Source: an uncultured Comamonadaceae bacterium (GTDB lineage: Bacteria > Pseudomonadota > Gammaproteobacteria > Burkholderiales > Burkholderiaceae_C). From it: a stretch of 64,000 bases of DNA. The notes beneath the pieces were generated by a model. The model made no database searches and was not told where the DNA came from. It worked only from the letters and a program-made list of their open reading frames with translations. The position numbers were made by a program, and so were the translations under genes. Below, one piece after another: positions 1 to 64,000 of this stretch (its first letter is position 1; every line of letters begins with the position of its first letter). Where the stretch lies: positions 91,581-155,580 of the forward strand of contig CBIHOF010000002.1 of NCBI GenBank assembly GCA_966211955.1. Direction: 5' to 3'.

Positions 1-960
1 CAGCGACGACCGGTGTGCTTCGAGGCACTCGGCTTTGAGGAACTCCATGCGAATGTCCACGCCATAGCCCGCGCGTACTTCCTCGTTGGCGATGCCGCCG
101 CCGAGCCGGCAGGCCGCTTCGCACAGCAGGAGCTGTCCGGCTTCGGTGCGAAACACCTCGACATGGAATAGCCCGTTGCGAGGCATCGGAAGCGCGTTCT
201 CAAGAATGCTGCAGGTGAAGTCCACCATGCGCAGCCGCCATGGGTCACTGTCCCCGAGCATCTTGAGGCCGAGGAAGTTGCCGTGCAGAAATTCGAAGCA
301 GGTGGTGACGTTCTCGACGATGGAGATGACCACGCACTTGCCGTCGAGATACAGGCCATTGGCGGTCAGCATCCGGCCCGGGATGCAGGCTTCTGACAAC
401 GGGCTGTCGCCGCGGCCGACGGCGCCGGACGCGAGGTAGGTCTCGAGTTCCGACTCGTCGTGAAGGATCTGGACGCCGGCCGACCCGCGTCCGTCCAGCG
501 GCTTGACGACAAAAGGGTAGCCGACGGTGTCCACGAAATCGAGCACCTCCAGCGCGTTGCGCGTCAGGCGGAAGTCGGGGACAGCGACGCCCTTGCTGCG
601 CGCAAGCTTCTTCATCTCGTACTTGTCGCGGAAGAAGTTGGCGTCATGCGCCGAGAGCCCAGCGATCCCGAAGCGTTCGCGCAGCCGGGCCGCACGCAAG
701 ACATCGATCTCGGCGAGCGGCACGACATTCTGGAACGGGTGCACTGCATGGAGGTCGGCCGCGCGCTTTTCCACGAGGTCGTTGTCGTTAAAGCCATCGA
801 AGAACTCGATGGCACGAAACGCGCCGGCCAGGTGCTCGCTCAGCCGCGCCCTGTCGGCGGAATCGGTGAACAAGGTCGCGGTGCCTCCGGTGGCATCGGC
901 CCACTCCCTGGCGGAGTGCTGAAAGAGAATTTTCGGCGGGGCAAACAGCAGTACGTTCAT
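1..960 (-). CDS. ATP-grasp domain ligase (partial, C-terminus beyond left edge)
   Basis: Absent from the ORF track because it has no stop in the window. Manual translation from ATG 960 (RBS GGAAGGA) gives MNVLLFAPPK...FRDKYEMKKLARSKGVAVPDF...GYPFVVKPLDGRGSAGV...FHVEVF...LCEAACRLGGG, which are ATP-grasp motifs. Confidence 0.85.
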   Translation of the reverse strand, partial: MNVLLFAPPKILFQHSAREWADATGGTATLFTDSADRARLSEHLAGAFRAIEFFDGFNDNDLVEKRAADLHAVHPFQNVVPLAEIDVLRAARLRERFGIAGLSAHDANFFRDKYEMKKLARSKGVAVPDFRLTRNALEVLDFVDTVGYPFVVKPLDGRGSAGVQILHDESELETYLASGAVGRGDSPLSEACIPGRMLTANGLYLDGKCVVISIVENVTTCFEFLHGNFLGLKMLGDSDPWRLRMVDFTCSILENALPMPRNGLFHVEVFRTEAGQLLLCEAACRLGGGIANEEVRAGYGVDIRMEFLKAECLEAHRSSL

Positions 961-1018
961 GGTTCCTTCCCTGTTGGTTTCCACCTGCACGGTGGTGTGT
1001 GTTGGCGTGATGCCAAAC

Positions 1019-2584
1019 TCATGTCATCGCCTGGCCGCTTGCCTTGTCGGCAATGCCGTGAAGCGCAAGGGTGCTGGACGCGATGGCCCGCGCGATGCGG
1101 TGCGCATGCTTGACGTTCAGTTCAAGCACGCTCGTGAAAAAGTAGGTGCCGCTCGTCAAGGTGCCGATCGCGTAGAAGTGAGGATGCTTGCCGCCATTGC
1201 CGTCGATAACCGATGCATCGTCGAAGGAGACGTCGATCCCACCCAGCGGATGCTGCCGGATCACTTTGTCGGCCAGCATCTGCCGCAGCAGCCGCGACTC
1301 GATGCGCTCGAGGTCGTCGGTCGATCCGGTGGCGTTGACCACGAAGTCGGCCTTCATTGCGTCATGGGTGTCACGGGTGCTGATGGAAAACGATTTGGTT
1401 GTCTCGCATGCGCTGACGTTCGTGATGGAGCGGACGACCTCGAGTTGTCCGCCTTCGATGAGCGCCAGAAGTCTTCTTGCGCTTTGCTCCGGCATGCCGA
1501 CTCTCAAGGACATCCACTTGCTTTGCATCACTGTGCGGAAGAACTTTCGTTCGCGCTGCGGCAGCCGATGCCACAGGATCTCCACCGCGACGTTCATCGC
1601 GCTCAGGACCGACTGCCAGGCACGCTGCTCCTTGCCGCCGGCCGACGTAAGCTCATGGCGCAGGTAGCTGGATGCGTCCCGTGGGCGCCTGAACCACTGA
1701 TGAATCTTGCCTGGCGATCCTGTGAGCCGGCCCACCTCCGAGGCAATGAGGTCGCGGATCTTGCGTAAAGACGTCGGTGCGGGTCGTGCCCTCAGCTCGC
1801 GACCGACGCCTTCCCAGAACTGCCGCGGGCTGTCGTCCACCTGGGTGGATTTGACGCTTGGCAGCATGCCGCTGCGAGAGCAGATGTACAGGCGCCCTTG
1901 ATGGCCGGCGGCCGACAAGGCAATCGCCGCGTCGACTGCGCTCAGGCGCGAACCGAGGATGGCAACCGTGGCCTGCGCCGGGATGCAACGAGTGAGCCGG
2001 GAGGCTGGGTAAGGTGAAGGGAGGTAGCGATCCCGGCCGGAAAGTCCCGGGTAGTGGTCTACCGTGTGGTTGCCGATGGCGAGGACCGCGTGCTGGGCAG
2101 TCAACATCGAGCCCGAAGCGCAACACACCGAATATGCCCCAAGGCGTGGATGCAACGAGGTCACCTCGTCGCACAACAAGTCCACCTGGATCTTCTTGCG
2201 CTGTGCTGCCGCCTGAGCCGCTTTGAGCAGGGAGGCCACGTGACGGCCGAACAGTCGGCGCGGCACGTAGTCGTCTTGCAGGCCCGCATCGAAGCGAAGC
2301 TGCGGAAAGTCTCTTCGCAAGGTGTCCGCGTTGTCCAGGCACCATTCATGGAAACGGCGCTCTTCACCGTGAATCGCGGACATCGTGGACGCTACGCGAT
2401 TGAGCAGTTGATCCTGGTTGTCCTCGCTGTAGGCTTGGCCCGGACCGATGTCGGGCGACCTGTCGAACATGACGATTCGTACCGGCGTCGCCCCCGTCAA
2501 CTCGTGGACAAGGTGATGGAGCGTCGCGACGCCAACGGCACCGCCGCCGATGATGGCAACGGTCACGGGGGAGGCGGAACCCAT
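1019..2584 (-). CDS. FAD/NAD(P)-binding oxidoreductase (NAD_binding_9-type flavoprotein, possible N-hydroxylase)
   Basis: VAIIGGGAVG dinucleotide motif, GPGQAY..LLN..A..MS, YVPRRLFG, second motif ILGSRLSAVD, VVNATG. ATG 2584 overlaps the upstream stop (TGATG). Confidence 0.8.
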   Translation of the reverse strand: MGSASPVTVAIIGGGAVGVATLHHLVHELTGATPVRIVMFDRSPDIGPGQAYSEDNQDQLLNRVASTMSAIHGEERRFHEWCLDNADTLRRDFPQLRFDAGLQDDYVPRRLFGRHVASLLKAAQAAAQRKKIQVDLLCDEVTSLHPRLGAYSVCCASGSMLTAQHAVLAIGNHTVDHYPGLSGRDRYLPSPYPASRLTRCIPAQATVAILGSRLSAVDAAIALSAAGHQGRLYICSRSGMLPSVKSTQVDDSPRQFWEGVGRELRARPAPTSLRKIRDLIASEVGRLTGSPGKIHQWFRRPRDASSYLRHELTSAGGKEQRAWQSVLSAMNVAVEILWHRLPQRERKFFRTVMQSKWMSLRVGMPEQSARRLLALIEGGQLEVVRSITNVSACETTKSFSISTRDTHDAMKADFVVNATGSTDDLERIESRLLRQMLADKVIRQHPLGGIDVSFDDASVIDGNGGKHPHFYAIGTLTSGTYFFTSVLELNVKHAHRIARAIASSTLALHGIADKASGQAMT

Positions 2585-3615
2585 CAATGCCTGCGCAGAA
2601 GAAAGCGGGCCGAGGTCATTCCGACGTGCTGGCCGACGTGGTTCCTGACCTCGCGTCGCGCCCACTTGGCGAGGGACGTCTGCTCGGGCTGCGACACGAT
2701 GCCCAGCTGTCGAAGGACTTCGATGGCCGCCATGATCTGCACCCAGCGATTGCCGTCCGACACCTTGACCGCGATCCCGATGCCCGCGCTGCGGATGCCG
2801 ATGGCCTGGATGCTGCCTGCACCGATCTTGGAGATGATCTCGCCGGGGCGTGAATTCATGAGATCGACGTCGTTGCGATGCTGGCCGCTGCCGAGGTAGG
2901 GGTGCGCAAGGATCGAGTGGGACAACTCACCGAGCACCCCTTCGCCGCGTGCCAACTTGGCATATCCCAGGGCGAGGCTGCGCAGTGGAATTCCGAAACT
3001 CGGCGCGGAGCAGTTGTCCGAGCCGGCCGGCATGGAATCAAGAGGCACTTCGCAAGTACGCGACACCGCCCGAGCGATCGCCTGCTGAAGAGGGTGCGAT
3101 AGCGCCACGTAGTTGTCCATGTCGGCGCCGTGCAGCCGGCACCACCCGAGAAAGCCGGCGTGCTTGCCAGAACATGTGTTGTGAACCTGCGTCACAACGA
3201 GGTCCGCCGGCGCCGCCATCCTTTGCCAGCTGTAGAAGTTGGGGGTATGGCATCCGCATCGCAATGCTGACTCTTCGCAGCCTGCACGATCGAGCATTCG
3301 CTGCACGACGGCCACGTGGCAGGCCTCACCGTTGTGGCTTGCACACAGCAAGGCGACGGCTTCGCTGTCGAAACCCAGAGCCGCAGGGCCATCCGACTCC
3401 ATGAATGGAATTGCCTGGAAGACCTTCAGCGCTGAACGCGGGAACACCACGGTCGCGGGGTCTCCCACGCTGTGGAGCAAGCGCCCGGTGGCGTCGACCA
3501 CCGCAACGGCGCCATGGTGGACGCTGTCGACGAGGCCATCGGTCTCGCCAGGCATGTGTCGCGTGGACACCACCAGCGGCTCATAAGGCGAAGCAATCCG
3601 AGGTCGATCTTTCAC
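2584..3615 (-). CDS. L-asparaginase II family (Rhizobium etli AnsA-type) amidohydrolase
   Basis: Motifs RSALK, ASHNGE, CSGKH, DNCSAP and SKIGA match the class 3 asparaginase Ser-Lys tandems and the Cys/Lys/Cys zinc site. Confidence 0.85.
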   Translation of the reverse strand: MKDRPRIASPYEPLVVSTRHMPGETDGLVDSVHHGAVAVVDATGRLLHSVGDPATVVFPRSALKVFQAIPFMESDGPAALGFDSEAVALLCASHNGEACHVAVVQRMLDRAGCEESALRCGCHTPNFYSWQRMAAPADLVVTQVHNTCSGKHAGFLGWCRLHGADMDNYVALSHPLQQAIARAVSRTCEVPLDSMPAGSDNCSAPSFGIPLRSLALGYAKLARGEGVLGELSHSILAHPYLGSGQHRNDVDLMNSRPGEIISKIGAGSIQAIGIRSAGIGIAVKVSDGNRWVQIMAAIEVLRQLGIVSQPEQTSLAKWARREVRNHVGQHVGMTSARFLLRRH

Positions 3616-3662
3616 GGCCTGGTGTCCTTGTTGTTGTCATGCCTCGCCCGTGCGACCCTTTC

Positions 3663-3677
3663 GCAAAGGCTCGGCCA
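3663..3677 (-). promoter_or_regulatory. putative sigma54 -24/-12 promoter
   Basis: Minus strand TGGCCGAGCCTTTGC with correct GG-N10-GC spacing, about 50 bp upstream of the asparaginase-like start. Confidence 0.4.
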
Positions 3678-3967
3678 TCTCCCTGCGCCTTTCGTGCGGC
3701 GTCATTCGCGCGCCGACATCGAACAGCGTTGCTCATCTGTTGAGCGGGCGCAGTCTAGCCGTGGCGTGCGCTTCCGTGTCACCGCAACGATGTAATAAAG
3801 CGTGCTCGACGAATGTCAGCGAGATTTCACATGGACGATGTATGCGTGTGCGATCCATCGAGAGTGAATCGCGTGGGCGGTAAGGGATACCGGCCTCGCG
3901 CATCCAAATGTGTTGGGCCCCAGGCGGGCTGGCGCTCACAAAAACACACAGCACCAAAACCGATCCG

Positions 3968-3994
3968 GCAAAGTGGTCTAAGCCACTTTGCTCG
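3968..3994. promoter_or_regulatory. palindromic putative transcription-factor site (copy A)
   Basis: GCAAAGTGG-TCTAAG-CCACTTTGC is a perfect 9-bp inverted repeat; a near-identical sequence recurs at 25035-25073. Confidence 0.55.
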
Positions 3995-4299
3995 ATGGCA
4001 ATCGACGTGCCCGCACCCATGAAAAGTGCGATCGACGTCAACGCATCATTCGAAGAAGCGGCGTGCCTTGCAGCCCTGCTTCTGATTTGCAGAGGTGCTT
4101 GCAACCGAACGTCTTGCAACCGGTTTCTTCACCTCGGTGCCGACCGCACCTCGGGTGGGTTATCGCGCTCTCATTTCGGGCCAAGGGTCTTCAGTTGTTT
4201 CGACCCTTTGGCGTGCGTGATGAGTCCAAACGCAACGCAATGGCGCATGCGTGATTCGACTTGGCGCAAACGTCACGACTTGCCAACCATTCATTGGAT

Positions 4300-4314
4300 T
4301 GGCCCAAATGTTGC
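4300..4314 (+). promoter_or_regulatory. putative sigma54 -24/-12 promoter of left EPS operon
   Basis: TGGCCCAAATGTTGC with correct spacing, about 50 bp upstream of ATG 4364. Confidence 0.5.
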
Positions 4315-4363
4315 GTCGCAGCAAGCGACTGAACACATGCCGCAAAGGCAAGGGAGATGGTTC

Positions 4364-5041
4364 ATGAACGCTGCAAGTTTTGTAGCGGGCGCTCGCATGA
4401 ACGCGCCCGCATCCCGATCGACAGACCCTTCGCGCGACCTGCTGATGTTGCGCATCAACCAGGCGGTGGCGCTCGCGCTGCTGCTGCTGCTCAGCCCGGT
4501 GATGCTCGTCATCACCTTCCTCATCTGGCGCCGGGACGGAGCGCCGGTCCTCTTCGCGCACTACCGCGTGGGCCAAGGCGGCAAGCTCTTTCGCTGCATG
4601 AAGTTCCGCTCGATGCTGCGCAATTCCGAGCAGGTGCTGGCCGATCTGTTGGCCACTGATGAAAACGCGCGTGAGGAATGGGCGCGCGATCAGAAGCTCA
4701 CCAACGATCCGCGCATCACCGGCGTCGGCCACTTCCTGCGCAAGAGCAGCCTCGATGAGCTGCCTCAGCTGCTCAACGTGCTGCGTGGCGAGATGGCCCT
4801 TGTCGGCCCGCGGCCCGTCACCGTGGGCGAACTCACCCGCTACGGCAAGGTGCGTTGGCATTACCTGAGCGTGCGCCCTGGCATCACGGGCCTGTGGCAA
4901 GTGAGCGGGCGAAACAACACGACGTATGAAGAGCGCGTCGCGCTGGATCGCCGCTACGTCGAGCAGAAGTCACTCTGGATGGACGTGGGCATTCTTTTCA
5001 GGACCGTGAAGGTGGTGGTGGCGCGGGAAGGGGCACGCTGA
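4364..5041 (+). CDS. priming sugar transferase (undecaprenyl-phosphate hexose phosphotransferase, ExoY-like short form)
   Basis: KFRSM, DPRITGVGHFLRKSSLDELPQLLNVLRGEMALVGPRP, PGITGLWQVSGR. One N-terminal TM helix; RBS AGGGAGA before ATG 4364. Confidence 0.92.
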   Translation: MNAASFVAGARMNAPASRSTDPSRDLLMLRINQAVALALLLLLSPVMLVITFLIWRRDGAPVLFAHYRVGQGGKLFRCMKFRSMLRNSEQVLADLLATDENAREEWARDQKLTNDPRITGVGHFLRKSSLDELPQLLNVLRGEMALVGPRPVTVGELTRYGKVRWHYLSVRPGITGLWQVSGRNNTTYEERVALDRRYVEQKSLWMDVGILFRTVKVVVAREGAR

Positions 5042-6246
5042 TGTCCGCCGCAGTACCGTTGGGAAGCCAGCACATGCGCTGGACAGATTCCGATGCCGGC
5101 CGCGTGGTGCACGTGGTCGGCTGTGTCACTGATGAGGTGTTCTCTTTTCTCGGTCCGGCCACGAATGCGCTCGCGCGCTCGGGCCTGGAGCAATCGGTGG
5201 TGATGATCGACGACACGCGCTATCGCCACCATGTGGTGAGCCTGCACGAGTCGGCCGAGCTCATCCTCACGCCGCGCGAGCGCAACCCGGTGCGCCAATG
5301 GCAGGCGGTGCTCAACGCATTTCGCGCGACCGCCTCGGGCGAACAATTGCGTGCGGTGCACCTGCACGGCATCCTGCCTTGCCTGGTCGGTGCGATTGCG
5401 ATGCGAACCTCCGGTGTCAAGGCGCCGATCTTCTATTCGCCGCACGGCTCGCGCTCGATGGGCCGCTTCAAGCCCATGGGCCAGTTGCTCTTGTGGCTGC
5501 TGCAGCCCGTGCTGCGGCCCGGGCGCAGTGCGGCCATCGTGAACGTCACTCGCGAGAAGGACGCGTTCAACAAGTGGAAAACGGTGGAGCTGGTCGAGAG
5601 CCCGGCCAGCGAAGTCTTCCTGCAGATGCCGCGCCATGAGTCGCGGCATCCCCTGGTCGTCACCGGCGGGCGCGCGCAGAGCGTGCGCAGCGCCGAGCTG
5701 ATGGCGCAGCTCGCGGTGCTCCTGGGTGACGAGGCGCTGCGCATCAGCTTCAACTGGATCGGCCGCGTCGACGAGGTCTCGCGCATGCGGCTGAACGCCG
5801 CCAACGTGAGCGTGTTCGAGGTGGCCAATGCCGAGGAATGCGCGACGCGCCTGTCCTCCGGCTGGATCTACGTCGCGCCCGGAGGCACGCGAGGGTTCCC
5901 GGTATTTCTCGTCGAGGCCATGGCCGCGGGCCTGCCTTGCGTCGCCATCGACAGCCCGCAACACCGCGAGGTGATCCGGGACGGCGAGAACGGTTTCCTG
6001 TGCGAGAGCGAACGCGAGCTGATCGGCTGCATCGCCACGCTCATCGACAGCCCGACGTTGCGCCAGCGCATCGGCAACGCCGCGCGCGCCGAAGCCCGCG
6101 AGCGCTTCGGACAGCAGGTCTTCAGCGACAAGCTGCTGGCGGCGTATTCGCTGGCCGATGCGTCGGCCGAACTCGAAGCGCCCGATGCCCCCAACCCTCT
6201 CGGCAAGCCTGACCTGCCCCAGATTTCCGGAAACCCCGCCACATGA
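5041..6246 (+). CDS. glycosyltransferase family 4-like (GT-B)
   Basis: C-terminal [18 protein letters not shown]...[16 protein letters not shown] coupling to the upstream gene. Confidence 0.75.
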
Positions 6247-7571
6247 AAGTCACCGTCATCGGAAGCGGCTACGTCGGCCTCGTCACGGGCGCCTGCCTGT
6301 CGGACATGGGCAACGACGTGCTCTGCCTGGACCTCGACGAGCGCAAGATCGCGATGCTCAAGGACGGCAAGATTCCCATCTACGAACCGGGCCTTCAAGA
6401 GGTGGTGCGCCGCAACGTGGAGGCCGGCCGCCTTCACTTCACCACCGACGTGCCGGCCGCCGTGCAACACGGCACGCTGCAGTTCATCGGCGTGGGCACG
6501 CCGCCCGACGAAGACGGCTCGGCCGACCTGCAGTACGTGCTGGCCGCTGCCCGCAGCATCGGCCGCCACATGACCGACTACAAGGTCGTCATCGACAAGA
6601 GCACGGTGCCGGTGGGCACGGCCGCGAAGGTCAAGGCGGCGATCGCCGATGAGCTCGCCGCGCGGGGCGTGGCACTGGATTTCGCCGTCGTCTCCAACCC
6701 CGAGTTCCTGAAGGAAGGCGCGGCGGTGGAAGACTTCATGCGCCCCGACCGCGTGGTGGTGGGTGCCGACGACGAGCGTGCCGTGCTGCTCATGCGCGCG
6801 CTGTACGCGCCCTTCACCCGCAACCGCGACCGCCTGCTGGTGATGGACGTGCCGAGCGCGGAGTTCACGAAGTACGCGGCCAACGCAATGCTCGCCACGC
6901 GCATCAGCTTCATGAACGAGCTGGCCCTGCTGGCCGAACGCGTGGGCGCCGACATCGAGCTCGTGCGCCAGGGCATCGGCAGCGACCCGCGCATCGGCAC
7001 GCAGTTTCTCTACGCCGGTGCGGGCTACGGCGGCTCGTGCTTCCCGAAGGACGTGAAGGCCCTGGTGCGCGCGGCGAAAGACAGCGGAATCACCTTGCAG
7101 GTGCTGACCTCGGTGGAGGCCGCCAATGAGCGGCAGAAGCTCGTGCTCGTGGACAAGGTCGTCGAGCGCTTCGGCGAAGACCTCACCGGTCGGCAGTTCG
7201 CGCTGTGGGGGCTGGCCTTCAAGCCCAACACCGACGACATGCGCGAGGCACCCAGCCGCGTCATCATCGAAGAGCTGCTGCGCCGCGGCGCGAACGTGCT
7301 GGCCTACGACCCGGTCGCCATCCACGAGGCAAGACGTGTGCTCGGGGATCTGCCCGGCCTGCGCTTCGCCAGCGATCAGGCGGCCGCCTTGCAAGGCAGC
7401 GATGCGCTGCTGATCGTCACCGAGTGGCGGCAGTTCAAGAGCCCGGATTTCGAGCAGATCCGCGCGACGCTCAAGCAGCCGGTGGTCATCGACGGCCGCA
7501 ACCTCTATGACCCGGTGCACATGAAGCAGATGGGCATCGAGTACCGCGGCATCGGCCGCGCGGCGCAGTGA
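6243..7571 (+). CDS. ugd: UDP-glucose 6-dehydrogenase
   Basis: [58 protein letters not shown]. Confidence 0.96.
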
Positions 7572-7584
7572 GGAAGGCCGGCCC

Positions 7585-8640
7585 ATGAGACCCGAGCCGA
7601 TCCGGCTGCTGACGCTGGACGCGATGCGCGGCATCGCGGCCATCCTGGTCATGCTCTACCACCTGAACGCCGCAGGCGCCCATGTGTTCAAGAGCGGCTA
7701 CCTCGCGGTGGACTTCTTCTTCGTGCTGAGCGGCTTCGTGCTCGCACGCACCTACGACGCGCGGCTCGCCGCCGGCCTGCCGTTCCGCGAATTCGCGGCG
7801 CTGCGCGTGATCCGGCTGTACCCGTTGATCTTCTTCGGCCTGCTGATCGGCGTCGCGCGCTTCGGCGGGCAGATCGTCATCCACCACCCCGACCGCATGA
7901 CGGTGCCTGACCTGGTGGTGAGCGCGATCTTCGAGATGCTGCTGCTGCCGTCGCCGACCTCCAATTTCATCGCGCCCTTGAACGCGCCGGCATGGTCGCT
8001 GTCCTTCGAGATGGCGGCCAGCCTCGTCTACGCGGCGTGGCTCGTGAAGGCCAAGCCGCGTGCGCTGCTGGCGGTGTGCGGCCTCTGCGGCCTCGGCGTG
8101 GTGTGGGCTGCGGTGCTGCACGGCTCGACCGGCTTCGGCTTCAAGTGGGACGACCTGCACACCGGTGTCGCGCGCGTCGGCTTCTCGTTCACGCTGGGCA
8201 TGCTCATCGCGCGCTCGCACCACAAGCCGGTGGTGAAGAGCCTTTGGGCCTTCGCGCCGATGGCGGTGCTCGGCGCGCTGCTGTGCGTGGACGTGACGGG
8301 CGGTGCACGCCTGGCCTTCGACCTCGCGATGGTGCTGCTGGTGTCGCCGCTCCTCGTGTGGTGGGGCGCGGGCCTCAACCCGCCGGACGCCGGCGCCGTG
8401 GTCTCGCGCTGGCTGGGCGATGTGTCGTACCCGCTGTACGCGGTGCACTTCCCGCTGCTCTTCATGGTGGGCTTCTTCGGCAAGAAGGCCGGCCTGCCGA
8501 CGGAGGTGTGGATGGCGATCTTCGCGGTGGGCATCCTCGTCTTCGCGACGCTGCTCGACCACTTCTATGACCGGCCGGTGCGCCGTGCGATGACGGAGGG
8601 CTTGCGCCGCATCCGCGTGGCGCGGCCGTCGCTCGCCTGA
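7585..8640 (+). CDS. acyltransferase family 3 (membrane O-acyltransferase)
   Basis: LDAMRGIAAILVMLYH, AVDFFFVLSGFVL, WSLSFE, LGDVSYPLYAVH; multi-TM. Confidence 0.9.
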   Translation: MRPEPIRLLTLDAMRGIAAILVMLYHLNAAGAHVFKSGYLAVDFFFVLSGFVLARTYDARLAAGLPFREFAALRVIRLYPLIFFGLLIGVARFGGQIVIHHPDRMTVPDLVVSAIFEMLLLPSPTSNFIAPLNAPAWSLSFEMAASLVYAAWLVKAKPRALLAVCGLCGLGVVWAAVLHGSTGFGFKWDDLHTGVARVGFSFTLGMLIARSHHKPVVKSLWAFAPMAVLGALLCVDVTGGARLAFDLAMVLLVSPLLVWWGAGLNPPDAGAVVSRWLGDVSYPLYAVHFPLLFMVGFFGKKAGLPTEVWMAIFAVGILVFATLLDHFYDRPVRRAMTEGLRRIRVARPSLA

Positions 8641-8645
8641 GTTCG

Positions 8646-9761
8646 ATGGCAAGCCAACAATCGTTCTCGCGCAACGTCAACGGCTTTCGCGGCCTGTGCG
8701 TGCTGCTGGTGTTCCTGCACCACGTCGCGCACTCCGGCCTCGTGCCGGGCGCGGACCCCGAATCTCTTTGGCAGCTCACGCTGCAGGAGCTCTTCATGAG
8801 CTTCGGCTACGGCGTGGAGCTCTTCTTCATGATCAGCGGCTACGTGATCGTGCAGAGCCTGCGCCGCCATTCGAGCGTGCGCGCCTTCCTCTTCGACCGC
8901 GTGCTGCGCATCTTCCCGGTGTGGCTGCCGCTCGCGCTCGTGCTGAGCATTGGTTGCCTGCTCACCGGCAAGATCGGCTTCGTGGCCTCCGAGCCTTCGT
9001 GGTGGTTGCCGGTGACGCTGGCCAACCTCGCCTTGCTGCCGCCTCTCATGCCCTTGCCACTCGTGCATCCGGCTTCCTGGTCCTTGAGCTACGAGTGGCT
9101 TTTCTACATCGCCTGCGCGGGTGTTGCCGTGCTGTGGCGTTCGCCCTCGTCATCGCGCGTGGGCAAGGCGGCGTGGGTCACTGCCGCGGTGCTGCTGATG
9201 TGCGCCATCCCGCGCTCGCTGTTCTTCCTGCCGGGCGTGCTGGTGGCGCTCGCGCCGCAGGTGGTGGCGCCGCTGCAGCGCGCCACGTGGCTGGCGGGTG
9301 CGAGTCTGCTGGTGCTGCTCGCCAGCTGGTTTTCCACTGGCATCTTCGCGGCGCAATTCGGCACGCCGCTGTGGTCGGTGGTGGCCGAAGGGCACGGCCC
9401 GGCGGTGCTCGTCGCACTTCTGGCCGGCACGCACCTCTTTGCCTGCGTCGCCGCACCCGACAACGCCGGGTTGTCCATCCTGCGCACGCGGGCGGCGCAG
9501 CACCTGGGCCGCATCAGCTACAGCTTCTACCTGATGCACCCAGTGGCGATGTCGATCGTCAAGCCCATCGTCGCGCGCACCGTGCCCGAGGGTTGGCCGG
9601 CCACGCTCGTCTTCTTCGCCGCCTCCGCGCTCGTCGCATGGGCGCTCGCCTATGCCTCCTGGGCCTTGCTGGAGCAGCGTTTCGCACGCTGGCTCAAGGC
9701 CCGCCACGCGCCGCGCTCGACCGCCGCACCGGTGGTTCTCGTTCAAGGACACAGTGCATGA
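8646..9761 (+). CDS. acyltransferase family 3
   Basis: NGFRGLCVLLVFLHH, GVELFFMISGYVI, WSLSYEW, LGRISYSFYLMH. Confidence 0.9.
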   Translation: MASQQSFSRNVNGFRGLCVLLVFLHHVAHSGLVPGADPESLWQLTLQELFMSFGYGVELFFMISGYVIVQSLRRHSSVRAFLFDRVLRIFPVWLPLALVLSIGCLLTGKIGFVASEPSWWLPVTLANLALLPPLMPLPLVHPASWSLSYEWLFYIACAGVAVLWRSPSSSRVGKAAWVTAAVLLMCAIPRSLFFLPGVLVALAPQVVAPLQRATWLAGASLLVLLASWFSTGIFAAQFGTPLWSVVAEGHGPAVLVALLAGTHLFACVAAPDNAGLSILRTRAAQHLGRISYSFYLMHPVAMSIVKPIVARTVPEGWPATLVFFAASALVAWALAYASWALLEQRFARWLKARHAPRSTAAPVVLVQGHSA

Positions 9762-11008
9762 CGACGCTGACGCCGGCGCGCCACGACTCGCGCCACGACA
9801 CGAACGGGCCGCGGGTTGCGGTGTACCGCTCGCCCATCCTGCCCATCTCCGAAACCTTCATCCGCGACCAGGTGCGCGCCCTGCAGCGCTGGAATGCGAC
9901 GCTCTTCGGCGAGACGCTGCTCGACCCGCGCCCGACGCTGGACGGTGCCACGCTGCGCGTGTTGTGGAACGACACGCGCCTGGGCCGCGCGCTGCGCCGC
10001 ACTGACCGCATTGCCGAGCGGCTGATGGGCCATTCGCCGGCCAAGCTGCGGGCACTTCGCACGCTGCGTCCCGATCTCATTCACGTGCACTTCGCGACCG
10101 ATGCGGTGCAGATCTGGCCGACGGTGAAGCGCCTCGCGCTGCCGATGGTGGTGACGCTGCACGGCTACGACATCAACACGCATGCCGACTGGTGGCATGC
10201 GGGCCATGGCGGCCCGCGCATGAAGGACTATCCCGAGCGGCTGCGCGCCATGGCGGCTGATGAGTCGGTGCATTTCGTGGCGGTGTCGCAAGCCATCCGC
10301 CGCGCCGCGCTGGCGCAGGGCGTGCCCGACGACCGCATGTCGGTCAAGCACATCGGCATCCCGACGCAGGGCTTTCCGGTCGACGGGCCAGCACCTTCGC
10401 AGCGTCGGCCTGACGTGCTCTTCGTCGGGCGGCTGGTGGAGAAGAAGGGGGCGCGGCACCTCATCGATGCGGCTGCTGCGCTGCGCGAGCGCGTGCCCGG
10501 CCTGCGCCTGGTGTTCATTGGCGACGGCCCCTGCCGCGACGAACTCGCGGCGCAGGCCAAGCGCCTGGACGTCGATGCACGCTTCCTCGGCGCGCAGCCG
10601 CAAGCCGAAGTGCGCCGGCAGCTCGTGTCCGCGCGTGCCTTGTGCCTGCCCAGCGTGACGGCGGCCAACGGCGATGCAGAAGGCATGGGCATGGTGCTGC
10701 TGGAGGCGCAGTGCGCGGGCGTGCCGGTCGTGACCTCTGCCAAGGGCGGCAGCGAAGAGGCCATCATCGACGGCGTCACCGGCTTTGCGTTCGGCGAGGG
10801 CGACGTGACCCAGCTTGCGCAGTGGCTGGAACTGCTGCTGCGCGACGGACCGCGCGCGGATGCGATGTCGCGCGAGGCGGCGCAATTCGTGCGCCGTCAA
10901 TTCGACATCGCGCACTGCACACGGGCGCTCGAGGCGCAGTACGACCGCATTCTCTCTGTCATGGCCGTGACTGGATCCGCCGGCCAACCGTCGTGGAATC
11001 CGCGCTGA
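9758..11008 (+). CDS. glycosyltransferase family 4 (WcaL-like)
   Basis: ATGA overlap at 9758. ISETFIRDQ, VTLHGYD, FVGRLVEKKG, EGMGMVLLEA (EX7E). Confidence 0.9.
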   Translation: MTTLTPARHDSRHDTNGPRVAVYRSPILPISETFIRDQVRALQRWNATLFGETLLDPRPTLDGATLRVLWNDTRLGRALRRTDRIAERLMGHSPAKLRALRTLRPDLIHVHFATDAVQIWPTVKRLALPMVVTLHGYDINTHADWWHAGHGGPRMKDYPERLRAMAADESVHFVAVSQAIRRAALAQGVPDDRMSVKHIGIPTQGFPVDGPAPSQRRPDVLFVGRLVEKKGARHLIDAAAALRERVPGLRLVFIGDGPCRDELAAQAKRLDVDARFLGAQPQAEVRRQLVSARALCLPSVTAANGDAEGMGMVLLEAQCAGVPVVTSAKGGSEEAIIDGVTGFAFGEGDVTQLAQWLELLLRDGPRADAMSREAAQFVRRQFDIAHCTRALEAQYDRILSVMAVTGSAGQPSWNPR

Positions 11009-12039
11009 ATCCCGTGGCACGACGCGGCCGATGGCTGTGGCTCGATGCACTCAAGGGCATCGGGATCATCGCGGTGGTGATCGGCCATGTGATCGATCGC
11101 GATGCGGCTCGCATGGTGTTCCTGTGGCACATGCCGCTCTTCTTCTTTGTCGCTGGGCTGGTGTTGAAGCCGGATGCTGACTGGCGGCGTTTCGCACGTG
11201 AGAAGGCGGCGCGGCTCCTGGTGCCGTATGCAGTGTTCCTCGTGCTGCTGTCGGGCCCGGACGTGATGGCGGTGGTGTCGTCGCACAGCATGCGCGACGC
11301 GCTGGCCTTCGCCGCTTCACGGCTCGCGGGCGGCAAGACGCTGTATGGCTGGCTCGCGGCGTTCTGGTTCATCACCTGCCTCTATCTCACGCAGCTCGCG
11401 GTCAACGCCTGTGTCGTTCGCTGGCGGCCGCGGACGGTGTCAGCGCTGATGGTGGCGATGCTGGTGCTGGCCTATGCCAATCAGCTGTTCTTCCCCAAGG
11501 CGTGGTTGCCGTGGGGCGCAAACGTCGTGCTGTTCGCGGCGCCCATCGTGTACCTCGGCATGCGCTTGCGGTCGCATCTCGGTGGGCGGGCGTGGTGGTT
11601 CGCACTGCCGGTCGCGGCCGGCGGCCTCGCGCTCGTGTTCGTGCATCTCGTGGAGGCGCCGGACATGAAGTATTCGCGCTACGGAACGCCGGGGTTGGCG
11701 CTGGTGTTGGGCATGGCCGTGGTGATGGCCCTGGTGGTGCTGGCCAGGCGCTGGCTCGACTCAGGCGTCGTGGCCATCGTTCTTGCGAAGCTGGGCGAGT
11801 CGTCCCTGCTCATCATGGTCCTGCACATGGCGATCCAGCAGGCATTGGATGAGACGTTGGCCGTGCATGACGTTTCACTGCGCATCGCGATTGCGTTGGT
11901 GGTGCCGACATTGTTGTATGCGGTGCTGGCGCGGTATGGGTGGTCGCGGCGCCTGGTGCTTGGGCTACCAGCGGGCGGCCGGCAGCGCCCGCCGGCCCTT
12001 GCGTCGATTGGGGTGGGGACTTCGGCAGGCTCAGTCTGA
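10993..12039 (+). CDS. acyltransferase family 3
   Basis: LDALKGIGIIAVVIGH, WHMPLFFFVAG, RLLVPY, WFITCL; multi-TM. GTG start at 10993 or 11014 is uncertain. Confidence 0.85.
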   Translation: MESALNPVARRGRWLWLDALKGIGIIAVVIGHVIDRDAARMVFLWHMPLFFFVAGLVLKPDADWRRFAREKAARLLVPYAVFLVLLSGPDVMAVVSSHSMRDALAFAASRLAGGKTLYGWLAAFWFITCLYLTQLAVNACVVRWRPRTVSALMVAMLVLAYANQLFFPKAWLPWGANVVLFAAPIVYLGMRLRSHLGGRAWWFALPVAAGGLALVFVHLVEAPDMKYSRYGTPGLALVLGMAVVMALVVLARRWLDSGVVAIVLAKLGESSLLIMVLHMAIQQALDETLAVHDVSLRIAIALVVPTLLYAVLARYGWSRRLVLGLPAGGRQRPPALASIGVGTSAGSV

Positions 12040-12043
12040 ACGG
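12020..12043 (+). repeat. short REP-like dispersed repeat (copy 1)
   Basis: CTTCGGCAGGCTCAGTCTGAACGG matches 46670-46693 at 21 of 24 positions; both copies sit at gene 3' ends. Confidence 0.5.
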
Positions 12044-12091
12044 GGTCTGGGCGATCACACCTCGTCGCCGAAACCCGGCCTGCCATCACCG

Positions 12092-14188
12092 TCACTTCAA
12101 CCCGCTGAACGCCTGCCTCGCACCGAACCGCGACAGATGATGCTGATCGAACAGCATCGGCCGGCCCCCATCCGCGAACTGGCAACCCGACTGCTCGCAC
12201 AGCCGGTCTCGAAGGCTGTAGAGGCTGGCCCCTTCGTTGACCGCGGCGCGTGATCCGTACGCAGCCGCCGCCACCGCGCGCCGAACATCGTCATCCGTCG
12301 CCATCACGAAGCTCGACCGGTTTCCATCCGGCACGAGGTTGCCCAGTACCCGATCACCCACGAAGCGCCGCAGCGCCATCTTCTCGGTCACAAGGTGCTT
12401 GACCGGGTCGAAGCCGAAGAGCGGCGTGTCGTCAACGACGATCACGCGCTTGCCCTTCTTCGTCAGCTCTTCAACGGTGCGAGAGAGGCCTTGCGACAGC
12501 AGCGCCACGCCCTCCGGCCGCGTGAAGGGCCGCGGCGCCACCGTCGACTGATAGCCCTGCGATGGGCTCATCTCGTAGATCGACGCATACCAGAAGCCCG
12601 CGAGGATCACCACCTTCACGTCGGGCGAACCGATCACACGGTCCAGCGCCTGGCGGTTGAAGCGGGCGCATTCGTCGAAGTGACGCGGGTGCTTGTTCAT
12701 CACGCGCGACACATCGACCAGGGTCGGGCAGGACGACTTGGTGAGCTGCGTGAAGCCCATGCCGCTGCGGCGCGCGAAATCCTCGGCGCCCGCACGCAGC
12801 GCCGAGGCATGGCTGTCGCCCATCAGCGCGACGGCAGGCTGGCCGGCGGGCGCGAGGCAGTCGACGCTGGTCCTGGGCGCGACATCGCCATACGACAGGA
12901 GACAGTTGTCGGCGCGCGCGCTGTCGACCTCGCGTTCGATGGACGCGATGGCTTCGGGAACACGCGAGGGCATGCCGTTCGACACGCGGATGCCCGCGAG
13001 CATCAGCACGCCGACCGCGACGACGGCAAGGTAGCCCCAGATCCAGCGCTGCGTCGACACGCCTTGCCAGCCGCGGCGGAAAGGCGTCTCGATGTGCCGG
13101 TACGAGAAGACCGCGATGACGAAGGAGATGGTCGAGATCACCACGCCCTGCCGCCAGGTCAGCGGGAAGTCCGAGGCGACTCGCGCGAAACTCAGCAGCG
13201 GCCAGTGCCACAGGTACCACGAGTAGGAAATCAGTCCGACGAAGACCATCGGCCGGCTGCCGAGAATGAAGCGGTTGACAGGTCCGTCGTTGGCGATGAC
13301 GAGCAGCGAGCCCAGCACCGGCAGCAGCGCTGCGGTGCCGGGAAAGGCGAGGGTGTTGTCGAAGAGCAAGGCCGACGCGGCGATCATCGCGATGCCTGCG
13401 GCGGCGAGGACTTGCCTCGTGACGAGCACACCGGTGGACGGCGTCTTCGGCGCACCCGCGGCTTGCCGCTGCCTCGATTGCCAGATCGCGAGGAACACGC
13501 CCGCGCCCAGCTCCCACGCGCGCGGTGGCAGCGCATAGAAGGCGAGCGCCGGGTGCGTCTCGGTGGACCACACATTGAGCCCGAACGACGCCAGCGTGAG
13601 CAGTGCGACGACTGGCAGCAGCTTGCTCTTCCAGCGCAGCAGCAAGAGCAGCAGCGGCGGGTAGAACAGGTAGAACTGCTCCTCCACGCCCAGCGACCAG
13701 GTCATGAGCAGCGGGTTCAGGTCGGCGTTGCCGGCGAAGTAGTTGGTCGTCTTCAGGAAGACGATGTTGGGCACCGACAGCAGCGCGCCGATCGCGTAGT
13801 TGGAAAAGTCCTTCAGCTCCTGCGGCGAGAGGAAGGCCAGCGCGATCAGCGTGGTGGCGGCGATGACCACGACCAGCGCCGGCGCGATGCGTCGGATGCG
13901 CCGCGCGTAGAAGGTCGCGTAGCTGAAGCGGCCGGTGGTGGCTTCGTCGTAGAGGATGCCGCCGATCAGGAACCCCGAGATGACGAAGAACACGTCCACG
14001 CCGACGAATCCGCCCGGCAGGAAGGGGATGCCGCAGTGGAATCCGACGACGATGGCCACCGCGATGGCGCGCAGCCCGTCGATGTCTGCGCGGTGCGCCA
14101 CGCGCTGGGCCGGGTCCAGGGCACGCGTGCCGGCGGGGGCCGCGAGGCCCGCACCTGACGCACCGGCGAGAGGCTGGGTGGCTTCCAT
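12092..14188 (-). CDS. acyltransferase family 3 with C-terminal SGNH domain (OafA/YrhL-type)
   Basis: RADIDGLRAIAV, GVDVFFVISGFLI, TWSLGVEEQFY, GLISYSWYLWHWP, then GDSHA and D.HH SGNH motifs. RBS GGAG before ATG 14188. Confidence 0.92.
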   Translation of the reverse strand: MEATQPLAGASGAGLAAPAGTRALDPAQRVAHRADIDGLRAIAVAIVVGFHCGIPFLPGGFVGVDVFFVISGFLIGGILYDEATTGRFSYATFYARRIRRIAPALVVVIAATTLIALAFLSPQELKDFSNYAIGALLSVPNIVFLKTTNYFAGNADLNPLLMTWSLGVEEQFYLFYPPLLLLLLRWKSKLLPVVALLTLASFGLNVWSTETHPALAFYALPPRAWELGAGVFLAIWQSRQRQAAGAPKTPSTGVLVTRQVLAAAGIAMIAASALLFDNTLAFPGTAALLPVLGSLLVIANDGPVNRFILGSRPMVFVGLISYSWYLWHWPLLSFARVASDFPLTWRQGVVISTISFVIAVFSYRHIETPFRRGWQGVSTQRWIWGYLAVVAVGVLMLAGIRVSNGMPSRVPEAIASIEREVDSARADNCLLSYGDVAPRTSVDCLAPAGQPAVALMGDSHASALRAGAEDFARRSGMGFTQLTKSSCPTLVDVSRVMNKHPRHFDECARFNRQALDRVIGSPDVKVVILAGFWYASIYEMSPSQGYQSTVAPRPFTRPEGVALLSQGLSRTVEELTKKGKRVIVVDDTPLFGFDPVKHLVTEKMALRRFVGDRVLGNLVPDGNRSSFVMATDDDVRRAVAAAAYGSRAAVNEGASLYSLRDRLCEQSGCQFADGGRPMLFDQHHLSRFGARQAFSGLK

Positions 14189-14329
14189 CTCAGTTCTCCA
14201 AGACGCCGACGAGCGGCACCCGCGAGCCAAGAAGCCGGCCCATCAAGCAGCCGCCGCGGATCCGGCTTCGCCGGCCCGCTGATGGCGCTCCCTGGGGGGA
14301 GGCGCCGAAGGCGCTTCGGGGGGAACGTT

Positions 14330-15391
14330 TCATGCCCGCACGACCCGTGCCCGAACCAGCCAGCCCTTCAAGGCTTGCGGCCGCGTGCTGGGCGCGAATC
14401 GCCAGAGGATGAGCCGCGACGCGATGGCGCGCGGCGTGAGCAGCGCACCAAAGGCCCACAACGCCGTCGCGACGCGTGCCTTGACCGACAGGCCTTGCGG
14501 CGCGAAAGCGGCGCGGCACACATGCGCGAGCAGCTTCCAGCGCGAATCGCCCTCGATCGGATGCGTTTCGGGCGCGAGCACCAGCGAGCCGATGCGGTAG
14601 CCGAGGTAGGACAGGCTGCGGTCGATCGCAGCGTCCGGGATGCGAAAGCCTTCCTCGCGCGCGATGCCCTGCGCATACACGAGCCGCTGACGCGCGCGCG
14701 TCATCTGCCGCTCGAACTGGTGCACGTCGAGCTTGCTCAGCGCCCCCTGGTTCTTGCCGTGCACGCGGTAGCCCACCAGCGGCCGGGCGATGGTCACCAC
14801 CTCGCCCAGCAGTGGCGCGGCGGCCAGGCAGTACGAATCGTTGGCGGTGCCGCAGGTGTTGCGCAAGGGAAAGATGCGGTCGAGGAACCAGCGCGGGTAG
14901 GCGTTGGCCGAGCCCGGGGGGGTGGGGTAGGCGGTGGTCTTGCGCACCCACTCGCTCACCTGCGCGGGCGTGGGCACGACGTGGAACTGCGGGAAGTAGG
15001 CGCCCGTCGGCTCGCCGCGCGCGTCGATGACCTGCATCTGCACCTGCACCTTGCTCGTGAGCGGCGACATCACGGCCATCACCTCGCGCGCGAGCCCGGG
15101 GTGCAGCACGTCGTCGGAGTCGAGAAAGATCACCACGTCGCCGCGCGAGCGTGCGTAGCCCTTGTTGCAAGCCACGAGCTGGCCGGCGTTGTCCTGGGTG
15201 ATGACCTGGATGCGATCGCCGTAGGCTTCGATGATGCGGCGCGAGCCGTCGGTGGAGCCATCGTCGATGACGATGACTTCCACGCTTGGCCAGTCCAGCG
15301 CGAGCGCGCTGTCGATGGCTTGCGCGACATAAGCCTCGTAGTTGTAGTTGGGGATGATCACCGAGATCATCGTGGGCGTGGTCGTCGTCAT
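14330..15391 (-). CDS. glycosyltransferase family 2
   Basis: ISVIIPNYNY, DDGSTD, FLDSDD (DxD). ATGA overlap with the flippase stop. Confidence 0.9.
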   Translation of the reverse strand: MTTTTPTMISVIIPNYNYEAYVAQAIDSALALDWPSVEVIVIDDGSTDGSRRIIEAYGDRIQVITQDNAGQLVACNKGYARSRGDVVIFLDSDDVLHPGLAREVMAVMSPLTSKVQVQMQVIDARGEPTGAYFPQFHVVPTPAQVSEWVRKTTAYPTPPGSANAYPRWFLDRIFPLRNTCGTANDSYCLAAAPLLGEVVTIARPLVGYRVHGKNQGALSKLDVHQFERQMTRARQRLVYAQGIAREEGFRIPDAAIDRSLSYLGYRIGSLVLAPETHPIEGDSRWKLLAHVCRAAFAPQGLSVKARVATALWAFGALLTPRAIASRLILWRFAPSTRPQALKGWLVRARVVRA

Positions 15392-16923
15392 GGCGTGTCT
15401 TTCGCGTCGTTGGCGAGGGCGTCGCCCACGGCCGGCGGCGGCGTGCGCCGGCGTGCCAGCGCGGCGCGGCCGAAGGCGCCCAGCTCCCACAGCAGCCGGC
15501 GGTCGAAGAGGAAGAGGCAGCCCGCATACACGGCCGTGCCCAGCGGCGCGAGCACCGCCAGCCGCGCGATGGCCGGCCACGTGGCAGGCAGCGCGCCGCG
15601 CGCCGCCCACACCGCAAGCAGCATGGCGCCGGCGCACAGCATGGGCATGAGGGACACGCGCAGCTGCTCGGCCAGGCCGATGTTGCTTGCACGGCGGAAG
15701 AGCGCGGTCTGCACCGTGCCGCCCAGGCACTCGCGCGCCACCCAGATGCCGATGGCCCAGCCGATGCTCGGCACGCCGCTCGCGAGAATCGCCACCAGCA
15801 CGAAGACGAGTTCCACCGTCTGCGTGACCAGCAGGTCGCGCGGGCGGCCGAGCGCGGTGAGCATGGGCGTCATCAAGAGGCGCCGCGCCTGCACCAGCAC
15901 CTGAAGCGACAAGAGCGTGACGAAGGGCGCGATGGCCGTCCAGCGCGGGCCGAAGAGCAGGTCCACGACTTCGATGGACAGCGCGCCGATCAGCACGAAG
16001 CAGAAGTACAGCACCACGCACACGAAGGCCGACGCCGTGTGAAACGCGCGCTTGAAGCGGCTGTCGTCGGCGCGCAGCGCGGACAGGATGGGCAGCGCAA
16101 CTTGAGAGATGGCGCTGGCGGCGAGCGACCAGAAGGTGTCCACCGCGCGGAAGCTCAGGTTCAACAGGCCCGCTGCATGCGTGCCCAGCGCCATGCCGCT
16201 CAGGATGACGAAGATGCGCTTGATCGAGAAGTTGATGAACAGCACCGACACCGCGACCACGCCGAAGCCGATGAGCTCGCGAAACGCCTGCCATTGAAAG
16301 CGCAGGCGCGGCCGTTCTCGGCAGGTGATCCACAGCACGGCCGAGCCGAAGAGCACCACCAGCACCTGCTGCGCGACCAGGCCCCAGAAGCTGAAGCCAG
16401 CCACCACGAGCGCGATGCCCGCCACCGCGCCGAGCGTGCGGCCCACCAGCGAGCGCACGGCCAGCGTGCGGAAGTCGAGGTTGCGCCGCTGCCGCGCGAC
16501 GATGGTGGCGCTGACCGCGGTGAGCGGCAGGCACAGCGAGGTCCACGCCAGCGCCATCGCGGCCGAGGGGTTGCCGGTGCGTGCCGCGAAGGTGGGCGCG
16601 CCCAGCCAGCACGCGGCCATGAGCACCGCGCTCAGCGCGAGCGTGGCGGTGAAGGCGCTGTCGTAGTGCGCCTCGCCGACGTCCGGCCGCTGCACCAGCG
16701 CGTCATGGAACAGCATGCTCACGAGCACGGTGAGCAGCTCGATCACCGCGAGCACGATGGAGAAGAGGCCGAAGTCGGAGACCGACAGGAAGCGCGAATA
16801 GATGATGAGCGAGGAGAACGAGATCAGCGCGAGGCCACCGTTCTCGGCCACGCTCCACAGCGCCGAGCGCGCGGCGGTGGCGCGGTGGGTGCCGGCGGCG
16901 GGCAGTGGTGCGATGGCGGACAT
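15388..16923 (-). CDS. wzx: Wzx-type polysaccharide flippase (PST family, ExoT/GumJ-like)
   Basis: 511 aa with about 12-14 hydrophobic segments, SDFGLFSIV, DALVQRP, LDFRTLAVRSL; located among GT genes. Confidence 0.85.
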   Translation of the reverse strand: MSAIAPLPAAGTHRATAARSALWSVAENGGLALISFSSLIIYSRFLSVSDFGLFSIVLAVIELLTVLVSMLFHDALVQRPDVGEAHYDSAFTATLALSAVLMAACWLGAPTFAARTGNPSAAMALAWTSLCLPLTAVSATIVARQRRNLDFRTLAVRSLVGRTLGAVAGIALVVAGFSFWGLVAQQVLVVLFGSAVLWITCRERPRLRFQWQAFRELIGFGVVAVSVLFINFSIKRIFVILSGMALGTHAAGLLNLSFRAVDTFWSLAASAISQVALPILSALRADDSRFKRAFHTASAFVCVVLYFCFVLIGALSIEVVDLLFGPRWTAIAPFVTLLSLQVLVQARRLLMTPMLTALGRPRDLLVTQTVELVFVLVAILASGVPSIGWAIGIWVARECLGGTVQTALFRRASNIGLAEQLRVSLMPMLCAGAMLLAVWAARGALPATWPAIARLAVLAPLGTAVYAGCLFLFDRRLLWELGAFGRAALARRRTPPPAVGDALANDAKDTP

Positions 16924-16942
16924 GCAGCGTGACCTCGTGCCT

Positions 16943-18031
16943 TCAGAACAATCGCGCGGCAGTGCCGCTTCGCGGGCCGAACCAAGCGGCCCACTGGCGA
17001 CGCAGCGGCTGCACCAGCGTCGCGCGGCTGAAGCGCAACAAGATGAGCGGCCGCGCGATGAAGCGCGGGCTGCACAGCAGCGCGGTGAGCCAGGCGGCGT
17101 GCATCACCTTGAGCGGCGCGGGCAGCGGACGACGGCCCAGCAGGGCGATGCCCGCGCGCCAGAGACCCGTCGGGGTGTCGTCCGCGGCACCCTCGTAGCT
17201 GTCGCCCAGCTTCTTGAGCATCAGCCGGTAGTTGACCGATGGCAGGTCGAAGTCGATCAGCTTGCCCGGCGGCAGCGCCACGCCGCGCGCGGCGGCATGC
17301 TCCTTGAGCGCGCGCAACTCGTCCACGCGAATGGCGACTTGCTTGGCGAAGCGCTCGCCGATGGCGGCACTGGCCGCGCCGTGGTAGCTCTGGTTCGCAT
17401 CGTGCAGCCGGTACAGACCCAGCGAGCGCGGAACCACGCGCACCTCGCCATACAGCGGCGCGACGGTGTTCAAGAGGCCGTCGGGAGCCTTCTTCACCGT
17501 GAGCGGCATGACCTGCGCGAGGAACTCGCGTGAGTACGCATTGCCCGTGAGCACCGGCCACACATAGGTGCCGAAGTGGCGGAACTCCTCGGCGATCTCG
17601 CTCGGGCCGTAGGGCGCGACGTAGTTGCAAAAGCGCCGACCCAGCATCTCGCCGGCACCGTTGATCACCTCCAGCTCGAACTGCACCTTGGTGCAACCTG
17701 GGCGCCACTCTGCATGCACCGCTTCGAGGGCCTGGCGATGAAGCAGGTCGTCCGCATCGAGGAAGAGCACGATGTCGCCTTTCGACCGCGCATAGCCCGC
17801 ATTGAGTGCGGCGATCTGCCCGGCGTTGGCCTGGTTGACGAGCCGGATGCGCGTCCCGAAGCCCGCGAGCACCGCGGCGGAGTTGTCGGTGGAGCCATCG
17901 TTGACGACCACGATCTCGTCGGCCGGCACCGTCTGCGCGAGCACGCTCAGGATGGCGTCGCCCACATAGCGCTCGTAGTTGAAGCAGGTGATGACGATGC
18001 TCACCGTCGGACGTTTCGGGCTGGCGTTCAT
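16943..18031 (-). CDS. glycosyltransferase family 2
   Basis: VSIVITCFNY, NDGSTD, FLDADD. ATGA overlap at 18031/18028. Confidence 0.9.
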   Translation of the reverse strand: MNASPKRPTVSIVITCFNYERYVGDAILSVLAQTVPADEIVVVNDGSTDNSAAVLAGFGTRIRLVNQANAGQIAALNAGYARSKGDIVLFLDADDLLHRQALEAVHAEWRPGCTKVQFELEVINGAGEMLGRRFCNYVAPYGPSEIAEEFRHFGTYVWPVLTGNAYSREFLAQVMPLTVKKAPDGLLNTVAPLYGEVRVVPRSLGLYRLHDANQSYHGAASAAIGERFAKQVAIRVDELRALKEHAAARGVALPPGKLIDFDLPSVNYRLMLKKLGDSYEGAADDTPTGLWRAGIALLGRRPLPAPLKVMHAAWLTALLCSPRFIARPLILLRFSRATLVQPLRRQWAAWFGPRSGTAARLF

Positions 18032-19377
18032 TCGATGGGTTCCGTGCTGCTGAAGGCAGGTTCGATCCGTTGCGCTCGGTGCGCTGGTGCGGGTGGGGCA
18101 GCCGCCGTGGGCGGGGCCTTTGCGGGTGACGCCACTGGGCCAAGCCGCGGCCACATCGCGCAGATCACGAAGATCAGCAGCAGCGATTCCGGTGCGAGCA
18201 GGTTGCCGCCCAGGAGCAGCCACTGCAGCGTCAGCGCCACGCGCACGCGGATGGGCGCGCCCGAGCGGTGGATGGCCACGCCCACGAGCGTGCCGAAGGC
18301 GAGCATGCCGAGCAGGCCGTACTCGAAGACCAGCTTGCCGTAGGTCGTCTCGCAGACGTCGAACATCTTCTGCGTGGTGCCGGGGCCGTGGCCGAGCAGG
18401 CTGGTCCAGGCGCTGGAATCGATCTGCTCCACCACGAGCTTGCCCGGCGCGATGAAGCGGCAATACGCGCTGCTGCGGTCGGAGCCGAACTCGCCGACGC
18501 GATCCAGCGTGTAGTTGAGGTTCAGCACGTCGCCCAGCAGCAACACCGCGATGCCTGCCACCACCACGGCAGCCGCCACCCGCCACAGCGTGCGCTGGCC
18601 GAGGGGGAAGAGCATGGCGATGGCCAGCACCAGGAGCCCGGAGCCCGAGTACGACAGCAGCACCGCGAGGCCCAGCACCGCCATCACCCACTTGCGGCGA
18701 TCGAGCGCGGATTCGAGCAGCAGCGCCAGCGCCATGTAGAACGAGAAGCCCGAGGCCTCGCGCAGGAAGAAGCCGTTGGACTTGATGTGCTCGCCCACCG
18801 CGTTGGTGGTGTTGTAGGTGCCCGAGCCGCGCAGGGATTTGGGGATCATCGGCGTGAAGTCGAACAGCCACGGCGCATGGATGGCGTACTGCGCGAAGTA
18901 CTGCACGATGCCTGCGATGCCGCAGCCGAGCATGAAGGCGACCAGCAGCCGCATGCAACGCTGCCAGGCCTCGACGCTGCCGGCGCTGCGGTCCATCACG
19001 ATGATGAAGGGCGCATACAGCACCACCAGCAGCAGCCAGGAACTCATGGTGGCCAGCTGCCGGAAATCGAAGGACGCATTCGCCACCAGGCTCAGCCCGC
19101 TCACGGTGGCGATGCCCACGTACAAGAGGCCCATGCCGGGGTTCAGCCGGCCCGCACCGCCGAATGCGATGGCCGCCGCGATGGCGTACATCGCGATGAA
19201 GGTCGGGTGGATGGAGAAGCTGCTGCTCACCGCGAGGCCGAAGCGGTCGAGCACGGTGAGCGCCACCATCGCGAAGACGATGGCCGCGGTGAGCGGCCAA
19301 GTCCACGCGGGGGCCTTGCGTGCCGACGACCCGGGGGCCAGCGGCAAGGTGGCTTGCCAGGCGGCGGCCATGGTCAC
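18028..19377 (-). CDS. putative Wzy polysaccharide polymerase / O-antigen ligase-like membrane protein
   Basis: About 449 aa multi-TM protein with a large periplasmic loop (DRSSAYCRF...HGPG). GTGA overlap; the only polymerase candidate in the cluster. Confidence 0.65.
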   Translation of the reverse strand: MTMAAAWQATLPLAPGSSARKAPAWTWPLTAAIVFAMVALTVLDRFGLAVSSSFSIHPTFIAMYAIAAAIAFGGAGRLNPGMGLLYVGIATVSGLSLVANASFDFRQLATMSSWLLLVVLYAPFIIVMDRSAGSVEAWQRCMRLLVAFMLGCGIAGIVQYFAQYAIHAPWLFDFTPMIPKSLRGSGTYNTTNAVGEHIKSNGFFLREASGFSFYMALALLLESALDRRKWVMAVLGLAVLLSYSGSGLLVLAIAMLFPLGQRTLWRVAAAVVVAGIAVLLLGDVLNLNYTLDRVGEFGSDRSSAYCRFIAPGKLVVEQIDSSAWTSLLGHGPGTTQKMFDVCETTYGKLVFEYGLLGMLAFGTLVGVAIHRSGAPIRVRVALTLQWLLLGGNLLAPESLLLIFVICAMWPRLGPVASPAKAPPTAAAPPAPAHRAQRIEPAFSSTEPIE

Positions 19378-20285
19378 TGCTGCCACACCCGGATGTACTT
19401 GAGCCGCAGCTTGGCGGGGAAGGCGTCTTCCGCCGGCCGCCCCGGCCAGCTGCCGCCCACGGCGAGGTTCACGAGCACGTGCGCCGGCCCGCCGTCGCTG
19501 CCGTCGCGGTGCACCCATTTGAACTCGCGGTCCACTACCAGCACGTCGTCCACGAAGTGCCGAACGCGCGTGGGCGTCCACTCGGCCGAGTAGGTGTGGA
19601 AGTCGTCCTTGAAGTCGATGCCGGGCTTGTAGGTCTTGTTCGGGTTCAGCAGCGACGAGGCCACCGGCATGGGCGCCGATGCGCCGCTGTGCACGAAGTG
19701 GAAGGTGTTGCGCGTGGTGTCGCGGCCGTTGTTGACCACCTCGAGGATGTCGATCTCCGGCGGCCAGTGCCCGTCCTGCGGGTTGAGCCAGAAGGCCGGC
19801 CACATGCCGCGGCCTTCGGGCAGCTTGAGCCGGCATTCGAAGTAGCCATACTCGCCCGACCACTTCGAGCGGATCATGCCGCTTTCGATCTTGCCTCGGA
19901 TGGCACCGTTGGGGATGCGCGCCGTCAGCGCCAGCTCGCCGTTCTCGAAGACGTGGTTGTCGTTGTCGCGGTAACGCTCCCACTCGTCGTTGAGCGCGTC
20001 CTGCGTGCCGTTGTTGTAGATGTAGCGGGTGAAGAACTCCTCGCGCATCTGTTCGACATTGGTGATGCCGCGCTCGAAGTCCCAGTTCTTCACGAGCTTG
20101 TAGCCCTGGCCGCGGACGGGGGCGGGCTCGTCGATGCCGGCCACCGGCTTGGTCGGCCGATGCTTGCCCGTGGCCGATTCGGCGCAGCCGCCCATCGCGA
20201 GCAGGCCGGCGCCCGCGAGCAGGCGCTGCAGGATCAGTCGGCGGTCGTTGGACGACAGGATTTCGTCGCGCTCTTCATCAGGCAT
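19374..20285 (-). CDS. glycoside hydrolase family 16, probable Tat-exported lipoprotein
   Basis: GRGMWPAFWL, WPPEIDILE (EIDxxE catalytic motif), FHTYSAEW. N-terminal DRRLIL followed by AMGGC; RBS AAAGGAG. Confidence 0.85.
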   Translation of the reverse strand: MPDEERDEILSSNDRRLILQRLLAGAGLLAMGGCAESATGKHRPTKPVAGIDEPAPVRGQGYKLVKNWDFERGITNVEQMREEFFTRYIYNNGTQDALNDEWERYRDNDNHVFENGELALTARIPNGAIRGKIESGMIRSKWSGEYGYFECRLKLPEGRGMWPAFWLNPQDGHWPPEIDILEVVNNGRDTTRNTFHFVHSGASAPMPVASSLLNPNKTYKPGIDFKDDFHTYSAEWTPTRVRHFVDDVLVVDREFKWVHRDGSDGGPAHVLVNLAVGGSWPGRPAEDAFPAKLRLKYIRVWQQ

Positions 20286-21462
20286 CCGCTCTCCTTTCGC
20301 CGGGCACGTGCGCGCGGCCCTCGAATTCCTCGATCGCGCGCAGGTAGAGCGCGCGGGTGGACCGGCCGATGCCCGTCCACGAATCGGCCACCGCCACCGG
20401 CGTGCGGCGCGGACGTTCTTCGATCGAACGGCGCAGCTCACGCGCGAGCTCGGCGATGTCACCGCTTGCCACGAGTGCGCCGTCCACGCCTTCGGTCACG
20501 TCCTCCGCGAAGATGCCCACGCGGCTCGCGATCAGCCATTTGCCCAGGCCCTTGACGAGGAAGTACACACCGCTCGCGTCGATCTGCCGGTACGGGAAGA
20601 CGAAGCAATCGGCCTCGGCGAACACGGCGGCCATCTCTTCTTCGCTGAGGCGCCGCGGGCGCAGGTCGAACTGGTCCTGCAGGCCGAGCTCGGCCATGCG
20701 TGCAACGAGCGGGGCCATGTCCATGCGCGGTCGGCCGGCGACGATCACGCGCAGCTCGCGGCGTGCTTCGATGGGCAGGGACGCCACCGCCTCGATCAGC
20801 AGGTCCAGCCCCTTGTACGGCTTGATCTCGCCGAAGAGCAGCACCGTCCAGCGCGGGTCGCGGGTGGCGGGCTCGGGCGGCGCGGGCACCGACAGCTGCA
20901 GCGGCCCATGCGGAATCACGCTGATCTTCTGCGCCGGCACGCCGCGCTCGATCAGCGCCTGCCGGCCCGAGCGGGTGTGCACGATGAGGTGATGCGCGCA
21001 CTTCATCGGCGTGTCGTGGCCGAAGCGCTGCAGCCACGACATCTTCTGGCCGTTGAAGGGCACGGTGTCGTGAACCGTGAGCACCAGCGGCCGCATGCGC
21101 CGCATGATGGCCATCGCGATCACGTCCAGCGGCGGCACGACGATCCACTGCATGTGCACGACGTCCGGCTTGCGGCGGCGGATCTTCGCGAGCAGCCTCA
21201 CCAGCCCCGCGAAATGCGCGATGCCCTTGGCGATGGGCTTGAGCTTGTTGGGCAGCCACGTGGCGTCGTCAGTGCGGCGATAGAAGAACGGGTCGGTGCG
21301 CTCGATCGGCAGCTCCTGCCGATCGGCGCGGCGCGTGGGCCGGGTCATCCACAACGGCGCGATGCCGTTGGCGACCAGGCCTTGCGTGAGCGCCGCGTCG
21401 TAGGGCGCGGTGAAGAGCGACGGGTCGACGAGCATTGCGTCGAGGGTGCGTGCGTCGCTCAT
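20278..21462 (-). CDS. glycosyltransferase family 4
   Basis: VHMQW, LTVHD, FGEIKPYKGLDLL, FVFPYRQIDASGV. ATGA overlap. Confidence 0.85.
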   Translation of the reverse strand: MSDARTLDAMLVDPSLFTAPYDAALTQGLVANGIAPLWMTRPTRRADRQELPIERTDPFFYRRTDDATWLPNKLKPIAKGIAHFAGLVRLLAKIRRRKPDVVHMQWIVVPPLDVIAMAIMRRMRPLVLTVHDTVPFNGQKMSWLQRFGHDTPMKCAHHLIVHTRSGRQALIERGVPAQKISVIPHGPLQLSVPAPPEPATRDPRWTVLLFGEIKPYKGLDLLIEAVASLPIEARRELRVIVAGRPRMDMAPLVARMAELGLQDQFDLRPRRLSEEEMAAVFAEADCFVFPYRQIDASGVYFLVKGLGKWLIASRVGIFAEDVTEGVDGALVASGDIAELARELRRSIEERPRRTPVAVADSWTGIGRSTRALYLRAIEEFEGRAHVPGERRADA

Positions 21463-22511
21463 CGTGTCGTTCCCGATGCGGCGTCCAGCGCCGGGCCCGT
21501 GCCGTGTTGCCAGCGTCGCTCGCGCAGCAGCACGAGGCCGCAGAGAAAGCCCAGCGCCCACGACGCATGCATGGTGGCCGCGGCCGGGCCGGCCAACAGC
21601 CCGCAGGCAGAGCGCTGCTTGAACGCGATGCCCAAAGATGCCGCCGTCAGCACCGCGAGATACAGCGCCGGCCACGCGAGAAGCCACGGCAGCCAGGCCG
21701 CGAGCAGCACGCACAACACCGACAGCACGAAGTGAACCGGCAGCGCGAGCTGGCGCGCACGCATCGACCCCGGGTGGCGCCGCACCGTGCGCGAACGGCC
21801 GCGACCATAGGCGAAGTACTGCCGCGCCAGACCCTTGAAGCTGTCGCGCGGGTGGTAGCCGAGGCGGATGTCCGCATCGAGGTAGATGCGGCTGCCCAGC
21901 TGCCGCTGCCGGCAGTCGAGCTCCGCGTCCTCGTTGTGGGTGAAGCTTTCGTCATAGCCACCGGCGCGCCGGAAACTCGCCATGCGGAAGGCCGCGTGGT
22001 GGCCGTGGTCGATGAAGCCACTCGTGCGACCGCCCCTGTGCGCCGAGCCGCCCGAGCCCACTGGCGTGTCCGACACCCAGGCCACGGCGCGCTGCAGGCA
22101 GGTGTCGCCCGTCGAGTCCATCGGCACGACGACCGCATCGGCCTGCGTGCGGTCCAGCGTTTCGACGAGTTGCCGCACGAAGCCGCGCGGGTACACCGCA
22201 TGCGCGTCGCAGCGCACCAGCACCTGCGCGTCGTGGCCGGCGGTGCGCGCGGCAAGGTTCACCGCCGCGCTCTGGATGCGCCGGTCGTTGTGCAGCAGCG
22301 AGAGCGTGGGCCGCAGGTGGCTCATGCGCTGCACGATGGCCACCGTGCCGTCGCTGCTGCCGCCATCCACCACCACCACCGACACGCGGCCCTGCGCGGG
22401 CAGGTCCTCGTAGAGCGAGTTGATGACGCCCTCGATGCCGCGCGCCTCGTTGAGCGTGGGGATGACGACGAGGATGCCGCGCGCGTTGTTTGCTGCCGCG
22501 TCAATGGTCAT
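21459..22511 (-). CDS. exoA: ExoA-like GT2 glucosyltransferase
   Basis: IPTLNE, DGGSSDGT, IQSAAVNLA, DHGHHAAFR, GGYDESFTHNEDAELD closely resemble rhizobial ExoA. Confidence 0.8.
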   Translation of the reverse strand: MTIDAAANNARGILVVIPTLNEARGIEGVINSLYEDLPAQGRVSVVVVDGGSSDGTVAIVQRMSHLRPTLSLLHNDRRIQSAAVNLAARTAGHDAQVLVRCDAHAVYPRGFVRQLVETLDRTQADAVVVPMDSTGDTCLQRAVAWVSDTPVGSGGSAHRGGRTSGFIDHGHHAAFRMASFRRAGGYDESFTHNEDAELDCRQRQLGSRIYLDADIRLGYHPRDSFKGLARQYFAYGRGRSRTVRRHPGSMRARQLALPVHFVLSVLCVLLAAWLPWLLAWPALYLAVLTAASLGIAFKQRSACGLLAGPAAATMHASWALGFLCGLVLLRERRWQHGTGPALDAASGTTR

Positions 22512-23409
22512 TGATCAGCACCCCGGCCAGCTTCGCGTCGCTGCGCGTCACCTGCGCGACCAGCGTGTGCATCGCGTCCATGCGGCTGGTGTTGCGCCGG
22601 CCCATGATGAGCGCCGCGCCGCACTTGGCGGCCAGCACCCGGGCATCAGCGCCATGGCAGGCGGCGGGCGTGTCCACGATGATGTGGTCGAACTTGCCGA
22701 GCAGCTCGCGCATCAGCAGGCCGAAGGCCGAGCGCTGAACCAGCTCGAGCGGGTTGGGCGGCAGCGTGCCGACCGGCAGCACGTACAGGCTGGGCAGTGC
22801 GTTCGATTGATGGATCACGTCGGACTCGGCCCGGCCGGCGAGGATGTTGCTCAGGCCCGCGCGCCCCGCGACGTTGAAGATGTCGTGCTGGCGCGGCGTG
22901 CGCATGTCGGCGTCCACCAGCAGCGTGCGTGCGCCCAGCTGGCTGAAGGCGACTGCCAGGTTGGCAGCGAAGTAGGTCTTGCCGTCGCCCACGTTGGGGC
23001 TGAGCACCGCGAGCGCGCGGCGTGGTTGGTCTTGCGCGAGCACGCCCATCATCAGCTGGCTGCGGATGTCGCGAAAGATCTCGGCGTCGTCGCCGAAGGG
23101 GTCGCGTGCCATCACGAGCTCGTCGCTCAGCGCGATGGCGTCGTCTTCGGTGGCGCAGGGGTAGTGGAACTGCTGCGACAGCGCCCACAGCACGTCGCCG
23201 CTGGAGGCGAGCTTGAGCGAGATGGCGGCTTCGCCGAAACGGACCTGGTGCTCGCGCTGGAAGCGCAGGATCTGATCGACCTGGGAATCGTCGATGTCGC
23301 GCACCTCGCGCAGCAAGTCGCCGATGGAACGGTCGACCACGCGCTGCACGGGTTCTTCGATGGAACGGATGTTGACGCCGGCAATGCTGGCGTAGCTCGG
23401 GATCTTCAT
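22501..23409 (-). CDS. epsG: chain-length determinant tyrosine-kinase-like protein EpsG
   Basis: Walker A SPNVGDGKT, A' LLVDADMR, B IIVDTP; EpsG-type N-terminus; directly downstream of epsF. Confidence 0.88.
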   Translation of the reverse strand: MKIPSYASIAGVNIRSIEEPVQRVVDRSIGDLLREVRDIDDSQVDQILRFQREHQVRFGEAAISLKLASSGDVLWALSQQFHYPCATEDDAIALSDELVMARDPFGDDAEIFRDIRSQLMMGVLAQDQPRRALAVLSPNVGDGKTYFAANLAVAFSQLGARTLLVDADMRTPRQHDIFNVAGRAGLSNILAGRAESDVIHQSNALPSLYVLPVGTLPPNPLELVQRSAFGLLMRELLGKFDHIIVDTPAACHGADARVLAAKCGAALIMGRRNTSRMDAMHTLVAQVTRSDAKLAGVLINDH

Positions 23410-23413
23410 CGCA

Positions 23414-24844
23414 TCAGCCTTTCGCCGTCGGCGCGGGGAGCACGGTGGCCAGGTGCGACATCCAGCGAAGTCGCCACGGGCTCACGCGCCGGGTGCGGGT
23501 GCGCGAGGGCAGCACGCCCAGCAGCGGTTGCTGGAGCGATTGCAGGACATCGAGGTTGCTGCGCAGGCGCTGGTCGCGCGCCTCGCGCAGCATCGTGGCG
23601 GCGACGGCGAGCAGGAGGCCCACCAGCACCGCGACCGTCAGGTTCAACATCAGCCGCGGCGACGAAGGCGAGGCCGGCGCAGTTGCGTTCTTGAGCACCG
23701 ACACGTTGGTCTGCGTGGTCTGGCTCTCGACGCTGGTCTGGCTGGCACGCGTCTGCACCGCGTCGTACGACTTCTGGGCGTTCTCCACGTCGCGCTGCAG
23801 CACGGCCGCTTCGTCGTGCTGGCCCTTGAGCTTGAGCAGCTTGGAACGCTGCTCTTCCACGGCCGCGCGCATCTGCGCGAGGCGCGACTGGTTCACGTCG
23901 TTGGTGACGGTGAGGCTGCCGGCCACGCGCTTGGTCTCTTCGCCCAGCTGCTTCTTCAACTGCGCGATGTTCGAGCGCAGCTCGGCGACGTCCGGGTGGT
24001 TGTCGCCCAGGCGCGCCGTGAGCTCGGTGAGCCGCGCCTGCTGCTTGGACAGGTCGGTGTTGATGGCGACGAGCAGTGGATTGGTGACGACTTCAGGCAT
24101 GCGGTCGGCATGGTTGACGGACTGGCCCTGGCGGCTGCCGGAATCGCTTGCCATGCCCTGCATCAGCACGAGTTGCGTGGTGAGTTCCTGCAGGCGCTGG
24201 TTCTCGACGTCCAGGCGCTCTTCGCTGGCCACGATCACGCCGTTCTTCTGCTGGTATTGCGACAGCTTCTGCTGCGCATGCTCCAGCTCTTCGCGCAACT
24301 GCTTGCCGCGTGCATCGAAGAGCGATGTGTATTGCTTGGCGGGCTCGGTGCGCAGCTCGAGTGTGGTCTCGATGTATGACGCGACGAAGGCATTGGCCAC
24401 GGCGGCGGCAAAGGCCGGGTCCGGCGCGGTGTAGCCCACGACGATGACGTTCGAGTCACGGCCCGGCGCTGCGTCGAGCTTGCGCATCAGGGTGTCCGAC
24501 AGCCACGAGCGGAAGTCGCCTTGCCCGTTGGTCTTGTCCTTCCATTTCTGGAGGTAGTCCGGATCCTGGTCGAGCTTGAGCCGGCGAATGGCGCCCAGCG
24601 CCACGCGCTCGCTTTGCATCACGCCCATCTGCGTGGCCATGTAGCCCACGGTGGTAAGGCCGGGCAACACCACGCTCGTGATGGGGTCGGGGGACTTCAC
24701 GTCGAGCACGACAGACGCCGTGGCGGTGTATTGCGGTGTTCTCAGCAAGCTCACCGCGGCCACCAGGCCAACGATCGCGGACAACACGAGCAATGCAAAA
24801 CGCCAACGGGCGCGCAACAGGGTAAGGATCTGGGCAGCCGTCAT
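23414..24844 (-). CDS. epsF: chain-length determinant / polysaccharide co-polymerase EpsF
   Basis: Two TM helices flanking a long coiled coil; YTATASVVLD, HPDV, PSSPRLMLNL. Confidence 0.88.
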   Translation of the reverse strand: MTAAQILTLLRARWRFALLVLSAIVGLVAAVSLLRTPQYTATASVVLDVKSPDPITSVVLPGLTTVGYMATQMGVMQSERVALGAIRRLKLDQDPDYLQKWKDKTNGQGDFRSWLSDTLMRKLDAAPGRDSNVIVVGYTAPDPAFAAAVANAFVASYIETTLELRTEPAKQYTSLFDARGKQLREELEHAQQKLSQYQQKNGVIVASEERLDVENQRLQELTTQLVLMQGMASDSGSRQGQSVNHADRMPEVVTNPLLVAINTDLSKQQARLTELTARLGDNHPDVAELRSNIAQLKKQLGEETKRVAGSLTVTNDVNQSRLAQMRAAVEEQRSKLLKLKGQHDEAAVLQRDVENAQKSYDAVQTRASQTSVESQTTQTNVSVLKNATAPASPSSPRLMLNLTVAVLVGLLLAVAATMLREARDQRLRSNLDVLQSLQQPLLGVLPSRTRTRRVSPWRLRWMSHLATVLPAPTAKG

Positions 24845-25034
24845 GGGAAAGACTGCTTGCAAGTTCCGGGCTAACCCTGATTACGGGGGTTTTCGTGGCC
24901 GAAGCGGTGCGCCAGGGCACGCTCGGAGTGCATGTGTGTCTCAAAACGAAAGCCTGAGCAACCTCACGTAATGCCCACGGCACCAACGTGGAAGGGGTTG
25001 CAACGAACTCTGCAGTACGCACAGGGCATCTTGG

Positions 25035-25073
25035 AGCCACTTTGCTCGTGTGGTCTAGGCCACTTCAGCTCGA
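25035..25073. promoter_or_regulatory. palindromic putative transcription-factor site (copy B)
   Basis: AGCCACTTTGCTCG is a 14-bp identity with copy A, followed by GTGGTCTAGGCCACTT (copy A: GTGGTCTAAGCCACTT). Confidence 0.55.
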
Positions 25074-25119
25074 CAGTGGCCAGGGTCGCACGGTGGGGTG
25101 CAGTGGCACACTGCCACCC

Positions 25120-26238
25120 ATGAAATCATTTGGCAAGCGAGCCGCGGGCCAGCGGCTCGAACGCATGCAGCATTCGCCGCGCTGGGCCGGCGACGGCTTT
25201 CGCAACCAGCACCCCGTGCTGCCTGGCTTGCGCGACCCTGAGCAGAAGGTGTCCATCGGTGACTTCCTCTGCGGCGGCACGCGGCGCGTGCCCAAGGGGC
25301 CGCTGCCCTCGGTGAATCCTCTGGAGGCGTGGGCACGACCGGTCGACACTGGCCTGCGTGCCACCTGGCTCGGCCATTCGACGGTGTTGATCGAGATCGA
25401 CGGCCTGCGCGTGCTCACCGACCCGGTGTGGGGGCCGCGGGCATCGCCTTCGACGTTGGCCGGCCCGAAGCGCTTCCAGCCGGTGCCCATCGCCTTGAAC
25501 CAGCTGCCGGCCATCGATGCGGTGATCGTCTCGCACGATCACTACGACCATCTCGACTACCCCACCATCCGCGAAATGGCGCGCATGGACCTGCCCTTCA
25601 TCACCTCGCTGGGCGTGGGCGCGCACCTCGAAGCATTCGGCGTGCCGGCCGAGCGCATCACCGAGCTGGACTGGTGGGAGAGCTGGCGCTCGCCCAAGGC
25701 AGGGCTCGCCATCACTGCCGCGCCGTCGCAGCATTTCTCTGGCCGCGGCCTCAAGGACCGCAACGCCACGCTGTGGTCGTCGATGGTCATCGAGACGCCG
25801 CGGCACAAGGTCTTCTTCAGCGGCGACACCGGCCTCACCACCGAGTACGCGAACATCCGCGAGCGCTTCGGCCGCTTCGATCTCGTGATGCTCGAGGTGG
25901 GCGCGTTTCATCCGTCGTGGGGCGACATCCACCTCGGGCCGGAGAACGCGTTGAAGGCCCTGGAGTTGCTGGGCGGAGGTGCTTTCATGCCGGTGCACTG
26001 GGGCACCTTCAGCCTCGCGCTGCACGCCTGGGACCAGCCGGTGGAGACGCTGATGGAGCTCGGGCCGAAGCAAGGTGCGCAGCTCGTGTTGCCGCGGCTG
26101 GGTGAGGCGGTCGAGCCGTCGCGCGTCGATGGCGTGACGCCTTGGTGGCGCGGCGTCGATACGCTCGAAGGCCCGGGCCTGCCCGAGGAGGAGGCCAAGC
26201 GGCCGATGCCCAAGACCATGCCCTGGCCGGTGGACTGA
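25120..26238 (+). CDS. MBL-fold metallo-hydrolase (NAPE-PLD/RomA-like)
   Basis: TWLGHSTVLIE, LTDPVW, SHDHYDHLD, FFSGDTG, PVHWGTF. Confidence 0.88.
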   Translation: MKSFGKRAAGQRLERMQHSPRWAGDGFRNQHPVLPGLRDPEQKVSIGDFLCGGTRRVPKGPLPSVNPLEAWARPVDTGLRATWLGHSTVLIEIDGLRVLTDPVWGPRASPSTLAGPKRFQPVPIALNQLPAIDAVIVSHDHYDHLDYPTIREMARMDLPFITSLGVGAHLEAFGVPAERITELDWWESWRSPKAGLAITAAPSQHFSGRGLKDRNATLWSSMVIETPRHKVFFSGDTGLTTEYANIRERFGRFDLVMLEVGAFHPSWGDIHLGPENALKALELLGGGAFMPVHWGTFSLALHAWDQPVETLMELGPKQGAQLVLPRLGEAVEPSRVDGVTPWWRGVDTLEGPGLPEEEAKRPMPKTMPWPVD

Positions 26239-26244
26239 CGGCCC

Positions 26245-26763
26245 GTGCGCTCGCTGCTTCGACTTGCCTGGTGTCTCGCCGGCGCGGCGGCCGGCATCGG
26301 CCTCGCGCTGTGGCTCATTGCGCCGCCGGCATCGCCCTTCCTGCTTGCCTCGCTGGGCGGATCCACCGTGTTCCTCTTCGGCCTCACGCGAGCACCTGCC
26401 GCGCAACCACGGGCCCTCTTCGGCGGGCACCTGGGCGGCGCGCTGGTCGGCATCGCCTGCTACCAGTGCTTCGGCGATGCCCTGTGGGTCTATGCACTGG
26501 CGCAAGTGCTCACGCTGGCCTTCATGCTGCTCTCGAAGACCGTGCATCCACCGGCCGGCGCCAACCCGCTCATCATGATCGCGGGCCACGCCGGCTATTC
26601 GGCGCTCTTCACCACGGTGCTTGTCGGCGTGCTCGCGCTGGCGCTCGTCGCGGCACTGTGGAGCCGGCTCTTCCCCGGGCTCGTGCACTATCCCGTCTCG
26701 TGGATGGATCGATCGCCGCCCTCCCTGCTGTGGGGCGGCTTCTCCGATCCGCCCGGCGGCTGA
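26245..26763 (+). CDS. HPP family membrane protein
   Basis: [30 protein letters not shown]. Confidence 0.88.
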
Positions 26764-26809
26764 ACGCCGCATCGCCGTTTCCTGTCTTCAACCTCGTCAA
26801 GCCATCACC

Positions 26810-28018
26810 ATGAAATCGCCCACCCTCGGCACCCCACTGTCCCCCACCGCCACCCGCGTCATGCTGCTGGGCGCCGGCGAACTCGGCAAGGAGGTGCTCA
26901 TCGCCTTGCAGCGCCTGGGCGTCGAGACCATCGCGGTCGACCGCTACGAGAACGCGCCCGGCCAGCAGGTGGCCCACCATGCGCGAACCATCACGATGAG
27001 CGACCCGGCCGCATTGCGTGCACTCATCGAGGCCGAGCGGCCGATGGTCGTCGTGCCCGAGATTGAGGCCATCGCCACGCCGGTGCTCGAGGAGCTCGAA
27101 GCGCAAGGCGTGGTGCGCGTGATCCCCACGGCACGCGCCGCGCGCCTCACCATGGACCGCGAAGGCATCCGCCGCCTCGCGGCCGAGACGCTGGACCTGC
27201 CGACCAGCCCCTACCGCTTCTGCGATTCGCTGGCTGAGCTACAGGCGGCGATCGACGGCGGCATCGGCTACCCGTGCATCGTCAAGCCGGTGATGAGCAG
27301 CTCCGGCAAGGGCCAGAGCCGCATCGACGGCCCGGCCGACGTGGCGAAGGCCTGGGACTACGCGATGGCCGGTGGCCGCGTGAGCCACGGCCGCGTCATC
27401 GTCGAGGGCTTCATCGATTTCGACTACGAGATCACGCAGCTCACCGTGCGCGCGGTGGGCGCGAGCGGGCAGGTGGAGACGCAGTTCTGCGAACCCATCG
27501 GCCATGTGCAGGTGAGCGGCGACTATGTGGAAAGCTGGCAGCCGCACCCGATGGCCAGCGTCGCGCTGCAACGCTCGCGCGAGATCGCGAAGGCGGTGAC
27601 CGACAACCTCGGCGGGCAGGGCATCTTCGGCGTGGAGCTGTTCGTGAAGGGCGACGAGGTGTGGTTCAGCGAGGTCAGCCCGCGGCCGCACGACACCGGC
27701 CTTGTGACGCTCGCGACGCAATGGCAGAACGAGTTCGAGCTGCATGCGCGCGCCATCCTCGGACTGCCGGTGAACACCGCGCTCAAGAGCCCCGGTGCGA
27801 GCGCGGTGATCTACGGCGGCGTCGAAGGCCGCGGCGTGGTGTTCGACGGCGTGGCCGAGGCGCTGCGCGTGCCGCAAACGGACGTGCGGCTCTTCGGCAA
27901 GCCCGAAAGCTTCGTCAAGCGCCGCATGGGCGTGGCGCTGGCCTATGACGCGGAGGTGGAGACGGCGCGTGTTCGCGCGAAGGAAGCCGCGTCCAAGGTG
28001 AAGCCGCGCCTGGCCTGA
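26810..28018 (+). CDS. purT: formate-dependent phosphoribosylglycinamide formyltransferase
   Basis: [61 protein letters not shown]. Confidence 0.96.
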
Positions 28019-28032
28019 GGGGGCATTCGCCG

Positions 28033-28455
28033 ATGCCCGCCGAGCACGCCATGCGCACGCTGCCGGTTCGATTGCAGCCCGGCGATGACCTGCGCCGCGC
28101 GCTCGAAGCGGCGGTGCGCGGCGAGGACTGTGAGGCGGCGTTCGTGTTGGGCGGCATCGGCAGCCTGTCGCATGCCGAGCTGCGGTTGGCAGGCGCACGC
28201 GACAGCCTCAGCCTGCATGAGGACCTGGAAGTGCTCACGCTGTCGGGCAGCATTGCCGCGGGCGCATCCCACCTGCATGCGAGCGTGTCGCGATCGAACG
28301 GCGGCGTGCTGGGCGGGCACGTGGGCTACGGATCGATCGTGCGCACCACCGCCGAGGTGCTGCTCGGGCTGCTGCCCGGCTGGCGCTTCACCCGCGAGCG
28401 CGATGCCGCCACCGGCTACGACGAGCTGGTGGCGCGCCGCATCGACGCGGCCTGA
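28033..28455 (+). CDS. PPC/DUF296 domain protein
   Basis: RLQPGDDL, GIGSL, LEVLTLSG, HLHASVS, GGHV, TTAEV. Confidence 0.88.
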   Translation: MPAEHAMRTLPVRLQPGDDLRRALEAAVRGEDCEAAFVLGGIGSLSHAELRLAGARDSLSLHEDLEVLTLSGSIAAGASHLHASVSRSNGGVLGGHVGYGSIVRTTAEVLLGLLPGWRFTRERDAATGYDELVARRIDAA

Positions 28456-28481
28456 TCGCCCTCGGCGTTCAGCGCGTCGGC

Positions 28482-28832
28482 TCAGTCCGCATCGTCCGGC
28501 GACTGCCGGCGCGGCGCGGGCAGGAACCAGCTCATCGAACGCATCATCAGTTCGGCCTGCGCGAGCACGGTGCGCTGCATCTGCTGCGCCATGCGCTCGA
28601 CCACGCCGCCTTCCATCTCGCCTTCGAAGCGCTCGGTGCGCAGCCGGCCGTCGACGAAGCTCGTGCGGCGCGAATCCACGCGCGTGACGCCGCCTTGCGA
28701 GCGCCATTCGGTGACGCTGTAGCTGAAGTTGAAGAAGGGGTTGCGCCGCAACGGTGCGGGCACGAGGTCCGTCGCCGCGTCGGGCATGTTCACGACTTCG
28801 GTGCTCGTGGTCTCACGGGGGAGTCTGGTCAT
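28482..28832 (-). CDS. hypothetical protein
   Basis: Strong RBS CAGGAG before ATG 28832; 116 aa; fills the gap between convergent/divergent neighbours. Confidence 0.6.
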   Translation of the reverse strand: MTRLPRETTSTEVVNMPDAATDLVPAPLRRNPFFNFSYSVTEWRSQGGVTRVDSRRTSFVDGRLRTERFEGEMEGGVVERMAQQMQRTVLAQAELMMRSMSWFLPAPRRQSPDDAD

Positions 28833-28959
28833 GCGGGTCTCCTGCATGCAGGGTTGAGTCGATTCTAGGAAGCGGTGATGAACATCCACCGCAATGCCCC
28901 AGCGTCGCGGCGGGTCGCACGTCTGCGGTAGCCTTGCGGCTCCACGCAAGGAGCACGCC

Positions 28960-29826
28960 ATGCTCGACACCGTCATCGACGCACGCGCCGCCGACCTCGG
29001 CCACGGGTTGCTCGTGCGCCGCATCCTGCCGTTTGCCAAGCGGCGCATGGTCGGCCCGTTCATCTTCCTCGACCACGCCGGGCCGGTGAAGCTGCCGCCC
29101 GAGACCGCGCGCCAGGCCGACGTGCGGCCGCATCCGCACATTGGCCTCGCCACCGTGAGCTACCTGCTCGGCGGCGCGGTGACGCATCGCGACAGCCTCG
29201 GCATGGAGCAGATCATCCGGCCCGGCGACGTCAACTGGATGACAGCCGGCAAGGGCATCTCGCACTCCGAACGCTTCGAAGACCCGGCTGCGTTCGCGGG
29301 GCAAGGGCTGGAGCTGCTGCAATCGTGGGTGGCCCTGCCCGAGGAAGACGAAGAGACCGACCCCGCCTTCGACCACTACGCCATGGCCGTGCTGCCCGAG
29401 GCGCGCGAAGGCGGCGTGTGGATGCGCCTCATTGCGGGCGACGCCTTCGGGTTGCGCAGCCCCGTGCGCACGCATTCGCCGCTGTTCTACCTGCACGTCA
29501 CGCTCGACGCGGGCGCACGCATCGGCATGCCCAAGGGCCACACCGAGCGTGCTGCGTATGTGGTGGGCGGCAGCATCGAGGTCGATGGCCACACCTACCG
29601 CCCCGGCCAGATGCTCGTCGTCACGCCCGGCAGCGAGCAGACCCTGCAGGCGCTGGAGCCGACGACCGTGATGCTGCTCGGCGGCGAACCGCTCGGCGAA
29701 CGCCACATCTTCTGGAACTTCGTGTCCTCGCGCCGCGAGCGCATCGAGCAGGCGAAGGCGGATTGGAAGGCAGGGCGCATCAAGCTGCCGCCGAACGACG
29801 ACAAGGAATTCATTCCGTTGCCGTGA
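28960..29826 (+). CDS. pirin family protein
   Basis: VGPFIFLDH, HPHIGLATVSY, HRDSLG, WMTAGKGISHSE, LQSWVALP; RBS AAGGAG. Confidence 0.93.
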   Translation: MLDTVIDARAADLGHGLLVRRILPFAKRRMVGPFIFLDHAGPVKLPPETARQADVRPHPHIGLATVSYLLGGAVTHRDSLGMEQIIRPGDVNWMTAGKGISHSERFEDPAAFAGQGLELLQSWVALPEEDEETDPAFDHYAMAVLPEAREGGVWMRLIAGDAFGLRSPVRTHSPLFYLHVTLDAGARIGMPKGHTERAAYVVGGSIEVDGHTYRPGQMLVVTPGSEQTLQALEPTTVMLLGGEPLGERHIFWNFVSSRRERIEQAKADWKAGRIKLPPNDDKEFIPLP

Positions 29827-29926
29827 GAACGCAAGACTACAAAGACTTGGAGCTGACTTCTGTCGGGGGCTGATGGATATTGACGCCGAGTGGCGGCCTC
29901 TGCCGCTAGAATCTGCATGTTGTTGC

Positions 29927-29945
29927 GTACGGAAACTGTCCGTAC
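29927..29945. promoter_or_regulatory. putative TA operator palindrome
   Basis: GTACGGA-AACTG-TCCGTAC, about 20 bp upstream of the antitoxin start. Confidence 0.6.
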
Positions 29946-29966
29946 AGATCCACCGGACCCCGTCTC

Positions 29967-30287
29967 ATGCCCGCATCCAAGAACCGATCCAAGAAGGTTG
30001 CAGCGGTGGCCGCTTCGACGCAAAAGCGTCTTGACCTTCGTACCTCTGCGGAAGTCCGCGAGTTGATCGAAAGGGCTGCGGAGGTTTCCGGACGGTCGAT
30101 GACCGACCTGATCTTGGCCGGTGCCATGAAGGAGGCGCAATCGGTCATCGACAGTGCCAACGTCATCCGGTCCTCGCGCGAGGCGCAGGTCTGCTTCGCC
30201 AAGGCGCTGCTCGCGCCACCTCGCAAAAATGCGGCGTTGGCTCGTGCTTACAAGCACGAGAAGCGACTGTTGCGTTCTGACCTGTGA
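29967..30287 (+). CDS. DUF1778 ribbon-helix-helix antitoxin (TacA/AtaR-like)
   Basis: RLDLRTSAEVRELIERAA...SMTDLIL..A..EA..VI, ALLAPP; overlaps a GNAT gene. Confidence 0.88.
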   Translation: MPASKNRSKKVAAVAASTQKRLDLRTSAEVRELIERAAEVSGRSMTDLILAGAMKEAQSVIDSANVIRSSREAQVCFAKALLAPPRKNAALARAYKHEKRLLRSDL

Positions 30288-30778
30288 GCAGGCCGCCGTT
30301 CACACTTGTCCCGCTCGATCGAAAACTCAAGAGAGCCGCGTTCAATTGCGGTGTGCCGGCGCTGGACAGATATTTTCGCGAGCAGGTCGGACAGGACATG
30401 GACCGCCATGTGGCGTCATGTTTCGTCGCACTTGCAGGCGACGACGTGGCTGGCTTCTACACCCTTTGCGCTTGCGAAATGGCGGTTGACGAGTTGCCCG
30501 ACAACATGCGCAAGAAGTTGCCGCGCTATGACCGCATCCCGTGCGCGCTGCTGGGACGCTTGGCCGTGGCCACCGGCTACCAAGGGCAAAACCTGGGCGC
30601 CGCCTTGCTGGTCAATGCGATTCGACGTTGTGCCATGGCCGAAGTGGCCATTTTTGCATTGCTCGTAGATGCCAAGGATGAAGGTGGCGCCGCCTTCTAC
30701 GCTCATCATGGCTTCATCGCATGTCCTGGCGAAGCGTTGCGGCTCTTCCGCCCGATCCGCAAGTCCGACCGGGGCTGA
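30284..30778 (+). CDS. GNAT acetyltransferase toxin (TacT/AtaT-like)
   Basis: FNCGVPALDRYF, GFYTL, LLGRLAVATGYQGQNLGAALL, LVDAKDE..AAFYAHHGF. GTGA overlap. Confidence 0.88.
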   Translation: MSRPPFTLVPLDRKLKRAAFNCGVPALDRYFREQVGQDMDRHVASCFVALAGDDVAGFYTLCACEMAVDELPDNMRKKLPRYDRIPCALLGRLAVATGYQGQNLGAALLVNAIRRCAMAEVAIFALLVDAKDEGGAAFYAHHGFIACPGEALRLFRPIRKSDRG

Positions 30779-30787
30779 GACGACCCC

Positions 30788-30994
30788 ATGAACCAAAAGA
30801 TCGTCGGCTACCACCAGGACGAAGAACAGCACTGGGTCGCTGAGCTCGAATGCGGCCACAACCAGCACGTGCGACACGACCCGCCGTGGATCAACCGGCC
30901 GTGGGTGGTGACGCCCGAGGGCAGGGCGAAGGTGCTGGGGCAAACCTTGCCGTGCAAGAAGTGCGACGAGGGTGCGCCGACCGACTGGAAATGA
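30788..30994 (+). CDS. DUF3565 small CxxH/CxxC protein
   Basis: GYHQDEEQHWVAELECGHNQHVRHDPPW...LPCKKCD. Confidence 0.82.
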   Translation: MNQKIVGYHQDEEQHWVAELECGHNQHVRHDPPWINRPWVVTPEGRAKVLGQTLPCKKCDEGAPTDWK

Positions 30995-31035
30995 CAGCCG
31001 TTGGATCCAGCGGGACGGCGTGACGCAGCGACGCC

Positions 31036-32190
31036 TTAACGCGTGCCGACGACCTCGACTTCGACGCGACGGTCGGGCTGCAGGCAGGCGATGAGCTTCG
31101 GGCTGGGCTTGGTGCCCTTGCAATCCCCGGGCTGGGTGACCGCGGCGGACTCGCTCTTGCCGACTGCCGTGATCTTGGTGGCCTCGACCCCGCCCGCGCT
31201 GACCAGGTAGGCCTTGACCGCTTCGGCGCGATGCACCGACAACTTCTGGTTGTAGGCGGTCGAGCCCAGTCGGTCGGTGTGCCCCTCGACGGTGACCACG
31301 TCGAAGCTCGTTCCCTTGAGGTCCCGGGCGAACGCGTCGAGCGCCACCTTGCCCTCGGGCCTGATGACCCACTGGTCGAAACTGAACAGCGAGTCGGCCG
31401 AGAAGCTCACACGGCGACGCGCGGGGGCGGCCACGACGGGTGCGACCGGGGCCGGCGCCACGACCGGCGGTGGCGGTGGCGGCTGCGGAGCCGGCGCCAC
31501 GTAGGCGGGTGCGGCCGCCACGCGGGGTGCCGGGGCAGCCGCGCGGCCGAACGGGAAGACCAGGCTCAGCGAGAACACGTTGACGCCGCCGTGATTGCCC
31601 ACCGCATCGTTGATGCGATAGCGCTCGGCCTCGCCGCGCAGCAGCACCGAAGGGCTGAATGCGTACTGCAAGCCGGCCCCGTACTTGTAGTTGGTCTCGG
31701 TGCTGCTCGGGCTCGGGTTGAGCACGCTGACGGCGCCGGTCCCGCTGAAGGTGTCGCGCGCCCTCGCATGTTGTGCCCCGATTCGTGCAATGGCGGAAAA
31801 GCGCTCGGTCAGGGGCAAGGTGCCGACGAGGTCGAGGTTCAGGCCTTGCAGCTTGATCTGGCCGTTGAGTGTTCCGGCCGGCACGGTCGTCGACGTGAAG
31901 CCGAACTTGCCGAGGTTGAAATAGCCCGCCTCAAGGGCGAAGTTCCGGTTGAATTGGTAGCCACCGAACAGCTTGTAGGCCGTGTCGCTCTCGTCGCGCA
32001 CCATGGCCGTGGTGCTGAGGCCCGCACCAAGCAGGCTGGCGGTGATGCGAGGCTCGTCGATCTTCGCCCGCGACTGGCCGATCGACAGCCCGCCGTAGTA
32101 GTAGCTCCCGTCTTGCGCGAAGGACGAAGCGGCGAACAGGGCGCTGAATCCGGCAAGACTCAACAGGCGCAATGCGTTGACATTGTTCAT
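31036..32190 (-). CDS. OmpA family outer-membrane protein (beta-barrel + Pro linker + peptidoglycan-binding domain)
   Basis: Signal peptide, FGGYQFNRNFALEAGY barrel, Pro/Ala linker, VEGHTDRLGS..YNQKLS..RA, PDRRVEVEV. Confidence 0.92.
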   Translation of the reverse strand: MNNVNALRLLSLAGFSALFAASSFAQDGSYYYGGLSIGQSRAKIDEPRITASLLGAGLSTTAMVRDESDTAYKLFGGYQFNRNFALEAGYFNLGKFGFTSTTVPAGTLNGQIKLQGLNLDLVGTLPLTERFSAIARIGAQHARARDTFSGTGAVSVLNPSPSSTETNYKYGAGLQYAFSPSVLLRGEAERYRINDAVGNHGGVNVFSLSLVFPFGRAAAPAPRVAAAPAYVAPAPQPPPPPPVVAPAPVAPVVAAPARRRVSFSADSLFSFDQWVIRPEGKVALDAFARDLKGTSFDVVTVEGHTDRLGSTAYNQKLSVHRAEAVKAYLVSAGGVEATKITAVGKSESAAVTQPGDCKGTKPSPKLIACLQPDRRVEVEVVGTR

Positions 32191-32246
32191 CAGGTTCTTT
32201 CTGGCAGTCTGGTGACGTCGGTGGTGTGCACGTGGCGCGCGGGCGC

Positions 32247-34112
32247 TCACGGCGCGACGACGGTGGTGTTGACCATGGTCACCGAGGCGGTGAGGCCGAT
32301 GGCACGTCCGATCAAGGTGGTCTGCGCGGTCTGGCCAGCCGTCGAGATGGTCACCCCGGCCGGCGCGATGATGGTGCCCACCATCGTGCTGCCGTCCTCG
32401 ATGCGGGCCGCGCTGCCGACCTGCCAGAAGACGTTCCGGGCCTGGGCTCCGTTGATCAGCAACACACGGCGCGGCGTGGCGGTCAGGCCGACGGTCAATG
32501 CCGCGGCGCTCTGGAACACCCACACCGCATTGGCGTCGCCTTGTGCATCCAGGGTCAGGTCGCCGGTCGTGATGTCGAAGGTCCCGCCGGCGGAGGTGTA
32601 GACGGCCGGAGTCAGCACGAGGCCGCCCAGCTGGCCGGCGCCAGGGTCGCTTCCCGGCGGCATCGCAGCGAGGTCGTTGTAGGCCTGCAGCGCATCGGCA
32701 CGCGCCTGGGTCGCGATGGCCATGGTCGTCGCGGTCCCCGGTGCGGGCGGAGCGCAGTAGATGCTGCCGTTGACCGCGCCGATGTTCAGCGTCGTCTGCG
32801 TGTAGACATTGACCGCGTCGTGGAAGCCGGTGATCAGCGTGCAGGCCGCGGTGGTGCCGAGGTTGCCGTTGACGACGGTGTTGATCCCCTCGTTGGTGAC
32901 GCCCGCGGCGCCGCCAAATGCGCCGAACGATGCGGCGGAGCGCAGATTGACGCCGCCATTGCAGGCCAGCGTGCCGCTCGTGAAGCCCCAGGTCCGATCG
33001 GCTGCGAGTGCGTTGCCTGCCAGGTCTTTCACCCCGGCGCTGCCGGAGGCGATGGTCACGACGAACGCGGTGCTGGCTGAGAACCCGGCTGCGTTGGTGG
33101 GTGAGAAGCTCGCGGTCTGGCTCGCCGCGTCGTAGCTCACGGTGCCCGGGACAGCTGTGCCTGCGGCGGTCACGCGGAAGGTGGCCGCGGTGATGGTGGC
33201 TGCATCCATCGGCTCGCTGAAGGTGGCGCTGACGATCTTCGTCAGGCACACGCCCGCGGATGCGTCGAGCGGGCTGATCGCCGTCACGGTGGGTGCGGTG
33301 GTGTCACCCGCTGCGCCGGTGGTGAAGGCCCAGACATGTTGGCCCGCGTTCGGCAAGACTGCCATGTTGCCTGCCAGTGCGTTGCCGGCCAGGTCGGTCA
33401 CTGCCGTGGTGAGCGTCGCGGTGAACAAGGTGTTGTTCGCCAGTGGGGTGATGGACGGCGTGAAGGTCGCTGTCCGCGCTGCGGCCGAGTAGCTGACGCT
33501 GCCGCTCAGCGGTGTGCCGAGCGTGGTGTTCATCACGGTGAAGCTGGCGGCGGTGATCGTCGCCGGATTCATGTCCTCGCTGAAGGTCGCCGTGATGCTC
33601 GAGTTGTTGGGAACGCCAGCGGCGCCGGCGGCCGGCACGGTCAGCACGACGGTGGGGCGTGTCGTGTCGGCCAGTGCGGCGGTGGTGAAGGTCCACACGA
33701 AGTTGCTGGCGAGTGCGAAGCCGGCCGCGTTTTGTGCCGCGGTGGTCACGGTGGCCGTGCACAGTGTGTTGGCTGGGAGCGCCGAGCTCGGCGTCAACGT
33801 TGCCGTCTGGGTCGCGGCGTCGTAGGCGACCGCTGCGCTCACCGGCGTGCCTGCGGGGCAGGCCAGCGTGAAGCTCGACGGTGTAAGACTCGCCGGCGCC
33901 ATCGCTTGGCTGAAGGTGGCGGACACGGCACTGTTGGTGCCCACGCCCGTGGCGGCGGCTGCCGGCAACGTGGCGGTGACGGTCGGCGCGATGCCGACTC
34001 CCGGACTGCCAAGGATGGGATCGACACCCCCGCCGCAACCGGCGACGAATGCGAGTAGCAATGCGGGGATCCATCCGATCCGCGCCTTGAAGAGGCGATA
34101 GAGCTGCGTCAT
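32247..34112 (-). CDS. lipoprotein with three Ig-like (Big_5) domains and C-terminal DUF3494 ice-binding-like domain
   Basis: Lipobox FVAGC; three PTV..xP....GV......ATFS..M repeats; DUF3494 motifs AYNDLA, LTPAVY, LTLDAQGDANAVWVFQ, NVFWQVGSAA. Confidence 0.87.
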   Translation of the reverse strand: MTQLYRLFKARIGWIPALLLAFVAGCGGGVDPILGSPGVGIAPTVTATLPAAAATGVGTNSAVSATFSQAMAPASLTPSSFTLACPAGTPVSAAVAYDAATQTATLTPSSALPANTLCTATVTTAAQNAAGFALASNFVWTFTTAALADTTRPTVVLTVPAAGAAGVPNNSSITATFSEDMNPATITAASFTVMNTTLGTPLSGSVSYSAAARTATFTPSITPLANNTLFTATLTTAVTDLAGNALAGNMAVLPNAGQHVWAFTTGAAGDTTAPTVTAISPLDASAGVCLTKIVSATFSEPMDAATITAATFRVTAAGTAVPGTVSYDAASQTASFSPTNAAGFSASTAFVVTIASGSAGVKDLAGNALAADRTWGFTSGTLACNGGVNLRSAASFGAFGGAAGVTNEGINTVVNGNLGTTAACTLITGFHDAVNVYTQTTLNIGAVNGSIYCAPPAPGTATTMAIATQARADALQAYNDLAAMPPGSDPGAGQLGGLVLTPAVYTSAGGTFDITTGDLTLDAQGDANAVWVFQSAAALTVGLTATPRRVLLINGAQARNVFWQVGSAARIEDGSTMVGTIIAPAGVTISTAGQTAQTTLIGRAIGLTASVTMVNTTVVAP

Positions 34113-34401
34113 GTTGTGTCTTCCCTGATTGAGGGCCGCTCTTCGCGGCCTTGCGTGAGACGCGGTTGTAAAGCGGCCATGCCGCGTGCGTCTGTGCGTT
34201 GGCGCACACATCAAGAAGATGTGGTGGTCGAGGTACGGCAACGGGACCAAGGGCCTTGGACCCTGCGGTGCTGTCGCGTGGACTGCCAGCGAGTCATCGT
34301 GCGGTTGAGCAAACTCGTGGGCCGTGTCGGCCTGCGGCCTCATCAGTGGCGCCGACGCGGCGCGTGGAGCAACTCCCGTTGCGGCCCACCCGCAACCCGC
34401 C

Positions 34402-35277
34402 CTACACCTTCGCGCACATCATCCGAAATGCGCCACCGGTTCGCAGCCCATCCTTGCGACGTGCCAGGTATCGCGCGTTCAGCTCCCCGCCATCCCAGCT
34501 GCGGATGCCCCGGAAGCCGAGGGCATTCAGCTCGCCCTGGAAGCCCACCGGGTCGAACTGCGACTTCCAGGGCTCGCCTTCATCGGTGATGACGCGGCGG
34601 ATGTAGTCGTCGATCACGCGCTCGATGGGGTTCAGCATCGTTGGCGAGGCGCGATAGTCGAAGGTGACGCCACTGCCTGGTGGCATCGACGCGATGAAGC
34701 GCAAGGTGTTCATCACTGCTTCGCGCTCGAGGTACACCACCACGCCAAGCCATGAGAAACAGGCCGGGCGGTCGGGGCGGAAGCCGGCCGCGCACAGGCA
34801 TTCGCCGAGCGCGTCGCACTCGAAATCCACCGCAACGAACTTCATCGAATCGGGTGCGCGAATCGATGCCTCGGCCAGCAGCTTCCTCTTCCAGCGCTGG
34901 GTGGACGGATGGTCCACTTCGTAGACCATGAGTCCGCGCGGCGTGTGGATGTTGCGGTAGGCGAAGGTGTCCAGCCCCGCGCCGAGCACGACGTACTGCG
35001 TCACGCCGGATTCGACCGCGCGCGCGAGCTCGTCCTCGGCCATGCGGCTTCGCACGACGAGCGAGGCGCGCAGGCCGCGCCACAGCGGGTCGTTGTGCTG
35101 GTAGGGGTCTTCGCGCAACTGCGCTTCGGTGGCAGCGCCGAGGATGGGCAGCGCCAGCGGGTCGTCGAAGACGATGGGTTCGTCCAGGAGCTGGTGCGCT
35201 GCGCGCAAGACGGCCACGCGCCAGGCAGAGTGGCTGTGCTGGCCGGCATGGACGATGTTGGCGGTCGTCGCGGTCAT
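34402..35277 (-). CDS. class I SAM-dependent methyltransferase (LCM/TcmP-like)
   Basis: SAWRVAVLRA, VVRSR..ED, YVVLGAGLDTFAYR, YEVDHPSTQ, WLGVVVYL; RBS AGGAG. Confidence 0.87.
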   Translation of the reverse strand: MTATTANIVHAGQHSHSAWRVAVLRAAHQLLDEPIVFDDPLALPILGAATEAQLREDPYQHNDPLWRGLRASLVVRSRMAEDELARAVESGVTQYVVLGAGLDTFAYRNIHTPRGLMVYEVDHPSTQRWKRKLLAEASIRAPDSMKFVAVDFECDALGECLCAAGFRPDRPACFSWLGVVVYLEREAVMNTLRFIASMPPGSGVTFDYRASPTMLNPIERVIDDYIRRVITDEGEPWKSQFDPVGFQGELNALGFRGIRSWDGGELNARYLARRKDGLRTGGAFRMMCAKV

Positions 35278-35318
35278 CGCTCGCCTCTCCTGCTGATGCA
35301 CAAGCCTTCTGCCGAACC

Positions 35319-36353
35319 TCAGGCGGCGTGCGCTTGTGGTACGCGTGCCGCGCGCATCGATTCGAAGGCACGGTGCAGAAACTGCCGCGCTGCCTCCGAC
35401 AGCATGCCCGCATCACGCAGCAGCGGCTCGCCTTCGAAGGCCTGCATCATGCGCTGGCGCAGGCCGACGTCACCGCGCACCATGCGATCGCACAGCGCAT
35501 CCCAGCGGCCGGCCAGCGCATGGGCTTCGGTGCAATGTCCGTCACTGCCGCGCTCGATCAGCCGCGTCACGTCCTCGGCCAGTTCTCGCCACTGCGGCGC
35601 GAGCGTCTTGTCGATTCGCACGATGTCTTCTTCGCTCAGGTATTTGCGCATGGCCGCGAGCCGAAGCTCGATCGCCCGGCCGATGTAGTCCATCACGTCC
35701 AGGTCGATGCCATGCCGCCCGCGCGTGATGGACTCCTGCCGGTACATGCGGCCCCAACGCATCAGCCGGTCCATGTCGCCATCCATCCAGCGGATGGACA
35801 GGTCCATCCACTCTCGCGCGAGGCGCTGCACCGCCACCGCGTGCGGCGGTGTGTCCTGCGCCATTTGCTCGCGGATCTGCGCGACCAGTGGCGGCCATTC
35901 GCTGGCCAGGCGCTTGAGGTTGCCCAGGATGAGCCGCAGCTCTTCGGTATCGAAATACTTGCCGTAGGTGGACATCAGCGACAGCGTCCCCAGCCAGTCG
36001 TCGATGCCGGGCGCGCCGCCCGATGCCATCGCCGCCTGCACGAGCGTGAGCCGTGATCGCAGCTCGGTGGCCTGCGCAATCTCACGATCCAGCGATTGCA
36101 GCTGCCGCTCGATGATCGCCGGCAGCGATCCGCCATCGCGCGACAGCAGCTCGCCGATCTCCGCGAGCGTGAGCCCGAGCCGTCGCAGCGCCTGGATGCC
36201 GTGCAGCCGCGCCACGTCCGCGCCGTCGTACAGCCGGTAGCCGCCGTCTGAACGGCCGGAGGGCTTGAGCAGCCCGATCTCGTCGTAGTGGTGCAGCGTG
36301 CGGATGGTGAGGCCGCTGTGCCGCGCCAGTTCACCGACCTTCAGAAGTGACAT
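35319..36353 (-). CDS. MerR-family regulator with tandem TipAS-like ligand-binding domains (AlbA-like)
   Basis: VGELARHSGLTIRTLHHYDEIGLL HTH, coiled coil, then two repeats of Y(F/L)..E....(W)..L...(LA..W); 344 aa. Confidence 0.88.
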   Translation of the reverse strand: MSLLKVGELARHSGLTIRTLHHYDEIGLLKPSGRSDGGYRLYDGADVARLHGIQALRRLGLTLAEIGELLSRDGGSLPAIIERQLQSLDREIAQATELRSRLTLVQAAMASGGAPGIDDWLGTLSLMSTYGKYFDTEELRLILGNLKRLASEWPPLVAQIREQMAQDTPPHAVAVQRLAREWMDLSIRWMDGDMDRLMRWGRMYRQESITRGRHGIDLDVMDYIGRAIELRLAAMRKYLSEEDIVRIDKTLAPQWRELAEDVTRLIERGSDGHCTEAHALAGRWDALCDRMVRGDVGLRQRMMQAFEGEPLLRDAGMLSEAARQFLHRAFESMRAARVPQAHAA

Positions 36354-36384
36354 GGCTCCCTCGTCACATGATTCGTGGCGAGCG

Positions 36385-36415
36385 AGTATGAACCCTCACG
36401 CTACGAGAGGGTCAA
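36385..36415 (-). promoter_or_regulatory. MerR-type promoter (19-bp spacer with dyad)
   Basis: Minus strand TTGACC-19 nt-CATACT with dyad ACCCTC...GAGGGT, immediately upstream of the MerR gene. Confidence 0.8.
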
Positions 36416-36497
36416 GGTCGGGTGGGCTTCAGGGTCACTGGCAGCAGAACGACTTGGGTAAGCTCCGGGCCGACGCTCACTTCACCGGACACCTGCG

Positions 36498-36977
36498 ATG
36501 CGACTGCTGCCCTCCTTCACGCTCGCCCTTGCGAGCCTCGCAAGCCTCACCTTCGCGGCCCACGCCGAGTCCATCGGCGAGGTCGACACGGTCTTCAAGC
36601 TGATCGGCCCCGACCACAAGATCGTGGTCGATGCCTACGATGATCCGAAAGTGCAGGGCGTGACCTGCTATGTCTCGCGCGCCAAGACCGGCGGCATCAA
36701 GGGGGCCTTGGGCATCGCCGAGGACAAGGCCGAGGCGTCCATCGCCTGCCGGCAGGTCGGGCCGATCGCCTTCGCGAAGCCGCTGCCGGTGCAGGAGGAA
36801 GTGTTCAACGAACGCCTGAGCCTCGTCTTCAAGAAGCTGCGCATCGTGCGCATGGTCGACAAGCAGCGCAACGCGCTTGTCTACCTGACCTACTCCGACC
36901 GCGTGATCGAAGGGTCGCCGAAGAACTCCGTCACCGCGGTGCCGGTGGACCGCGGGACGGTGATCCCGGTGAAGTGA
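36498..36977 (+). CDS. creA: CreA family exported protein
   Basis: Signal peptide, [54 protein letters not shown]. Confidence 0.9.
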
Positions 36978-37565
36978 TCAGCCCTTGCGCTCTTGCGCGT
37001 CGTGCTTCTCGTGGCGGATGCGCTTGCCCTGGCGGTTCTCGGCGTGCTGGACGCCGGCCTGCTCTTTCGCGCCGATGCGGCCGTCACGCGCCGCGACGTA
37101 CTCGCGCTTGTCGACCTTGGCCTGGCCGCGCTCCAGCTTGCTCACCTCACGGTTGGTGAGCGAGCCATTCTTGATGCCCTGCTCGACGCGCTGCTGCTGG
37201 TTGATGTTGCGCTGGACATCCGCCTGCGCCCGCTGTGACGAAGCCGACAGCGGGTTGCCGTTGACGCCGTTGTTCTTAGCGGTGTCGATGTCACGGCTCG
37301 TCTTGTTCTGCGCGGCCTGCAGGCGGGCTCTCTCTGCGTCGCTCAGCTTGCCGTCCTTCAGCGCCTGGGCCTGCAGCTTGTCGACCTTCGCTTCATCGCG
37401 CTCGAGCAACGATGCTTCGCGGGTGGTGATGCTGCCGCTCTGAAGGCCCTGCTCGATGCGCTTGTCCTGGTTCACGTCGCGCTGCACGGTGGACGCGGCG
37501 GTCTGCGCAAAGGCGCCGAAGCTGGCGCCGATGAGCGCGACGGTGAGGATGAGCTTGTGGTTCAT
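36978..37565 (-). CDS. hypothetical exported protein with two ~75-aa internal repeats
   Basis: Signal peptide, RBS AGGAG; repeats VQRDVNQDKRIEQGLQSGSIT.RE and VQRNINQQQRVEQGIKNGSLT.RE. Confidence 0.8.
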   Translation of the reverse strand: MNHKLILTVALIGASFGAFAQTAASTVQRDVNQDKRIEQGLQSGSITTREASLLERDEAKVDKLQAQALKDGKLSDAERARLQAAQNKTSRDIDTAKNNGVNGNPLSASSQRAQADVQRNINQQQRVEQGIKNGSLTNREVSKLERGQAKVDKREYVAARDGRIGAKEQAGVQHAENRQGKRIRHEKHDAQERKG

Positions 37566-37717
37566 TGCAGTTCTCCTGATGCGGATTTGAGATTCGGTCT
37601 GGGCCCGCTGTGCACAACGATGGCTGCATGGCCACGTTGACCACGTTCAAATCGTCACTTGGTGAAGTTGTGTTGAGCGTCAGGATCTGCTCAGGTGGGA
37701 AAGAGGCACGCCTCGGA

Positions 37718-38272
37718 TCAATCGAACAGATCCGGCGTCTGTGCCTCGGTGATGCGTGCGCCCTCGATGCCCAGCATCCGCAGCTTGGTGGTCAAGCCGC
37801 CCCGCGCCGAGAAGCCGCCGAGCCTGGTGCCTGCAGCGACGACGCGGTGGCAGGGCACGATGGGTGCGAACGGGTTCGCGCCCAGTGCCTGGCCGACGGC
37901 GCGCGCAGCGCCGGGGTCGTCCATGCGCGAGGCCACCTCGCCGTAGGTCAGCGTATGCCCGCGCGGGATCGCCTGCGTGATCTCGTAGACGCGGCGATGG
38001 AAAGCGGGCACGCCGTCCATGTCGAGCGGGATGCACGAGAGATCCACGTCGGCGCCTTCGAGCAATGCCACCACCTGGTCCATCGCGGCTTGCACCTCGG
38101 GTGGCGGCGCGCCTTCCACCGCATCTGCATGGCGCCGCTGCATGCGAGCGCGCAAGGTGGCTTCGCTCACGTCGGGCAACTGCATCGCACAGATGCCACG
38201 TTCGCCCCATGCCACGGCGCAAGGTCCGATGGAGGTGGGGAACAGCGCGAATCCGGTGGCGGCCACGTTCAC
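37718..38272 (-). CDS. ogt: methylated-DNA--protein-cysteine methyltransferase
   Basis: IPRGHTLTYGEVA, ARAVGQALGANP, PCHRV active site. Confidence 0.92.
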   Translation of the reverse strand: MNVAATGFALFPTSIGPCAVAWGERGICAMQLPDVSEATLRARMQRRHADAVEGAPPPEVQAAMDQVVALLEGADVDLSCIPLDMDGVPAFHRRVYEITQAIPRGHTLTYGEVASRMDDPGAARAVGQALGANPFAPIVPCHRVVAAGTRLGGFSARGGLTTKLRMLGIEGARITEAQTPDLFD

Positions 38273-39720
38273 ATCCGCTCGAAGTCAATGAAGCCGCGCG
38301 CCACGTCCACGCTCGCCAGCCGCACGCGCAGCTTGTCGCCCACGTCCAGGCCGTCGAAGCCGCGCACCATGCGTCCTTCGGCCACCGGTTGGGTGACGCG
38401 CACCCACGTGCCCTTGTCGTTGCGGCCGGTGACGATGGCAGAGAACGCATCGCCGATGCGGTCGCCCAGCAGCATGGCCGCGGCCGACTTGCGAATCTGC
38501 CGTTCGACCTTGGCGGCCATGTCTTCCTGCTGCGTGCAGTGCTGTGCAATGGCTCCGAGCTCGGCCTCGGCATATGGTGCGGGCCGGCCGTCGAGCGCGG
38601 CCTTGATGAGCCGCTGCGTCACCAAGTCGGGAAAGCGCCGGTTGGGCGCGGTGGAGTGCGCGTAGTCGCTCACCGCCAGACCGAAGTGGCCCTCGCTGCC
38701 ACGCCCGGCGGCGGCCACCGCGTACTCGCCCGAGCCGAGCAGCTTCACGACGGTGAGCGACAAGTCTTCGAAGTCCTGCGGCCTGGCCTTTCGCTGCGAC
38801 GAGAGGAAGGCGTCGAGCGCGATCGAATCAGGCTCGCTCGGCAGCGCCTGCCCCTGCTCGGCCGCGAGCATCACGATGCGCTCCCAGCGCCGCGGCGCAT
38901 GCAGCACGCGGCGGATCGACGGGAAGCCCGCGCGCTCGAGAAAGCGCGCCGTCACGCCGTTGGCCGCGATCATGAAATCGGAGATGAGCTCCTTGGCGCG
39001 GTTCTTGTCGTCCACGCGCAGGTCGGTGAGCACGCCCTGCTCGAACACCGGCCGTGCCTGCGGCGTCGAGAGGTTGAGCGACCCCTTGCTCGCGCGCAGC
39101 GACTTGAGCGTCTGCGCGATGCGGTCCTGAAGGCGCAGCTGGCGTTCGATCGCCGCCGACGCGCGCACGCGCTCGGGCGCATCGGCCCGGCCATCAAGCC
39201 AGGCGGCCACGCTGTTGTAGGCAAGCTTGGCCTGGCTGCGCACCACCGCGCGGTAGACGCTCGAGTCAATCACGCTGCCGTCGTCGCCGATGCTCATGTC
39301 CACCACGATGGCCAGGCGGTCCTCGGCCTCGTTGAGCGAGGTGAGGTCGGTGGACAGCCTCTCGGGCAGCATCGGAAAGACCTTGGCCGCCGTGTACACC
39401 GAGGTGGTGTTGGCGGCGGCATGGGCATCAAGGGGCGTGCCCTGCGCCACCAGCGCATCCACGTCGGCAATGGCCACCAGCACGCGCACCGCGCCGCCGG
39501 GCGATTCGATGGCGACGGTGAGCTGGTCAAGGTCGCGCGAGTCGTCGTTGTCGATGGACGACCACGGCAAGTCGCGCTGGTCGCGGACGGTGCCGCCGGC
39601 TGCCGGCGTGGGCGCTGTCAAGCCGTGCAGCTGGTCGATCGCGGCCGGCGGAAAGTCGGGCTGCAGGCCGCGCTGCAGCATGGCGTCGCGGGCAAGGGCG
39701 GTGAGCTCGTCTTGGTGCAT
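38269..39720 (-). CDS. RNB-domain ribonuclease (RNase II/R family, short form)
   Basis: SIDNDDSRDLDQ, VAIADV, SVYT, FMIAAN, HFGL....YAHSTAPNRRFPDLV, C-terminal S1-like domain. Start approximate. Confidence 0.87.
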   Translation of the reverse strand: MHQDELTALARDAMLQRGLQPDFPPAAIDQLHGLTAPTPAAGGTVRDQRDLPWSSIDNDDSRDLDQLTVAIESPGGAVRVLVAIADVDALVAQGTPLDAHAAANTTSVYTAAKVFPMLPERLSTDLTSLNEAEDRLAIVVDMSIGDDGSVIDSSVYRAVVRSQAKLAYNSVAAWLDGRADAPERVRASAAIERQLRLQDRIAQTLKSLRASKGSLNLSTPQARPVFEQGVLTDLRVDDKNRAKELISDFMIAANGVTARFLERAGFPSIRRVLHAPRRWERIVMLAAEQGQALPSEPDSIALDAFLSSQRKARPQDFEDLSLTVVKLLGSGEYAVAAAGRGSEGHFGLAVSDYAHSTAPNRRFPDLVTQRLIKAALDGRPAPYAEAELGAIAQHCTQQEDMAAKVERQIRKSAAAMLLGDRIGDAFSAIVTGRNDKGTWVRVTQPVAEGRMVRGFDGLDVGDKLRVRLASVDVARGFIDFERM

Positions 39721-39887
39721 GCGCACTTGTACTTCAAAGCGGGCCGGCCTTGCGCAACGCGTCGGCAAGACCTCGGCAACTGTCGCGTCAAGCGGCACTG
39801 AAGCCGTGACACGATTCAGTGCCCAGCAACCACGTACGACCTGACGCAAGCGAGTGCCGACGGCATGCCGCTTGCCGGCTGACCCAG

Positions 39888-41405
39888 GTGAGTCCACCGA
39901 CTTCCGACCTCTGCGCACCCGCCGCGAACCGCCCCGCCTCGCCCACCCGCGCCGAGGTGCTTGCACTGTTCACGGCGGTGATGCTGCCCATGTTCCTCGC
40001 CGCGGTGGACCAGACGCTGCTGGCCACCGCCACGCCGCGCATCGCGGCCGAGATGGGCAACCTGAGCGACACGTCGTGGATCGCCGTGGCCTACCTGCTC
40101 GCGGCCACGGTGATGGCGCCGGTCTACGGCCGGCTCGGCGACCGCTTCGGGCGGCGGCCGGCGCTGCTCGGTGCCATCGTCGTCTTTGCGCTCGGCTCGC
40201 TGGCCTGCGGCATGGCCGGCGCGATGGGCACGCTCATCGTGTCGCGCGCGATGCAAGGCCTCGGGGGTGGCGGGTTGATGGTGTTGTCGCAGGCGCTCAT
40301 CGGCGAGCTGGTGCCGCCCATCGAGCGGCCGAAATACCAGGCCTATTTCGCGATCGTCTTTACCGCCGCGAGCGTGGGCGGGCCAGTGCTGGGTGGGCTG
40401 GTCGTGCACTACGCCGACTGGCGCTGGCTGTTCTGGGCCAACCTGCCGTTGTGCGTGCTGGCCGCCTGGCGCGTGTCGCGCCTGCCGCGCGCCGCCCCTT
40501 CGCCGATGCGCGACGCGCCCGTGGACCCGTGGGGGCTGCTTCTCTTCATCGTCACCGCGTGCTCGGCCTTGCTGTGGCTGAGCCTGGCCGGCCACCGCTT
40601 CCACTGGTTGTCGCCCATGAGCGCGGCGCTGGTGGCCGTGGCCGTCATCGCCGGCATCGCGCTCGTGCGGCAACAGCGCCGGCATCCGTCGCCGCTGCTG
40701 CCTCTGGATCTGCTGCGCCTGCCCGGCGCGCCGTGGATCTGCGCCATGGTGGTCATCTTTGCCGCGAGCATGTTCGCGCTCGTGTTCCTCTTGCCCATCC
40801 AGCTGCAGCTCGGCCATGGCGAGAGCGCATCGGGCGCGGGCTGGCAGATGCTGCCCCTGACCGGCGGGCTGGTGCTGGGTTCGACGATCAATGGCCGCAT
40901 CACCGCTCGCACGGCACTGCCCACGCGCACGCCGCCCTACGGCCTGGGCGCGGCGGCAATCGCGCTCGCGGTGCTGGCCGTCGCGCCCTCGAACCTGTGG
41001 ATCGTCGGTACCGCGGCGCTGGTCATCGGCCTGGGTTTCGGTACGGTGATGCCGGCAGCGCAGCTGTCGGTGCAGGTTCTGGCGGGGCGCTCACGGCTGG
41101 GCGCGGCTGCGGCCTTGCTGTCGCTCGTGCGCTCGTCGGGCGCGTCGCTCGGCACGGCGGCTTTCGGCGGGCTGGTGTTCACCCTGCTCAAGCTGCAGCC
41201 GGGGCAGGCGGAAGGGCCGATGCTCAAGATCGACGGGCTCGCACCCGAGCAGATCAGCCATGCCTTTCACATCGTCTTCGCCATGCTGGCGGTGTTCGTC
41301 GCCGTGGGAGCCTGGGTGGCCTCGCGCGTGCCGCGCGTGAAGCTCACGCATTGGGACGAGGAGACCGCCCCAGCCAAGGCTGGCCCTGCGCTGGATGAGG
41401 CTTGA
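39888..41405 (+). CDS. MFS transporter, DHA2 (EmrB/QacA-like) drug efflux
   Basis: LAAVDQTLLATA, GRLGDRFGRR, RAMQGLGGGG, GGPVLGG, WRWLFWANLP. Start uncertain. Confidence 0.9.
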   Translation: MSPPTSDLCAPAANRPASPTRAEVLALFTAVMLPMFLAAVDQTLLATATPRIAAEMGNLSDTSWIAVAYLLAATVMAPVYGRLGDRFGRRPALLGAIVVFALGSLACGMAGAMGTLIVSRAMQGLGGGGLMVLSQALIGELVPPIERPKYQAYFAIVFTAASVGGPVLGGLVVHYADWRWLFWANLPLCVLAAWRVSRLPRAAPSPMRDAPVDPWGLLLFIVTACSALLWLSLAGHRFHWLSPMSAALVAVAVIAGIALVRQQRRHPSPLLPLDLLRLPGAPWICAMVVIFAASMFALVFLLPIQLQLGHGESASGAGWQMLPLTGGLVLGSTINGRITARTALPTRTPPYGLGAAAIALAVLAVAPSNLWIVGTAALVIGLGFGTVMPAAQLSVQVLAGRSRLGAAAALLSLVRSSGASLGTAAFGGLVFTLLKLQPGQAEGPMLKIDGLAPEQISHAFHIVFAMLAVFVAVGAWVASRVPRVKLTHWDEETAPAKAGPALDEA

Positions 41406-41627
41406 TGGTGCGTGACGGTGCCGGACGAAGAAGTTCAGGTCGCGGTCAGAGTTCATAAAGAGAAGCAAACCAACAATCTGCACGCTATCGATGCGTCGAT
41501 GTGTTCCATCTCTGGGACTAACCCTTCCCTCAGTCAAGGGGTGAAGCCGACGATCGGTCCGAGTGCGTCATCCGCACGCCGCAGCGCGTCCAGATAATTC
41601 GCCCACCAACAATTCCGGAGGGATTCC

Positions 41628-42203
41628 ATGCATCGCAAACTTCTGGCCGCCGCCGCGCTGGCCCTGCTTTCCGGCGCCGCCAGCGCCGCCAACGTGGCGC
41701 TGGGCAGCACCGTCACCCTCACCGGCTCGAGCTTCGGCGACAGCGGCGGCTGGTGCTGCGGCTCCCTCGCGGCGGGCTCCACGGTCACCGATGGCACCTT
41801 CCTCGCCAATGGCGCGCAGTGGAACACCGACACGGTGTTCTGGACCGGCGGTGCACCCACCATCACGATGGAGCTGGCATCGGCCGCCGTCGTGTCGCAC
41901 ATCGACCTGCAAGCCGACAACAACGACGACTACGGCGTCAGCTACCGCGACATCGGCGGCACCTGGCACAGCCTCACCACCATCTCGCCGCACCGTTCGT
42001 GGGGCCTGGACATGGGCGATGCCACCTTCGGCGACATCACCGCCACCGCGTTCATGATCCAGGCCGTCGGCGGCGACGGCTTCTACTCGGTGTCGGAGTT
42101 CCAGGCCATCGGCACGCCCGTGCCCGAGCCCGAGACCTATGCACTCATGCTGATGGGCCTGGGTGTCGTGGGCTTCCTGGCCCGGCGCCGCAAAGCCGCC
42201 TGA
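41628..42203 (+). CDS. PEP-CTERM sorting-domain surface protein
   Basis: Signal peptide and C-terminal VPEPETYALMLMGLGVVGFLARRRKAA; RBS GGAGG. Confidence 0.93.
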   Translation: MHRKLLAAAALALLSGAASAANVALGSTVTLTGSSFGDSGGWCCGSLAAGSTVTDGTFLANGAQWNTDTVFWTGGAPTITMELASAAVVSHIDLQADNNDDYGVSYRDIGGTWHSLTTISPHRSWGLDMGDATFGDITATAFMIQAVGGDGFYSVSEFQAIGTPVPEPETYALMLMGLGVVGFLARRRKAA

Positions 42204-42223
42204 GCGTCACACGCTTGAGCAGG

Positions 42224-42254
42224 AACGGCCGCGCGATGCGGCCGTTTTCTTTTT
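42224..42254 (+). terminator. Rho-independent terminator
   Basis: AACGGCCGC-GCGAT-GCGGCCGTT followed by TTCTTTTT. Confidence 0.8.
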
Positions 42255-42287
42255 GGCCGCGCTGCTGCAGTCCTGCTGAATGGGTGA

Positions 42288-43322
42288 TCAGCGCGGCTGC
42301 GCCGTGAAGTGCCAACGGATCGTCTGCCGATATACATCGCCCGGCATCAGCCAGCACGAGGGCTGCGGCCATTCCGGATGGTTGGGGCTGTCCGGCAGGA
42401 ACTGCGGCTCAAGCGCGATGCCGGCGCAGGCTGGGTAGGTCGTGCCGTCGCGCGACGGGATGCCGCCGAGGTACTGGCCGGCGTACATCTGCACCGAGGG
42501 CAGCGTGGTGAAGAGCTCCATCGCGAGACTGCCGTCGGTGGCACGCAGCTGCGCCGCGGGCTGGCCCATGCGCGCGCAGCCGGCATCGAGCAAGAAGGCG
42601 TGGTCGTAGCCGGCGCCGGGCTTTTGCTGCTCGTCGCGCATCCAGTCGTGGGCGAGGGTCTTGGGCTCGCGGAAATCGAAGCCGGTGCCTTGCACGGGCG
42701 CGAGCTCGCCGAGCGGGATCAGATCCCCGTCCACCGGCAGGAACTTCGCCGCCGGGATGCGCAGCACCTGCTGTCGAGCATCGCCGTGGATGGCATCGAG
42801 ATTGAAGTAGGCGTGATTGGTGAGGCACACCGGCGTCGGCGCGCTGGTCCGGGCCTCGGCCTGCATCTCGATCACCAGACCGTCGAGCAGGCGGTAGGTG
42901 ACGCTCACGTCGAGCTGCCCCGGGAAGCCTTGGTCGCCGTCGGGCGAGACGAGCGTGAACACCGCCTCGCGTTCGTCTTCTGATGCGATGGTCCATCGCA
43001 GCTTGTCGAAGCCACCCGGTCCACCATGCAATTGGTGCTTCGAACCAGCGTTCGGCGTGAGCTGGGTCACCTCATCGCCGCGGCGAATGCGCGCCTGTCC
43101 GATGCGGTTGGCGTAGCGCCCGATGGTCGCGCCGAGGAAGGCGCCGACGGCCTGCGGCTCACGCGTCGACGCGCGGCCGAGCAGCACTTCACGCGACTCG
43201 CCGCCCGGCATCGGCACCTTGCAGCTGAGCCAGGTCGCGCCCAGATCCATCAAGCTGAGGGCCAGTCCACTCGGGTGACGCAGCGTCAGCACGGCGGGCG
43301 ATTCGGTGGTGTCGAGGGGCAT
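42288..43322 (-). CDS. galM: aldose 1-epimerase (galactose mutarotase)
   Basis: GATIGRYANRI, HQLHGG, DGDQGFPG, TNHAYFNL, YDHAF, GIALEPQFLPDSPNHP. Confidence 0.93.
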   Translation of the reverse strand: MPLDTTESPAVLTLRHPSGLALSLMDLGATWLSCKVPMPGGESREVLLGRASTREPQAVGAFLGATIGRYANRIGQARIRRGDEVTQLTPNAGSKHQLHGGPGGFDKLRWTIASEDEREAVFTLVSPDGDQGFPGQLDVSVTYRLLDGLVIEMQAEARTSAPTPVCLTNHAYFNLDAIHGDARQQVLRIPAAKFLPVDGDLIPLGELAPVQGTGFDFREPKTLAHDWMRDEQQKPGAGYDHAFLLDAGCARMGQPAAQLRATDGSLAMELFTTLPSVQMYAGQYLGGIPSRDGTTYPACAGIALEPQFLPDSPNHPEWPQPSCWLMPGDVYRQTIRWHFTAQPR

Positions 43323-43510
43323 GGGAATCAGGGGTGGGTCGTGCGGATGTCGAAGGCGAGGACTCGCCGCGACGCGCGACACGCAAGCCCTCGGGCACGA
43401 AGTAGAACACGCAGGTGCGGCCGCCCCAAGCCTGCCTGGAGCGGCCGCGTTCGCACCGCGGTCACCGCGCGCGCTTCGACGCGCCAGCTCGCCGGGTCAA
43501 TTTCGCCGCG

Positions 43511-43876
43511 TCAGTTGCGGCTCGGATCGTTCGGGGCCCGGTCCATTCCGTTCGGCACGCCGTCATGGTCGCGGTCATGCCGTGCCCAGGCGCCGCGCTG
43601 CAGGTGCCAGCGCCCGTTGTGTTCGACCCAGGTCGGCTGCGAGTAGGCATAGCCCGCGCGTTCGCGGACGTAGGTGCCCGGCACCCACACGTGGTGGCCA
43701 TGGCGCCAGTCCCAGTAGCCCGGCACCCATTGGTAGCCCACGCGCGGCGGCGGCGTCGGCTCGACGCGCACGGCGGGAGGCGCCTGCTGCACCCACACGG
43801 TGGTCGCGGCGCCTGCAGGAATCGCGGTGAGCGATGCGGCTGCGATGCAGGTGGCGATGAGTGTTGTCTTCAGCAT
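43511..43876 (-). CDS. YXWGXW-repeat exported protein
   Basis: Signal peptide, PPAVRVEPTPPPR, WVPGYWDW, WVPGTY, C-terminal DRDHDGVPN. Confidence 0.85.
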   Translation of the reverse strand: MLKTTLIATCIAAASLTAIPAGAATTVWVQQAPPAVRVEPTPPPRVGYQWVPGYWDWRHGHHVWVPGTYVRERAGYAYSQPTWVEHNGRWHLQRGAWARHDRDHDGVPNGMDRAPNDPSRN

Positions 43877-44115
43877 GTCGATACTCCTGTCCATCTAGGA
43901 AGCTTCGTTGTACCGCCGAGCTGTGGCCGCACGGGCGAGACAAGATCGGCTGCGGCCGTAGGAGAAGGCCGACTTCACGTTCGAGCAACACAGGCTGAGG
44001 GTGGGCGATGTGCCGGCGAGCGCCCACCGCTGCAGGCGCGGGGCCGTCCCGCCACCTGCGGCGGCTCGCGAACCTTGTCAGCCGCTGGATGCAGCCGCAG
44101 TCGCCGGCGGGGCGA

Positions 44116-44367
44116 TCAGTCGTTCGCGTCGTCGGCCGCGAGGAACTTCACCAGCCCCTTGTCGGTGAGCTGCACCCGCAGGTGCAGCCCCTCGTGCAGC
44201 GCGGAGATGCTCACCGCGCTGCGGTGGTCGATGAAGCACAGCATGCCGTCGCTGTCCACGCAGCGCGCGGCGCCGAGCTCCTCATCCACCGAGGTGATCA
44301 CCACGTCCGCGGTGCGCAATACCGGCTTGTGAACCAGCCGGCCGATGTCCAGTAGCGGCACGCTCAT
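44116..44367 (-). CDS. hypothetical protein
   Basis: 83-aa ORF beginning 3 bp after the upstream stop; composition looks like a real protein. Confidence 0.55.
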   Translation of the reverse strand: MSVPLLDIGRLVHKPVLRTADVVITSVDEELGAARCVDSDGMLCFIDHRSAVSISALHEGLHLRVQLTDKGLVKFLAADDAND

Positions 44368-44370
44368 GCG

Positions 44371-44610
44371 CTACTTCTTCTTGCCGCTGCTGTTGTTGCC
44401 GCCGCTCTTGCCGGTGTTGCTGGCGGTGTTGTTGCCGCTGTCGATGCTGCCGGACGAGGACTGCTTGCCGGAATCCTTGGCCGAAGCCGAGCCGCTGGAA
44501 CCCGAACCCGAGTCCGAGGACCCCGACGAGCCCTTGCCGGACTTGCTGCCTTCGGCCGCACGCTGGCCGCCACGGTCTGCCTTTGTCGCTTGCTGTCCTG
44601 ATTTCGCCAT
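44371..44610 (-). CDS. small Ser/Gly/Lys-rich low-complexity protein
   Basis: Strong RBS AGGAG; MAKSGQQ...SGKKK, 79 aa. Confidence 0.65.
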   Translation of the reverse strand: MAKSGQQATKADRGGQRAAEGSKSGKGSSGSSDSGSGSSGSASAKDSGKQSSSGSIDSGNNTASNTGKSGGNNSSGKKK

Positions 44611-44804
44611 CACAACTCCTTGGGTCGAGCGCATTGCTCCAGCCAAGTTCGGCAAGCCACATGCCCGGGCCTGCCTGCCGCGGCCCTTGCACGCGAGGCG
44701 CACCGAAGCGTCCGTCAGGTGACAGCGCTCGGCAGCCGAGCCGCAGCACAATCGGCCGATCCTTGCACCAACGCAACTCCTACGCCGCGCCACCGGAGGC
44801 CCCC

Positions 44805-46151
<1,347 letters not shown>

Positions 46152-46266
46152 TCGGTCGTTTCGTCGGGCGGATGAAGGTGTCCGAAAACGGCTGGCGGGG
46201 CTGATGCGCGCGGCGTAGCCTTGGGGCGTCACGCTCATGTCGAGCGAACACCTCCAGGAATTTGCC

Positions 46267-46704
46267 ATGGCATCCATCCGCCGCGAAGTCACCATCGATG
46301 CGTCTGCCGACACGGCGTGGGACGCGCTCGCCGACATCGGCGCCTTGCACACGCGGCTCGTGCCCGGCTTCGTCACGGACTGCCGGCTTGAAGGCGAGGG
46401 CGAGGCTCGCGTCGTCACCTTCGCCAACGGCGTCGTCGCGCGCGAGCTCATCGTCGACGTGAATCCGCAGGAGCGCCGCGTCGCGTGGTCAGCGGTGGGC
46501 GGCCGGCTCACGCATCACAACGCGTCGGCGCAGGTGCTGGGGCATGGCGAGATGCAGTGCCGCATCGTATGGATCGCCGACCTGCTTCCGCATGAGATGG
46601 CGCCGGCCATCGCCGGGATGATCGAGCAGGGGTTGGCGGCGATGAAACGGGCGCTGGGCGGGGCGGGTCCTTCGACAAGCTCAGTCCGAACGGAGATGGG
46701 GTGA
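46267..46704 (+). CDS. SRPBCC (polyketide cyclase/START-fold) protein
   Basis: SIRREVTIDASADTAWDAL, RVVTFANG, RRVAWS; RBS CAGGA. Confidence 0.85.
   Translation: MASIRREVTIDASADTAWDALADIGALHTRLVPGFVTDCRLEGEGEARVVTFANGVVARELIVDVNPQERRVAWSAVGGRLTHHNASAQVLGHGEMQCRIVWIADLLPHEMAPAIAGMIEQGLAAMKRALGGAGPSTSSVRTEMG
46670..46693 (+). repeat. short REP-like dispersed repeat (copy 2)
   Basis: CTTCGACAAGCTCAGTCCGAACGG; see 12020-12043. Confidence 0.5.
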
Positions 46705-46887
46705 TCGCGCGGAGGCGGCGAACGCCTGCGTCGAAGTCCTCGTCCCAGACCCCGGCGCCACTTATCACCCTGTCGTTGCCAAGGACAGCCTCTTGCGGCG
46801 AAGGTGCGCCGCTCGGCGCACTGAATGTTTCGTCCCTGTGCGGCACAAAGCTTGCGACGGTGCGCCACCGTTCATGAAAGGTGGCTG

Positions 46888-47940
46888 ATGAAGAAAGGCA
46901 ATCTCCCTCTCCTGGCGACCGCGCTCTGTGCGCTGGCGCTCGGCCTGTTCGCTGCCGGTGCCAATGCGTCGCCGAAGTGCCTCACCGAATGCACGCCGCG
47001 CATCGGCATCGTCTCGGCCTTCGGGCAGGAGGCGGACATCCTGGTCGCGCAGACCACCGACAAGCGCGAGCACGTCATCAACGGCAACCGCTTCACCACG
47101 GGCCGCCTGCGTGGCAACCGCGTGGTCATCGTGCTGAGCGGCGTGAGCATGATCAACTCGACCATGGTCACGCAGCTGATGCTCGACCACTTTCGCGTCG
47201 AGCGGCTGCTCATGAGCGGCATCGCCGGCGGCGTGAACCCGGCGCACCACGTGGGCGACGTCACGATCCCCGACCGATGGGCCATGCCGATGGAGGTGTA
47301 CTGGAGCCACGATGCCAGCGTGCCCGCGCCTTGCGGCAAGGCTGGTGACGTGAGCTGCCTCGGCCTGAACCTCGCGGCGCCCAACGGCCAGGCGCTACCG
47401 CCCTTCAACCTGCCCAACGCGCCCACCGGCCTCTTCATGCGCGAGAACTTCGTGATGACGTCGGCCCATGCGCCGGCGGGCGAATACCGCTTCGACTACG
47501 AGGTGGACCCGGCCATGCTCGCGGTGGCGCGCGGCATCCACCCCGAGCTGCAGCGCTGCGGGCCGAAGGCCACGCCGCAGCCCAACGGCGAGCCCGACCC
47601 CAAGCTGTGCGTGCACACGCAGCCGCAGCTGGTCATCGGTGGGCGCGGCGTGTCGGGCACGGCCTTCCTGGCCAACCCGGACTACCGCCGCTACCTCTTC
47701 GACACGCTGCAGGCTCAGACCTTCGAGATGGAGACCGCGGCGCTGGCCCATGTGGCCTATGCCAACCATGTGCCATACCTCGCCTTCCGGAGCCTGAGCG
47801 ATCTCGCGGGCGCGGAGGAATTCAATGCCGACGTCGGTGCGCTCTTCGCGAGTGGCCTGGCAGAGACCAATGCATCCGCGGTCACGCTGGCATTCCTCGA
47901 TGCGTGGGCGAAGCAGCCGCGCCAAGGTGGAGCGAAATGA
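46888..47940 (+). CDS. exported MTA/SAH nucleosidase-like protein (purine phosphorylase fold)
   Basis: Signal peptide, GIVSAFGQE, SGVSMINS, SGIAGG, GDVTIP, FEMETAA, FRSLSDLAG. Confidence 0.85.
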   Translation: MKKGNLPLLATALCALALGLFAAGANASPKCLTECTPRIGIVSAFGQEADILVAQTTDKREHVINGNRFTTGRLRGNRVVIVLSGVSMINSTMVTQLMLDHFRVERLLMSGIAGGVNPAHHVGDVTIPDRWAMPMEVYWSHDASVPAPCGKAGDVSCLGLNLAAPNGQALPPFNLPNAPTGLFMRENFVMTSAHAPAGEYRFDYEVDPAMLAVARGIHPELQRCGPKATPQPNGEPDPKLCVHTQPQLVIGGRGVSGTAFLANPDYRRYLFDTLQAQTFEMETAALAHVAYANHVPYLAFRSLSDLAGAEEFNADVGALFASGLAETNASAVTLAFLDAWAKQPRQGGAK

Positions 47941-49007
47941 TGAATGTGTCCTCCTTCAAGCACTCGCTCGGCGCGCGATTGCTGACGACCCTGGTCGTGC
48001 TGTGCACGTGGTTGGCCGGGAATGCATCGGCGCAAACCGCACAGGCCGCGCCTCGCCCGCTCAAGGTCCTCGTCATCACCATGTTCGAACCCGAGGCCAC
48101 GCCGTGGATCGAGCCGCTGCACCTCACCGAGAAGATCGCGGTGCCCGGCCTCTTGCCCGACAGCCCCGACCTGCGCTGCAACAGCGACGACGTGTGCCTG
48201 CTCACCGCGGGCATGGGCCACGCCAACGCCGCCGCATCGACGCTCGCCGTCACGTTGGACCCGCGCTTCGACCTCACGCACACCTGGTTCCTCATCGCCG
48301 GCATCGCGGGCATCGACCCGGCACAAGGCACCATCGGCTCGGCCGCGTGGGCACGCTACCTCGTGGACGTGGGCATCGCGCATGAGATCGATGCGCGCGA
48401 GATGCCGCGTGACTGGAAGACGGGCTACTTCGGCATCATGACCCGCGGGCCCGGCGAGAAGCCGAAGTTCGACTATCACACCGAGGCCTTCCAGCTCGAC
48501 GAGGCGCTGCTGCAGAAGGCGATTGCGTTGAGCCGCAACGCGGTGCTCGAGGACAACGACAAGGCGCGCGCCTATCGCGCGCGCTACAAGCGTGCGCCGG
48601 CCAACCAGCCACCGGCTGTCATCCAGTGCGACACGCTGGGCGGCGACACCTGGTGGCACGGCCACCTGCTCGGCCAGCATGCGCGCGACTGGACCCGTTT
48701 GCTCACCGGCGGCCGCGGCACCTACTGCACCACGCAGCAGGAAGACAATGCGACCTACAACGCGCTCGCGCGTGCGGCCAGCGCCGGGCGCATCGACATC
48801 AAGCGCCTGGCCGTGCTTCGCACCGGATCGAACTTCGACCGCCCAGCGCCGGGGCAGACCGCACATGCATCGCTCATCGCGTCGACAACGGGTGCATCGG
48901 GCGGCTTCATGCCGGCGACGCACAACCTGTACAAGGTCGGCGGCTTGCTGGTGGAAGACATCGTGCGGAACTGGCCGCAGTGGCGCGAGGGCGTGCCGGC
49001 GCCTTGA
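47937..49007 (+). CDS. NUP (purine nucleoside permease) family exported protein
   Basis: ATGA overlap; signal peptide; KVLVITMF, AGIAGIDP, YCTTQQEDNAT, RTGSNFDRP. Confidence 0.82.
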   Translation: MMNVSSFKHSLGARLLTTLVVLCTWLAGNASAQTAQAAPRPLKVLVITMFEPEATPWIEPLHLTEKIAVPGLLPDSPDLRCNSDDVCLLTAGMGHANAAASTLAVTLDPRFDLTHTWFLIAGIAGIDPAQGTIGSAAWARYLVDVGIAHEIDAREMPRDWKTGYFGIMTRGPGEKPKFDYHTEAFQLDEALLQKAIALSRNAVLEDNDKARAYRARYKRAPANQPPAVIQCDTLGGDTWWHGHLLGQHARDWTRLLTGGRGTYCTTQQEDNATYNALARAASAGRIDIKRLAVLRTGSNFDRPAPGQTAHASLIASTTGASGGFMPATHNLYKVGGLLVEDIVRNWPQWREGVPAP

Positions 49008-49046
49008 GATTGGCGGGGCTTCACCGCTTGACGATCCACGTTCAAC

Positions 49047-49107
49047 CACCGAGGACACAGAGAACACACAGGCATTCTTCTCCTCCGTGTTCTCTGTGTC
49101 CTCTGTG
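49047..49107. repeat. long intergenic inverted repeat (stem-loop)
   Basis: CACCGAGGACACAGAGAACAC ... GTGTTCTCTGTGTCCTCTGTG, 21-bp arms with one mismatch and a 19-nt loop. Confidence 0.75.
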
Positions 49108-49177
49108 ATTCAAAGAGTCTGTGTATTGGCATGCCAGTTGCAAACGGTGCCCAGCATCGAAGCTCCTGGATGCACCC

Positions 49178-51394
49178 ATGTCCCCACATCACCTGGCGCG
49201 CGGGCGCTTGCCCGCGATGCTCGCGACGGCCTTCGCCTTCGCATCGCACGCGGCCTTCGCACAAGACGCCAAGCCCAGCGTGCTTGCGCCGGTCACCGTC
49301 ACCGCGGAGCGTCGCGCGGAGAACATCAAGGACGTACCGATCGCCGTCAGCACGCTCGGCGGCGAAGCGCTGGACGTTCTCAACTCCGGGGGCGAGGATG
49401 TCCGCTTCCTTTCCGGCCGCGTACCCAGCCTGAACATCGAGTCGTCCTTCGGCCGTGCATTTCCGCGTTTCTACATCCGTGGCTACGGGAACACCGACTT
49501 CCGCCTCAATGCCTCGCAACCCGTCTCGCTGATCGTCGACGACGTGGTGCAGGAGAACCCGATCCTCAAGGGCTTTCCGATCTTCGACACCGAGAAGGTC
49601 GAAGTGCTCGCCGGCCCGCAAGGCACGCTCTTCGGGCGCAACACGCCCGCCGGCGTGGTGAAGTTCGATTCGGTGGCGCCGGGCCGCAAGGCCGGTGGCT
49701 ACTTCAACGGCAGCGTGGGCAGCTTCAACAGCGTCAACCTCGAAGGTGCGTACACGATGCCCTTGAGCGAGCAGTGGTCGTCGCGCGTGTCCGTGCAGTC
49801 GCAACACCGCGGCGACTGGGTGAAGAACACCTTCGCCGCCGGCCCCACGCAAGACCTGGAAGGCTACGGCGACAACGCGCTTCGTGCGCAGTTCCTCTAC
49901 CAGCCCAGCCGCGATTTTCAAGCGCTCGTCAACGTGCATGCACGTGATCTCGACGGCAGCGCGCGGCTGTTCCGCGCGAACATCATCAAGCCCGGCACGA
50001 ACGGGTTCGTCGATGGCTTCGACCCGAAGACCATCTCCATCGACGGCAAGAACGAGCAGCACGTGAACACGGGCGGCACGAGCCTGCGCCTGAAGTGGGC
50101 GCTGGACGGCGTGACGCTGCACGCCATCACCGGCTATGAAAGCGTGCACTCCTTCAGCCGCGGCGACATCGACGGCGGCTACGGTGCCGTCTTTGCGCCG
50201 CCATCGGGGCCGGGTGTCATCCCCTTCCCGTCCGAGACGGCCGATGCGATGCGTGGCCACGGCCAGTTGACGCAGGAGTTCCGCGCCGAGTCCACCGCGC
50301 CCGGCCCGCTCAAGTGGCAAGGCGGCGTCTACGCCTTCAGCGAGCGCTATCACATCGACAGCAGCAGCTACGACTCGCTGGGCGGCGGTGCGAAGACAGG
50401 GCTCACCACCACGCAGCAGAAGAACAATGCCTGGGCGGTGTTCGGTTCGCTCAACTACGACGTGAGTCCGCAGCTCAAGGTGCGCGGCGGCCTGCGCTAT
50501 ACGCACGACAAGAAGGAGCTCGCGACCGACCCGGACGCATCGCTCGTCACGACCAACGGCCTGGCCACCAGCACCAGTGATTCCAAGGTCAGCTGGGACC
50601 TGAGCGGCACCTACGCCGTGACGCCGGACGCCAACCTGTATGCCCGCATCGCGACGGGCTTCCGCGGATCGAGCATCCAGCCCGCCTCAGCCTTTGGCGC
50701 GATGTCATCGGCCGGGCCCGAGACCACCACGTCCTACGAGATCGGCGCCAAGGCCGACGTGTTCGATCGCCGTGCCCGCGTGTCCTTCAGCCTCTTCCAC
50801 TACGACGTGCGCGACCAGCAGCTCACGGCGGTGGGCGGCACGAGCAACGCGACGCGCTTGCTCAACGCGAAGAAGTCCATGGGCCAGGGCCTGGAAGGCA
50901 CCGTCGAGGCTTACCTCGCCGAGAACCTGCTCGTGACGGTGAACGGCAGCTACAACCTCACGAAGATCAAGGACCCGGGCCTCGCGGTGGGCGTGTGCGC
51001 GGCTTGCACGGTGCTCGACCCGATGAACGCCGCGGGCCAGGCCATCATCGACGGCAACCCGCTGCCCAACGCGCCGCGCTGGATCGGCAACGTGACGCTG
51101 CGCTATGGCGTTCCCGCGGCCAGCGGCGGCGAGTACTTCGTCTTCACCGACTGGTCGTACCGCAGCCGCGTCAACTTCTTCCTCTACGAATCGACCGAGT
51201 TCACCGGCCGCGCGCTGCTCACCGGCGGCCTGCGCGCGGGCTATTCGTGGGCCAACGGCAAGTACGAGGCGGCGCTCTTCGGGCGCAACATCACCAACCA
51301 GATCCGCATCACCGGCGGCATCGACTTCAACAACCTCACGGGCTTCATCAACGAGCCGCGCATGTGGGGCGCGCAGTTCAAGGCGATGTTCTGA
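49178..51394 (+). CDS. TonB-dependent receptor
   Basis: Signal peptide, VTVTAERRAEN..DVPIAVS, plug motif VEVLAGPQGTLFGRNTPAGVV, C-terminal WGAQFKAMF. Confidence 0.93.
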   Translation: MSPHHLARGRLPAMLATAFAFASHAAFAQDAKPSVLAPVTVTAERRAENIKDVPIAVSTLGGEALDVLNSGGEDVRFLSGRVPSLNIESSFGRAFPRFYIRGYGNTDFRLNASQPVSLIVDDVVQENPILKGFPIFDTEKVEVLAGPQGTLFGRNTPAGVVKFDSVAPGRKAGGYFNGSVGSFNSVNLEGAYTMPLSEQWSSRVSVQSQHRGDWVKNTFAAGPTQDLEGYGDNALRAQFLYQPSRDFQALVNVHARDLDGSARLFRANIIKPGTNGFVDGFDPKTISIDGKNEQHVNTGGTSLRLKWALDGVTLHAITGYESVHSFSRGDIDGGYGAVFAPPSGPGVIPFPSETADAMRGHGQLTQEFRAESTAPGPLKWQGGVYAFSERYHIDSSSYDSLGGGAKTGLTTTQQKNNAWAVFGSLNYDVSPQLKVRGGLRYTHDKKELATDPDASLVTTNGLATSTSDSKVSWDLSGTYAVTPDANLYARIATGFRGSSIQPASAFGAMSSAGPETTTSYEIGAKADVFDRRARVSFSLFHYDVRDQQLTAVGGTSNATRLLNAKKSMGQGLEGTVEAYLAENLLVTVNGSYNLTKIKDPGLAVGVCAACTVLDPMNAAGQAIIDGNPLPNAPRWIGNVTLRYGVPAASGGEYFVFTDWSYRSRVNFFLYESTEFTGRALLTGGLRAGYSWANGKYEAALFGRNITNQIRITGGIDFNNLTGFINEPRMWGAQFKAMF

Positions 51395-51519
51395 GGGACT
51401 GAGGGTCGGCCGCGCCGGGGTGGCGCAGCCGCGCGTGGCGTGATGCAGCCTGATGCGATGTGAGGGCAGGGAGGGCGGGCTATGCTTGCCCCCCTCACTC
51501 ACTCACCCAGGGACGCGCG

Positions 51520-51894
51520 ATGCCTTCTGCCGACACCCTCGAGCGCTTCATTGCCATGGTCGAGAGCAACGACCATGCGCGCGCCTGCGAGGAGTTCTAC
51601 ACCGCCGGGTCCTCCATGCAGGAGAACCAGTCGCCGCCGCGCATCGGCCGCGATGCGCACGTTGCCAACGAACGCAAGGTGCTCGGTCGCGCGAAGTCGG
51701 TGACGTCGCGATGCGTGCGGCCGGTGCTGGTCAACGGCGACCATGCGGTGATCCGCTGGATCTTCCGCTTTGAATGGCTGGACGGCAGCATCACCCACAT
51801 GGAAGAGCTGGCCTGGCAGCGCTGGGAGGGCGAGCGCATCGCCGAGGAGACCTTCTTCTACGACCCTGCGCAGCGCGTTCCGCGCATGCCTTGA
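51520..51894 (+). CDS. NTF2/SnoaL-like protein
   Basis: 124 aa; EEFY..SSMQEN, GRDA, VIRWIFRF, EELAWQRW, ETFFYDP. Confidence 0.8.
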   Translation: MPSADTLERFIAMVESNDHARACEEFYTAGSSMQENQSPPRIGRDAHVANERKVLGRAKSVTSRCVRPVLVNGDHAVIRWIFRFEWLDGSITHMEELAWQRWEGERIAEETFFYDPAQRVPRMP

Positions 51895-51918
51895 CGCCCA
51901 AGGTCCCGCTGTCGCTGC

Positions 51919-53346
51919 ATGTCCCTGCTTCCGCGCATCTCCTTCCGCCAGCTGCTGATCGTCGCCTTCCTCGGGGTGGCAGCGCTGCTGGCAGCGGCGT
52001 CGTTGAACGGCCTCATCACCATCGAGCGGCTCTTGTCGCGAAGCCGCGAGGGCGCCGATCGCGCGATCGCGGCCACCGCGGCGGTGCAGCGGCTGACCGA
52101 GCGCAGCACCGCGATGGAACGTGCCGCGCGGCAATACCTCGTGCTCGACGACCCATCGTTGCGCGACGCCTTCGGCCAGGCCACGCGCGATGGCGTGGCG
52201 GCGCTCGACGAGCTTCAGCGCAACGGCCTCCCGCTCGAGCGGGCGCGGGCCTGGCAGGACGTGGCGGACCGCGTCGCCCACCAGCTGGACATGCCCCGCA
52301 ACGTGGCCCGCCTCGCGACCCGCTCGCTGGGCGACGCGTTTCGCGACTTGGCCGCCATCAACGCGCAAGTCGCCGAACAGGTGCAGACCGCGGCGCGCGC
52401 CCGCAACGAGACGCTGCGGCGCGACCTGGAAGAAGGGCGCCTCGCGCTCGCGCGCCAGGTGCTCGGTGCCATCGGCATCGCCTTGCTGATGGCGCTCGTC
52501 TTCAGCGTGTGGCTGTCGCGCCCGCTGCGCCGCGTGGTGCTCGCCATCGACGGCCTGGGCGCGAACCGGCTCGACCAGCCCATCGACATCGCGGGGCCCG
52601 CCGACGTGCGCCAACTGGGACGCAGCCTCGATGACCTGCGCGCGCGCCTGGCCAAGCTCGATTCGGACAAGGCCCGCTTCTTGCGGCATGTCTCGCATGA
52701 GCTCAAGACACCGCTGGCCGCACTGCGCGAGGGCGTGTCGCTGCTCGAGGACGGCGTCGCCGGCGAGCTCAACGCCAACCAGCGCGAGGTCGCCCGCATC
52801 CTGCGGCAGAACACGCAGCTGCTGCAAAGCCAGATCCAGGACCTGCTTGACTTCAACGCGGCGGTGTTCGAGGCGCAGAACCTCGCACGCAAGCGGGTGG
52901 AGCTGCGCGCGCTGCTGCAACGCGTGGTCGACGACCAGCGGCTGCAGGTGCAGGCCCGGCAGCTCGATGTGCGCATCGACGGCGGCCCGGCCTGGACCGA
53001 GGCCGATCCCGACAAGCTCGCGACGGCCATTGGTAACCTCTTGTCCAACGCCATCCGGTTCAGCCCGGTGGGCGGTACGATCAAGTGCAGCGTTTCGGAG
53101 CACGGCCGCGAGCACTGGATCGAGATCGCCGATTCAGGGCCCGGGGTGGCGGATGCCGATCGCAACCGTGTCTTCGAGCCGTTCTACCGAGGGGAGCGAC
53201 AGCCGAAGAACGCCGCGCGCGGCAGCGGCATCGGGCTGTCCATCGTCCATGAATACATCGCCGCCCATGGCGGTCGCATCTCGCTGCTGGGCGACGGGCC
53301 CGGCGCTACCTTTCGAATTGAATTGCCTCATTCCGATGTCCATTGA
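51919..53346 (+). CDS. glrK: sensor histidine kinase GlrK/QseE
   Basis: Two TM helices, HAMP, HVSHELKTPLAALREG, NLLSNAIRFSP, DSGPG, GSGIGLSIV. Confidence 0.85.
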   Translation: MSLLPRISFRQLLIVAFLGVAALLAAASLNGLITIERLLSRSREGADRAIAATAAVQRLTERSTAMERAARQYLVLDDPSLRDAFGQATRDGVAALDELQRNGLPLERARAWQDVADRVAHQLDMPRNVARLATRSLGDAFRDLAAINAQVAEQVQTAARARNETLRRDLEEGRLALARQVLGAIGIALLMALVFSVWLSRPLRRVVLAIDGLGANRLDQPIDIAGPADVRQLGRSLDDLRARLAKLDSDKARFLRHVSHELKTPLAALREGVSLLEDGVAGELNANQREVARILRQNTQLLQSQIQDLLDFNAAVFEAQNLARKRVELRALLQRVVDDQRLQVQARQLDVRIDGGPAWTEADPDKLATAIGNLLSNAIRFSPVGGTIKCSVSEHGREHWIEIADSGPGVADADRNRVFEPFYRGERQPKNAARGSGIGLSIVHEYIAAHGGRISLLGDGPGATFRIELPHSDVH

Positions 53347-53971
53347 ATCGTTCGCGCGACGCTGCAGTGCCTGGCTGGCGGTGTGCCTGCTGTCTGCCTG
53401 CGTGCCGTTCGCCCCGCGCAAGGAACCCGCGCCCGTGCCCGTGGAGGCGGCCGCCTCTGCGCCGGAGCCTGCGGCCTCGGCACCGCCCGTGCCCGCGGCC
53501 ACCGCGGCCACCGCGGCCGACATGGCCGCCCGCGACATGCTGGTCTTCAACGACCGCGCACGGCAGATGCCCGCGGCAGACCTGGCACGCGAGATCGGTG
53601 CCCGCAACCCCGACCCGAGCAACCCTCGCGCAATGCTCGAGCTCGCCATTCTCCTGGGCTACACCAAGACCAACGGCGACGTCGGGCGCGCGCTCGCGCT
53701 CGTGGATGCCCTCGTGCGTCAGGCCTCGCCGGAGGCCGCGCCCTACCAGCCGCTCGCGCGGTTGCTGCAGATGCGCTACCTCGACCAGCGACGGCTGGAG
53801 GAGCAGCTCGAAAAGCAGAACGCGCAGGCCCGCGACAGCCAGCGTCGCATCGACCAGCTCAACGAGAAGCTCGAGGCGCTCAAGGCCATCGAGCGCAGCC
53901 TGTCGACGAGGCCCGCGGCGAGCGGTGGTGCGCCAGCGTCGGCGCCGCCGCCGAAGGCCGGCGCGCAATGA
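53336..53971 (+). CDS. qseG: QseG/YfhG-like outer-membrane lipoprotein
   Basis: Lipobox LLSAC; C-terminal coiled coil KLEALKAIERSLSTR; lies between kinase and regulator. Confidence 0.75.
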   Translation: MSIESFARRCSAWLAVCLLSACVPFAPRKEPAPVPVEAAASAPEPAASAPPVPAATAATAADMAARDMLVFNDRARQMPAADLAREIGARNPDPSNPRAMLELAILLGYTKTNGDVGRALALVDALVRQASPEAAPYQPLARLLQMRYLDQRRLEEQLEKQNAQARDSQRRIDQLNEKLEALKAIERSLSTRPAASGGAPASAPPPKAGAQ

Positions 53972-53984
53972 CGGGCAACTCGCG

Positions 53985-55358
53985 GTGAAGGAGCACATCC
54001 TCGTCGTCGACGACGACCCGGACCTGCTGCAGCTGCTGTCCATGCGGCTGTCGGCGGCCGGCTACCGGGTGACGGCGGTGGCATCCCCCGAGGCGGCGCT
54101 CGCGCAGGTCGACGTCGAGCGTCCGCAGGTGGTGCTGAGCGATGTGCAACTGCCCGGGCGTGACGGCATCGCGCTCTTCGATGAAATCCGCGTGCGGCAT
54201 CCGTCGCTGCCGGTCATCCTGCTGACCGCGCACGGCAGCATTCCCGACGCGGTCGAGGCGACATCGCGCGGCGTCTTCAGCTACCTCACCAAGCCCTTCG
54301 ACGGCAAGGCGGTGCTCGACAAGATCGCGCAGGCGATTGCCCTGTCCACGCCCGCGAGTGACGGTGACGTGACGGGCCAGGAGTGGCGCTCGGAGATCGT
54401 GAGCCGGTCGAGCCGCATGAGCGAGCTGCTCAACGAAGCGCGTCTGGTCGCGCGCTCGGATGCGAGCGTGCTGCTGCGTGGCGAGAGCGGCAGTGGCAAG
54501 GAGCTGCTCGCCAAGGCGATCCATCGCGCGAGTGCACGCGCATCGCGCGCGTTCGTGGCAGTGAACTGCGGCGCGATTCCTGAAGCGCTGCTCGAATCGG
54601 AACTCTTCGGCCACGTGAAGGGCGCGTTCACCGGCGCCCTGGCCAACCGGCGTGGCCTGTTCCAGGCGGCCGACGGGGGCACGCTCTTCCTCGACGAGAT
54701 CGGCGACATGCCGCCCGCCTTGCAGGTGAAGCTGCTGCGTGTGCTGCAAGAGCGCTCGGTGCGGCCGGTGGGCGCGAGCGAATCGATTCCGATCGACGTG
54801 CGCGTCATCTCCGCCACGCACCGCGACCTCGACAGCGCGATGGCCGACGGGCAATTTCGCGAAGACCTCTACTACCGGCTCAACGTGGTCACGCTCACGC
54901 TGCCCACGCTCGGCGAACGGCGCGAGGACATTGCGCTGTTGGCCAACCATTTCCTCGCGAAGTTCGCGGCCAAGTACGCCAAGCGCCTCAACGGCTTCGC
55001 GCCCGACGCGCTCAAGGCGTTGACCATGGCCTCGTGGCCCGGCAACGTGCGCCAGCTCAACAACGTGGCCGAGCAGGTGTGCGCACTGGCCACCACGCCC
55101 ATCGTGCCGCTGAGCCTGGTGCAACGTGCGCTGCGCGTGCCGGGTGTCGAGGTGCTGACGCTCGCGCAGGCCCGGCAGCGCTTCGAGCGCGATTACCTCG
55201 TCGGGCTGCTCAAGCTCTCCGATGGCAACGTCGCCGATGCGGCTCGATTGGCCGATCGCAACCGGACGGAGTTCTATCGGTTGCTGCAGAAGCATGGCCT
55301 GACGCCGGGGCAGTTTCGGTCAGATTTCACGGTTTCCGAGCCGCCTGTCGCCGACTAG
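53985..55358 (+). CDS. glrR: sigma54-dependent response regulator GlrR/QseF
   Basis: HILVVDDDP receiver, GESGSGKE, ELFGHVKGAFTGA, WPGNVRQL, RNRTEFYRLL HTH typical of GlrR. Confidence 0.9.
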   Translation: MKEHILVVDDDPDLLQLLSMRLSAAGYRVTAVASPEAALAQVDVERPQVVLSDVQLPGRDGIALFDEIRVRHPSLPVILLTAHGSIPDAVEATSRGVFSYLTKPFDGKAVLDKIAQAIALSTPASDGDVTGQEWRSEIVSRSSRMSELLNEARLVARSDASVLLRGESGSGKELLAKAIHRASARASRAFVAVNCGAIPEALLESELFGHVKGAFTGALANRRGLFQAADGGTLFLDEIGDMPPALQVKLLRVLQERSVRPVGASESIPIDVRVISATHRDLDSAMADGQFREDLYYRLNVVTLTLPTLGERREDIALLANHFLAKFAAKYAKRLNGFAPDALKALTMASWPGNVRQLNNVAEQVCALATTPIVPLSLVQRALRVPGVEVLTLAQARQRFERDYLVGLLKLSDGNVADAARLADRNRTEFYRLLQKHGLTPGQFRSDFTVSEPPVAD

Positions 55359-55363
55359 CGACA
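55346..55363. promoter_or_regulatory. GlrR-type upstream activator site 1
   Basis: TGTC-GCCGACTAGC-GACA is an exact TGTC-N10-GACA match and overlaps the glrR stop codon. Confidence 0.7.
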
Positions 55364-55379
55364 ACAGAAAGTCCTTGCT

Positions 55380-55392
55380 TATCAAGGACTTG
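55380..55392 (+). promoter_or_regulatory. putative IHF binding site
   Basis: TATCAAGGACTTG is an exact match to WATCAANNNNTTR. Confidence 0.55.
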
Positions 55393-55411
55393 CGTATGAC
55401 GCACTGCAGCA

Positions 55412-55429
55412 TGTCGCCATTCGGCGACG
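55412..55429. promoter_or_regulatory. GlrR-type upstream activator site 2
   Basis: TGTC-GCCATTCGGC-GACG; shares TGTCGCC-N4-RGCGAC with site 1. Confidence 0.65.
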
Positions 55430-55525
55430 CTTTGACGCACTTCCCCTCGTGAAAACCCTCGCCCGCAGCGCGACAGGAGCTGCTCGGCCGTTCCAAGTCC
55501 TTGTCACGGCAGGACTTTTTCTCAC

Positions 55526-55541
55526 TGGCACGGACCTCGCA
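55526..55541 (+). promoter_or_regulatory. sigma54 -24/-12 promoter upstream of opgG
   Basis: TGGCACGGACCTCGCA is a near-consensus match to TGGCACG-N4-TTGCW. Confidence 0.75.
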
Positions 55542-55606
55542 ATGGAGAGGGCTGGCGGCCTGCCGGTCGCCTCGCCATCCATTGCATTCAGAGGGGTTCC
55601 GTCATC

Positions 55607-57154
55607 TTGTCTGCGCCGTCGTCGACGCTTGCCTTTGCTCGCGCCCCACTGCCACGCTGCTTGCGCCGTGCGCTGGCCTTGCTTGCCCTCGCGGCACCGC
55701 TGCTGGCGCAAGCATTCGGCTTCGATGACGTCGCCGCGCGGGCCAGGGCCGAATCGCAAGCGCCCTACCGTGCGCCCGCCGTCACCGCGCCGGCGGAACT
55801 GAAGGCGCTCAGCTACGACCAGTACCGCGACATCCGCTTCAAGCCCGAGCGCGCGCTCGGGCGCCAGGACGGCCTGCCCTTCGAGCTGATGTTCTTCCAC
55901 ATCGGCAAGTTCCAGACGCTGCCCGTGAGCATCAACGAGATCGGGCCGACTGGCGTGCGCCACATCGGCTTCGACCCGCGCGACTACGACTACGGCAAGA
56001 ACAAGCTCGACACCGGCCGCTGGCCTGATCTTGGCCACGCCGGCTTCCGCGTGCACTACGCGCTCAACGCGCCCGGCTACAAGGACGAGCTCGCCGTGTT
56101 CCTCGGGGCGAGCTACTTCCGTGCGCTCGGCGCGGGTCAGCGCTACGGCTTGTCGGCACGTGGCCTTGCGATCGATACCGTGGGCGGCAAGGGCGAAGAG
56201 TTCCCTCGGTTCAAGGAGTTCTGGATCGAGCGGCCCGCGGCCAATGCGACTGCGCTCACGATCTATGCGCTGCTCGACTCGCCGCGTGCGGCTGGCGCCT
56301 ATCGCTTCGTGCTGCATCCGGGCACTCAGACTGCAGTCGATGTCACCGCGCGGCTGTACCTGCGCGAAGGTGTCGCCACGCTCGGCATCGCGCCGCTCAC
56401 GAGCATGTTCCAGCATGGCGAGAACAGCCCGCGAAGCGATGAATTCCGCCCCGAGGTGCATGACTCCGACGGGCTGATGATCCAGGGCGGCGATGGCGAA
56501 TGGCTGTGGCGCCCGCTCGTGAACCCCGGTCGCGCACAGGTGTCGTCGTTCACCGTGCACGACGTCAAGGGCTTCGGCCTGATGCAGCGCGACCGGTCTT
56601 TCGCGAACTACGAAGACCTGGAAGCGCGCTACGAGCGCCGGCCGAGCGCCTGGGTGGTGCCGCAAGGCGACTGGGGCGCCGGTCGCGTCGAGATGCTGCA
56701 GTTGCCCACGCCCGACGAGACCAACGACAACATCGTTGCCTACTGGACGCCCGAGCGCCTGCCTGCACCGGGCCAGCCGCTCGAGTTGTCGTGGCGCGTG
56801 CTCTGGCAGGGCGATGCACAGGCACACCCACCCAACGGCTGGACGGTGCAGTCGCGGCTCGGCCGCGGCTTCAAGCAGCTCGGCCCCGACGAGTTCCAGT
56901 ACGTCGTCGACTTCGCCGGCCCCGCGCTCGATGCGCTCGGCGCCGATGCACGCGTCGAGGCCGTTGCCACGGCCGTCGCCAACGCGCGGCTCATCGAACA
57001 GAACGCCTACCCCAACGAAGCCCGCGGTGGCTACCGCATGACGCTGCACGTCAAGCGCATCGACCGCAGCAAGCCGGTGGAGTTGCGCGCCTTTCTTCAA
57101 CACGGCTCTCACGCATTGACGGAAACATGGACCACGCTGATTCCATCCGATTGA
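55607..57154 (+). CDS. opgG: glucan biosynthesis protein G
   Basis: LSYDQYRDIRF, GLSARGLAIDT, EEFPRF, RPEVHDSDGL, GFGLMQRDR, DETNDNIVAYW. TTG start uncertain. Confidence 0.95.
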   Translation: MSAPSSTLAFARAPLPRCLRRALALLALAAPLLAQAFGFDDVAARARAESQAPYRAPAVTAPAELKALSYDQYRDIRFKPERALGRQDGLPFELMFFHIGKFQTLPVSINEIGPTGVRHIGFDPRDYDYGKNKLDTGRWPDLGHAGFRVHYALNAPGYKDELAVFLGASYFRALGAGQRYGLSARGLAIDTVGGKGEEFPRFKEFWIERPAANATALTIYALLDSPRAAGAYRFVLHPGTQTAVDVTARLYLREGVATLGIAPLTSMFQHGENSPRSDEFRPEVHDSDGLMIQGGDGEWLWRPLVNPGRAQVSSFTVHDVKGFGLMQRDRSFANYEDLEARYERRPSAWVVPQGDWGAGRVEMLQLPTPDETNDNIVAYWTPERLPAPGQPLELSWRVLWQGDAQAHPPNGWTVQSRLGRGFKQLGPDEFQYVVDFAGPALDALGADARVEAVATAVANARLIEQNAYPNEARGGYRMTLHVKRIDRSKPVELRAFLQHGSHALTETWTTLIPSD

Positions 57155-59364
57155 GCCGGCCTGCCGGCAACCGCAGACGCACTCGTGCCGGGCTTGCCGC
57201 CTCGCATGCGCCATCGACGCCGCGCGCGAGCGCGCCGCCCATCCACCGCGGCTCGATGGTGCCGGTGCCGTGGGTCGGGTTCTTGGGCAGCCTGGCGGCG
57301 GCATTGACCGGGCGCAGTGCGGCGACGCCGGACGTGTCCGTGCAGCCTCCTCAGGCCTGGGAAGCGGCCGCCTCTGCGCGCCGCCGCGTGTTGCTCGCGC
57401 TCACGCTGCTGAGCGCATCGGGCGCGGCCGCATTGCTCTGGCATGCACAGCCGATCGGCGATGCGCCAGTGCTGCGCATCGCGCAGATCGCCCTCTATGC
57501 CTTGCTGTTCGGTTGGGTGTCGGCCGGCTTCATCACCGCGATGATGGGTTTCGTCGTGCAACTGCGTGGCGACAGGCACAGCCTGCGCGCGGCCGACGTG
57601 CGCCACCAGGCCATCTGCGCTTCGGCGCGCACGGCGGTCATCATGCCGATCTGCAACGAGCAGGTGTCGGCGGTGTTCGCCAACCTGAGCGCGACGCTCG
57701 AATCGCTTGCCTCGACGGGCGCATCGCGGCTCTTCGATCTCTTCATCCTTTCCGACTCCAGCGACCCCGCCGTGCGTGCCGAGGAGCTCGCCGCCTGGGC
57801 GCAGCTGCGCGCCACGCTTGGCGACGGGGCGCGCATCCACTACCGCTGGCGCCAGCGCCGCACCCGGCGCAAGGCCGGCAACGTGGCCGACTTCTGCCGG
57901 CGCTGGGGCCGCGACTATCGCTACATGGTGGTGCTCGATGCCGACAGCGTGATGAGCGGCGATGCCCTCGTGACGCTCGTGCGCCTGATGGAAGCCAACC
58001 CCACCGCCGGCATCGTGCAGACCGCGCCCGCGGCCTGCGGGCTGTCGACGCTGCATGCGCGAGCCCAGCAGTTCGCCGGCCGCGTCACGGGGCGGCTCTT
58101 CACTGCCGGCATGCAGTACTGGCAGCTCGGGGAATCGCACTACTGGGGCCACAACGCCATCATCCGCGTCGAGCCCTTCATGAAGCATTGCGCACTCGCA
58201 CCGCTGCCCGGCAAGGGCGGCCTGAGCGGCGACATCATGTCGCACGATTTCGTCGAGGCGGCACTCATGCGCCGTGCCGGCTACCGCGTGTGGCTCGTGT
58301 CCGACCTCGAAGGCAGCTACGAGCAGCAGCCGCCCAATTTGCTCGAAGAGCTTCGGCGCGACCGCCGCTGGTGCCAGGGCAACCTGCAGAACGCGAGACT
58401 CATCGCCGAGCCGGGCCTGCATGGCGTGCATCGCGCGATGCTTGCGACCGGCGCGATGGCGTACCTGTCGGCGCCGTTGTGGCTGGCCTTCGTGATGCTC
58501 GGTGCGGCGACATGGTTCTCGACGGGCCGCGTTGCGATGGGCCTCGACGGCGCAATGCCGGTGGAGATGGTGGCGCTGTGGTCATGCACCTTCGCGATGC
58601 TCGTGCTGCCGCGCCTGCTGGGCGTCGTTGCGCTGCTGCTGAACGGCCAAGCCAGGACGTATGGCGGCGGCTGGGCCCTGCTGAAGGGTGCCGTGCTCGA
58701 AGGCGTGTTGTCGGCATTGCAGGCGCCGGTGCGCATGGTGGCGCACAGCATCTTCGTGGTGGTGGCGCTCACCGGCATCAAGCTCGATTGGAAATCGCCC
58801 CCGCGCGAAGCGCAGGCCGTGACGTGGAAGGACGCGTCGGTTCCTTTCGCGCCCGTGTTCGTCGCCGTGGCCGCAGCGCTTGCCGCGACGCTCGCCATCG
58901 ACGCGTCGCTCGCGATGTGGCTGTTGCCGGTCGCATTGCCGCTGCTGCTCGCCATCCCGCTCGCCGTGGCCACCAGCAAGCCGGCGCTTGGCGAATTCAT
59001 TCGCGATGATGCGAAGCTCCTGACGATTCCCGAAGAGACGCAGCCGCCTGCCGTGCTGCGCGCCGCCTGGAGCCTCGCGAGCCAGCCATCGCGGCCCACG
59101 CGATTGCCGGAAGTGCTCAGCAACCCCGCGCTGTTCGAGGTGGTGCACCAATCCATGGGCTCGCGCCAGACCGCCCATGGCGATCGTGGCCTCGCCCGGC
59201 TCGGCCTGCTCGATCGCGTGATGGTGGAGCAGGACCTGCACGCCATGACGCCGCGCGAGTGCATGTGGATGCTGAGCGAGCCGCAGCAGATCAGCCGCTT
59301 GCGCGACCGCCTCGCGTCGAACACGGCGGTGAACGCATCAAGCTTCGCGCGAAGCCTGCACTAA
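57127..59364 (+). CDS. opgH: glucans biosynthesis glucosyltransferase H
   Basis: MPICNE, RKAGNVADF, LDADS, HYWGHNAIIR, SHDFVEAALMRRAG, RDRRWCQGN. Confidence 0.95.
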   Translation: MDHADSIRLSRPAGNRRRTRAGLAASHAPSTPRASAPPIHRGSMVPVPWVGFLGSLAAALTGRSAATPDVSVQPPQAWEAAASARRRVLLALTLLSASGAAALLWHAQPIGDAPVLRIAQIALYALLFGWVSAGFITAMMGFVVQLRGDRHSLRAADVRHQAICASARTAVIMPICNEQVSAVFANLSATLESLASTGASRLFDLFILSDSSDPAVRAEELAAWAQLRATLGDGARIHYRWRQRRTRRKAGNVADFCRRWGRDYRYMVVLDADSVMSGDALVTLVRLMEANPTAGIVQTAPAACGLSTLHARAQQFAGRVTGRLFTAGMQYWQLGESHYWGHNAIIRVEPFMKHCALAPLPGKGGLSGDIMSHDFVEAALMRRAGYRVWLVSDLEGSYEQQPPNLLEELRRDRRWCQGNLQNARLIAEPGLHGVHRAMLATGAMAYLSAPLWLAFVMLGAATWFSTGRVAMGLDGAMPVEMVALWSCTFAMLVLPRLLGVVALLLNGQARTYGGGWALLKGAVLEGVLSALQAPVRMVAHSIFVVVALTGIKLDWKSPPREAQAVTWKDASVPFAPVFVAVAAALAATLAIDASLAMWLLPVALPLLLAIPLAVATSKPALGEFIRDDAKLLTIPEETQPPAVLRAAWSLASQPSRPTRLPEVLSNPALFEVVHQSMGSRQTAHGDRGLARLGLLDRVMVEQDLHAMTPRECMWMLSEPQQISRLRDRLASNTAVNASSFARSLH

Positions 59365-59366
59365 GG

Positions 59367-60230
59367 CTAGCGATCGGCAACCGCGACATGCGGTGACTCG
59401 GACGTGAAGTGGCAGGTGCAATCACCCTGCGCCAGCCATCCGACGCGGTGAAGCCCGTTGCGGACGCACACCCATGTCCATCGGGCCAGAACCTGCACAG
59501 TGGGACCGTGAAAACCGCCAAACAGCAGGCTGGGTGACAGGTTGCGGACCTCATGCCACCAGCCGGCGGGGATGTGAAGCACATCGCCCGGGCCGACGTC
59601 GACGCTGAAGAAACCGCTGGCGGTAGTGCCCTGCGTGGACGCGAGCGTGTCGAGTTCCGTATCGGCGAGGACGGCCCAAGCATCGTATTTGGCGGCGACC
59701 CGGCCCAGGCGTTGGACGGTTCCGGGCCGGGCGAAGCGCCAGCGCTTGTGCCCGATGACCTGCACGGCGATGTTGTCGAGGTAGTCGAAGTGCAGACCCG
59801 TGCGTGAGCCGGCGGGACCGATCCAGCTTCGCAAGGACTGCAGGTGCCGACGTGGAATCAGTGGCGCGTAGTGCAGGTCCTGTCGCAGCTGCGGCGCCGC
59901 CGCAAGCAGGTCGAACTCCTTGAGATATGGCGTGTCATCAGGTCGCTGGGCGGCATCGCCCAGCGATTGCAGGTAGCGCCGAAGCGTGGAGCTTATGAGG
60001 CGTGTGGCACCTTGTTCGCGGTTGCCTGACACGAGTTGCAGCGGCTGGTCGGCCACCTTTGCGGCGAGTTGCGCGAAGCTCCACTGGCGCACTGCTGGCC
60101 ACTGCGCTGCGAGAGCCCGGAAGACGACGGGTGTGGAGAGCTGACTCAGCGCGTTGGCGCTCGCAAAGGTCTTCTCGGGAAGCGACGGGAAGGCGACGTC
60201 GGTCACGGTTGTCGCGGCGTTGGATTGCAT
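59367..60230 (-). CDS. JmjC/cupin-8 2OG-Fe(II) oxygenase
   Basis: PVVFR, WPAV..WS, WIGPAGSRTGLHFD (HxD), GHKRW, VGPGDVLHIPAGWWHEV. Start at 60230 or 60311. Confidence 0.85.
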   Translation of the reverse strand: MQSNAATTVTDVAFPSLPEKTFASANALSQLSTPVVFRALAAQWPAVRQWSFAQLAAKVADQPLQLVSGNREQGATRLISSTLRRYLQSLGDAAQRPDDTPYLKEFDLLAAAPQLRQDLHYAPLIPRRHLQSLRSWIGPAGSRTGLHFDYLDNIAVQVIGHKRWRFARPGTVQRLGRVAAKYDAWAVLADTELDTLASTQGTTASGFFSVDVGPGDVLHIPAGWWHEVRNLSPSLLFGGFHGPTVQVLARWTWVCVRNGLHRVGWLAQGDCTCHFTSESPHVAVADR

Positions 60231-60394
60231 CAGGTCGACGGTGCCGGGCGCACGGTGCAAGACAGGAAAGGGTGCGCAGCTTGATGCCGAACCATGACGA
60301 GCCTGTGTCAACCAGGTCCATGGAGGCGGGGAGTCATGGCGCTGTCACCTGAGCTGATTCAAATGCGCGTTGTTCAATCCGCCCCGCAGGTTCC

Positions 60395-61126
60395 GTGCAT
60401 CATTCCCTGATCGACAACGCGCCCTCGACACGCGCGAGAAGCTCGACACTCGCCGCCCGATTGCTGACCACTCGCGATCTTCCTCAGCTCGAGGCGCTCG
60501 AACACGACAAATGGACTGACGAGCAGGCGGCGTCGCGGGCACAGATGGCCGAGCGCCTGGAGACGCATCCCGAGCTTTGCGTCGGTGCGTTTTGCGTGCG
60601 CAGCGGGCAGCTCATGGCGTCTCTCTTCATGAAGCCCACGTCGCCCGATTTCTGGAAGCATGCGAAGACCTGGGAAGACTGCGTCGAGGCGGCCACGCCG
60701 CTGCGAACGTCGTCGCTGTTCGGCATCAGCCTGAGCAGCCGCTCGCCCGCCGGCGTCTCGGCGATCCTGGAATTCTTCTGGCCCCGTGCCCTGATCGACG
60801 GTTGGCGAGACATCTACCTCGGCTCGCCCGTGCCGGGTTGGATGTCGTGGCGTGCTGGCAACCCGCGGCGTGGGATCACCCACTACGTGCGCCAACGCCG
60901 AGCCCCGGGCGTGCCGCTCGACCCGCAACTGCGCTATTACTTTTCGCGCGGCTTCCGGGAAATGATCTGTGTGAAGCGAAATTACTTTCCGCATCACCGC
61001 TCGCAGGATCATGGCGTGATCCTGCGAGGCGTCGTGCCCTTGTCCTCGCTCGCGCCGGTATGGCGTGCGTTGCCACCGGCGCTCACCTGCGGCATCACGC
61101 GACGGCTGGCGTCGGCGTGGCTGTGA
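60395..61126 (+). CDS. GNAT-like protein (YkwB-type N-acyltransferase fold)
   Basis: DLPQLEALE..W, HPELCVGAF, LGSPVPG, DPQLRYY..GF, NYFP..S.DHGVIL. Family call from recalled motif pattern only. Confidence 0.6.
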   Translation: MHHSLIDNAPSTRARSSTLAARLLTTRDLPQLEALEHDKWTDEQAASRAQMAERLETHPELCVGAFCVRSGQLMASLFMKPTSPDFWKHAKTWEDCVEAATPLRTSSLFGISLSSRSPAGVSAILEFFWPRALIDGWRDIYLGSPVPGWMSWRAGNPRRGITHYVRQRRAPGVPLDPQLRYYFSRGFREMICVKRNYFPHHRSQDHGVILRGVVPLSSLAPVWRALPPALTCGITRRLASAWL

Positions 61127-61860
61127 CGCCGTCGATGCCATCCGTTGGCGTTCCGCCCTGGAACGGGAACCTCGTGCGCAGTCGCCTGTTCGATGGCATC
61201 TCGCTCTTGCTTCCGGCGGCGGAGTCGTTCCTGATCGCCACGCTCGAAGAATGGCTGGCGCAGTTCGATCACCAGCTGGATGCGCATGCGCGCGAGGAGG
61301 TCCGGCGCTTCCTGCGCGAGGAGCGGGCTCACCAGAACGTGCATCGCCGATACAACGACGCGCTGGTGGCCCGCATGCCGTCGGCGCGCGAAGTTGCCGA
61401 GCGCGCCAGCCGCGCCGCCGACGATCTCGCAACGCTCGAGCTTCCGACCCGCCTCGCGATGGCGGCCGCGTTCGAACACCTCACGGCCGTTCTGTCCGCC
61501 GAGATACTGCAGCGCGCCTTCCTGCTTTCAGCGCCGGCCTCGACCGAAGGCCGGATGTGGCGCTGGCATGCACGCGAGGAGCTCGGCCACAGCGACGTCG
61601 CGATCGACGCCGTGATGCACATGGGCATCGGGCGCGGCCGACGAAGCCTGGCCTACATGCTGGCCAGCGCCTATCTGCTCTTCGACGTCTTGCGCCTGTG
61701 GATCGCGCTGTGCCGGTGCGACGTCGCCGCGGGTGCGAAGCGTTGGCGGCTCGCGGCGCAGGCGGCGGGCTTCGCGCTCGGTGCGGTGCCGACCGTGCTG
61801 CGTCTGGCGCTTGGCTGGGTGGGCTATCTGATGCCTGGGCGGCGCTCGTTCACGCGCTAG
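61123..61860 (+). CDS. 'metal-dependent hydrolase' family ferritin-like (probable diiron) protein
   Basis: GTGA overlap; SLLLPAAESF, EERAHQNVH, FEHLTA, WHAREELGH give an E..ExxH..E..ExxH pattern. Confidence 0.75.
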   Translation: MTPSMPSVGVPPWNGNLVRSRLFDGISLLLPAAESFLIATLEEWLAQFDHQLDAHAREEVRRFLREERAHQNVHRRYNDALVARMPSAREVAERASRAADDLATLELPTRLAMAAAFEHLTAVLSAEILQRAFLLSAPASTEGRMWRWHAREELGHSDVAIDAVMHMGIGRGRRSLAYMLASAYLLFDVLRLWIALCRCDVAAGAKRWRLAAQAAGFALGAVPTVLRLALGWVGYLMPGRRSFTR

Positions 61861-61927
61861 GGCCTCGGTTCGATGAGCCGGATGGATCTCTCAAGACCTC
61901 GTTGGCGGTAAGCTCGGGCGCGGCTGC

Positions 61928-61958
61928 TTGACCTTCCCATCATGGGAAGCTTCATCAT
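61928..61958 (+). promoter_or_regulatory. CueR-type promoter
   Basis: TTGACC-19 nt-CATCAT containing dyad CTTCCCAT-ATGGGAAG, upstream of the Cu ATPase. Confidence 0.85.
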
Positions 61959-61965
61959 GGCAGCC

Positions 61966-64000
61966 ATGAACCACAGTGCCATGACTGCCGAGATGAAGGC
62001 CGCTGTCGAGCGCAGCAACCGAGCCCACGAGCTGCAATTGCCCGTGACGGGCATGACTTGCGCGTCCTGCGTGCGACGGGTCGAGAAAGCACTGGGCGCA
62101 GTGCCCGGCGTGCGCAACGCGAGCGTCAATCTTGCGACGGAGCAAGCGAGCGTCTCGAGCGACGCGGCGCTCGACGCGTCGGCGCTCGCAGCGGCGGTGC
62201 GCAAGGCCGGCTACGGTGTCACGACGCGCGACTTGCAGTTGCAGATCGAGGGCATGACCTGCGCCTCGTGCGCGACGCGTGTGGAGCGAGCGCTGCTCAA
62301 GGTGCCGGGTGTCATGTCGGCGTCGGTCAATCCGGCCACCGAACGCGCTTCGGTGGAGATGCTTGCGACGGTGTCGGTGGCTGCGCTCGAGGGCGCCGTC
62401 AAGAAGGCCGGGTACACGGCGCACGGCATCGATGCGAAGACACCGGACGCCGCCGCGGCCGCGCTGCCCGACTGGTGGCCTGTGGCACTCGGTGCGGTGC
62501 TTACGCTGCCGCTTGTCATGCCGATGCTGCTCGCACCCTTTGGCGTGCACCGGATGCTCGACGGCATGGCGCAGCTCGTGCTCGCCACGGTGGTCCAGTT
62601 CGTCCTCGGCGCGCGGTTCTATCGCGCCGGGTTCAAGGCGGTGATGGCTCGCACCGGCAACATGGATCTGCTCGTCGCACTGGGCACGTCCGCCGCCTAC
62701 GGGCTCTCCATCTACATGCTGCTGCGCGAGGCCGGCGGCGGCATGCCGCACCTGTACTTCGAGGCCTCGGCGGCAGTCATCACGCTCGTGCTGCTGGGCA
62801 AGTGGCTGGAAGGCCGCGCCAAGCGCCAGACCACCGACGCGATCCGCGCGCTCAATGCATTGCGCCCTTCGACGGCGCGCGTGCGGCGCGACGGCGTCGA
62901 GCGTGACGTCGCGGTCGAGCAGGTGGCCGTCGGCGACGAAGTGGTGGTGCGCCCCGGCGAGCGCATCGCCGTCGATGGCGAGCTGATCGAAGGACGCACG
63001 CACGTGGACGAGTCCCTCATCACCGGTGAGAGCTTGCCGGTGGCCAAGGCGGCAGGCGACAAGGTGACGGGCGGCTCGATCAATGGCGAGGGCGCGGTCA
63101 CCGTGCGCACGGTGGCCATCGGGGCCGAGACGACGCTTGCTCGCATCATCCGCATGGTCGAGTCGGCGCAGGCGGGCAAGGCGCCCATCCAACGCATCGT
63201 CGATCGCGTGAGCGCGGTGTTCGTGCCGGTGGTGCTGGGTGTTGCGCTCATCACGCTGGTCGCCTGGGTGCTGCTGACCGGCGATTGGGAACGAGGGCTC
63301 ATCAATGCGGTGGCGGTGCTGGTCATCGCCTGCCCTTGCGCGCTCGGGCTTGCGACGCCGACGGCCATCATGGCAGGCACAGGGGTGGCGGCGCGGCACG
63401 GCATCCTCATCAAGGACGCGCAGGCGCTTGAACTCGCGCATGCGGTGACGGCCGTGGCCTTCGACAAGACCGGCACGCTGACTGAAGGCCGGCCTTCGTT
63501 GGCCCAACTGCTGCCGGCGGCGGGGCACACGCACGACGATGTGCTGCGCTGGGCGGCCGCGCTGCAGCGTACGAGCGAGCATCCGCTGGGCCGGGCCGTG
63601 ATGAGCGAGGTGGCTTCGCAAGGGCTTGCGGTGCCGACGGCGCAAGACGTTCGCGCCGTCGCAGGCCGCGGCTTGCAAGGCCAGGTCGATGGTGACCAAC
63701 TGCTGCTCGGCAGTGGACGCTGGCGGCGCGAGCTCGAGGTTTCCGCCGGCGCGTTGGAAGCGGATGCACGGCGCCTCGAATCGGAAGGCCGCACCGTGTC
63801 GTGGCTGATGCGGCGCCGCGGCGAGGGCGCTGCTGTTGACCTGCTCGGCCTGTTGGCCTTCGGCGACGTGGTCAAGCCCGCCGCCCGCGATGCCGTGGCG
63901 CGCCTTCACGCACTGGGGGTGGACACCGTCATGCTCACCGGCGACAACCGCGGCAGCGCCGATGCGGTGGCCCGCCAGGTCGGCATCAGCGAGGTGCATG
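61966..64000 (+). CDS. copA: Cu(I)-translocating P1B-type ATPase (partial, runs off right edge)
   Basis: Absent from the ORF track because it has no stop in the window. Two GMTCASC HMA domains, [42 protein letters not shown]. Confidence 0.93.

What the first reader, a model, noticed from the sequence alone, without database searches (positions are those of the whole stretch)
1..3615. Asparaginase-II + flavin oxidoreductase + ATP-grasp ligase operon: candidate uncharacterised small-molecule pathway
Seen: three co-oriented genes, the first two coupled by a TGATG overlap and the third 58 bp away, continuing off the left edge. Known: class 3 asparaginases release L-Asp; this flavoprotein family includes the L-Asp N-oxygenases CreE/FzmM (nitrosuccinate/nitrite for N-N bond products); stand-alone ATP-grasp enzymes make non-ribosomal amide bonds. 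Inference: an amidohydrolase supplies or deprotects an amino acid that is N-oxidised and ligated into a modified dipeptide. I do not recognise this gene trio from a described cluster.
Basis: partly seen in the sequence, partly recalled or inferred. Interest (0 to 1): 0.75.

Follow-up and report, generated by a model that had tools for sequence, protein, structure and literature searches.

The report
Mobile four-gene small-peptide biosynthesis cassette
The three genes are real and belong to a four-gene, horizontally acquired cassette (amidase, N-hydroxylase-type flavoenzyme, amino-acid ligase, export pump) that most likely makes and exports an unknown oxidised amino-acid or dipeptide compound; cassettes with the same ligase–flavoenzyme core recur in many bacteria and none found here has been characterised.

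Summary
On the minus strand lie a class-3-asparaginase-like gene (2584-3615), a PF13454 flavoprotein (1019-2584, TGATG overlap) and an ATP-grasp gene (1-960, 58-bp gap).

Reading left of the window completes the ATP-grasp (413 aa) and adds a fourth co-oriented gene, an MFS_3 (EntS-type) exporter. There is no CreD-like lyase and no further ligase.

- **Flavoprotein:** it has the FzmM/CreE fold (best PDB match 8CP2, TM 0.78). Identity is only 20%, and the aspartate-binding Arg13 is Val.
- **Ligase:** it is a RizA/BacD-like L-amino-acid ligase. All 13 orthologue loci examined carry an adjacent PF13454 flavoprotein. Most of them also carry an exporter, and many a second ligase or amino-acid 2OG hydroxylases.
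- **Asparaginase-like gene:** its two closest homologues (51-52%) sit with an MFS_3 exporter and an ATP-grasp gene, and with a PF13454 flavoprotein where the contigs reach, in a different gene order. It keeps every catalytic and zinc residue. Four residues around the substrate-carboxylate site differ from those of essentially all its relatives.

Best reading: an uncharacterised cassette for an exported, N-oxygenated, ATP-grasp-ligated amino-acid metabolite. The product is unknown. Interest is moderate.

The parts
2584..3615 (-). Class-3-asparaginase-like serine amidohydrolase, 343 aa from GTG 3615. Public gene calls use the ATG 20 codons downstream. The closest homologues align over the longer N-terminus.
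   Evidence: PF06089 E 3.6e-98. PDB matches: ReAIV 8cly E 6e-59 and ReAV 7os3 E 5e-51. Arg47, Ser48, Lys51, Ser80, Cys135, Lys138, His139, Tyr156, Asp187, Cys189 and Lys263 are all kept. Clade-specific changes are D30, T147, N201 and G267.
1019..2584 (-). Class B flavoprotein monooxygenase of the FzmM/CreE/PcxL fold (PF13454), 521 aa. Its start ATG overlaps the upstream stop (TGATG).
   Evidence: PF13454 E 3.4e-30. Profile against PDB: 8cp2 E 2.4e-17. The AF2 model has pLDDT 88.9. Foldseek gives 8cp2 at E 8e-29, TM 0.78, 20% identity, followed by the N-hydroxylases DesB, PvdA, SidA and KtzI.
961..1018 (-). 58-bp spacer between the flavoprotein and ligase genes, with a GGAAGGA ribosome-binding-like site.
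   Evidence: Sequence read. No terminator-like site above chance.
1..960 (-). First 320 codons of an L-amino-acid-ligase-like ATP-grasp enzyme (the 'W-type'). The complete gene is 413 aa at C2:91299-92540 and extends 281 bases left of the window.
   Evidence: ATP-grasp Pfam models. PDB: RizA 4wd3 E 6e-23. The AF2 model has pLDDT 93.8. Foldseek gives RizA E 3e-29, BL00235 and BacD/YwfE. Invariant K113, K153, E281 and R285 across 22 orthologues.
3616..4360 (.). Non-coding stretch of about 745 bp with lower G+C (0.58) upstream of the cassette. It presumably holds the promoter. No element was identified in it.
   Evidence: Composition. No sigma-70-like site. No Rfam match. No Fur-box-like site of at least 12/19.

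Best explanation
A four-gene, horizontally acquired cassette makes and exports a small N-oxygenated amino-acid or dipeptide-type metabolite. It lies on the minus strand in the order amidohydrolase, flavoprotein, ATP-grasp ligase, MFS_3 exporter.

**Shown**
- The gene set, its tight spacing and the family/fold of each protein.
- The ligase and flavoprotein form a conserved gene pair across Proteobacteria, usually with an exporter.
- The asparaginase-like gene and the MFS_3 gene travel together with an ATP-grasp/PF13454 pair in other lineages.

**Inferred**
1. The flavoprotein uses NADPH and O2 to N-hydroxylate (or further oxidise) a primary amine of an amino-acid substrate. That substrate is probably not aspartate.
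2. The RizA-like ligase activates a carboxylate as an acyl-phosphate and joins it to an amine. This may be the N-hydroxy-amine, which would give an N-hydroxy-peptide (hydroxamate) bond.
3. The MFS_3 pump exports the product.
4. The class-3-asparaginase-like enzyme has an intact Ser-Lys/zinc machinery but an altered alpha-carboxylate pocket. It probably hydrolyses a side-chain amide on a pathway intermediate or on the product (tailoring, unmasking or self-protection) rather than simply degrading free L-asparagine.
For: **Gene set and families.**

**Ligase-flavoprotein pair.** Orthologues of the ligase (34-59% identity, near full length) lie next to a PF13454 flavoprotein in 13 of 13 loci examined: L009, L011, L015, L017, L019, L020, L021, L024, L025, L043, L044, L045 and L047.
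- Eight of these also have a LAL-type ATP-grasp.
- Most have an MFS_3, MFS_1 or AbrB-type membrane protein.
- Several have PF13640/WelO5 and PF10014 amino-acid dioxygenases, or an aldolase/aminotransferase set.
- G340 has the same order flavoprotein-ligase-MFS as the window.
- Fusions of this ligase type with a second ATP-grasp exist.

**Asparaginase-like gene.** Its closest homologues among 5.8 billion proteins (P0060 52%, P0059 51%) sit in flavoprotein-ATP-grasp-MFS_3-AsnII (L032-L034) and ...ATP-grasp-MFS_3-AsnII (L035). Their MFS_3 proteins are 43-48% identical to the window's.

**Accessory status.** The genome has a second asparaginase-II paralogue (C4), and that is the one shared with same-genus genomes. 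The flavoprotein is absent from all 15 same-genus genomes searched.

**Structures.** FzmM fold with N-hydroxylases as next-best matches; L-amino-acid ligases as best matches for the ligase.

**Mobility.** Relatives lie beside integrases, T4SS genes, a TrwC relaxase and on plasmids.
Against: - No product, substrate or transcript evidence exists.
- No promoter, terminator or riboswitch was found.
- In the other AsnII-containing cassettes (L032-L035) the flavoprotein and ligase are only 25-26% identical to the window's. The quartet is therefore conserved as an architecture, not as one orthologous operon.
- A sister clade of the flavoprotein is linked to a CoA-transferase, a cupin and a LysR regulator. 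That looks catabolic, so the clade is not uniformly biosynthetic.
- The asparaginase-like enzyme keeps every catalytic residue and may still be an ordinary asparaginase.
- An 11-bp GC hairpin between the ligase and MFS genes could uncouple the exporter.
Confidence: 0.6

Rival explanations
1. The asparaginase releases L-Asp. The flavoprotein is a CreE/FzmM-type L-aspartate N-oxygenase making N-hydroxy-Asp or nitrosuccinate (a nitrite donor or 3-nitropropionate precursor). The ligase then builds an N-N or nitro-containing dipeptide.
For: The closest solved structure is the FzmM-type Asp N-hydroxylase. Catalytic Asn62 and the aromatic residue over the flavin (Trp51 to Tyr52) are conserved. An Asp-releasing enzyme family is translationally coupled to the flavoprotein. 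Nitrosuccinate can decarboxylate spontaneously, so a lyase is not strictly required (PMC10404684).
Against: - Identity to 8CP2 is only 20%. Characterised Asp hydroxylases are 47-54% identical to FzmM, and PcxL, which acts on 2-aminoethylphosphonate, is as distant (17%) (PMC10404684, Table 1).
- Asp-binding Arg13 is Val17 here and in the whole clade.
- By ungapped extension of the alignment, Arg577 falls on Leu489.
- The helical substrate domain has a single invariant Arg.
- No CreD/fumarase-type lyase lies in the gene row examined to about 20 kb left of the window.
- Orthologous cassettes carry Ile/Leu-type hydroxylases.
Confidence: 0.1
2. A hydroxamate metallophore (siderophore-like) pathway. 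The N-hydroxylase and ligase make a hydroxamate chelator that the EntS-like MFS_3 pump exports.
For: The next-best structural matches are siderophore N-hydroxylases (PvdA, SidA, DesB, DfoA). MFS_3 is the Pfam family I recall as holding the enterobactin exporter EntS (own knowledge; the family match is). Hydroxylamines are good nucleophiles for acyl-phosphates (established chemistry, and the basis of the hydroxamate assay for ligases).
Against: No TonB-dependent receptor, uptake ABC system or reductase lies nearby. No Fur-box-like site lies upstream. Relatives sit with amino-acid hydroxylases and on conjugative elements, not in iron loci.
Confidence: 0.12
3. A catabolic or nitrogen-scavenging operon. 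The MFS protein imports an amide or peptide. The asparaginase-like enzyme and flavoprotein degrade it. The neighbourhood is not biosynthetic.
For: The asparaginase catalytic set is intact. A sister flavoprotein clade sits with a CoA-transferase, a cupin and LysR, which is a catabolic-looking arrangement.
Against: An ATP-consuming amide ligase is the most tightly linked partner of the flavoprotein (13 of 13 loci). A housekeeping asparaginase-II paralogue already exists. MFS_3 members are typically exporters (own knowledge). Relatives carry extra ligases and amino-acid-building enzymes.
Confidence: 0.1
4. Chance juxtaposition. The asparaginase-like gene is an independent gene that merely abuts a flavoprotein-ligase-exporter module.
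For: 12 of the 13 ligase-orthologue loci show no asparaginase-II gene in the stretch read; L047 was read only about 1.5 kb each side of the ligase. In L032 the gene sits at the other end of the cassette.
Against: The stop and start overlap by one base in the window. The only two close homologues of this divergent paralogue are again inside a cassette of this kind, one overlapping the MFS_3 gene by 4 nt. These three proteins share pocket substitutions that are absent from 117 other homologues.
Confidence: 0.08

Closest known systems
L-aspartate N-hydroxylases FzmM / CreE (structure 8CP2, Streptomyces sp. V2) and the related PcxL
   Same: It has the same three-domain class B monooxygenase fold with a large helical substrate domain (TM 0.78, E 8e-29). 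It belongs to PF13454. The catalytic Asn (N62), the FAD GxGxxG motif and the second dinucleotide motif are kept.
   Different: Identity is 20%. Arg13 is Val, and the arginine cluster for aspartate cannot be recognised. There is no partner nitrosuccinate lyase. The gene partners are an ATP-grasp ligase and an exporter, not N-N-bond machinery.
L-amino-acid ligases RizA (rhizocticin), BacD/YwfE (bacilysin), BL00235; more distantly NikS (nikkomycin)
   Same: These are the best sequence and structure matches. Plasmid homologues at 31-33% identity are annotated NikS. It is a stand-alone ATP-grasp enzyme in a small operon with an MFS exporter, as in the bac operon.
   Different: Structural-alignment identity is 14-20%. 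The Pfam LAL_C2 domain is not detected. It forms its own family (1390 representative clusters at E<=1e-30) that is consistently paired with a PF13454 flavoprotein.
Class 3 L-asparaginases ReAIV / ReAV of Rhizobium etli
   Same: E 6e-59 to ReAIV over nearly the full length. Both Ser-Lys tandems, Arg47 and the Cys-Lys-Cys zinc site are intact.
   Different: The residues that surround Arg47 and the substrate alpha-carboxylate are changed together in the three cassette-linked proteins: Glu17 to Asp, Asn134 to Thr, Gly188 to Asn, Asp/Glu267 to Gly. They are conserved in 117 other homologues. It is a second, accessory paralogue embedded in a ligase/oxygenase/exporter cassette.
Hil operon of Pantoea/Pseudomonas (HilA/HilB isoleucine dioxygenases, HilC reductase, HilD ATP-grasp ligase, HilE MFS; Smirnov et al. 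2013, PMC3684760)
   Same: Related loci (L017, L019; in part L015, L024, L025, L044) combine PF13640/WelO5 and PF10014 dioxygenases with ATP-grasp ligase(s) and a transporter. Smirnov et al. proposed this logic for a dipeptide antibiotic.
   Different: The window has no HilA, HilB or HilC. The Hil description includes no PF13454 flavoprotein and no asparaginase-like gene.

Membership tests
Class 3 L-asparaginase (PF06089, ReAV/ReAIV type) | Significant full-length match to the family and to the solved members | tested here: met
   PF06089 E 3.6e-98. 8cly E 5.9e-59 and 7os3 E 5e-51.
Class 3 L-asparaginase (PF06089, ReAV/ReAIV type) | Catalytic Ser48-Lys51 and Ser80-Lys263 tandems, Arg47, and the zinc site Cys135/Lys138/Cys189 (PMC12292245) | tested here: met
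   All are present: R60, S61, K64, S93, C148, K151, H152, Y169, D200, C202, K263.
Class 3 L-asparaginase (PF06089, ReAV/ReAIV type) | Conserved acidic and polar shell around Arg47 and the substrate alpha-carboxylate (Glu17, Asn134, Gly188, Asp267) | tested here: not met
   The window, L032 and L035 have D30, T147, N201 and G267. Among 117 other homologues the first three positions are E, N and G in 117/117. The fourth is D or E in the 117 of 119 listed homologues that remain once the two duplicates of L032 and L035 are set aside.
Class 3 L-asparaginase (PF06089, ReAV/ReAIV type) | Hydrolysis of free L-asparagine | not testable with these tools
   Needs an enzyme assay.
L-aspartate N-hydroxylase (FzmM/CreE orthogroup) | FzmM-type three-domain fold with FAD and NADPH sites and the catalytic Asn62 | tested here: met
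   Foldseek 8cp2 E 8e-29, TM 0.78. N62 is invariant and Y52 replaces W51.
L-aspartate N-hydroxylase (FzmM/CreE orthogroup) | Arginine cluster that binds aspartate (Arg13, Arg276, Arg416, Arg577, Asn413; PMC10404684) | tested here: not met
   Arg13 aligns with Val17 inside a confidently aligned block, and the clade consensus is GGGAVG. The other positions lie in a region that sequence alignment does not cover. Only one Arg (R361) is invariant in the helical domain.
L-aspartate N-hydroxylase (FzmM/CreE orthogroup) | Sequence identity in the range of characterised members (47-54% to FzmM) | tested here: not met
   20% identity to 8cp2. The comparison range comes from PMC10404684, Table 1.
L-aspartate N-hydroxylase (FzmM/CreE orthogroup) | Adjacent CreD/FzmL-type nitrosuccinate lyase | tested here: not met
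   No lyase-like gene was seen in the gene row examined to about 20 kb left of the window. The neighbours are MFS_3, DUF3297, a di-haem peroxidase, YtkA-like and a sugar transferase.
L-amino-acid ligase (ATP-grasp, RizA/BacD type) | ATP-grasp fold closest to LALs, with conserved nucleotide and Mg-binding residues | tested here: met
   4wd3 E 5.9e-23 by sequence. Foldseek gives RizA E 3e-29, BL00235 and YwfE. K113, K153, E281 and R285 are invariant in 22 orthologues.
L-amino-acid ligase (ATP-grasp, RizA/BacD type) | Pfam LAL_C2 C-terminal domain (PF18603) | tested here: not met
   It is not reported for the window protein or its orthologue L019:8701-9924. It is reported for the second, LAL-type ligase of related loci.
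L-amino-acid ligase (ATP-grasp, RizA/BacD type) | ATP-dependent dipeptide formation from free amino acids | not testable with these tools
   Needs an enzyme assay.
Hil operon (Smirnov et al. 2013) | Tandem hilA (PF13640) and hilB (PF10014) dioxygenase genes with the HilC reductase | tested here: not met
   None lies in or next to the cassette. The only PF10014-like gene in the genome is on contig C28. Related loci L017 and L019 do have the tandem.
MFS_3 (EntS-like) transporter | Full-length match to PF05977 | tested here: met
   E 1.5e-96 over residues 8-397. It is 43-48% identical to the MFS_3 of L032, L035 and L044.

The most novel reading that the evidence does not exclude
The conserved pair of an FzmM-fold N-hydroxylase and this ATP-grasp family may be a previously unrecognised enzymatic route to N-hydroxy-peptide (hydroxamate) or otherwise N-oxygenated dipeptide antimetabolites. 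In this route the ligase would acylate the enzymatically made hydroxylamine. In the window's variant, a class-3 asparaginase fold would have been recruited for a job other than asparagine breakdown: a tailoring or self-protection amidase that travels with the exporter. That would be the first non-asparaginase function for this fold.
Probability: 0.2. Interest if true: 0.75.

Novelty: new variant of a known kind. Interest (0 to 1): 0.5.

Why it matters
Small ATP-grasp-made peptides such as bacilysin, rhizocticin, tabtoxin and dapdiamides are potent antimetabolites.

The ligase family here has 1390 representative clusters at E<=1e-30. In every locus examined it is paired with an FzmM-fold flavoprotein. 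It occurs on plasmids and conjugative elements of Legionella-like, enterobacterial, Pseudomonas, Chromobacterium, roseobacter and actinomycete genomes. No characterised member turned up in the paper library searched.

The window offers a minimal four-gene version that is easy to express. It would give a first product and a first substrate for a non-aspartate member of the FzmM fold. It would also test whether class-3 asparaginases have diversified beyond asparagine hydrolysis.

Tried and rejected
It was repeated with 10 sequences.
- **Flank synteny with two same-genus genomes** (G007, G004), meant to define an empty site: only DUF3297 is shared within about 10 kb either side, so no insertion borders could be drawn.
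- **G+C and GC3** of the four genes (0.62-0.655; GC3 0.77-0.83) are only modestly below the genome (0.668) and the neighbouring EPS genes (GC3 0.86-0.91). This is suggestive of acquisition but not proof; my background ORF set was contaminated by spurious frames.
- **Promoter/terminator scan:** nothing above chance.
- **Rfam:** only a chance miRNA match.
- **Fur box:** none.
- **Literature searches** for the ligase + N-hydroxylase pair and for PF13454/YdhS found no described system.
- **Earlier scan notes:** nothing relevant.
- **Dyella-type PF13454 proteins** sit beside a cysteine-dioxygenase-like gene and are unrelated in context.
- **Residue-level mapping of the 8CP2 arginine cluster** in the helical domain was not possible. 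The tools give neither model coordinates nor the full 8CP2 sequence.

Full report
**Observation.** The window is C2:91581-155580 of a 5.88-Mb, 75-contig assembly. Three co-oriented ORFs lie on the minus strand:

| Gene | Window coordinates | Length |
|---|---|---|
| Asparaginase-II-like | 2584..3615 | 343 aa from GTG |
| Flavoprotein | 1019..2584 | 521 aa |
| ATP-grasp | 1..960 | runs off the left edge |

- The first junction reads CAT TGA TGG, so the stop and start share one base.
- The second gap is 58 bp, with GGAAGGA ahead of the ATG.
- Pfam assigns PF06089 (E 3.6e-98), PF13454 NAD_binding_9 (E 3.4e-30) and several ATP-grasp models.

**What lies to the left.**
- The ATP-grasp gene is complete at 413 aa (C2:91299-92540).
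- It is followed, after 53 bp, by an MFS_3 transporter gene (PF05977, E 1.5e-96). The gap is 8 bp if an alternative ATG is used.
- That spacer holds an 11-bp GC hairpin without a U-tract.
- Further left come a DUF3297 gene, a convergent di-haem cytochrome c peroxidase and a YtkA-like lipoprotein.
- On the right, a 745-bp lower-G+C spacer separates the cassette from a divergent EPS sugar-transferase gene.

**The flavoprotein.**
- It is an orphan by sequence. The best homologues among 5.8 billion proteins are 35% identical, and only 1 of 60 relatives has one at 34%.
- A profile of the clade hits one solved protein strongly, 8CP2 (E 2.4e-17). 8CP2 is the Streptomyces sp. V2 L-aspartate N-hydroxylase of the FzmM type.
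- An AF2 model (pLDDT 88.9) matches 8CP2 at E 8e-29, TM 0.78 and 20% identity. The next matches are N-hydroxylating monooxygenases (DesB, PvdA, SidA, KtzI, putrescine and cadaverine hydroxylases) at about 1e-14.
- The catalytic Asn62 is invariant, and Trp51 is replaced by Tyr52.
- The aspartate-binding Arg13 is Val17. The clade motif is GGGAVG.
- The helical substrate domain does not align, and it has a single invariant arginine.
- The same paper shows that characterised Asp hydroxylases are 47-54% identical to FzmM. It also shows that PcxL, which acts on 2-aminoethylphosphonate, is only 17% identical.

The fold family is therefore right, but the substrate cannot be inferred, and aspartate is unlikely.

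**The ligase.**
- The best sequence match in the PDB is the L-amino-acid ligase RizA (E 5.9e-23).
- An AF2 model (pLDDT 93.8) matches RizA, BL00235 and BacD/YwfE first.
- K113, K153, E281 and R285 are invariant in 22 orthologues.
- Plasmid homologues at 31-33% identity are annotated NikS.
- An exhaustive profile search finds 1390 representative clusters at E<=1e-30, with more than 150 full-length ones below 1e-87. Fusions to a second ATP-grasp or to a GNAT domain also occur.
- In an even sample of 400 genomes of the class, only one has a clear orthologue.

**Conserved neighbourhoods.**
- Every orthologue of this ligase that I could place (34-59% identity) has a PF13454 flavoprotein next to it. 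The 13 loci are L009, L011, L015, L017, L019, L020, L021, L024, L025, L043, L044, L045 and L047.
- Common extra genes are a LAL-type second ligase (8 loci) and MFS_3, MFS_1 or AbrB-type membrane proteins.
- Other extras are PF13640/WelO5 plus PF10014 dioxygenases of the HilA/HilB kind. On roseobacter plasmids there is an aldolase, an aldehyde dehydrogenase and an aminotransferase.
- Smirnov et al. proposed a dipeptide-antibiotic logic for the Hil operon. That operon shares the dioxygenases, a ligase and an MFS, but has no flavoprotein.
- Many loci are on mobile DNA, beside integrases, T4SS genes or a relaxase, or on plasmids.
- In a tree, the window's flavoprotein groups (support 91/95) with low-G+C gammaproteobacterial elements. 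Their order, LAL-flavoprotein-ligase-MFS_3, matches the window except for the first gene.
- A separate clade is linked to a CoA-transferase, a cupin and LysR, and looks catabolic.

**The asparaginase-like gene.**
- It is 343 aa and matches ReAIV (E 6e-59) and ReAV.
- The genome has a second paralogue on C4 (38% identity). That paralogue is the one shared with same-genus genomes.
- The window copy's closest homologues are only 51-52% identical, and both lie in a cassette of this kind:
  - L032-L034 have flavoprotein-ATP-grasp-MFS_3-AsnII beside a TrwC relaxase.
  - L035 has ...ATP-grasp-MFS_3-AsnII.
- In those loci the MFS_3 is 43-48% identical to the window's, whereas the flavoprotein and ligase are only 25-26% identical.
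- The amidase and pump therefore appear to travel together between different ligase/oxygenase pairs.
- All residues shown by mutagenesis to be essential in ReAV (PMC12292245) are present.
- The three cassette-linked proteins share substitutions at Glu17, Asn134, Gly188 and Asp267. These are the residues around Arg47, which holds the substrate alpha-carboxylate. They are conserved in 117 other homologues.

I read this as a changed substrate, not a dead enzyme. That reading is an inference.

**Mechanism.**
- The best-supported model is an accessory cassette for an exported, N-oxygenated, ATP-grasp-ligated amino-acid metabolite.
- The amidase would act on a pathway amide, in tailoring, unmasking or self-protection.
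- Formation of a hydroxamate bond by the ligase is chemically attractive but untested.
- Rivals are the aspartate/nitrosuccinate version, a metallophore, a catabolic operon, and chance adjacency of the amidase gene. Each is scored in the Rival explanations section.

**Limits.**
- No regulatory element was found.
- No empty-site comparison was possible.
- No residue-level structural mapping could be done.
- No described system with this gene pair turned up in the paper library.

**Verdict.** It is a new variant of the known kind "small ATP-grasp peptide gene cluster", of moderate interest as a tractable lead.

Noticed in passing
G000 contig C4:131890-132885 (outside the window): A second asparaginase-II paralogue, 38% identical to the window copy. 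It is the one shared with same-genus genomes, so it is probably the housekeeping enzyme.
   Followed up: partly
L002:5655-5735 (C2:91235-91315, just left of the window): An 11-bp perfect GC hairpin (GAAGGCGGCGC...GCGCCGCCTTC) lies between the ligase stop and the MFS_3 start (z -2.5), with no U-tract. An alternative MFS start ATG lies inside it, 8 nt after the ligase stop.
   Followed up: partly
L011:11605-14756: In an uncultured gammaproteobacterial element, the orthologous ligase gene is split into two halves. Genes inserted between them include a reverse-transcriptase (RVT_1) gene, which looks like a group II intron or retroelement insertion.
   Followed up: no
L010, L012, L014, L018, L022: A sister clade of the flavoprotein (Erwinia, Telmatospirillum, Pseudomonas, Marinobacter, Halomonas) sits directly after a CoA-transferase gene. 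A ChrR-like cupin (L010, L012) and a LysR regulator (L010, L014) were also seen. This is an uncharacterised, catabolic-looking operon.
   Followed up: partly
L061 (Pantoea agglomerans plasmid pNBBC01-5, 8400-23533): A distinct small cluster holds EctB, ThiF-like, TauD, GNAT and CapA-like genes, two ATP-grasp ligases, and an MFS transporter followed directly by an amidase. It has the same pump-then-amidase arrangement as L032 and L035.
   Followed up: no
window 3616-4360 and ORF 3908-5041: The spacer upstream of the cassette has G+C 0.58. The sugar-transferase ORF has a 184-residue N-terminal extension without a Pfam match, so its real start is probably much further downstream.
   Followed up: no
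P0015, P0018 (Aspergillus proteins): Fungal homologues of the flavoprotein (30-31% identity, about 780 aa) exist. One has a formyl-transferase domain (PF00551). That architecture would suit N-hydroxylation followed by N-formylation.
   Followed up: no
G000 contig C28:43200-43802: This is the only PF10014 (HilB-like) amino-acid dioxygenase homologue in the genome (38% identical to the L017 protein). It is unlinked to the cassette.
   Followed up: no

What the first reader, a model, noticed from the sequence alone, without database searches (positions are those of the whole stretch)
34402..36415. AlbA/TipA-like drug-sensing regulator driving a SAM methyltransferase: candidate sense-sequester-methylate resistance module
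Seen: a 19-bp-spacer MerR promoter with dyad directly upstream of a 344-aa MerR with tandem ligand-binding repeats, followed by an LCM/TcmP-like methyltransferase. Known: AlbA (albicidin) and TipA (thiopeptides) autoactivate such promoters and sequester the drug. Inference: ligand binding induces both the sponge and a modifying enzyme, which would be an inactivation route I do not know to be described for this family.
Basis: partly seen in the sequence, partly recalled or inferred. Interest (0 to 1): 0.65.

Follow-up and report, generated by a model that had tools for sequence, protein, structure and literature searches.

The report
Drug-sensor regulator wired to a methyltransferase
A soil betaproteobacterium carries an AlbA-type antibiotic-sensing regulator next to a carboxyl methyltransferase, and related genomes show that this pairing is a conserved, uncharacterised family that looks like an inducible "bind and methylate" defence against an unknown small molecule.

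Summary
A MerR-type promoter has TTGACC, a 19-bp spacer and CATACT, with an 8-of-9 dyad in the spacer. It precedes a 344-aa MerR whose C-terminus is a tandem TipAS repeat aligning over the whole AlbA drug-binding domain. A 291-aa LCM-fold SAM methyltransferase (MT) follows after 41 bp.

Comparative data support the regulatory link:
- About a dozen loci keep the MerR-then-MT order.
- In most, the same operator-promoter sits directly in front of the MT.
- In many Burkholderiales the two are fused: MerR-LBD-MT of 630 aa, or LBD-MT of about 500 aa.
- The window's genome has only two such operators, and each drives an LCM MT.
- A sister clade of these regulators drives MFS exporters instead.
- Genes riding behind the MT elsewhere are resistance-type (Arr, amidase, GNAT, glyoxalase-fold).

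The MT keeps the residues that hold a substrate carboxylate in the characterised OPCMT-like enzymes. The albicidin-contact triad of AlbA is absent, so the ligand is unknown.

Ligand, substrate and resistance are inferred. No transcript data could be obtained. I class it as a new variant of a known kind, of moderately high interest.

The parts
36410..36415 (-). -35 hexamer TTGACC of the MerR-type promoter
   Evidence: Read directly from the sequence. It is part of the pattern found once in the window, with 0 expected by chance.
36392..36412 (-). Operator dyad ACCCTCTCG-TAG-CGTGAGGGT, overlapping the -35 and lying inside the 19-nt spacer (36391-36409)
   Evidence: The right half-site matches the AlbA SELEX motif ACNCTNACG perfectly and the left half-site has 1 mismatch (motif from bioRxiv 10.64898/2026.09.21.753095; scan). 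The same operator recurs upstream of TipA-class MerR genes and of the MT genes in related loci.
36385..36390 (-). -10 hexamer CATACT
   Evidence: It lies 19 nt downstream of the -35. Orthologous promoters in L082 and L119 have the identical TTCATACT.
35319..36353 (-). AlbA-like MerR regulator gene, 344 aa plus stop
   Evidence: Pfam MerR_1, MerR, MerR-DNA-bind and TipAS. PDB sequence hits are TipAL-N, MtaN and AlbA. Orthologues of 64-92% identity exist. The AF2 model has pLDDT 85.5 and its top 13 PDB fold hits are all AlbA.
36141..36353 (-). Winged-helix DNA-binding domain (residues 1-71)
   Evidence: MerR_1 covers residues 5-71. The closest sequence match is the TipAL N-domain, 2vz4, at E 8e-17.
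36024..36125 (-). Long coiled-coil dimerisation helix (residues 77-110)
   Evidence: The AF2 model has a helix at 77-110. MerR-DNA-bind covers residues 47-103.
35658..36002 (-). Ligand-binding repeat 1 (residues 118-232, TipAS-like; equivalent to the AlbAS N-terminal domain)
   Evidence: It aligns to AlbAS residues 2-112. Pfam TipAS covers residues 147-228. hhalign against repeat 2 gives 99.6% probability. W153 and W182 are invariant and correspond to AlbAS W27 and W56.
35322..35657 (-). Ligand-binding repeat 2 (residues 233-344; equivalent to the AlbAS C-terminal domain)
   Evidence: It aligns to AlbAS residues 113-221. W255 and W284 correspond to AlbAS W133 and W162. The R181 equivalent is M303 and the Q205 equivalent is H327.
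35315..35335 (-). Decayed remnant of a second, internal operator that in relatives drives the MT directly
   Evidence: This is a 4-mismatch match to the dyad. In alignment A3 the window lacks the -35 and left half-site (TTGACCCT) that G004, G244, G262 and G047 keep at this position.
35284..35290 (-). Ribosome-binding site GGAGAGG of the methyltransferase gene
   Evidence: Read from the sequence; it lies 6 nt upstream of ATG 35277.
34402..35277 (-). LCM-fold SAM-dependent methyltransferase gene, 291 aa plus stop; OPCMT-like putative small-molecule carboxyl methyltransferase
   Evidence: Pfam LCM 1.7e-49 and TIGR00027 1e-54. The AF2 model has pLDDT 95.2. The best fold matches are Rv0731c and ML2640c (TMq 0.74-0.76, TMt 0.73-0.78), followed by LCMT-1, PPM1 and TYW4. 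S17, Y182, R25, R76, GxG 99-101, D122 and D151 match the ML2640c catalytic and SAM-binding residues.

Best explanation
This is a ligand-inducible two-gene resistance-type operon.

The 344-aa protein is an AlbA-class MerR activator. Its dimer sits on the dyad inside the over-long 19-bp spacer. When a hydrophobic small molecule enters the Trp-lined tandem TipAS domain, the dimer untwists the promoter and switches on its own gene. That makes more ligand-binding 'sponge'. By read-through across a 41-bp gap it also switches on the downstream methyltransferase.

The methyltransferase is an OPCMT-like member of the LCM fold. It most likely converts a carboxyl group of that same ligand into a methyl ester using SAM, neutralising it.

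The same regulator probably also controls a second gene in this genome: an LBD-methyltransferase fusion on contig 21 that carries the only other operator of this type.

Shown here: the promoter and operator anatomy, the domain architecture, the conserved coupling of sensor and enzyme (adjacency, operators in front of the MT, fusions), and the retention of the SAM-binding and carboxylate-holding residues.

Inferred: co-transcription in this strain, the identity of the ligand, that the enzyme's substrate is the inducer, and that the outcome is resistance.
For: Architecture and operator:
- The operator half-sites match the AlbA SELEX motif ACNCTNACG.

Coupling of sensor and enzyme:
- MerR followed by MT, adjacent and co-directional, occurs in the window and in G004/L082, L119, L120, the P0243 contig, G262, G161, G047, G244, G306, L014 and L015.
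- Within the sampled family, all 8 MT hits of at least 49% identity are linked to an AlbA-like domain or operator. Below that identity only one of ten is, the 38% G306 copy.
- A canonical operator-promoter lies directly upstream of the MT in L097, L098, L099, L104, L014, L015, L081, L082, L100, L119 and L117.
- MerR-LBD-MT fusions of 630 aa (L087, L102) and LBD-MT fusions of about 500 aa are numerous in Burkholderia, Paraburkholderia, Trinickia, Pandoraea and Comamonas.

This genome:
- It has exactly two TipAS-containing genes and two intergenic operators of this type. Both lead to LCM methyltransferases.

Operon structure in the window:
- The gap is 41 bp, there is an RBS, and no terminator-like or sigma-70-like site lies between the genes.

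Enzyme chemistry:
- The closest folds, ML2640c and Rv0731c, are experimentally small-molecule carboxyl methyltransferases. Their carboxylate-holding Thr20 and Tyr194 correspond to S17 (Ser or Thr in 78 of 78 sequences) and Y182 (78 of 78).

Resistance context:
- The sister clade of regulators drives MFS exporters, with or without a membrane acyltransferase.
- Genes behind the MT in relatives are Arr rifampin ADP-ribosyltransferase, amidase, GNAT, glyoxalase/bleomycin-resistance fold and DinB.
- Precedent: the TcmP-like methyltransferase Spm neutralises pyochelin by methyl-esterification (PMC10592502).
Against: - No transcript, binding or enzymatic data exist.
- In this window the internal operator that drives the MT in relatives has decayed. 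MT induction here depends on unproven read-through.
- The albicidin-contact residues N75, R181 and Q205 are replaced by G201, M303 and H327. There is therefore no candidate ligand, and the carboxylate-anchoring Arg of AlbA is missing. A conserved R299 and R/K301 lie nearby.
- MT orthologues of about 60% identity in Pseudomonas syringae and Dyella have neither a MerR neighbour nor an operator. The enzyme clade is not always coupled to such a sensor.
- The SAM-tail contact Glu189 of ML2640c is Leu here.
- The AF2 model of the LBD superposes only loosely on ligand-bound AlbA (TMt 0.45-0.48, rmsd 12-13 A).
Confidence: 0.55

Rival explanations
1. The module handles an endogenous or nutritional carboxylic acid rather than an antibiotic. 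The regulator senses a self-made or environmental hydrophobic acid, such as a siderophore, an aromatic acid or a steroid or bile-like acid. The MT esterifies it for acid homeostasis, export or signalling.
For: OPCMT-like enzymes accept many rigid carboxylic acids, and their authors proposed a role in acid homeostasis and sterol catabolism (PMC10193983). The pumps driven by the sister clade are of the MFS_3 'transmembrane secretion effector' type, to which siderophore exporters belong. MT orthologues in P. syringae and Dyella sit in ordinary metabolic neighbourhoods.
Against: The characterised members of the TipA/AlbA class respond to foreign antibiotics (PMC6078987, PMC7762955). Accessory genes in the orthologous operons are resistance-type: Arr, amidase, GNAT and bleomycin-resistance fold. 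The module is sporadic within the genus, with a full-length regulator in 2 of 15 other genomes. That pattern is typical of accessory defence rather than core metabolism.
Confidence: 0.2
2. In this particular strain the two genes are no longer co-regulated. Having lost its own operator-promoter, the MT is constitutive, weakly expressed or silent, and the MerR is a plain autoregulated sponge like AlbA.
For: The internal operator present in G004, L119, G244, G262 and G047 is degraded in the window, with the -35 and left half-site deleted. No transcript evidence was obtainable.
Against: The gap is 41 bp with a good RBS and no terminator-like structure or promoter-like site. A relative with 89% identical MerR and 84% identical MT has the same 42-bp gap and both genes intact. 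The MT is intact with all invariant residues.
Confidence: 0.1
3. The MT acts on something other than the inducer. It could act on a cellular target that it protects by methylation, or on a different toxic compound, as one arm of a general stress regulon.
For: MerR multidrug regulators such as Mta and BmrR control genes whose substrates are broader than the inducer (established knowledge). The accessory genes differ from locus to locus.
Against: The ligand-binding domain is covalently fused to the MT even without the DNA-binding domain (L101 and the forms of about 500 aa). That is hard to explain unless the domain serves the enzyme's own substrate. The closest characterised enzymes act on small carboxylic acids.
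Confidence: 0.08
4. The MT is a protein carboxyl methyltransferase that modifies the regulator or its ligand-binding domain. This would be adaptation or resetting, as with LCMT-1 on PP2A or CheR on chemoreceptors. Alternatively, the MT-like domain acts as a SAM-sensing input.
For: The fold family is named after protein leucine carboxyl methyltransferases, and LCMT-1 and PPM1 are fold hits at TMq 0.66-0.71. Fusion to the regulator would suit a cis-acting modifier.
Against: The nearest structures and catalytic residues are those of the small-molecule OPCMT-like branch (21-24% identity against 10-16% for LCMT/PPM1). MT orthologues also exist alone. The regulator already has a complete ligand-binding domain.
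Confidence: 0.06

Closest known systems
AlbA (AlbAL/AlbAS), the albicidin resistance regulator and sponge of Klebsiella oxytoca
   Same: It has the same architecture: MerR wHTH, coiled coil and tandem TipAS-type domain. The alignment covers the whole AlbAS at 24% identity, and AlbA structures are the best PDB fold hits. The operator logic is the same: a 19-bp spacer with a dyad overlapping the -35 and half-site ACNCTNACG. The four tunnel tryptophans W27, W56, W133 and W162 are conserved. A conserved Met sits at the position of the AlbAS internal start (M127 in 66 of 67 sequences).
   Different: AlbA regulates only itself, and its operator occurs once in the K. oxytoca genome (PMC10189885). Here an enzyme gene follows, and a second operator in the genome drives another methyltransferase. 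The albicidin-recognition residues N75, R181 and Q205 are replaced by G, M and H.
TipAL/TipAS of Streptomyces (thiopeptide-induced autoregulated MerR)
   Same: The DNA-binding domain is the closest in sequence (2vz4, E 8e-17). The LBD is of TipAS type and the promoter is autoregulated with a long spacer.
   Different: TipA has a single TipAS domain and no enzyme partner. Covalent capture through a cysteine was not examined here.
OPCMT-like small-molecule carboxyl methyltransferases (MnMT4, ML2640c, Rv0731c; PNAS 2023, PMC10193983)
   Same: These are the best fold and sequence matches. The N-terminal helical domain plus Rossmann core is shared. The SAM contacts Arg28, Arg90, GxG, Asp135 and Asp164, and the carboxylate-holding Thr20 and Tyr194, are conserved as R25, R76, G99/G101, D122, D151, S17 and Y182.
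   Different: Identity is only 21-24%. Glu189 is replaced by Leu177. The mycobacterial enzymes are not reported with a MerR or TipAS partner (no mention of MerR in the paper). The substrate here is unknown.
Spm, the staphylococcal pyochelin methyltransferase (TcmP-like; PMC10592502)
   Same: It is a bacterial LCM/TcmP-type methyltransferase that neutralises a competitor's small molecule by forming its methyl ester. This is the same proposed chemistry and ecological logic.
   Different: Spm is controlled by Fur in an operon with fhuD1, not by a ligand-sensing MerR. It has no binding-domain partner or fusion. Its sequence relationship to the window MT was not measured.
Multidrug MerR regulators driving efflux pumps (BmrR-bmr, Mta-bmr/blt) and MerR-merA
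   Same: A ligand-activated MerR turns on a gene that removes or detoxifies the inducer. The sister clade found here drives MFS pumps.
   Different: Those regulators have other ligand-binding domains (GyrI-like, metal sites) and other outputs (pumps, mercuric reductase). None has a TipAS tandem domain paired or fused with a methyltransferase.

Membership tests
TipA/AlbA class of MerR-family regulators | N-terminal MerR winged-helix DNA-binding domain followed by a dimerisation coiled coil | tested here: met
   MerR_1 at 1.8e-19 and MerR-DNA-bind at 6e-9. TipAL-N and MtaN are the top sequence hits. The AF2 model has a helix at 77-110.
TipA/AlbA class of MerR-family regulators | C-terminal TipAS-type antibiotic-recognition domain | tested here: met
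   PF07739 TipAS scores 33.8 bits against a cut-off of 23.8. The whole-genome scan gives 24.6 bits, also over the cut-off.
TipA/AlbA class of MerR-family regulators | Own promoter with a 19/20-bp spacer and a dyad operator overlapping the -35 | tested here: met
   TTGACC, a 19-nt spacer and CATACT, with an 8-of-9 dyad. Chance expectation is 0. The same operator is found upstream of dozens of related MerR genes.
AlbA (albicidin resistance protein) | Tandem duplication of the TipAS unit forming one ligand-binding domain | tested here: met
   hhalign of repeat 1 against repeat 2 gives probability 99.6%, E 8e-25. The alignment covers AlbAS 3-222. The top 13 fold hits are AlbA, with 212-216 aligned columns.
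AlbA (albicidin resistance protein) | Closed tunnel geometry of the two subdomains as in the crystal structures | tested here: inconclusive
   The AF2 model superposes with TMt 0.45-0.48 and rmsd 12-13 A. The helix order is the same but the inter-domain arrangement differs. This could reflect an apo or open state, or model error.
AlbA (albicidin resistance protein) | Operator half-site ACNCTNACG (SELEX) | tested here: met
   The right half ACCCTCACG is a perfect match. The left half ACCCTCTCG has 1 mismatch.
AlbA (albicidin resistance protein) | Albicidin-contact residues N75, R181 and Q205 (plus Y169, T99) | tested here: not met
   The equivalents are G201, M303, H327, M291 and G225. Across the family the equivalents are mostly G, L and R.
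AlbA (albicidin resistance protein) | Self-contained autoregulated single gene whose operator is unique in the genome | tested here: not met
   An MT gene follows after 41 bp. A second intergenic operator in the genome (C21:47789) drives an LBD-MT fusion. The K. oxytoca statement comes from PMC10189885.
AlbA (albicidin resistance protein) | Short LBD-only isoform from an internal start; nanomolar binding of albicidin | not testable with these tools
   Met127 at the AlbAS start position is conserved in 66 of 67 sequences. Translation and binding cannot be assessed computationally.
OPCMT-like small-molecule carboxyl methyltransferases (LCM fold, IPR007213) | LCM fold with an N-terminal helical substrate domain plus a class I Rossmann core | tested here: met
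   PF04072 at 1.7e-49. The AF2 model has pLDDT 95. The top Foldseek hits are Rv0731c and ML2640c at E 4e-17 (TMq 0.74-0.76, TMt 0.73-0.78).
OPCMT-like small-molecule carboxyl methyltransferases (LCM fold, IPR007213) | Carboxylate-holding pair Thr20 and Tyr194 (ML2640c numbering), essential by mutagenesis | tested here: met
   The profile alignment to ML2640c places S17 opposite Thr20 and Y182 opposite Tyr194. The columns are Ser or Thr in 78 of 78 sequences and Tyr in 78 of 78. Residue roles are from PMC10193983.
OPCMT-like small-molecule carboxyl methyltransferases (LCM fold, IPR007213) | SAM contacts Arg28, Arg90, Ala113/Gly115, Asp135, Asp164 and Glu189 | tested here: met
   R25, R76, G99/G101 and D122 are invariant and D151 is Asp in 75 of 78 sequences. 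One exception: the Glu189 equivalent is Leu177.
OPCMT-like small-molecule carboxyl methyltransferases (LCM fold, IPR007213) | Forms methyl esters of rigid carboxylic acids in vitro | not testable with these tools
   This requires a biochemical assay.
Spm/TcmP-like xenobiotic-neutralising methyltransferases | Membership of the TcmP-like signature (IPR016874) and methyl-esterification of a competitor's metabolite | not tested
The relation is by shared LCM superfamily only.

The most novel reading that the evidence does not exclude
AlbA-type tandem TipAS domains and LCM-fold carboxyl methyltransferases form a widespread 'capture-and-methylate' antibiotic-inactivation system. It occurs split, as here, or fused, as in the Burkholderia cepacia complex and relatives. 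The drug-binding domain both senses the compound, through the MerR head, and hands it to the enzyme, which methyl-esterifies an essential carboxylate. This would be a new enzymatic resistance mechanism, possibly aimed at carboxylate-bearing natural products such as oligo-arylamides, aromatic acids or siderophore-like toxins.
Probability: 0.35. Interest if true: 0.8.

Novelty: new variant of a known kind. Interest (0 to 1): 0.6.

Why it matters
AlbA and TipA are textbook 'self-regulated sponges': the regulator is also the resistance protein, and nothing else is known to be under its control. This locus and its relatives show that the same sensor class has been wired, repeatedly and even by gene fusion, to effectors that remove the ligand. 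The effector is a carboxyl methyltransferase in one branch and an MFS exporter, with or without an acyltransferase, in another.

If the methyltransferase acts on the bound ligand, this would be a new antibiotic-inactivation chemistry with a built-in substrate-capture domain. It is present in hundreds of Burkholderiales genomes, including opportunistic pathogens. That bears on the development of albicidin-, cystobactamid- and PBD-type drugs, for which AlbA-like proteins are already a known liability.

It would also give the large, mostly orphan OPCMT-like methyltransferase family a physiological context. The promoter offers a ready-made biosensor with which to find the ligand.

Tried and rejected
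- Consensus scans of 34000-36700 found no sigma-70 site and no intrinsic terminator. The scan only allows 16-18-nt spacers, so it cannot see the MerR promoter.
- The RNA fold downstream of the MT stop is no more stable than shuffles (z 0.18). The 3' end of the operon is therefore undefined.
- Albicidin as the specific ligand is rejected as a prediction, because the recognition triad is not conserved.
- Chance adjacency is rejected by the synteny, the operators and the fusions.
- Two further operator-like matches in the genome, C4:211687 and C5:117109, lie inside long coding frames with the TTG out of register. I dismissed them as chance.
- Universality of the coupling is rejected. MT orthologues in P. 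syringae and Dyella have no MerR and no operator. More distant paralogues of 44% identity or less, including G000:C30, are unlinked except the 38% copy in G306.
- Literature searches for TipAS or AlbA together with methyltransferase, for TIGR00027, and for LCM together with MerR returned nothing relevant. The AlbA papers do not mention a methyltransferase or an operon.
- Pocket-level inference from the AF2 regulator model was abandoned because of its loose superposition on AlbA.
Full report
**What is in the sequence**

All features lie on the minus strand.
- The promoter has TTGACC at 36415-36410, exactly 19 nt of spacer, and CATACT at 36390-36385.
- A search for this architecture finds it once in the 64-kb window, against 0.00 expected in 100 dinucleotide-preserving shuffles.
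- The promoter precedes a 344-aa ORF (36353..35319).
- After a 41-bp gap with the RBS GGAGAGG comes a 291-aa ORF that starts at ATG 35277 and ends at 34402. The orthologues are also 291 aa, so ATG 35277 is preferred over the upstream GTG at 35301.

**The regulator**

- Pfam finds MerR_1, MerR, MerR-DNA-bind and TipAS, all above their cut-offs.
- By sequence the DNA-binding domain is closest to TipAL-N and MtaN. Residues 130-342 align over the entire AlbA drug-binding domain (E about 3e-11).
- A profile of residues 118-232 matches a profile of residues 233-344 at hhalign probability 99.6% (E 8e-25, 99 columns). The ligand-binding domain is therefore a tandem duplication, as in AlbA.
- An AF2 model (pLDDT 85.5) has AlbA structures as its top 13 PDB matches over 212-216 columns. 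The global superposition is loose (TMt 0.45-0.48, rmsd 12-13 A), which may reflect an open state.
- The operator half-sites match the AlbA SELEX motif ACNCTNACG. The right half is a perfect match and the left half has one mismatch (bioRxiv 10.64898/2026.09.21.753095).

Mapping the AlbAS contact residues (PMC6078987) through the alignment gives a mixed picture.
- Conserved: the four tunnel tryptophans, as W153, W182, W255 and W284.
- Not conserved: the albicidin-recognition triad N75, R181 and Q205, which becomes G201, M303 and H327. Y169 becomes M291 and T99 becomes G225.

The protein is AlbA-like in architecture and DNA recognition, but it is not predicted to bind albicidin.

**The enzyme**

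- It matches Pfam LCM at 1.7e-49 and TIGR00027 at 1e-54.
- The AF2 model has pLDDT 95.2.
- The best fold matches are Rv0731c and ML2640c (E about 5e-17, TMq 0.74-0.76, TMt 0.73-0.78). LCMT-1, PPM1 and TYW4 follow.

ML2640c and Rv0731c have been shown to be small-molecule carboxyl methyltransferases ('OPCMT-like'). They have a large hydrophobic pocket, and Thr20 and Tyr194 hold the substrate carboxylate (PMC10193983). A profile alignment puts window residues opposite the ML2640c residues as follows.

| ML2640c residue | Role | Window MT residue | Conservation in 78 homologues |
|---|---|---|---|
| Thr20 | holds carboxylate | S17 | Ser or Thr in 78/78 |
| Tyr194 | holds carboxylate | Y182 | Tyr in 78/78 |
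| Arg28 | SAM contact | R25 | invariant |
| Arg90 | SAM contact | R76 | invariant |
| Ala113/Gly115 | SAM contact | G99/G101 | invariant |
| Asp135 | SAM contact | D122 | invariant |
| Asp164 | SAM contact | D151 | Asp in 75/78 |
| Glu189 | SAM contact | L177 | not conserved (Leu) |

**Is the regulator really coupled to the enzyme?**

1. The MerR-then-MT order recurs in the following places:
   - Albitalea terrae S-16 (G004/L082; 64% and 76% identity);
   - three metagenome contigs of close relatives, which also keep the divergent creA neighbour;
   - five other genera of the same family (G262, G161, G047, G244, G306);
   - two Cellvibrionaceae MAGs (L014, L015).
   In a sample of 301 genomes of the family, all 8 MT copies of at least 49% identity are linked to an AlbA-like domain or operator. 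Below that identity only one of ten is, the 38% copy in G306.

2. A scan with the dyad shows that in most of these loci a complete operator-promoter lies between the MerR and the MT, directly in front of the MT: L097, L098, L099, L104, L014 and L015. L082, L100 and L119 have two operators, one before each gene. In Herbaspirillum (L117) the operator precedes an MT with no MerR nearby.

3. In G012 and G139 the two genes are one 630-aa ORF: MerR, tandem TipAS and LCM. A database search finds such fusions in Burkholderia cepacia-complex species, Paraburkholderia, Trinickia, Pandoraea, Comamonas and Herminiimonas. It also finds forms of about 500 aa that lack the DNA-binding domain. Roughly 15-19 clusters at 50% identity carry the LBD-plus-MT architecture.

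4. The window's own genome contains exactly two TipAS-bearing genes and exactly two intergenic operators of this type. One is the window promoter. The other is on contig 21, where a perfect operator-promoter precedes a 490-aa LBD-MT fusion without an HTH. The window MerR is the only candidate regulator for it.

5. In the window itself, the internal operator seen in relatives has decayed. The -35 and left half-site are deleted (alignment A3). The MT must therefore be expressed by read-through from the MerR promoter. The 41-bp gap, the RBS and the absence of terminator-like or promoter-like sites fit this, but it remains inferred.

**What the system is for**

A maximum-likelihood tree of the regulators puts the window protein with A. 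terrae (support 100/100), within a grade of MT-linked regulators. Nested beside them is a clade (support 97/93) whose members carry the operator-promoter just downstream of the MerR gene. There it drives an MFS_1/MFS_3 exporter, in five cases preceded by an Acyl_transf_3 membrane acyltransferase. Effector type is strongly clustered on the tree (0 of 200 shuffles as low).

Genes riding behind the MT in other loci are of the resistance type:
- an Arr NAD+-rifampin ADP-ribosyltransferase whose start overlaps the MT stop in A. terrae (NF033144, 230 bits, cut-off 130);
- an amidase between the MT and the MerR in L081;
- a GNAT in G306;
- glyoxalase/bleomycin-resistance-fold proteins in L014 and L015;
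- a DinB-family protein in G244.

There is also a precedent for the chemistry. The TcmP-like methyltransferase Spm of S. aureus neutralises pyochelin by methyl-esterification (PMC10592502).

Taken together, the most economical reading has three steps. A hydrophobic, probably carboxylate-bearing foreign compound enters the tandem TipAS domain. The MerR activates transcription. The induced sponge and the methyltransferase then sequester and esterify the compound.

**Caveats**

- The ligand is unknown, and the Arg that anchors albicidin's carboxylate in AlbA is absent. Conserved R299 and R/K301 lie nearby.
- MT orthologues of about 60% identity stand alone in P. syringae and Dyella.

The rivals and my estimates for them are:
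- an endogenous or nutritional acid as substrate (0.2);
- loss of coupling in this strain (0.1);
- a substrate other than the inducer (0.08);
- protein methylation or a SAM-sensing role (0.06).

**Comparison with what is known, and novelty**

The AlbA literature describes a self-contained autoregulated sponge whose operator is unique in the genome (PMC10189885). It has no methyltransferase or operon partner. Full-text searches for TipAS or AlbA with methyltransferase, and for TIGR00027, found nothing relevant.

The individual parts are known kinds: an AlbA-class regulator, an OPCMT-like carboxyl methyltransferase, and detoxification by methyl-esterification. Their conserved coupling and fusion appears undescribed. 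I class it as a new variant of a known kind. The window's copy is the split form of a much larger family.

Noticed in passing
G000 contig 21, 47786-49303 (locus L101:3314-4840): The window's own genome holds a second system. A perfect TipA/AlbA-class operator-promoter (TTGCAC, 19-nt spacer, TAAGGT) precedes a 490-aa protein made of an AlbAS-like tandem TipAS domain fused to an LCM methyltransferase, with no DNA-binding domain. It is probably controlled in trans by the window's MerR, which is the only full-length regulator of this class in the genome.
   Followed up: partly
Loci L001-L012 (Polaromonas, Acidovorax, Ramlibacter, Giesbergeria, Pseudorhodoferax), about 6000-8700 in each: A sister clade of AlbA-like MerR regulators has the operator-promoter immediately downstream of the MerR gene. 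There it drives an MFS_1/MFS_3 exporter, in five loci preceded by an Acyl_transf_3 membrane acyltransferase. The MerR genes themselves showed no such operator within the 110 bp upstream of their starts.
   Followed up: partly
L082:4860-5282 (Albitalea terrae S-16): An Arr-type NAD+-rifampin ADP-ribosyltransferase (NF033144, 230 bits) starts 10 nt before the stop of the MT orthologue. It is therefore apparently part of the same MerR-controlled operon. This hints that rifamycin-like compounds should be tested as inducers.
   Followed up: partly
L081:3939-7385 (Burkholderiales MAG): A rearranged version of the module: operator-promoter, MT, a 489-aa amidase-signature enzyme and the AlbA-like MerR, all co-directional and tightly packed.
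   Followed up: partly
G000 contig 1, 312614-312910 (L118): The genome has its own Arr homologue (PF12120, 167 bits) in a 281-aa open frame with an unrelated N-terminal extension. No TipA-class operator is nearby.
   Followed up: no
G000 contig 30, 40609-41454 (L103): A third LCM-fold methyltransferase paralogue (44% identity to the window MT) has no MerR, TipAS domain or operator nearby.
   Followed up: no
L117:3946-4876 (Herbaspirillum sp. ST 5-3): An MT orthologue (59% identity) is preceded by a TipA-class operator-promoter (TTGACT, 19-nt spacer, TATCTT) although no MerR gene is adjacent. This implies regulation in trans.
   Followed up: no
window 36498-38272: Divergent from the MerR promoter is creA (36498-36977, plus strand). 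This neighbourhood is conserved in the closest relatives. Next comes a 195-aa protein with internal repeats and no Pfam hit (36978-37565, minus strand), then an Ogt-type methylated-DNA-protein-cysteine methyltransferase (37718-38272, minus strand).
   Followed up: no

Follow-up and report, generated by a model that had tools for sequence, protein, structure and literature searches.

A candidate sigma-54-controlled locus for purine nucleoside scavenging in the cell envelope of an uncultured Comamonadaceae bacterium

A three-gene locus encoding an MTA/SAH nucleosidase (MTAN)-like protein, a NUP-family protein and a TonB-dependent receptor (TBDR) was found in a 64,000-nucleotide stretch of DNA (the window) from an uncultured Comamonadaceae bacterium (GCA_966211955.1 CBIHOF010000002.1:91581-155580). 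The preferred reading, with a probability of about 0.6, is a compact, sigma-54-controlled system by which the cell envelope scavenges purine or adenosyl nucleosides. In the proposed mechanism, an enhancer-binding activator answering a presumed physiological signal would turn on two sigma-54 promoters, P1 for the MTAN-like and NUP genes, which would be translationally coupled, and P2 for the receptor. The TonB-energised receptor would draw nucleosides out of dilute surroundings and accumulate them in the periplasm, where two exported MTAN-fold N-ribosyl hydrolases would cut off the sugar. Inner-membrane transporters encoded elsewhere would then take in the base and ribose moieties for purine salvage or nitrogen supply. 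TonB-dependent uptake with periplasmic cleavage of purine nucleosides or derivatives had been proposed in the first-pass annotation, and it is supported by the gene linkage in 31 other loci, the shared promoter class, the catalytic and cysteine residues, and the genomic contexts of NUP. The annotation had also stated that no characterised locus has such a composition; in agreement, none combining MTAN-like, NUP and TBDR genes was found in the literature searched. If true, this looks like an uncharacterised way for a soil or freshwater betaproteobacterium to harvest purine nucleosides.

Organization of the Locus

All three genes have the same orientation, and two promoter elements and a palindrome accompany them:

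46888-47940, + strand: MTAN-like gene (PNP_UDP_1 fold), 350 aa; Pfam PNP_UDP_1 E 9.7e-36
47937-49007, + strand: NUP-family gene, 356 aa; Pfam NUP (PF06516) E 6.8e-125
49178-51394, + strand: TBDR gene, 738 aa; Plug (PF07715) E 7e-13, barrel (PF00593) E 2.4e-35
46842-46855, + strand: P1, sigma-54-type promoter GGCAC-N5-TTGC (gcGGCACaaagcTTGCga), from a pattern scan, upstream of the MTAN-like gene
49128-49141, + strand: P2, sigma-54-type promoter (ttGGCATgccagTTGCaa), upstream of the TBDR gene
49041-49113, no strand assigned: REP-like palindrome with 32-nt arms, an inverted repeat between the NUP stop codon and P2

The MTAN-like and NUP genes overlap by ATGA, with the ATG at 47937-47939 and the TGA at 47938-47940, and signal peptides were predicted on all three proteins; the ORF reading thus agrees with the earlier description of three co-oriented genes with signal peptides, the first two overlapping. 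Since the NUP and TBDR genes are separated by a 170-bp gap and the latter has its own promoter, the locus is two transcription units and not a single tight operon. Dedicated inner-membrane transporter and regulator genes are absent from the locus and were not found in the 64-kb window; among the window ORFs, genes for methylthioribose kinase, LuxS or sulfur metabolism are likewise lacking near the locus. Across related loci, no further conserved neighbour was found beyond the trio. GlrR, downstream of the locus, is part of the opgGH system.

The MTAN-Like Protein

The signal peptide of the MTAN-like protein is predicted to be cleaved between MKKGNLPLLATALCALALGLFAAGANA and SPKC. In the alignment to solved MTANs, E48, M281-E282 and R301-S302-x-S304-D305 match the catalytic Glu12, Met173-Glu174 and Arg193..Ser196-Asp197 (E. 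coli numbering), and these positions are invariant in 23 homologues, which bears out the E, ME and RSxSD positions noticed earlier. Six cysteines (C31, C35, C149, C157, C224 and C241) are invariant in the homologue alignment, from Burkholderiales through cyanobacteria, in line with the several disulfides that had been thought likely. The conserved cysteine pairs of this protein and of NUP are typical of exported proteins.

Among the features of an MTA/SAH nucleosidase (MtnN/Pfs, EC 3.2.2.9), the PNP_UDP_1 alpha/beta fold and the catalytic residues are present; the compact build (~230 residues, canonical 5'-alkylthio pocket, dimer loop) is not, an insert splitting the aligned halves. The NCBIfam scores lie below the curated MTAN equivalog cut-offs (PRK05584, 116 vs 169; PRK14697, 88.5 vs 260) or exactly at them (TIGR01704, 73.8 for a cut-off of 73.8). 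The Cys-rich insert (~120 residues, roughly 131-255) is flanked by the two stretches that match PDB entries, and takes the place of the region forming the 5'-alkylthio pocket in MTANs. The core of the AF2 model is confident, residues 135-200 have pLDDT <50, and the best Foldseek matches were MTANs (TM ~0.8 on target); Aeromonas 5b7q and Borrelia 4l0m were among the fold matches. Because the pocket-replacing insert models poorly, the substrate specificity cannot be read from the model. Based on the Asp197-type purine-protonating residue and the remodelled 5'-pocket, the enzyme should take adenine nucleosides, namely adenosine, MTA, SAH and 5'-deoxyadenosine. The premise that MTANs are normally cytoplasmic has to be qualified, as exported precedents are found in Aeromonas hydrophila (5b7q) and Borrelia (4l0m). 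The genome has a separate PNP_UDP_1 gene outside the locus that scores higher and can serve as the housekeeping enzyme.

The NUP Protein

The NUP protein matches PF06516 over its full length (profile 2-313) with 416.8 bits against a gathering cut-off of 27, and its signal peptide is predicted to be cleaved between LVVLCTWLAGNASA and QTA. The reading as a membrane permease, which the family name implies, was rejected: instead of multiple spans, no membrane segment was found beyond the signal peptide (no 19-residue Kyte-Doolittle window >1.6; maximum 1.48, inside the signal peptide), and the AF2 model (pLDDT 86.8) is a globular MTAN fold. The best Foldseek matches of this model were MTANs (E ~1e-12), with the fold extending over the full length, and hhalign against the MTAN-like family gave a probability of 90%; sequence-profile alignment to MTANs covers the N-terminal half only. 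In the family alignment, E53, which is aligned with MTAN Glu12, as well as E269-D270 and R295, are invariant, and C81/C87 and C231/C264 are nearly so. An Arg-type phosphate site is absent at the E53 position. The Ser-Asp motif is changed to S-N-F-D, with an Asp that is not invariant.

Because of its soluble MTAN-fold model, its catalytic Glu and its lack of a membrane segment, NUP is taken not for a permease but for an exported, soluble, periplasmic protein with a probable catalytic function, which should act on further purine nucleosides. This suggests that the members of the family named "purine nucleoside permease" are in fact exported enzymes. The founding member of PF06516, the NUP of Candida albicans, was tied to the use of external adenosine and guanosine and was read as a transporter; the yeast basis of the name is the adenosine rescue of an adenine auxotroph without toyocamycin sensitivity (PMC9431476). 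An extracellular nucleosidase would account equally well for these rescue data. For the bacterial protein, a nucleosidase role appears more likely than that of a transporter, given the prediction of a soluble, exported MTAN fold with catalytic residues.

The TonB-Dependent Receptor

The receptor carries a signal peptide (predicted cleavage between FASHAAFA and QD). Of the features expected of a TBDR (N-terminal plug, 22-strand barrel domain, terminal aromatic residue), it has matches to the plug (PF07715) and barrel (PF00593) domains and the C-terminus KAMF. Its best family matches, which are weak, are siderophore-type receptors, and solved relatives match in the plug region only. An iron-regulated or siderophore receptor was considered and rejected, as the TIGR01783 siderophore subfamily score of 88.8 bits is below the cut-off of 223.5, no Fur box was found near the locus, and there is no FecIR partner. 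The region upstream of the gene is GC-rich with a sigma-54 element and without a Fur-like AT-rich dyad, and an N-terminal signalling extension was not found. Sequence signs of iron regulation, which had been named beforehand as an argument against nucleoside uptake, were not seen.

Receptors linked to NUP and an MTAN-like gene form one tree group (support 92/91). This receptor clade is not exclusive to the trio: in 12 other Burkholderiales genomes, orphan receptor homologues (52-63% identity) sit in unrelated contexts. Porins or Tsx would admit molecules as small as nucleosides, so that a need for a TBDR in their uptake is proposed by analogy with the receptors for sugars and vitamins.

Sigma-54 Promoters and the REP-Like Element

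Sigma-54 promoters were defined by the -24 GG and -12 GC elements of the consensus TGGCAC-N5-TTGC, together with rpoN in the genome. P1 and P2 both carry these elements, and RpoN domains were found in the genome. The pattern has a background of 75 matches in 985 kb, both strands counted, and a match is expected by chance at ~0.006 per site. Among the 24 loci with the same gene order, P1 recurs in 17, and 5 partial loci have it as well; it precedes the orthologous gene by 27-152 nt, within unrelated flanks, and some of the remaining loci have variant forms. P2 recurs in 22 of the 24, 38-150 nt ahead of the receptor start. Given the position of P1, the MTAN-like gene cannot start at the upstream ATG (46825), and given that of P2, the ATG at 49178 is a likelier start of the TBDR gene than the GTG at 49121.

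The two units may be co-expressed through this shared, rare promoter type, which in this genome also precedes nirB, narK, a PnrA/Bmp nucleoside-type ABC operon and several ABC binding-protein genes. The NtrC sigma-54 nitrogen-scavenging regulons (nasA/nirB, amino-acid/urea ABC) have the same promoter class, and purines are nitrogen-rich; in contrast to these regulons, a search of 350-400 bp from P1 and P2 gave no canonical NtrC site. A shared upstream activating motif, an activator gene conserved beside the locus, and a riboswitch at the locus were not found. The REP-like palindrome folds at -68.5 kcal/mol (z -4.3), and has ~20 more copies elsewhere in the genome. Relatives lack it in this spacer and have P2 10-106 nt after the NUP stop codon; it is an insertion and not locus-specific.

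Conservation and Genomic Contexts

The trio is conserved in 31 other loci, 24 in the gene order of the window and 7 in a derived order, so the suggested synteny survey found the genes conserved together. The 7 rearranged loci form one nested clade of the receptor tree, which indicates that the three genes stayed linked through rearrangement. When 301 evenly sampled genomes of the order were compared, only that of the window had the three genes adjacent. The MTAN-like gene is often solitary (Collimonas, Herbaspirillum, cyanobacteria). Many carriers are root or soil isolates (Rhizobacter Root strains, LjRoot28), and freshwater and glacier-stream metagenome genomes and cyanobacteria are also among them.

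In unrelated genomes, NUP genes occur in several other contexts: directly beside Tsx (loci L105 and L106), as NUP-NUP-TBDR (L101), as adenosine deaminase-NCS2 permease-TBDR-NUP (L108, the only locus type with this purine-base permease), and as TBDR-NUP-NUP-MBL-NUP-PNP_UDP_1-adenosine deaminase-IU nucleoside hydrolase, all with signal-like N-termini (L127). Unrelated TBDR clades also adjoin NUP genes, and tandem NUP paralogues occur in several loci. The receptor-exported enzyme linkage of a TBDR nutrient-utilisation locus (CUT/PUL-like) is thus seen in the 31 further loci and in parallel NUP-TBDR and NUP-Tsx loci; the in-locus inner-membrane transporter and regulator of this locus type are missing.

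Alternative Explanations

The system might be specific for adenosyl "waste", the SAM-derived thionucleosides (MTA, SAH and 5'-deoxyadenosine) that neighbour cells release, and not handle purine nucleosides in general as a nitrogen supply. Methylthioribose or S-ribosylhomocysteine would then provide sulfur or methionine, or the compounds would be removed as signals. The first enzyme has the full catalytic set of MTA/SAH nucleosidases, to which its sequence and fold come closest, and sigma-54 activators that govern the scavenging of sulfur are known, such as SfnR in Pseudomonas. Environmental MTA was proposed as a substrate of the periplasmic Aeromonas MTAN (PMC6302742). However, the 120-residue insert replaces the 5'-alkylthio pocket region, the equivalog cut-offs are missed or, for TIGR01704, just equalled, and the sulfur-related genes mentioned above are lacking near the locus; moreover, the Tsx, adenosine deaminase, IU-nucleoside hydrolase and base permease genes beside NUP elsewhere fit ordinary nucleosides. 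This explanation is regarded as unlikely, although it ranks foremost among the alternatives. Next in probability, and likewise doubtful, is a receptor uncoupled from the enzymes, in which porin-diffused nucleosides would be cleaved, the receptor would import a metal complex or another nutrient, and adjacency would reflect shared regulation or history only. The 170-bp gap and separate promoter, the homologous receptors without NUP or MTAN-like genes, the MTAN-like genes without either partner and the weak siderophore-type matches are consistent with it; against it stand the linkage in 31 further loci, kept through rearrangement, the promoter class common to enzyme unit and receptor, the lack of a Fur box, FecIR pair and signalling extension, and the NUP genes adjoining unrelated TBDR clades.

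It is improbable that NUP is a non-catalytic binding protein or pseudo-enzyme passing nucleosides or bases to an inner-membrane carrier, with the MTAN-like protein as the sole enzyme. The transport phenotype historically assigned to Candida NUP (PMC9431476), the half-length profile alignment and the altered Ser-Asp motif point in this direction, but the invariant E53 at the water-activating position, the invariant E269-D270 and R295, the full-length MTAN fold, and the tandem paralogues, which suggest diversified specificities, argue for an enzyme. Special nucleosides, i.e., plant cytokinin ribosides or nucleoside antibiotics, taken up for signal interference or detoxification, would suit the root and soil origin of many carriers and a remodelled pocket that could fit unusual substituents. 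Yet carriers also include metagenome genomes from freshwater and glacier streams as well as cyanobacteria, a cell would harm itself by actively importing an antibiotic, and none of the data favour these compounds over common nucleosides, which makes such a role very improbable.

Comparison With Known Systems

TBDR-centred CUT loci of Xanthomonas and Caulobacter serve sucrose (SuxA), maltodextrin (MalA) and GlcNAc (NagA) uptake, and the Bacteroides rus locus serves ribose/nucleoside utilisation. In Bacteroides, ddbABCDEF serves DNA utilisation (PMC12478041). Nutrients derived from nucleic acids are already known targets in Bacteroidota. The proposed scavenging locus resembles these systems in linking an energised outer-membrane receptor to exported hydrolases that would break down the imported nutrient. 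It differs in having a classical proteobacterial TBDR without a SusD partner, in lacking a nuclease, kinase, inner-membrane carrier and regulator, and in its predicted MTAN-fold N-ribosidases and sigma-54 control, and no member of this type is known to have been characterised.

Aeromonas hydrophila MtaN-1 was described as a periplasmic MTA/SAH nucleosidase (PDB 5b7p/5b7q; Xu et al. 2017, cited in PMC6302742), and Borrelia burgdorferi 4l0m is a putative one. Both share with the MTAN-like protein the MTAN fold, a signal peptide and a cytoplasmic paralogue, but have ~250 residues and a canonical 5'-alkylthio pocket and are not reported with a TBDR or NUP partner, whereas the protein described here has the 120-residue insert and two extra Cys pairs. 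Tsx of Enterobacteria likewise is a dedicated outer-membrane nucleoside route; it is a passive channel, and cleavage in E. coli is cytoplasmic, whereas a TonB-dependent route with periplasmic cleavage is proposed here.

Gene content of the locus

The window has a high GC content (~0.68), and the three co-oriented open reading frames proposed in the first-pass annotation were found at 46888-51394. The ATGA overlap of the first two genes was confirmed by direct reading of the sequence, and the N-termini of all three products are of the basic-hydrophobic-AxA type, in agreement with the signal peptides claimed for them. No hydrophobic segment beyond the signal sequence was found in any of the three proteins, and the first-pass observation thus holds in full. 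The best relatives point to a Sphaerotilaceae-type betaproteobacterium as the source, and the closest locus is that of Albitalea (Piscinibacter) terrae, with 77-87% protein identity. A small SnoaL/NTF2-like ORF (51460-51894) lies between the receptor gene and glrK and adjoins the trio in no relative.

Features of the locus (window positions)
46842-46855, +, P1, putative sigma-54 promoter element; 27-152 nt 5' of the MTAN-like gene in 17 of 24 same-order loci and in 5 partial loci
46888-47940, +, MTAN-like gene (gene 1), 350 aa; PNP_UDP_1, E 9.7e-36
47937-49007, +, NUP gene (gene 2, PF06516), 356 aa; full-length Pfam NUP 'purine nucleoside permease', E 6.8e-125
49041-49113, REP-like palindrome inserted after the NUP stop codon and before P2; 32-nt arms, 84% complementary
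49128-49141, +, P2, putative sigma-54 promoter element; 38-150 nt 5' of the receptor start in 22 of 24 same-order loci
49178-51394, +, TonB-dependent receptor (TBDR) gene (gene 3), 738 aa; plug and barrel domains

The NUP Protein

The label 'permease' of PF06516 rests on the Candida NUP, which allowed adenosine growth of adenine-auxotrophic yeast without toyocamycin sensitivity (PMC9431476). An extracellular nucleosidase that frees adenine explains both results. In a proximity proteome of the thylakoid lumen, a cyanobacterial NUP member was among the labelled proteins (PMC7880944), consistent with a soluble protein outside the cytoplasm.

The AlphaFold model of the NUP protein is confident (pLDDT 86.8), and its nearest structural neighbours are MTANs (E ~1e-12, TM ~0.7 on the target). 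Profile-profile comparison linked the N-terminal half to the MTAN-like family with 90% probability. A PDB search with the single sequence found no sequence relatives, and a PDB profile search gave only a marginal N-terminal match, in which E53 was aligned to the water-activating Glu12 of MTAN. Since the fold matches are to MTANs and no hydrophobic stretch occurs outside the signal peptide, NUP is predicted to be a soluble, exported, MTAN-fold protein, and on the same two grounds its reading as a membrane permease was ruled out. In an alignment of 22 diverse sequences (38-85% identity), E53, E269-D270 and R295 are invariant, and S298 and the cysteine pairs C81/C87 and C231/C264 are nearly so.

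In this superfamily, PNPs have Arg and Ser as phosphate ligands, and a Glu in their place, at the MTAN Glu12 position, marks a hydrolase rather than a phosphorylase. Because of this Glu, the MTAN-like protein and NUP are both expected to be N-ribosyl hydrolases. Some NCBI and UniRef records label NUP-family proteins 'purine-nucleoside phosphorylase', and no NCBIfam model matched the NUP of the window; against that database name, the conserved Glu argues for a hydrolase.

The MTAN-like Protein

The nearest NCBIfam model for the product of the first gene is MTA/SAH nucleosidase, with a PRK05584 score of 116 bits against a cut-off of 169 and a TIGR01704 score exactly at its cut-off. The catalytic positions which had been said to be kept proved invariant across 23 homologues ranging from Burkholderiales to Nostoc and Leptolyngbya (54-97% identity): E48, M281-E282, R301, S304 and D305, equivalent to Glu12, Met173-Glu174, Arg193, Ser196 and Asp197 of MTAN. 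Several likely disulfides had also been suggested, and all six cysteines of the mature protein (C31, C35, C149, C157, C224, and C241) are invariant in the same alignment, which would fit three disulfides and an extracytoplasmic location.

Solved MTANs align to the protein in two stretches, residues 38-131 and ~241-314, and thus indicate an insert of ~120 residues at the loop of the canonical 5'-alkylthio pocket. In the AlphaFold model the core is confident and residues 135-200 have pLDDT < 50. Among 1.84 billion cluster representatives, 93 clusters were matched at E <= 1e-30; many of these have 300-350 residues and an unbroken alignment through the insert, and the 'long' form is a real subfamily. 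The top structural matches are MTANs (TM ~0.8 normalised to the target) and include a periplasmic enzyme of Aeromonas hydrophila and a Borrelia entry. The statement that MTANs are normally cytoplasmic can thus stand for the usual case, with exported precedents among these fold matches; the periplasmic location of the Aeromonas hydrophila enzyme is taken from a secondary citation (Xu 2017, cited in PMC6302742). A second, higher-scoring PNP_UDP_1 gene is present elsewhere in the genome and can serve as the housekeeping enzyme.

Linkage and Distribution of the Trio

A scan of one genome per species, with the partners placed by tblastn, gave 80 loci with the MTAN-like family. In this synteny survey, which had been proposed as a check on the trio, the order of the window recurred in 24 loci, from Rhizobacter, Ideonella, Methylibium, Piscinibacter, Aquincola, Caldimonas and some Comamonadaceae MAGs. 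In 7 loci of Scleromatobacter and 'Vitreoscilla'-labelled MAGs the genes run NUP, receptor, MTAN-like, with an eighth locus lacking NUP. A few loci hold the MTAN-like gene and NUP without the receptor, and in ~40 the MTAN-like gene is solitary; the partnerless genes (Collimonas, Herbaspirillum, Polaromonas, cyanobacteria) have unrelated neighbours. No other gene, whether for a regulator or for an inner-membrane carrier, was found to be conserved beside the trio in the surveyed loci.

A maximum likelihood tree was built from 30 linked receptors and homologues from other Burkholderiales genomes. In it, 29 of the 30 linked receptors form one group together with one orphan of the same family (support 92/91), and the receptors of the rearranged loci are a single nested clade (100/100). 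Because of this nesting, the NUP-receptor-MTAN-like order is a derived rearrangement through which the three genes were kept together. Receptor homologues at 52-63% identity occur in 12 other Burkholderiales genomes, outside the linked group except for the one orphan, and the neighbourhoods of these orphans hold unrelated genes and are uninformative. Solved relatives of the receptor match in the plug region only.

Of 301 evenly sampled genomes of the order, 13 have the receptor clade, 13 have NUP and 3 have the MTAN-like gene; the adjacent trio occurs in one, the window's own. Overall the trio is thus rare, and its occurrences cluster in particular genera. Another of the 301 genomes has all three genes at separate places, its MTAN-like copy interrupted by a stop codon. 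In the Burkholderiales genome G253, a homologue of 68% identity at C1:4913218-4914240 carries an in-frame TGA, and NUP and a receptor homologue are dispersed, which may reflect decay of the system.

Independent Contexts of NUP

NUP is present in 13 of 401 sampled Pseudomonadota genomes, and its contexts there are informative. In two loci (L105 and L106) NUP is immediately preceded by the gene for a Tsx nucleoside channel. L101 has two tandem NUPs followed by an unrelated TBDR, and L108 comprises adenosine deaminase, an NCS2 purine permease, a TBDR and NUP. In L127 the order is TBDR, NUP, NUP, a metallo-beta-lactamase-fold protein, NUP, PNP_UDP_1, adenosine deaminase and IU-nucleoside hydrolase. 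The soluble enzymes of L108 and L127 all have signal-like N-termini. L127 belongs to another Burkholderiales family (G608:C1:240732-260556, positions 1276-11926); its third NUP is apparently split in two frames, and further along there are ExbB/TonB-like ORFs and a fourth NUP.

The TBDRs of these loci belong to other clades: that of L101 is 28% identical to the window's receptor over 185 residues, and those of L108 and L127 were not picked up by the window's receptor. NUP and an outer-membrane route for nucleosides have therefore come together more than once. These contexts are the strongest argument that nucleosides would be the receptor's cargo and would be cleaved in the periplasm. Together with the linkage, they lend comparative support to the receptor uptake and periplasmic purine-nucleoside cleavage claimed at first pass.

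Putative Sigma-54 Promoters and Regulation

Aligned NUP-receptor spacers have in common an element, TGGCA(C/T)-N5-TTGC, which is the sigma-54 consensus. The scan pattern GGCA[CT]-N5-TTGC has a background of 75 matches in 985 kb (both strands), and the chance expectation is ~0.006 per site. Since the flanks upstream of P1 are unrelated genes in different genera, the P1 element is kept by selection and not by flank descent. Some of the loci that have no exact match contain variant forms, and such forms also lie ahead of the receptor where the gene order is rearranged. In six of the rearranged loci (L002, L005, L006, L013, L014, and L033), a candidate for a divergent sigma-54 promoter, a conserved GGCC(T/C)TC(G/C)TCTTGC with GG-N10-GC spacing, lies ~92-110 nt 5' of the receptor start. 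In the independent NUP loci no sigma-54 elements were found at corresponding positions, and this control is therefore specific to the lineage of the window.

The trio would accordingly comprise two transcription units with one promoter class, which speaks for co-regulation, not necessarily by nitrogen. RpoN is encoded in the genome, and the sigma-54 element also occurs upstream of nirB, narK, several ABC binding-protein genes and a PnrA/Bmp-type ABC operon; nirB and narK have TGCACC half-sites upstream as well. No canonical NtrC site (TGCACC-N5-GGTGCA, <=3 mismatches) was found near P1, and NtrC-type matches near P2 were rejected as they lie within conserved NUP coding sequence. A search for shared k-mers or dyads upstream of P1 (16 loci, ~15 unrelated upstream contexts) gave nothing convincing. 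GlrK-QseG-GlrR genes lie downstream in the window and are not conserved beside the trio in relatives.

An iron-regulated receptor had been named among the findings that would speak against nucleoside uptake. No Fur-like box was found at the locus, and the receptor reaches 88.8 bits with the siderophore-receptor subfamily model, below its cut-off of 223.5; by these signs it does not appear to be iron-regulated. A sigma-70 promoter scan gave no matches, and a search for riboswitches or known RNAs upstream of either unit gave only chance-level miRNA matches. An intrinsic terminator between genes 2 and 3 was considered and rejected: the strong hairpin there is the dispersed REP-like palindrome, with ~20 further copies (74-84% identity) scattered over the contigs of the genome, and relatives lack it in this spacer.

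Relation to Known Systems and Significance

The locus has the design of a TBDR nutrient-utilisation locus, as exemplified by the CUT loci of Xanthomonas and Caulobacter. Among Bacteroides, the rus and ddb loci are TBDR nutrient loci for ribose/nucleosides and DNA (PMC12478041). The trio differs from these known systems in its enzyme type, in having no carrier or regulator gene in the locus, and, as far as can be predicted, in its substrate class for a proteobacterial TBDR and its sigma-54 control. The claim that no locus of this composition has been characterised holds up, as full-text literature searches found no characterised locus with an MTAN-like gene, NUP and a TBDR; nor was a characterised TonB-dependent nucleoside route in Proteobacteria found in the literature.

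We propose, with a probability of about 0.45 and thus at slightly less than even odds, that in several phyla a TBDR or Tsx feeds exported MTAN-fold enzymes and the base alone crosses the inner membrane, that PF06516 is misnamed, and that the Sphaerotilaceae units are sigma-54-controlled. The substrates may be general purine nucleosides or SAM-derived adenosyl compounds. If the proposal is true, purine nucleosides would be a new substrate class for proteobacterial TBDRs, and all PF06516 'purine nucleoside permeases' would be periplasmic or secreted nucleosidases, so that a widely propagated annotation would be re-assigned and the Candida NUP phenotype reinterpreted. A long, disulfide-bearing MTAN-like subfamily common to Burkholderiales and cyanobacteria would also be defined. 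Nucleosides are dissolved organic nitrogen for which environmental bacteria compete (PMC8027193), and in the Sphaerotilaceae version, sigma-54 control by an activator would make purine nucleosides a regulated nutrient, possibly of nitrogen limitation. The clean promoter pair would then serve in seeking the new activator and its signal.

Two further regions of the same genome, both outside the window, carry such promoter elements. On contig C3, at ~215-256 kb, dense GGCAC-N5-TTGCC elements, often GGGCACAxCGxTTGCC, lie upstream of small response-regulator-like and unknown ORFs around rpoN (~C3:244458), and this cluster may represent a sigma-54 island that has a regulon to itself. On contig C1 (386531-392718, minus strand), the PnrA/Bmp-type operon of the nucleoside-binding family has the sigma-54-type promoter GCTGGCACATCCGTTGCT, after which come permeases, an ATPase and an isochorismatase-like hydrolase; this operon is a candidate for the inner-membrane partner or for a co-regulated purine system.
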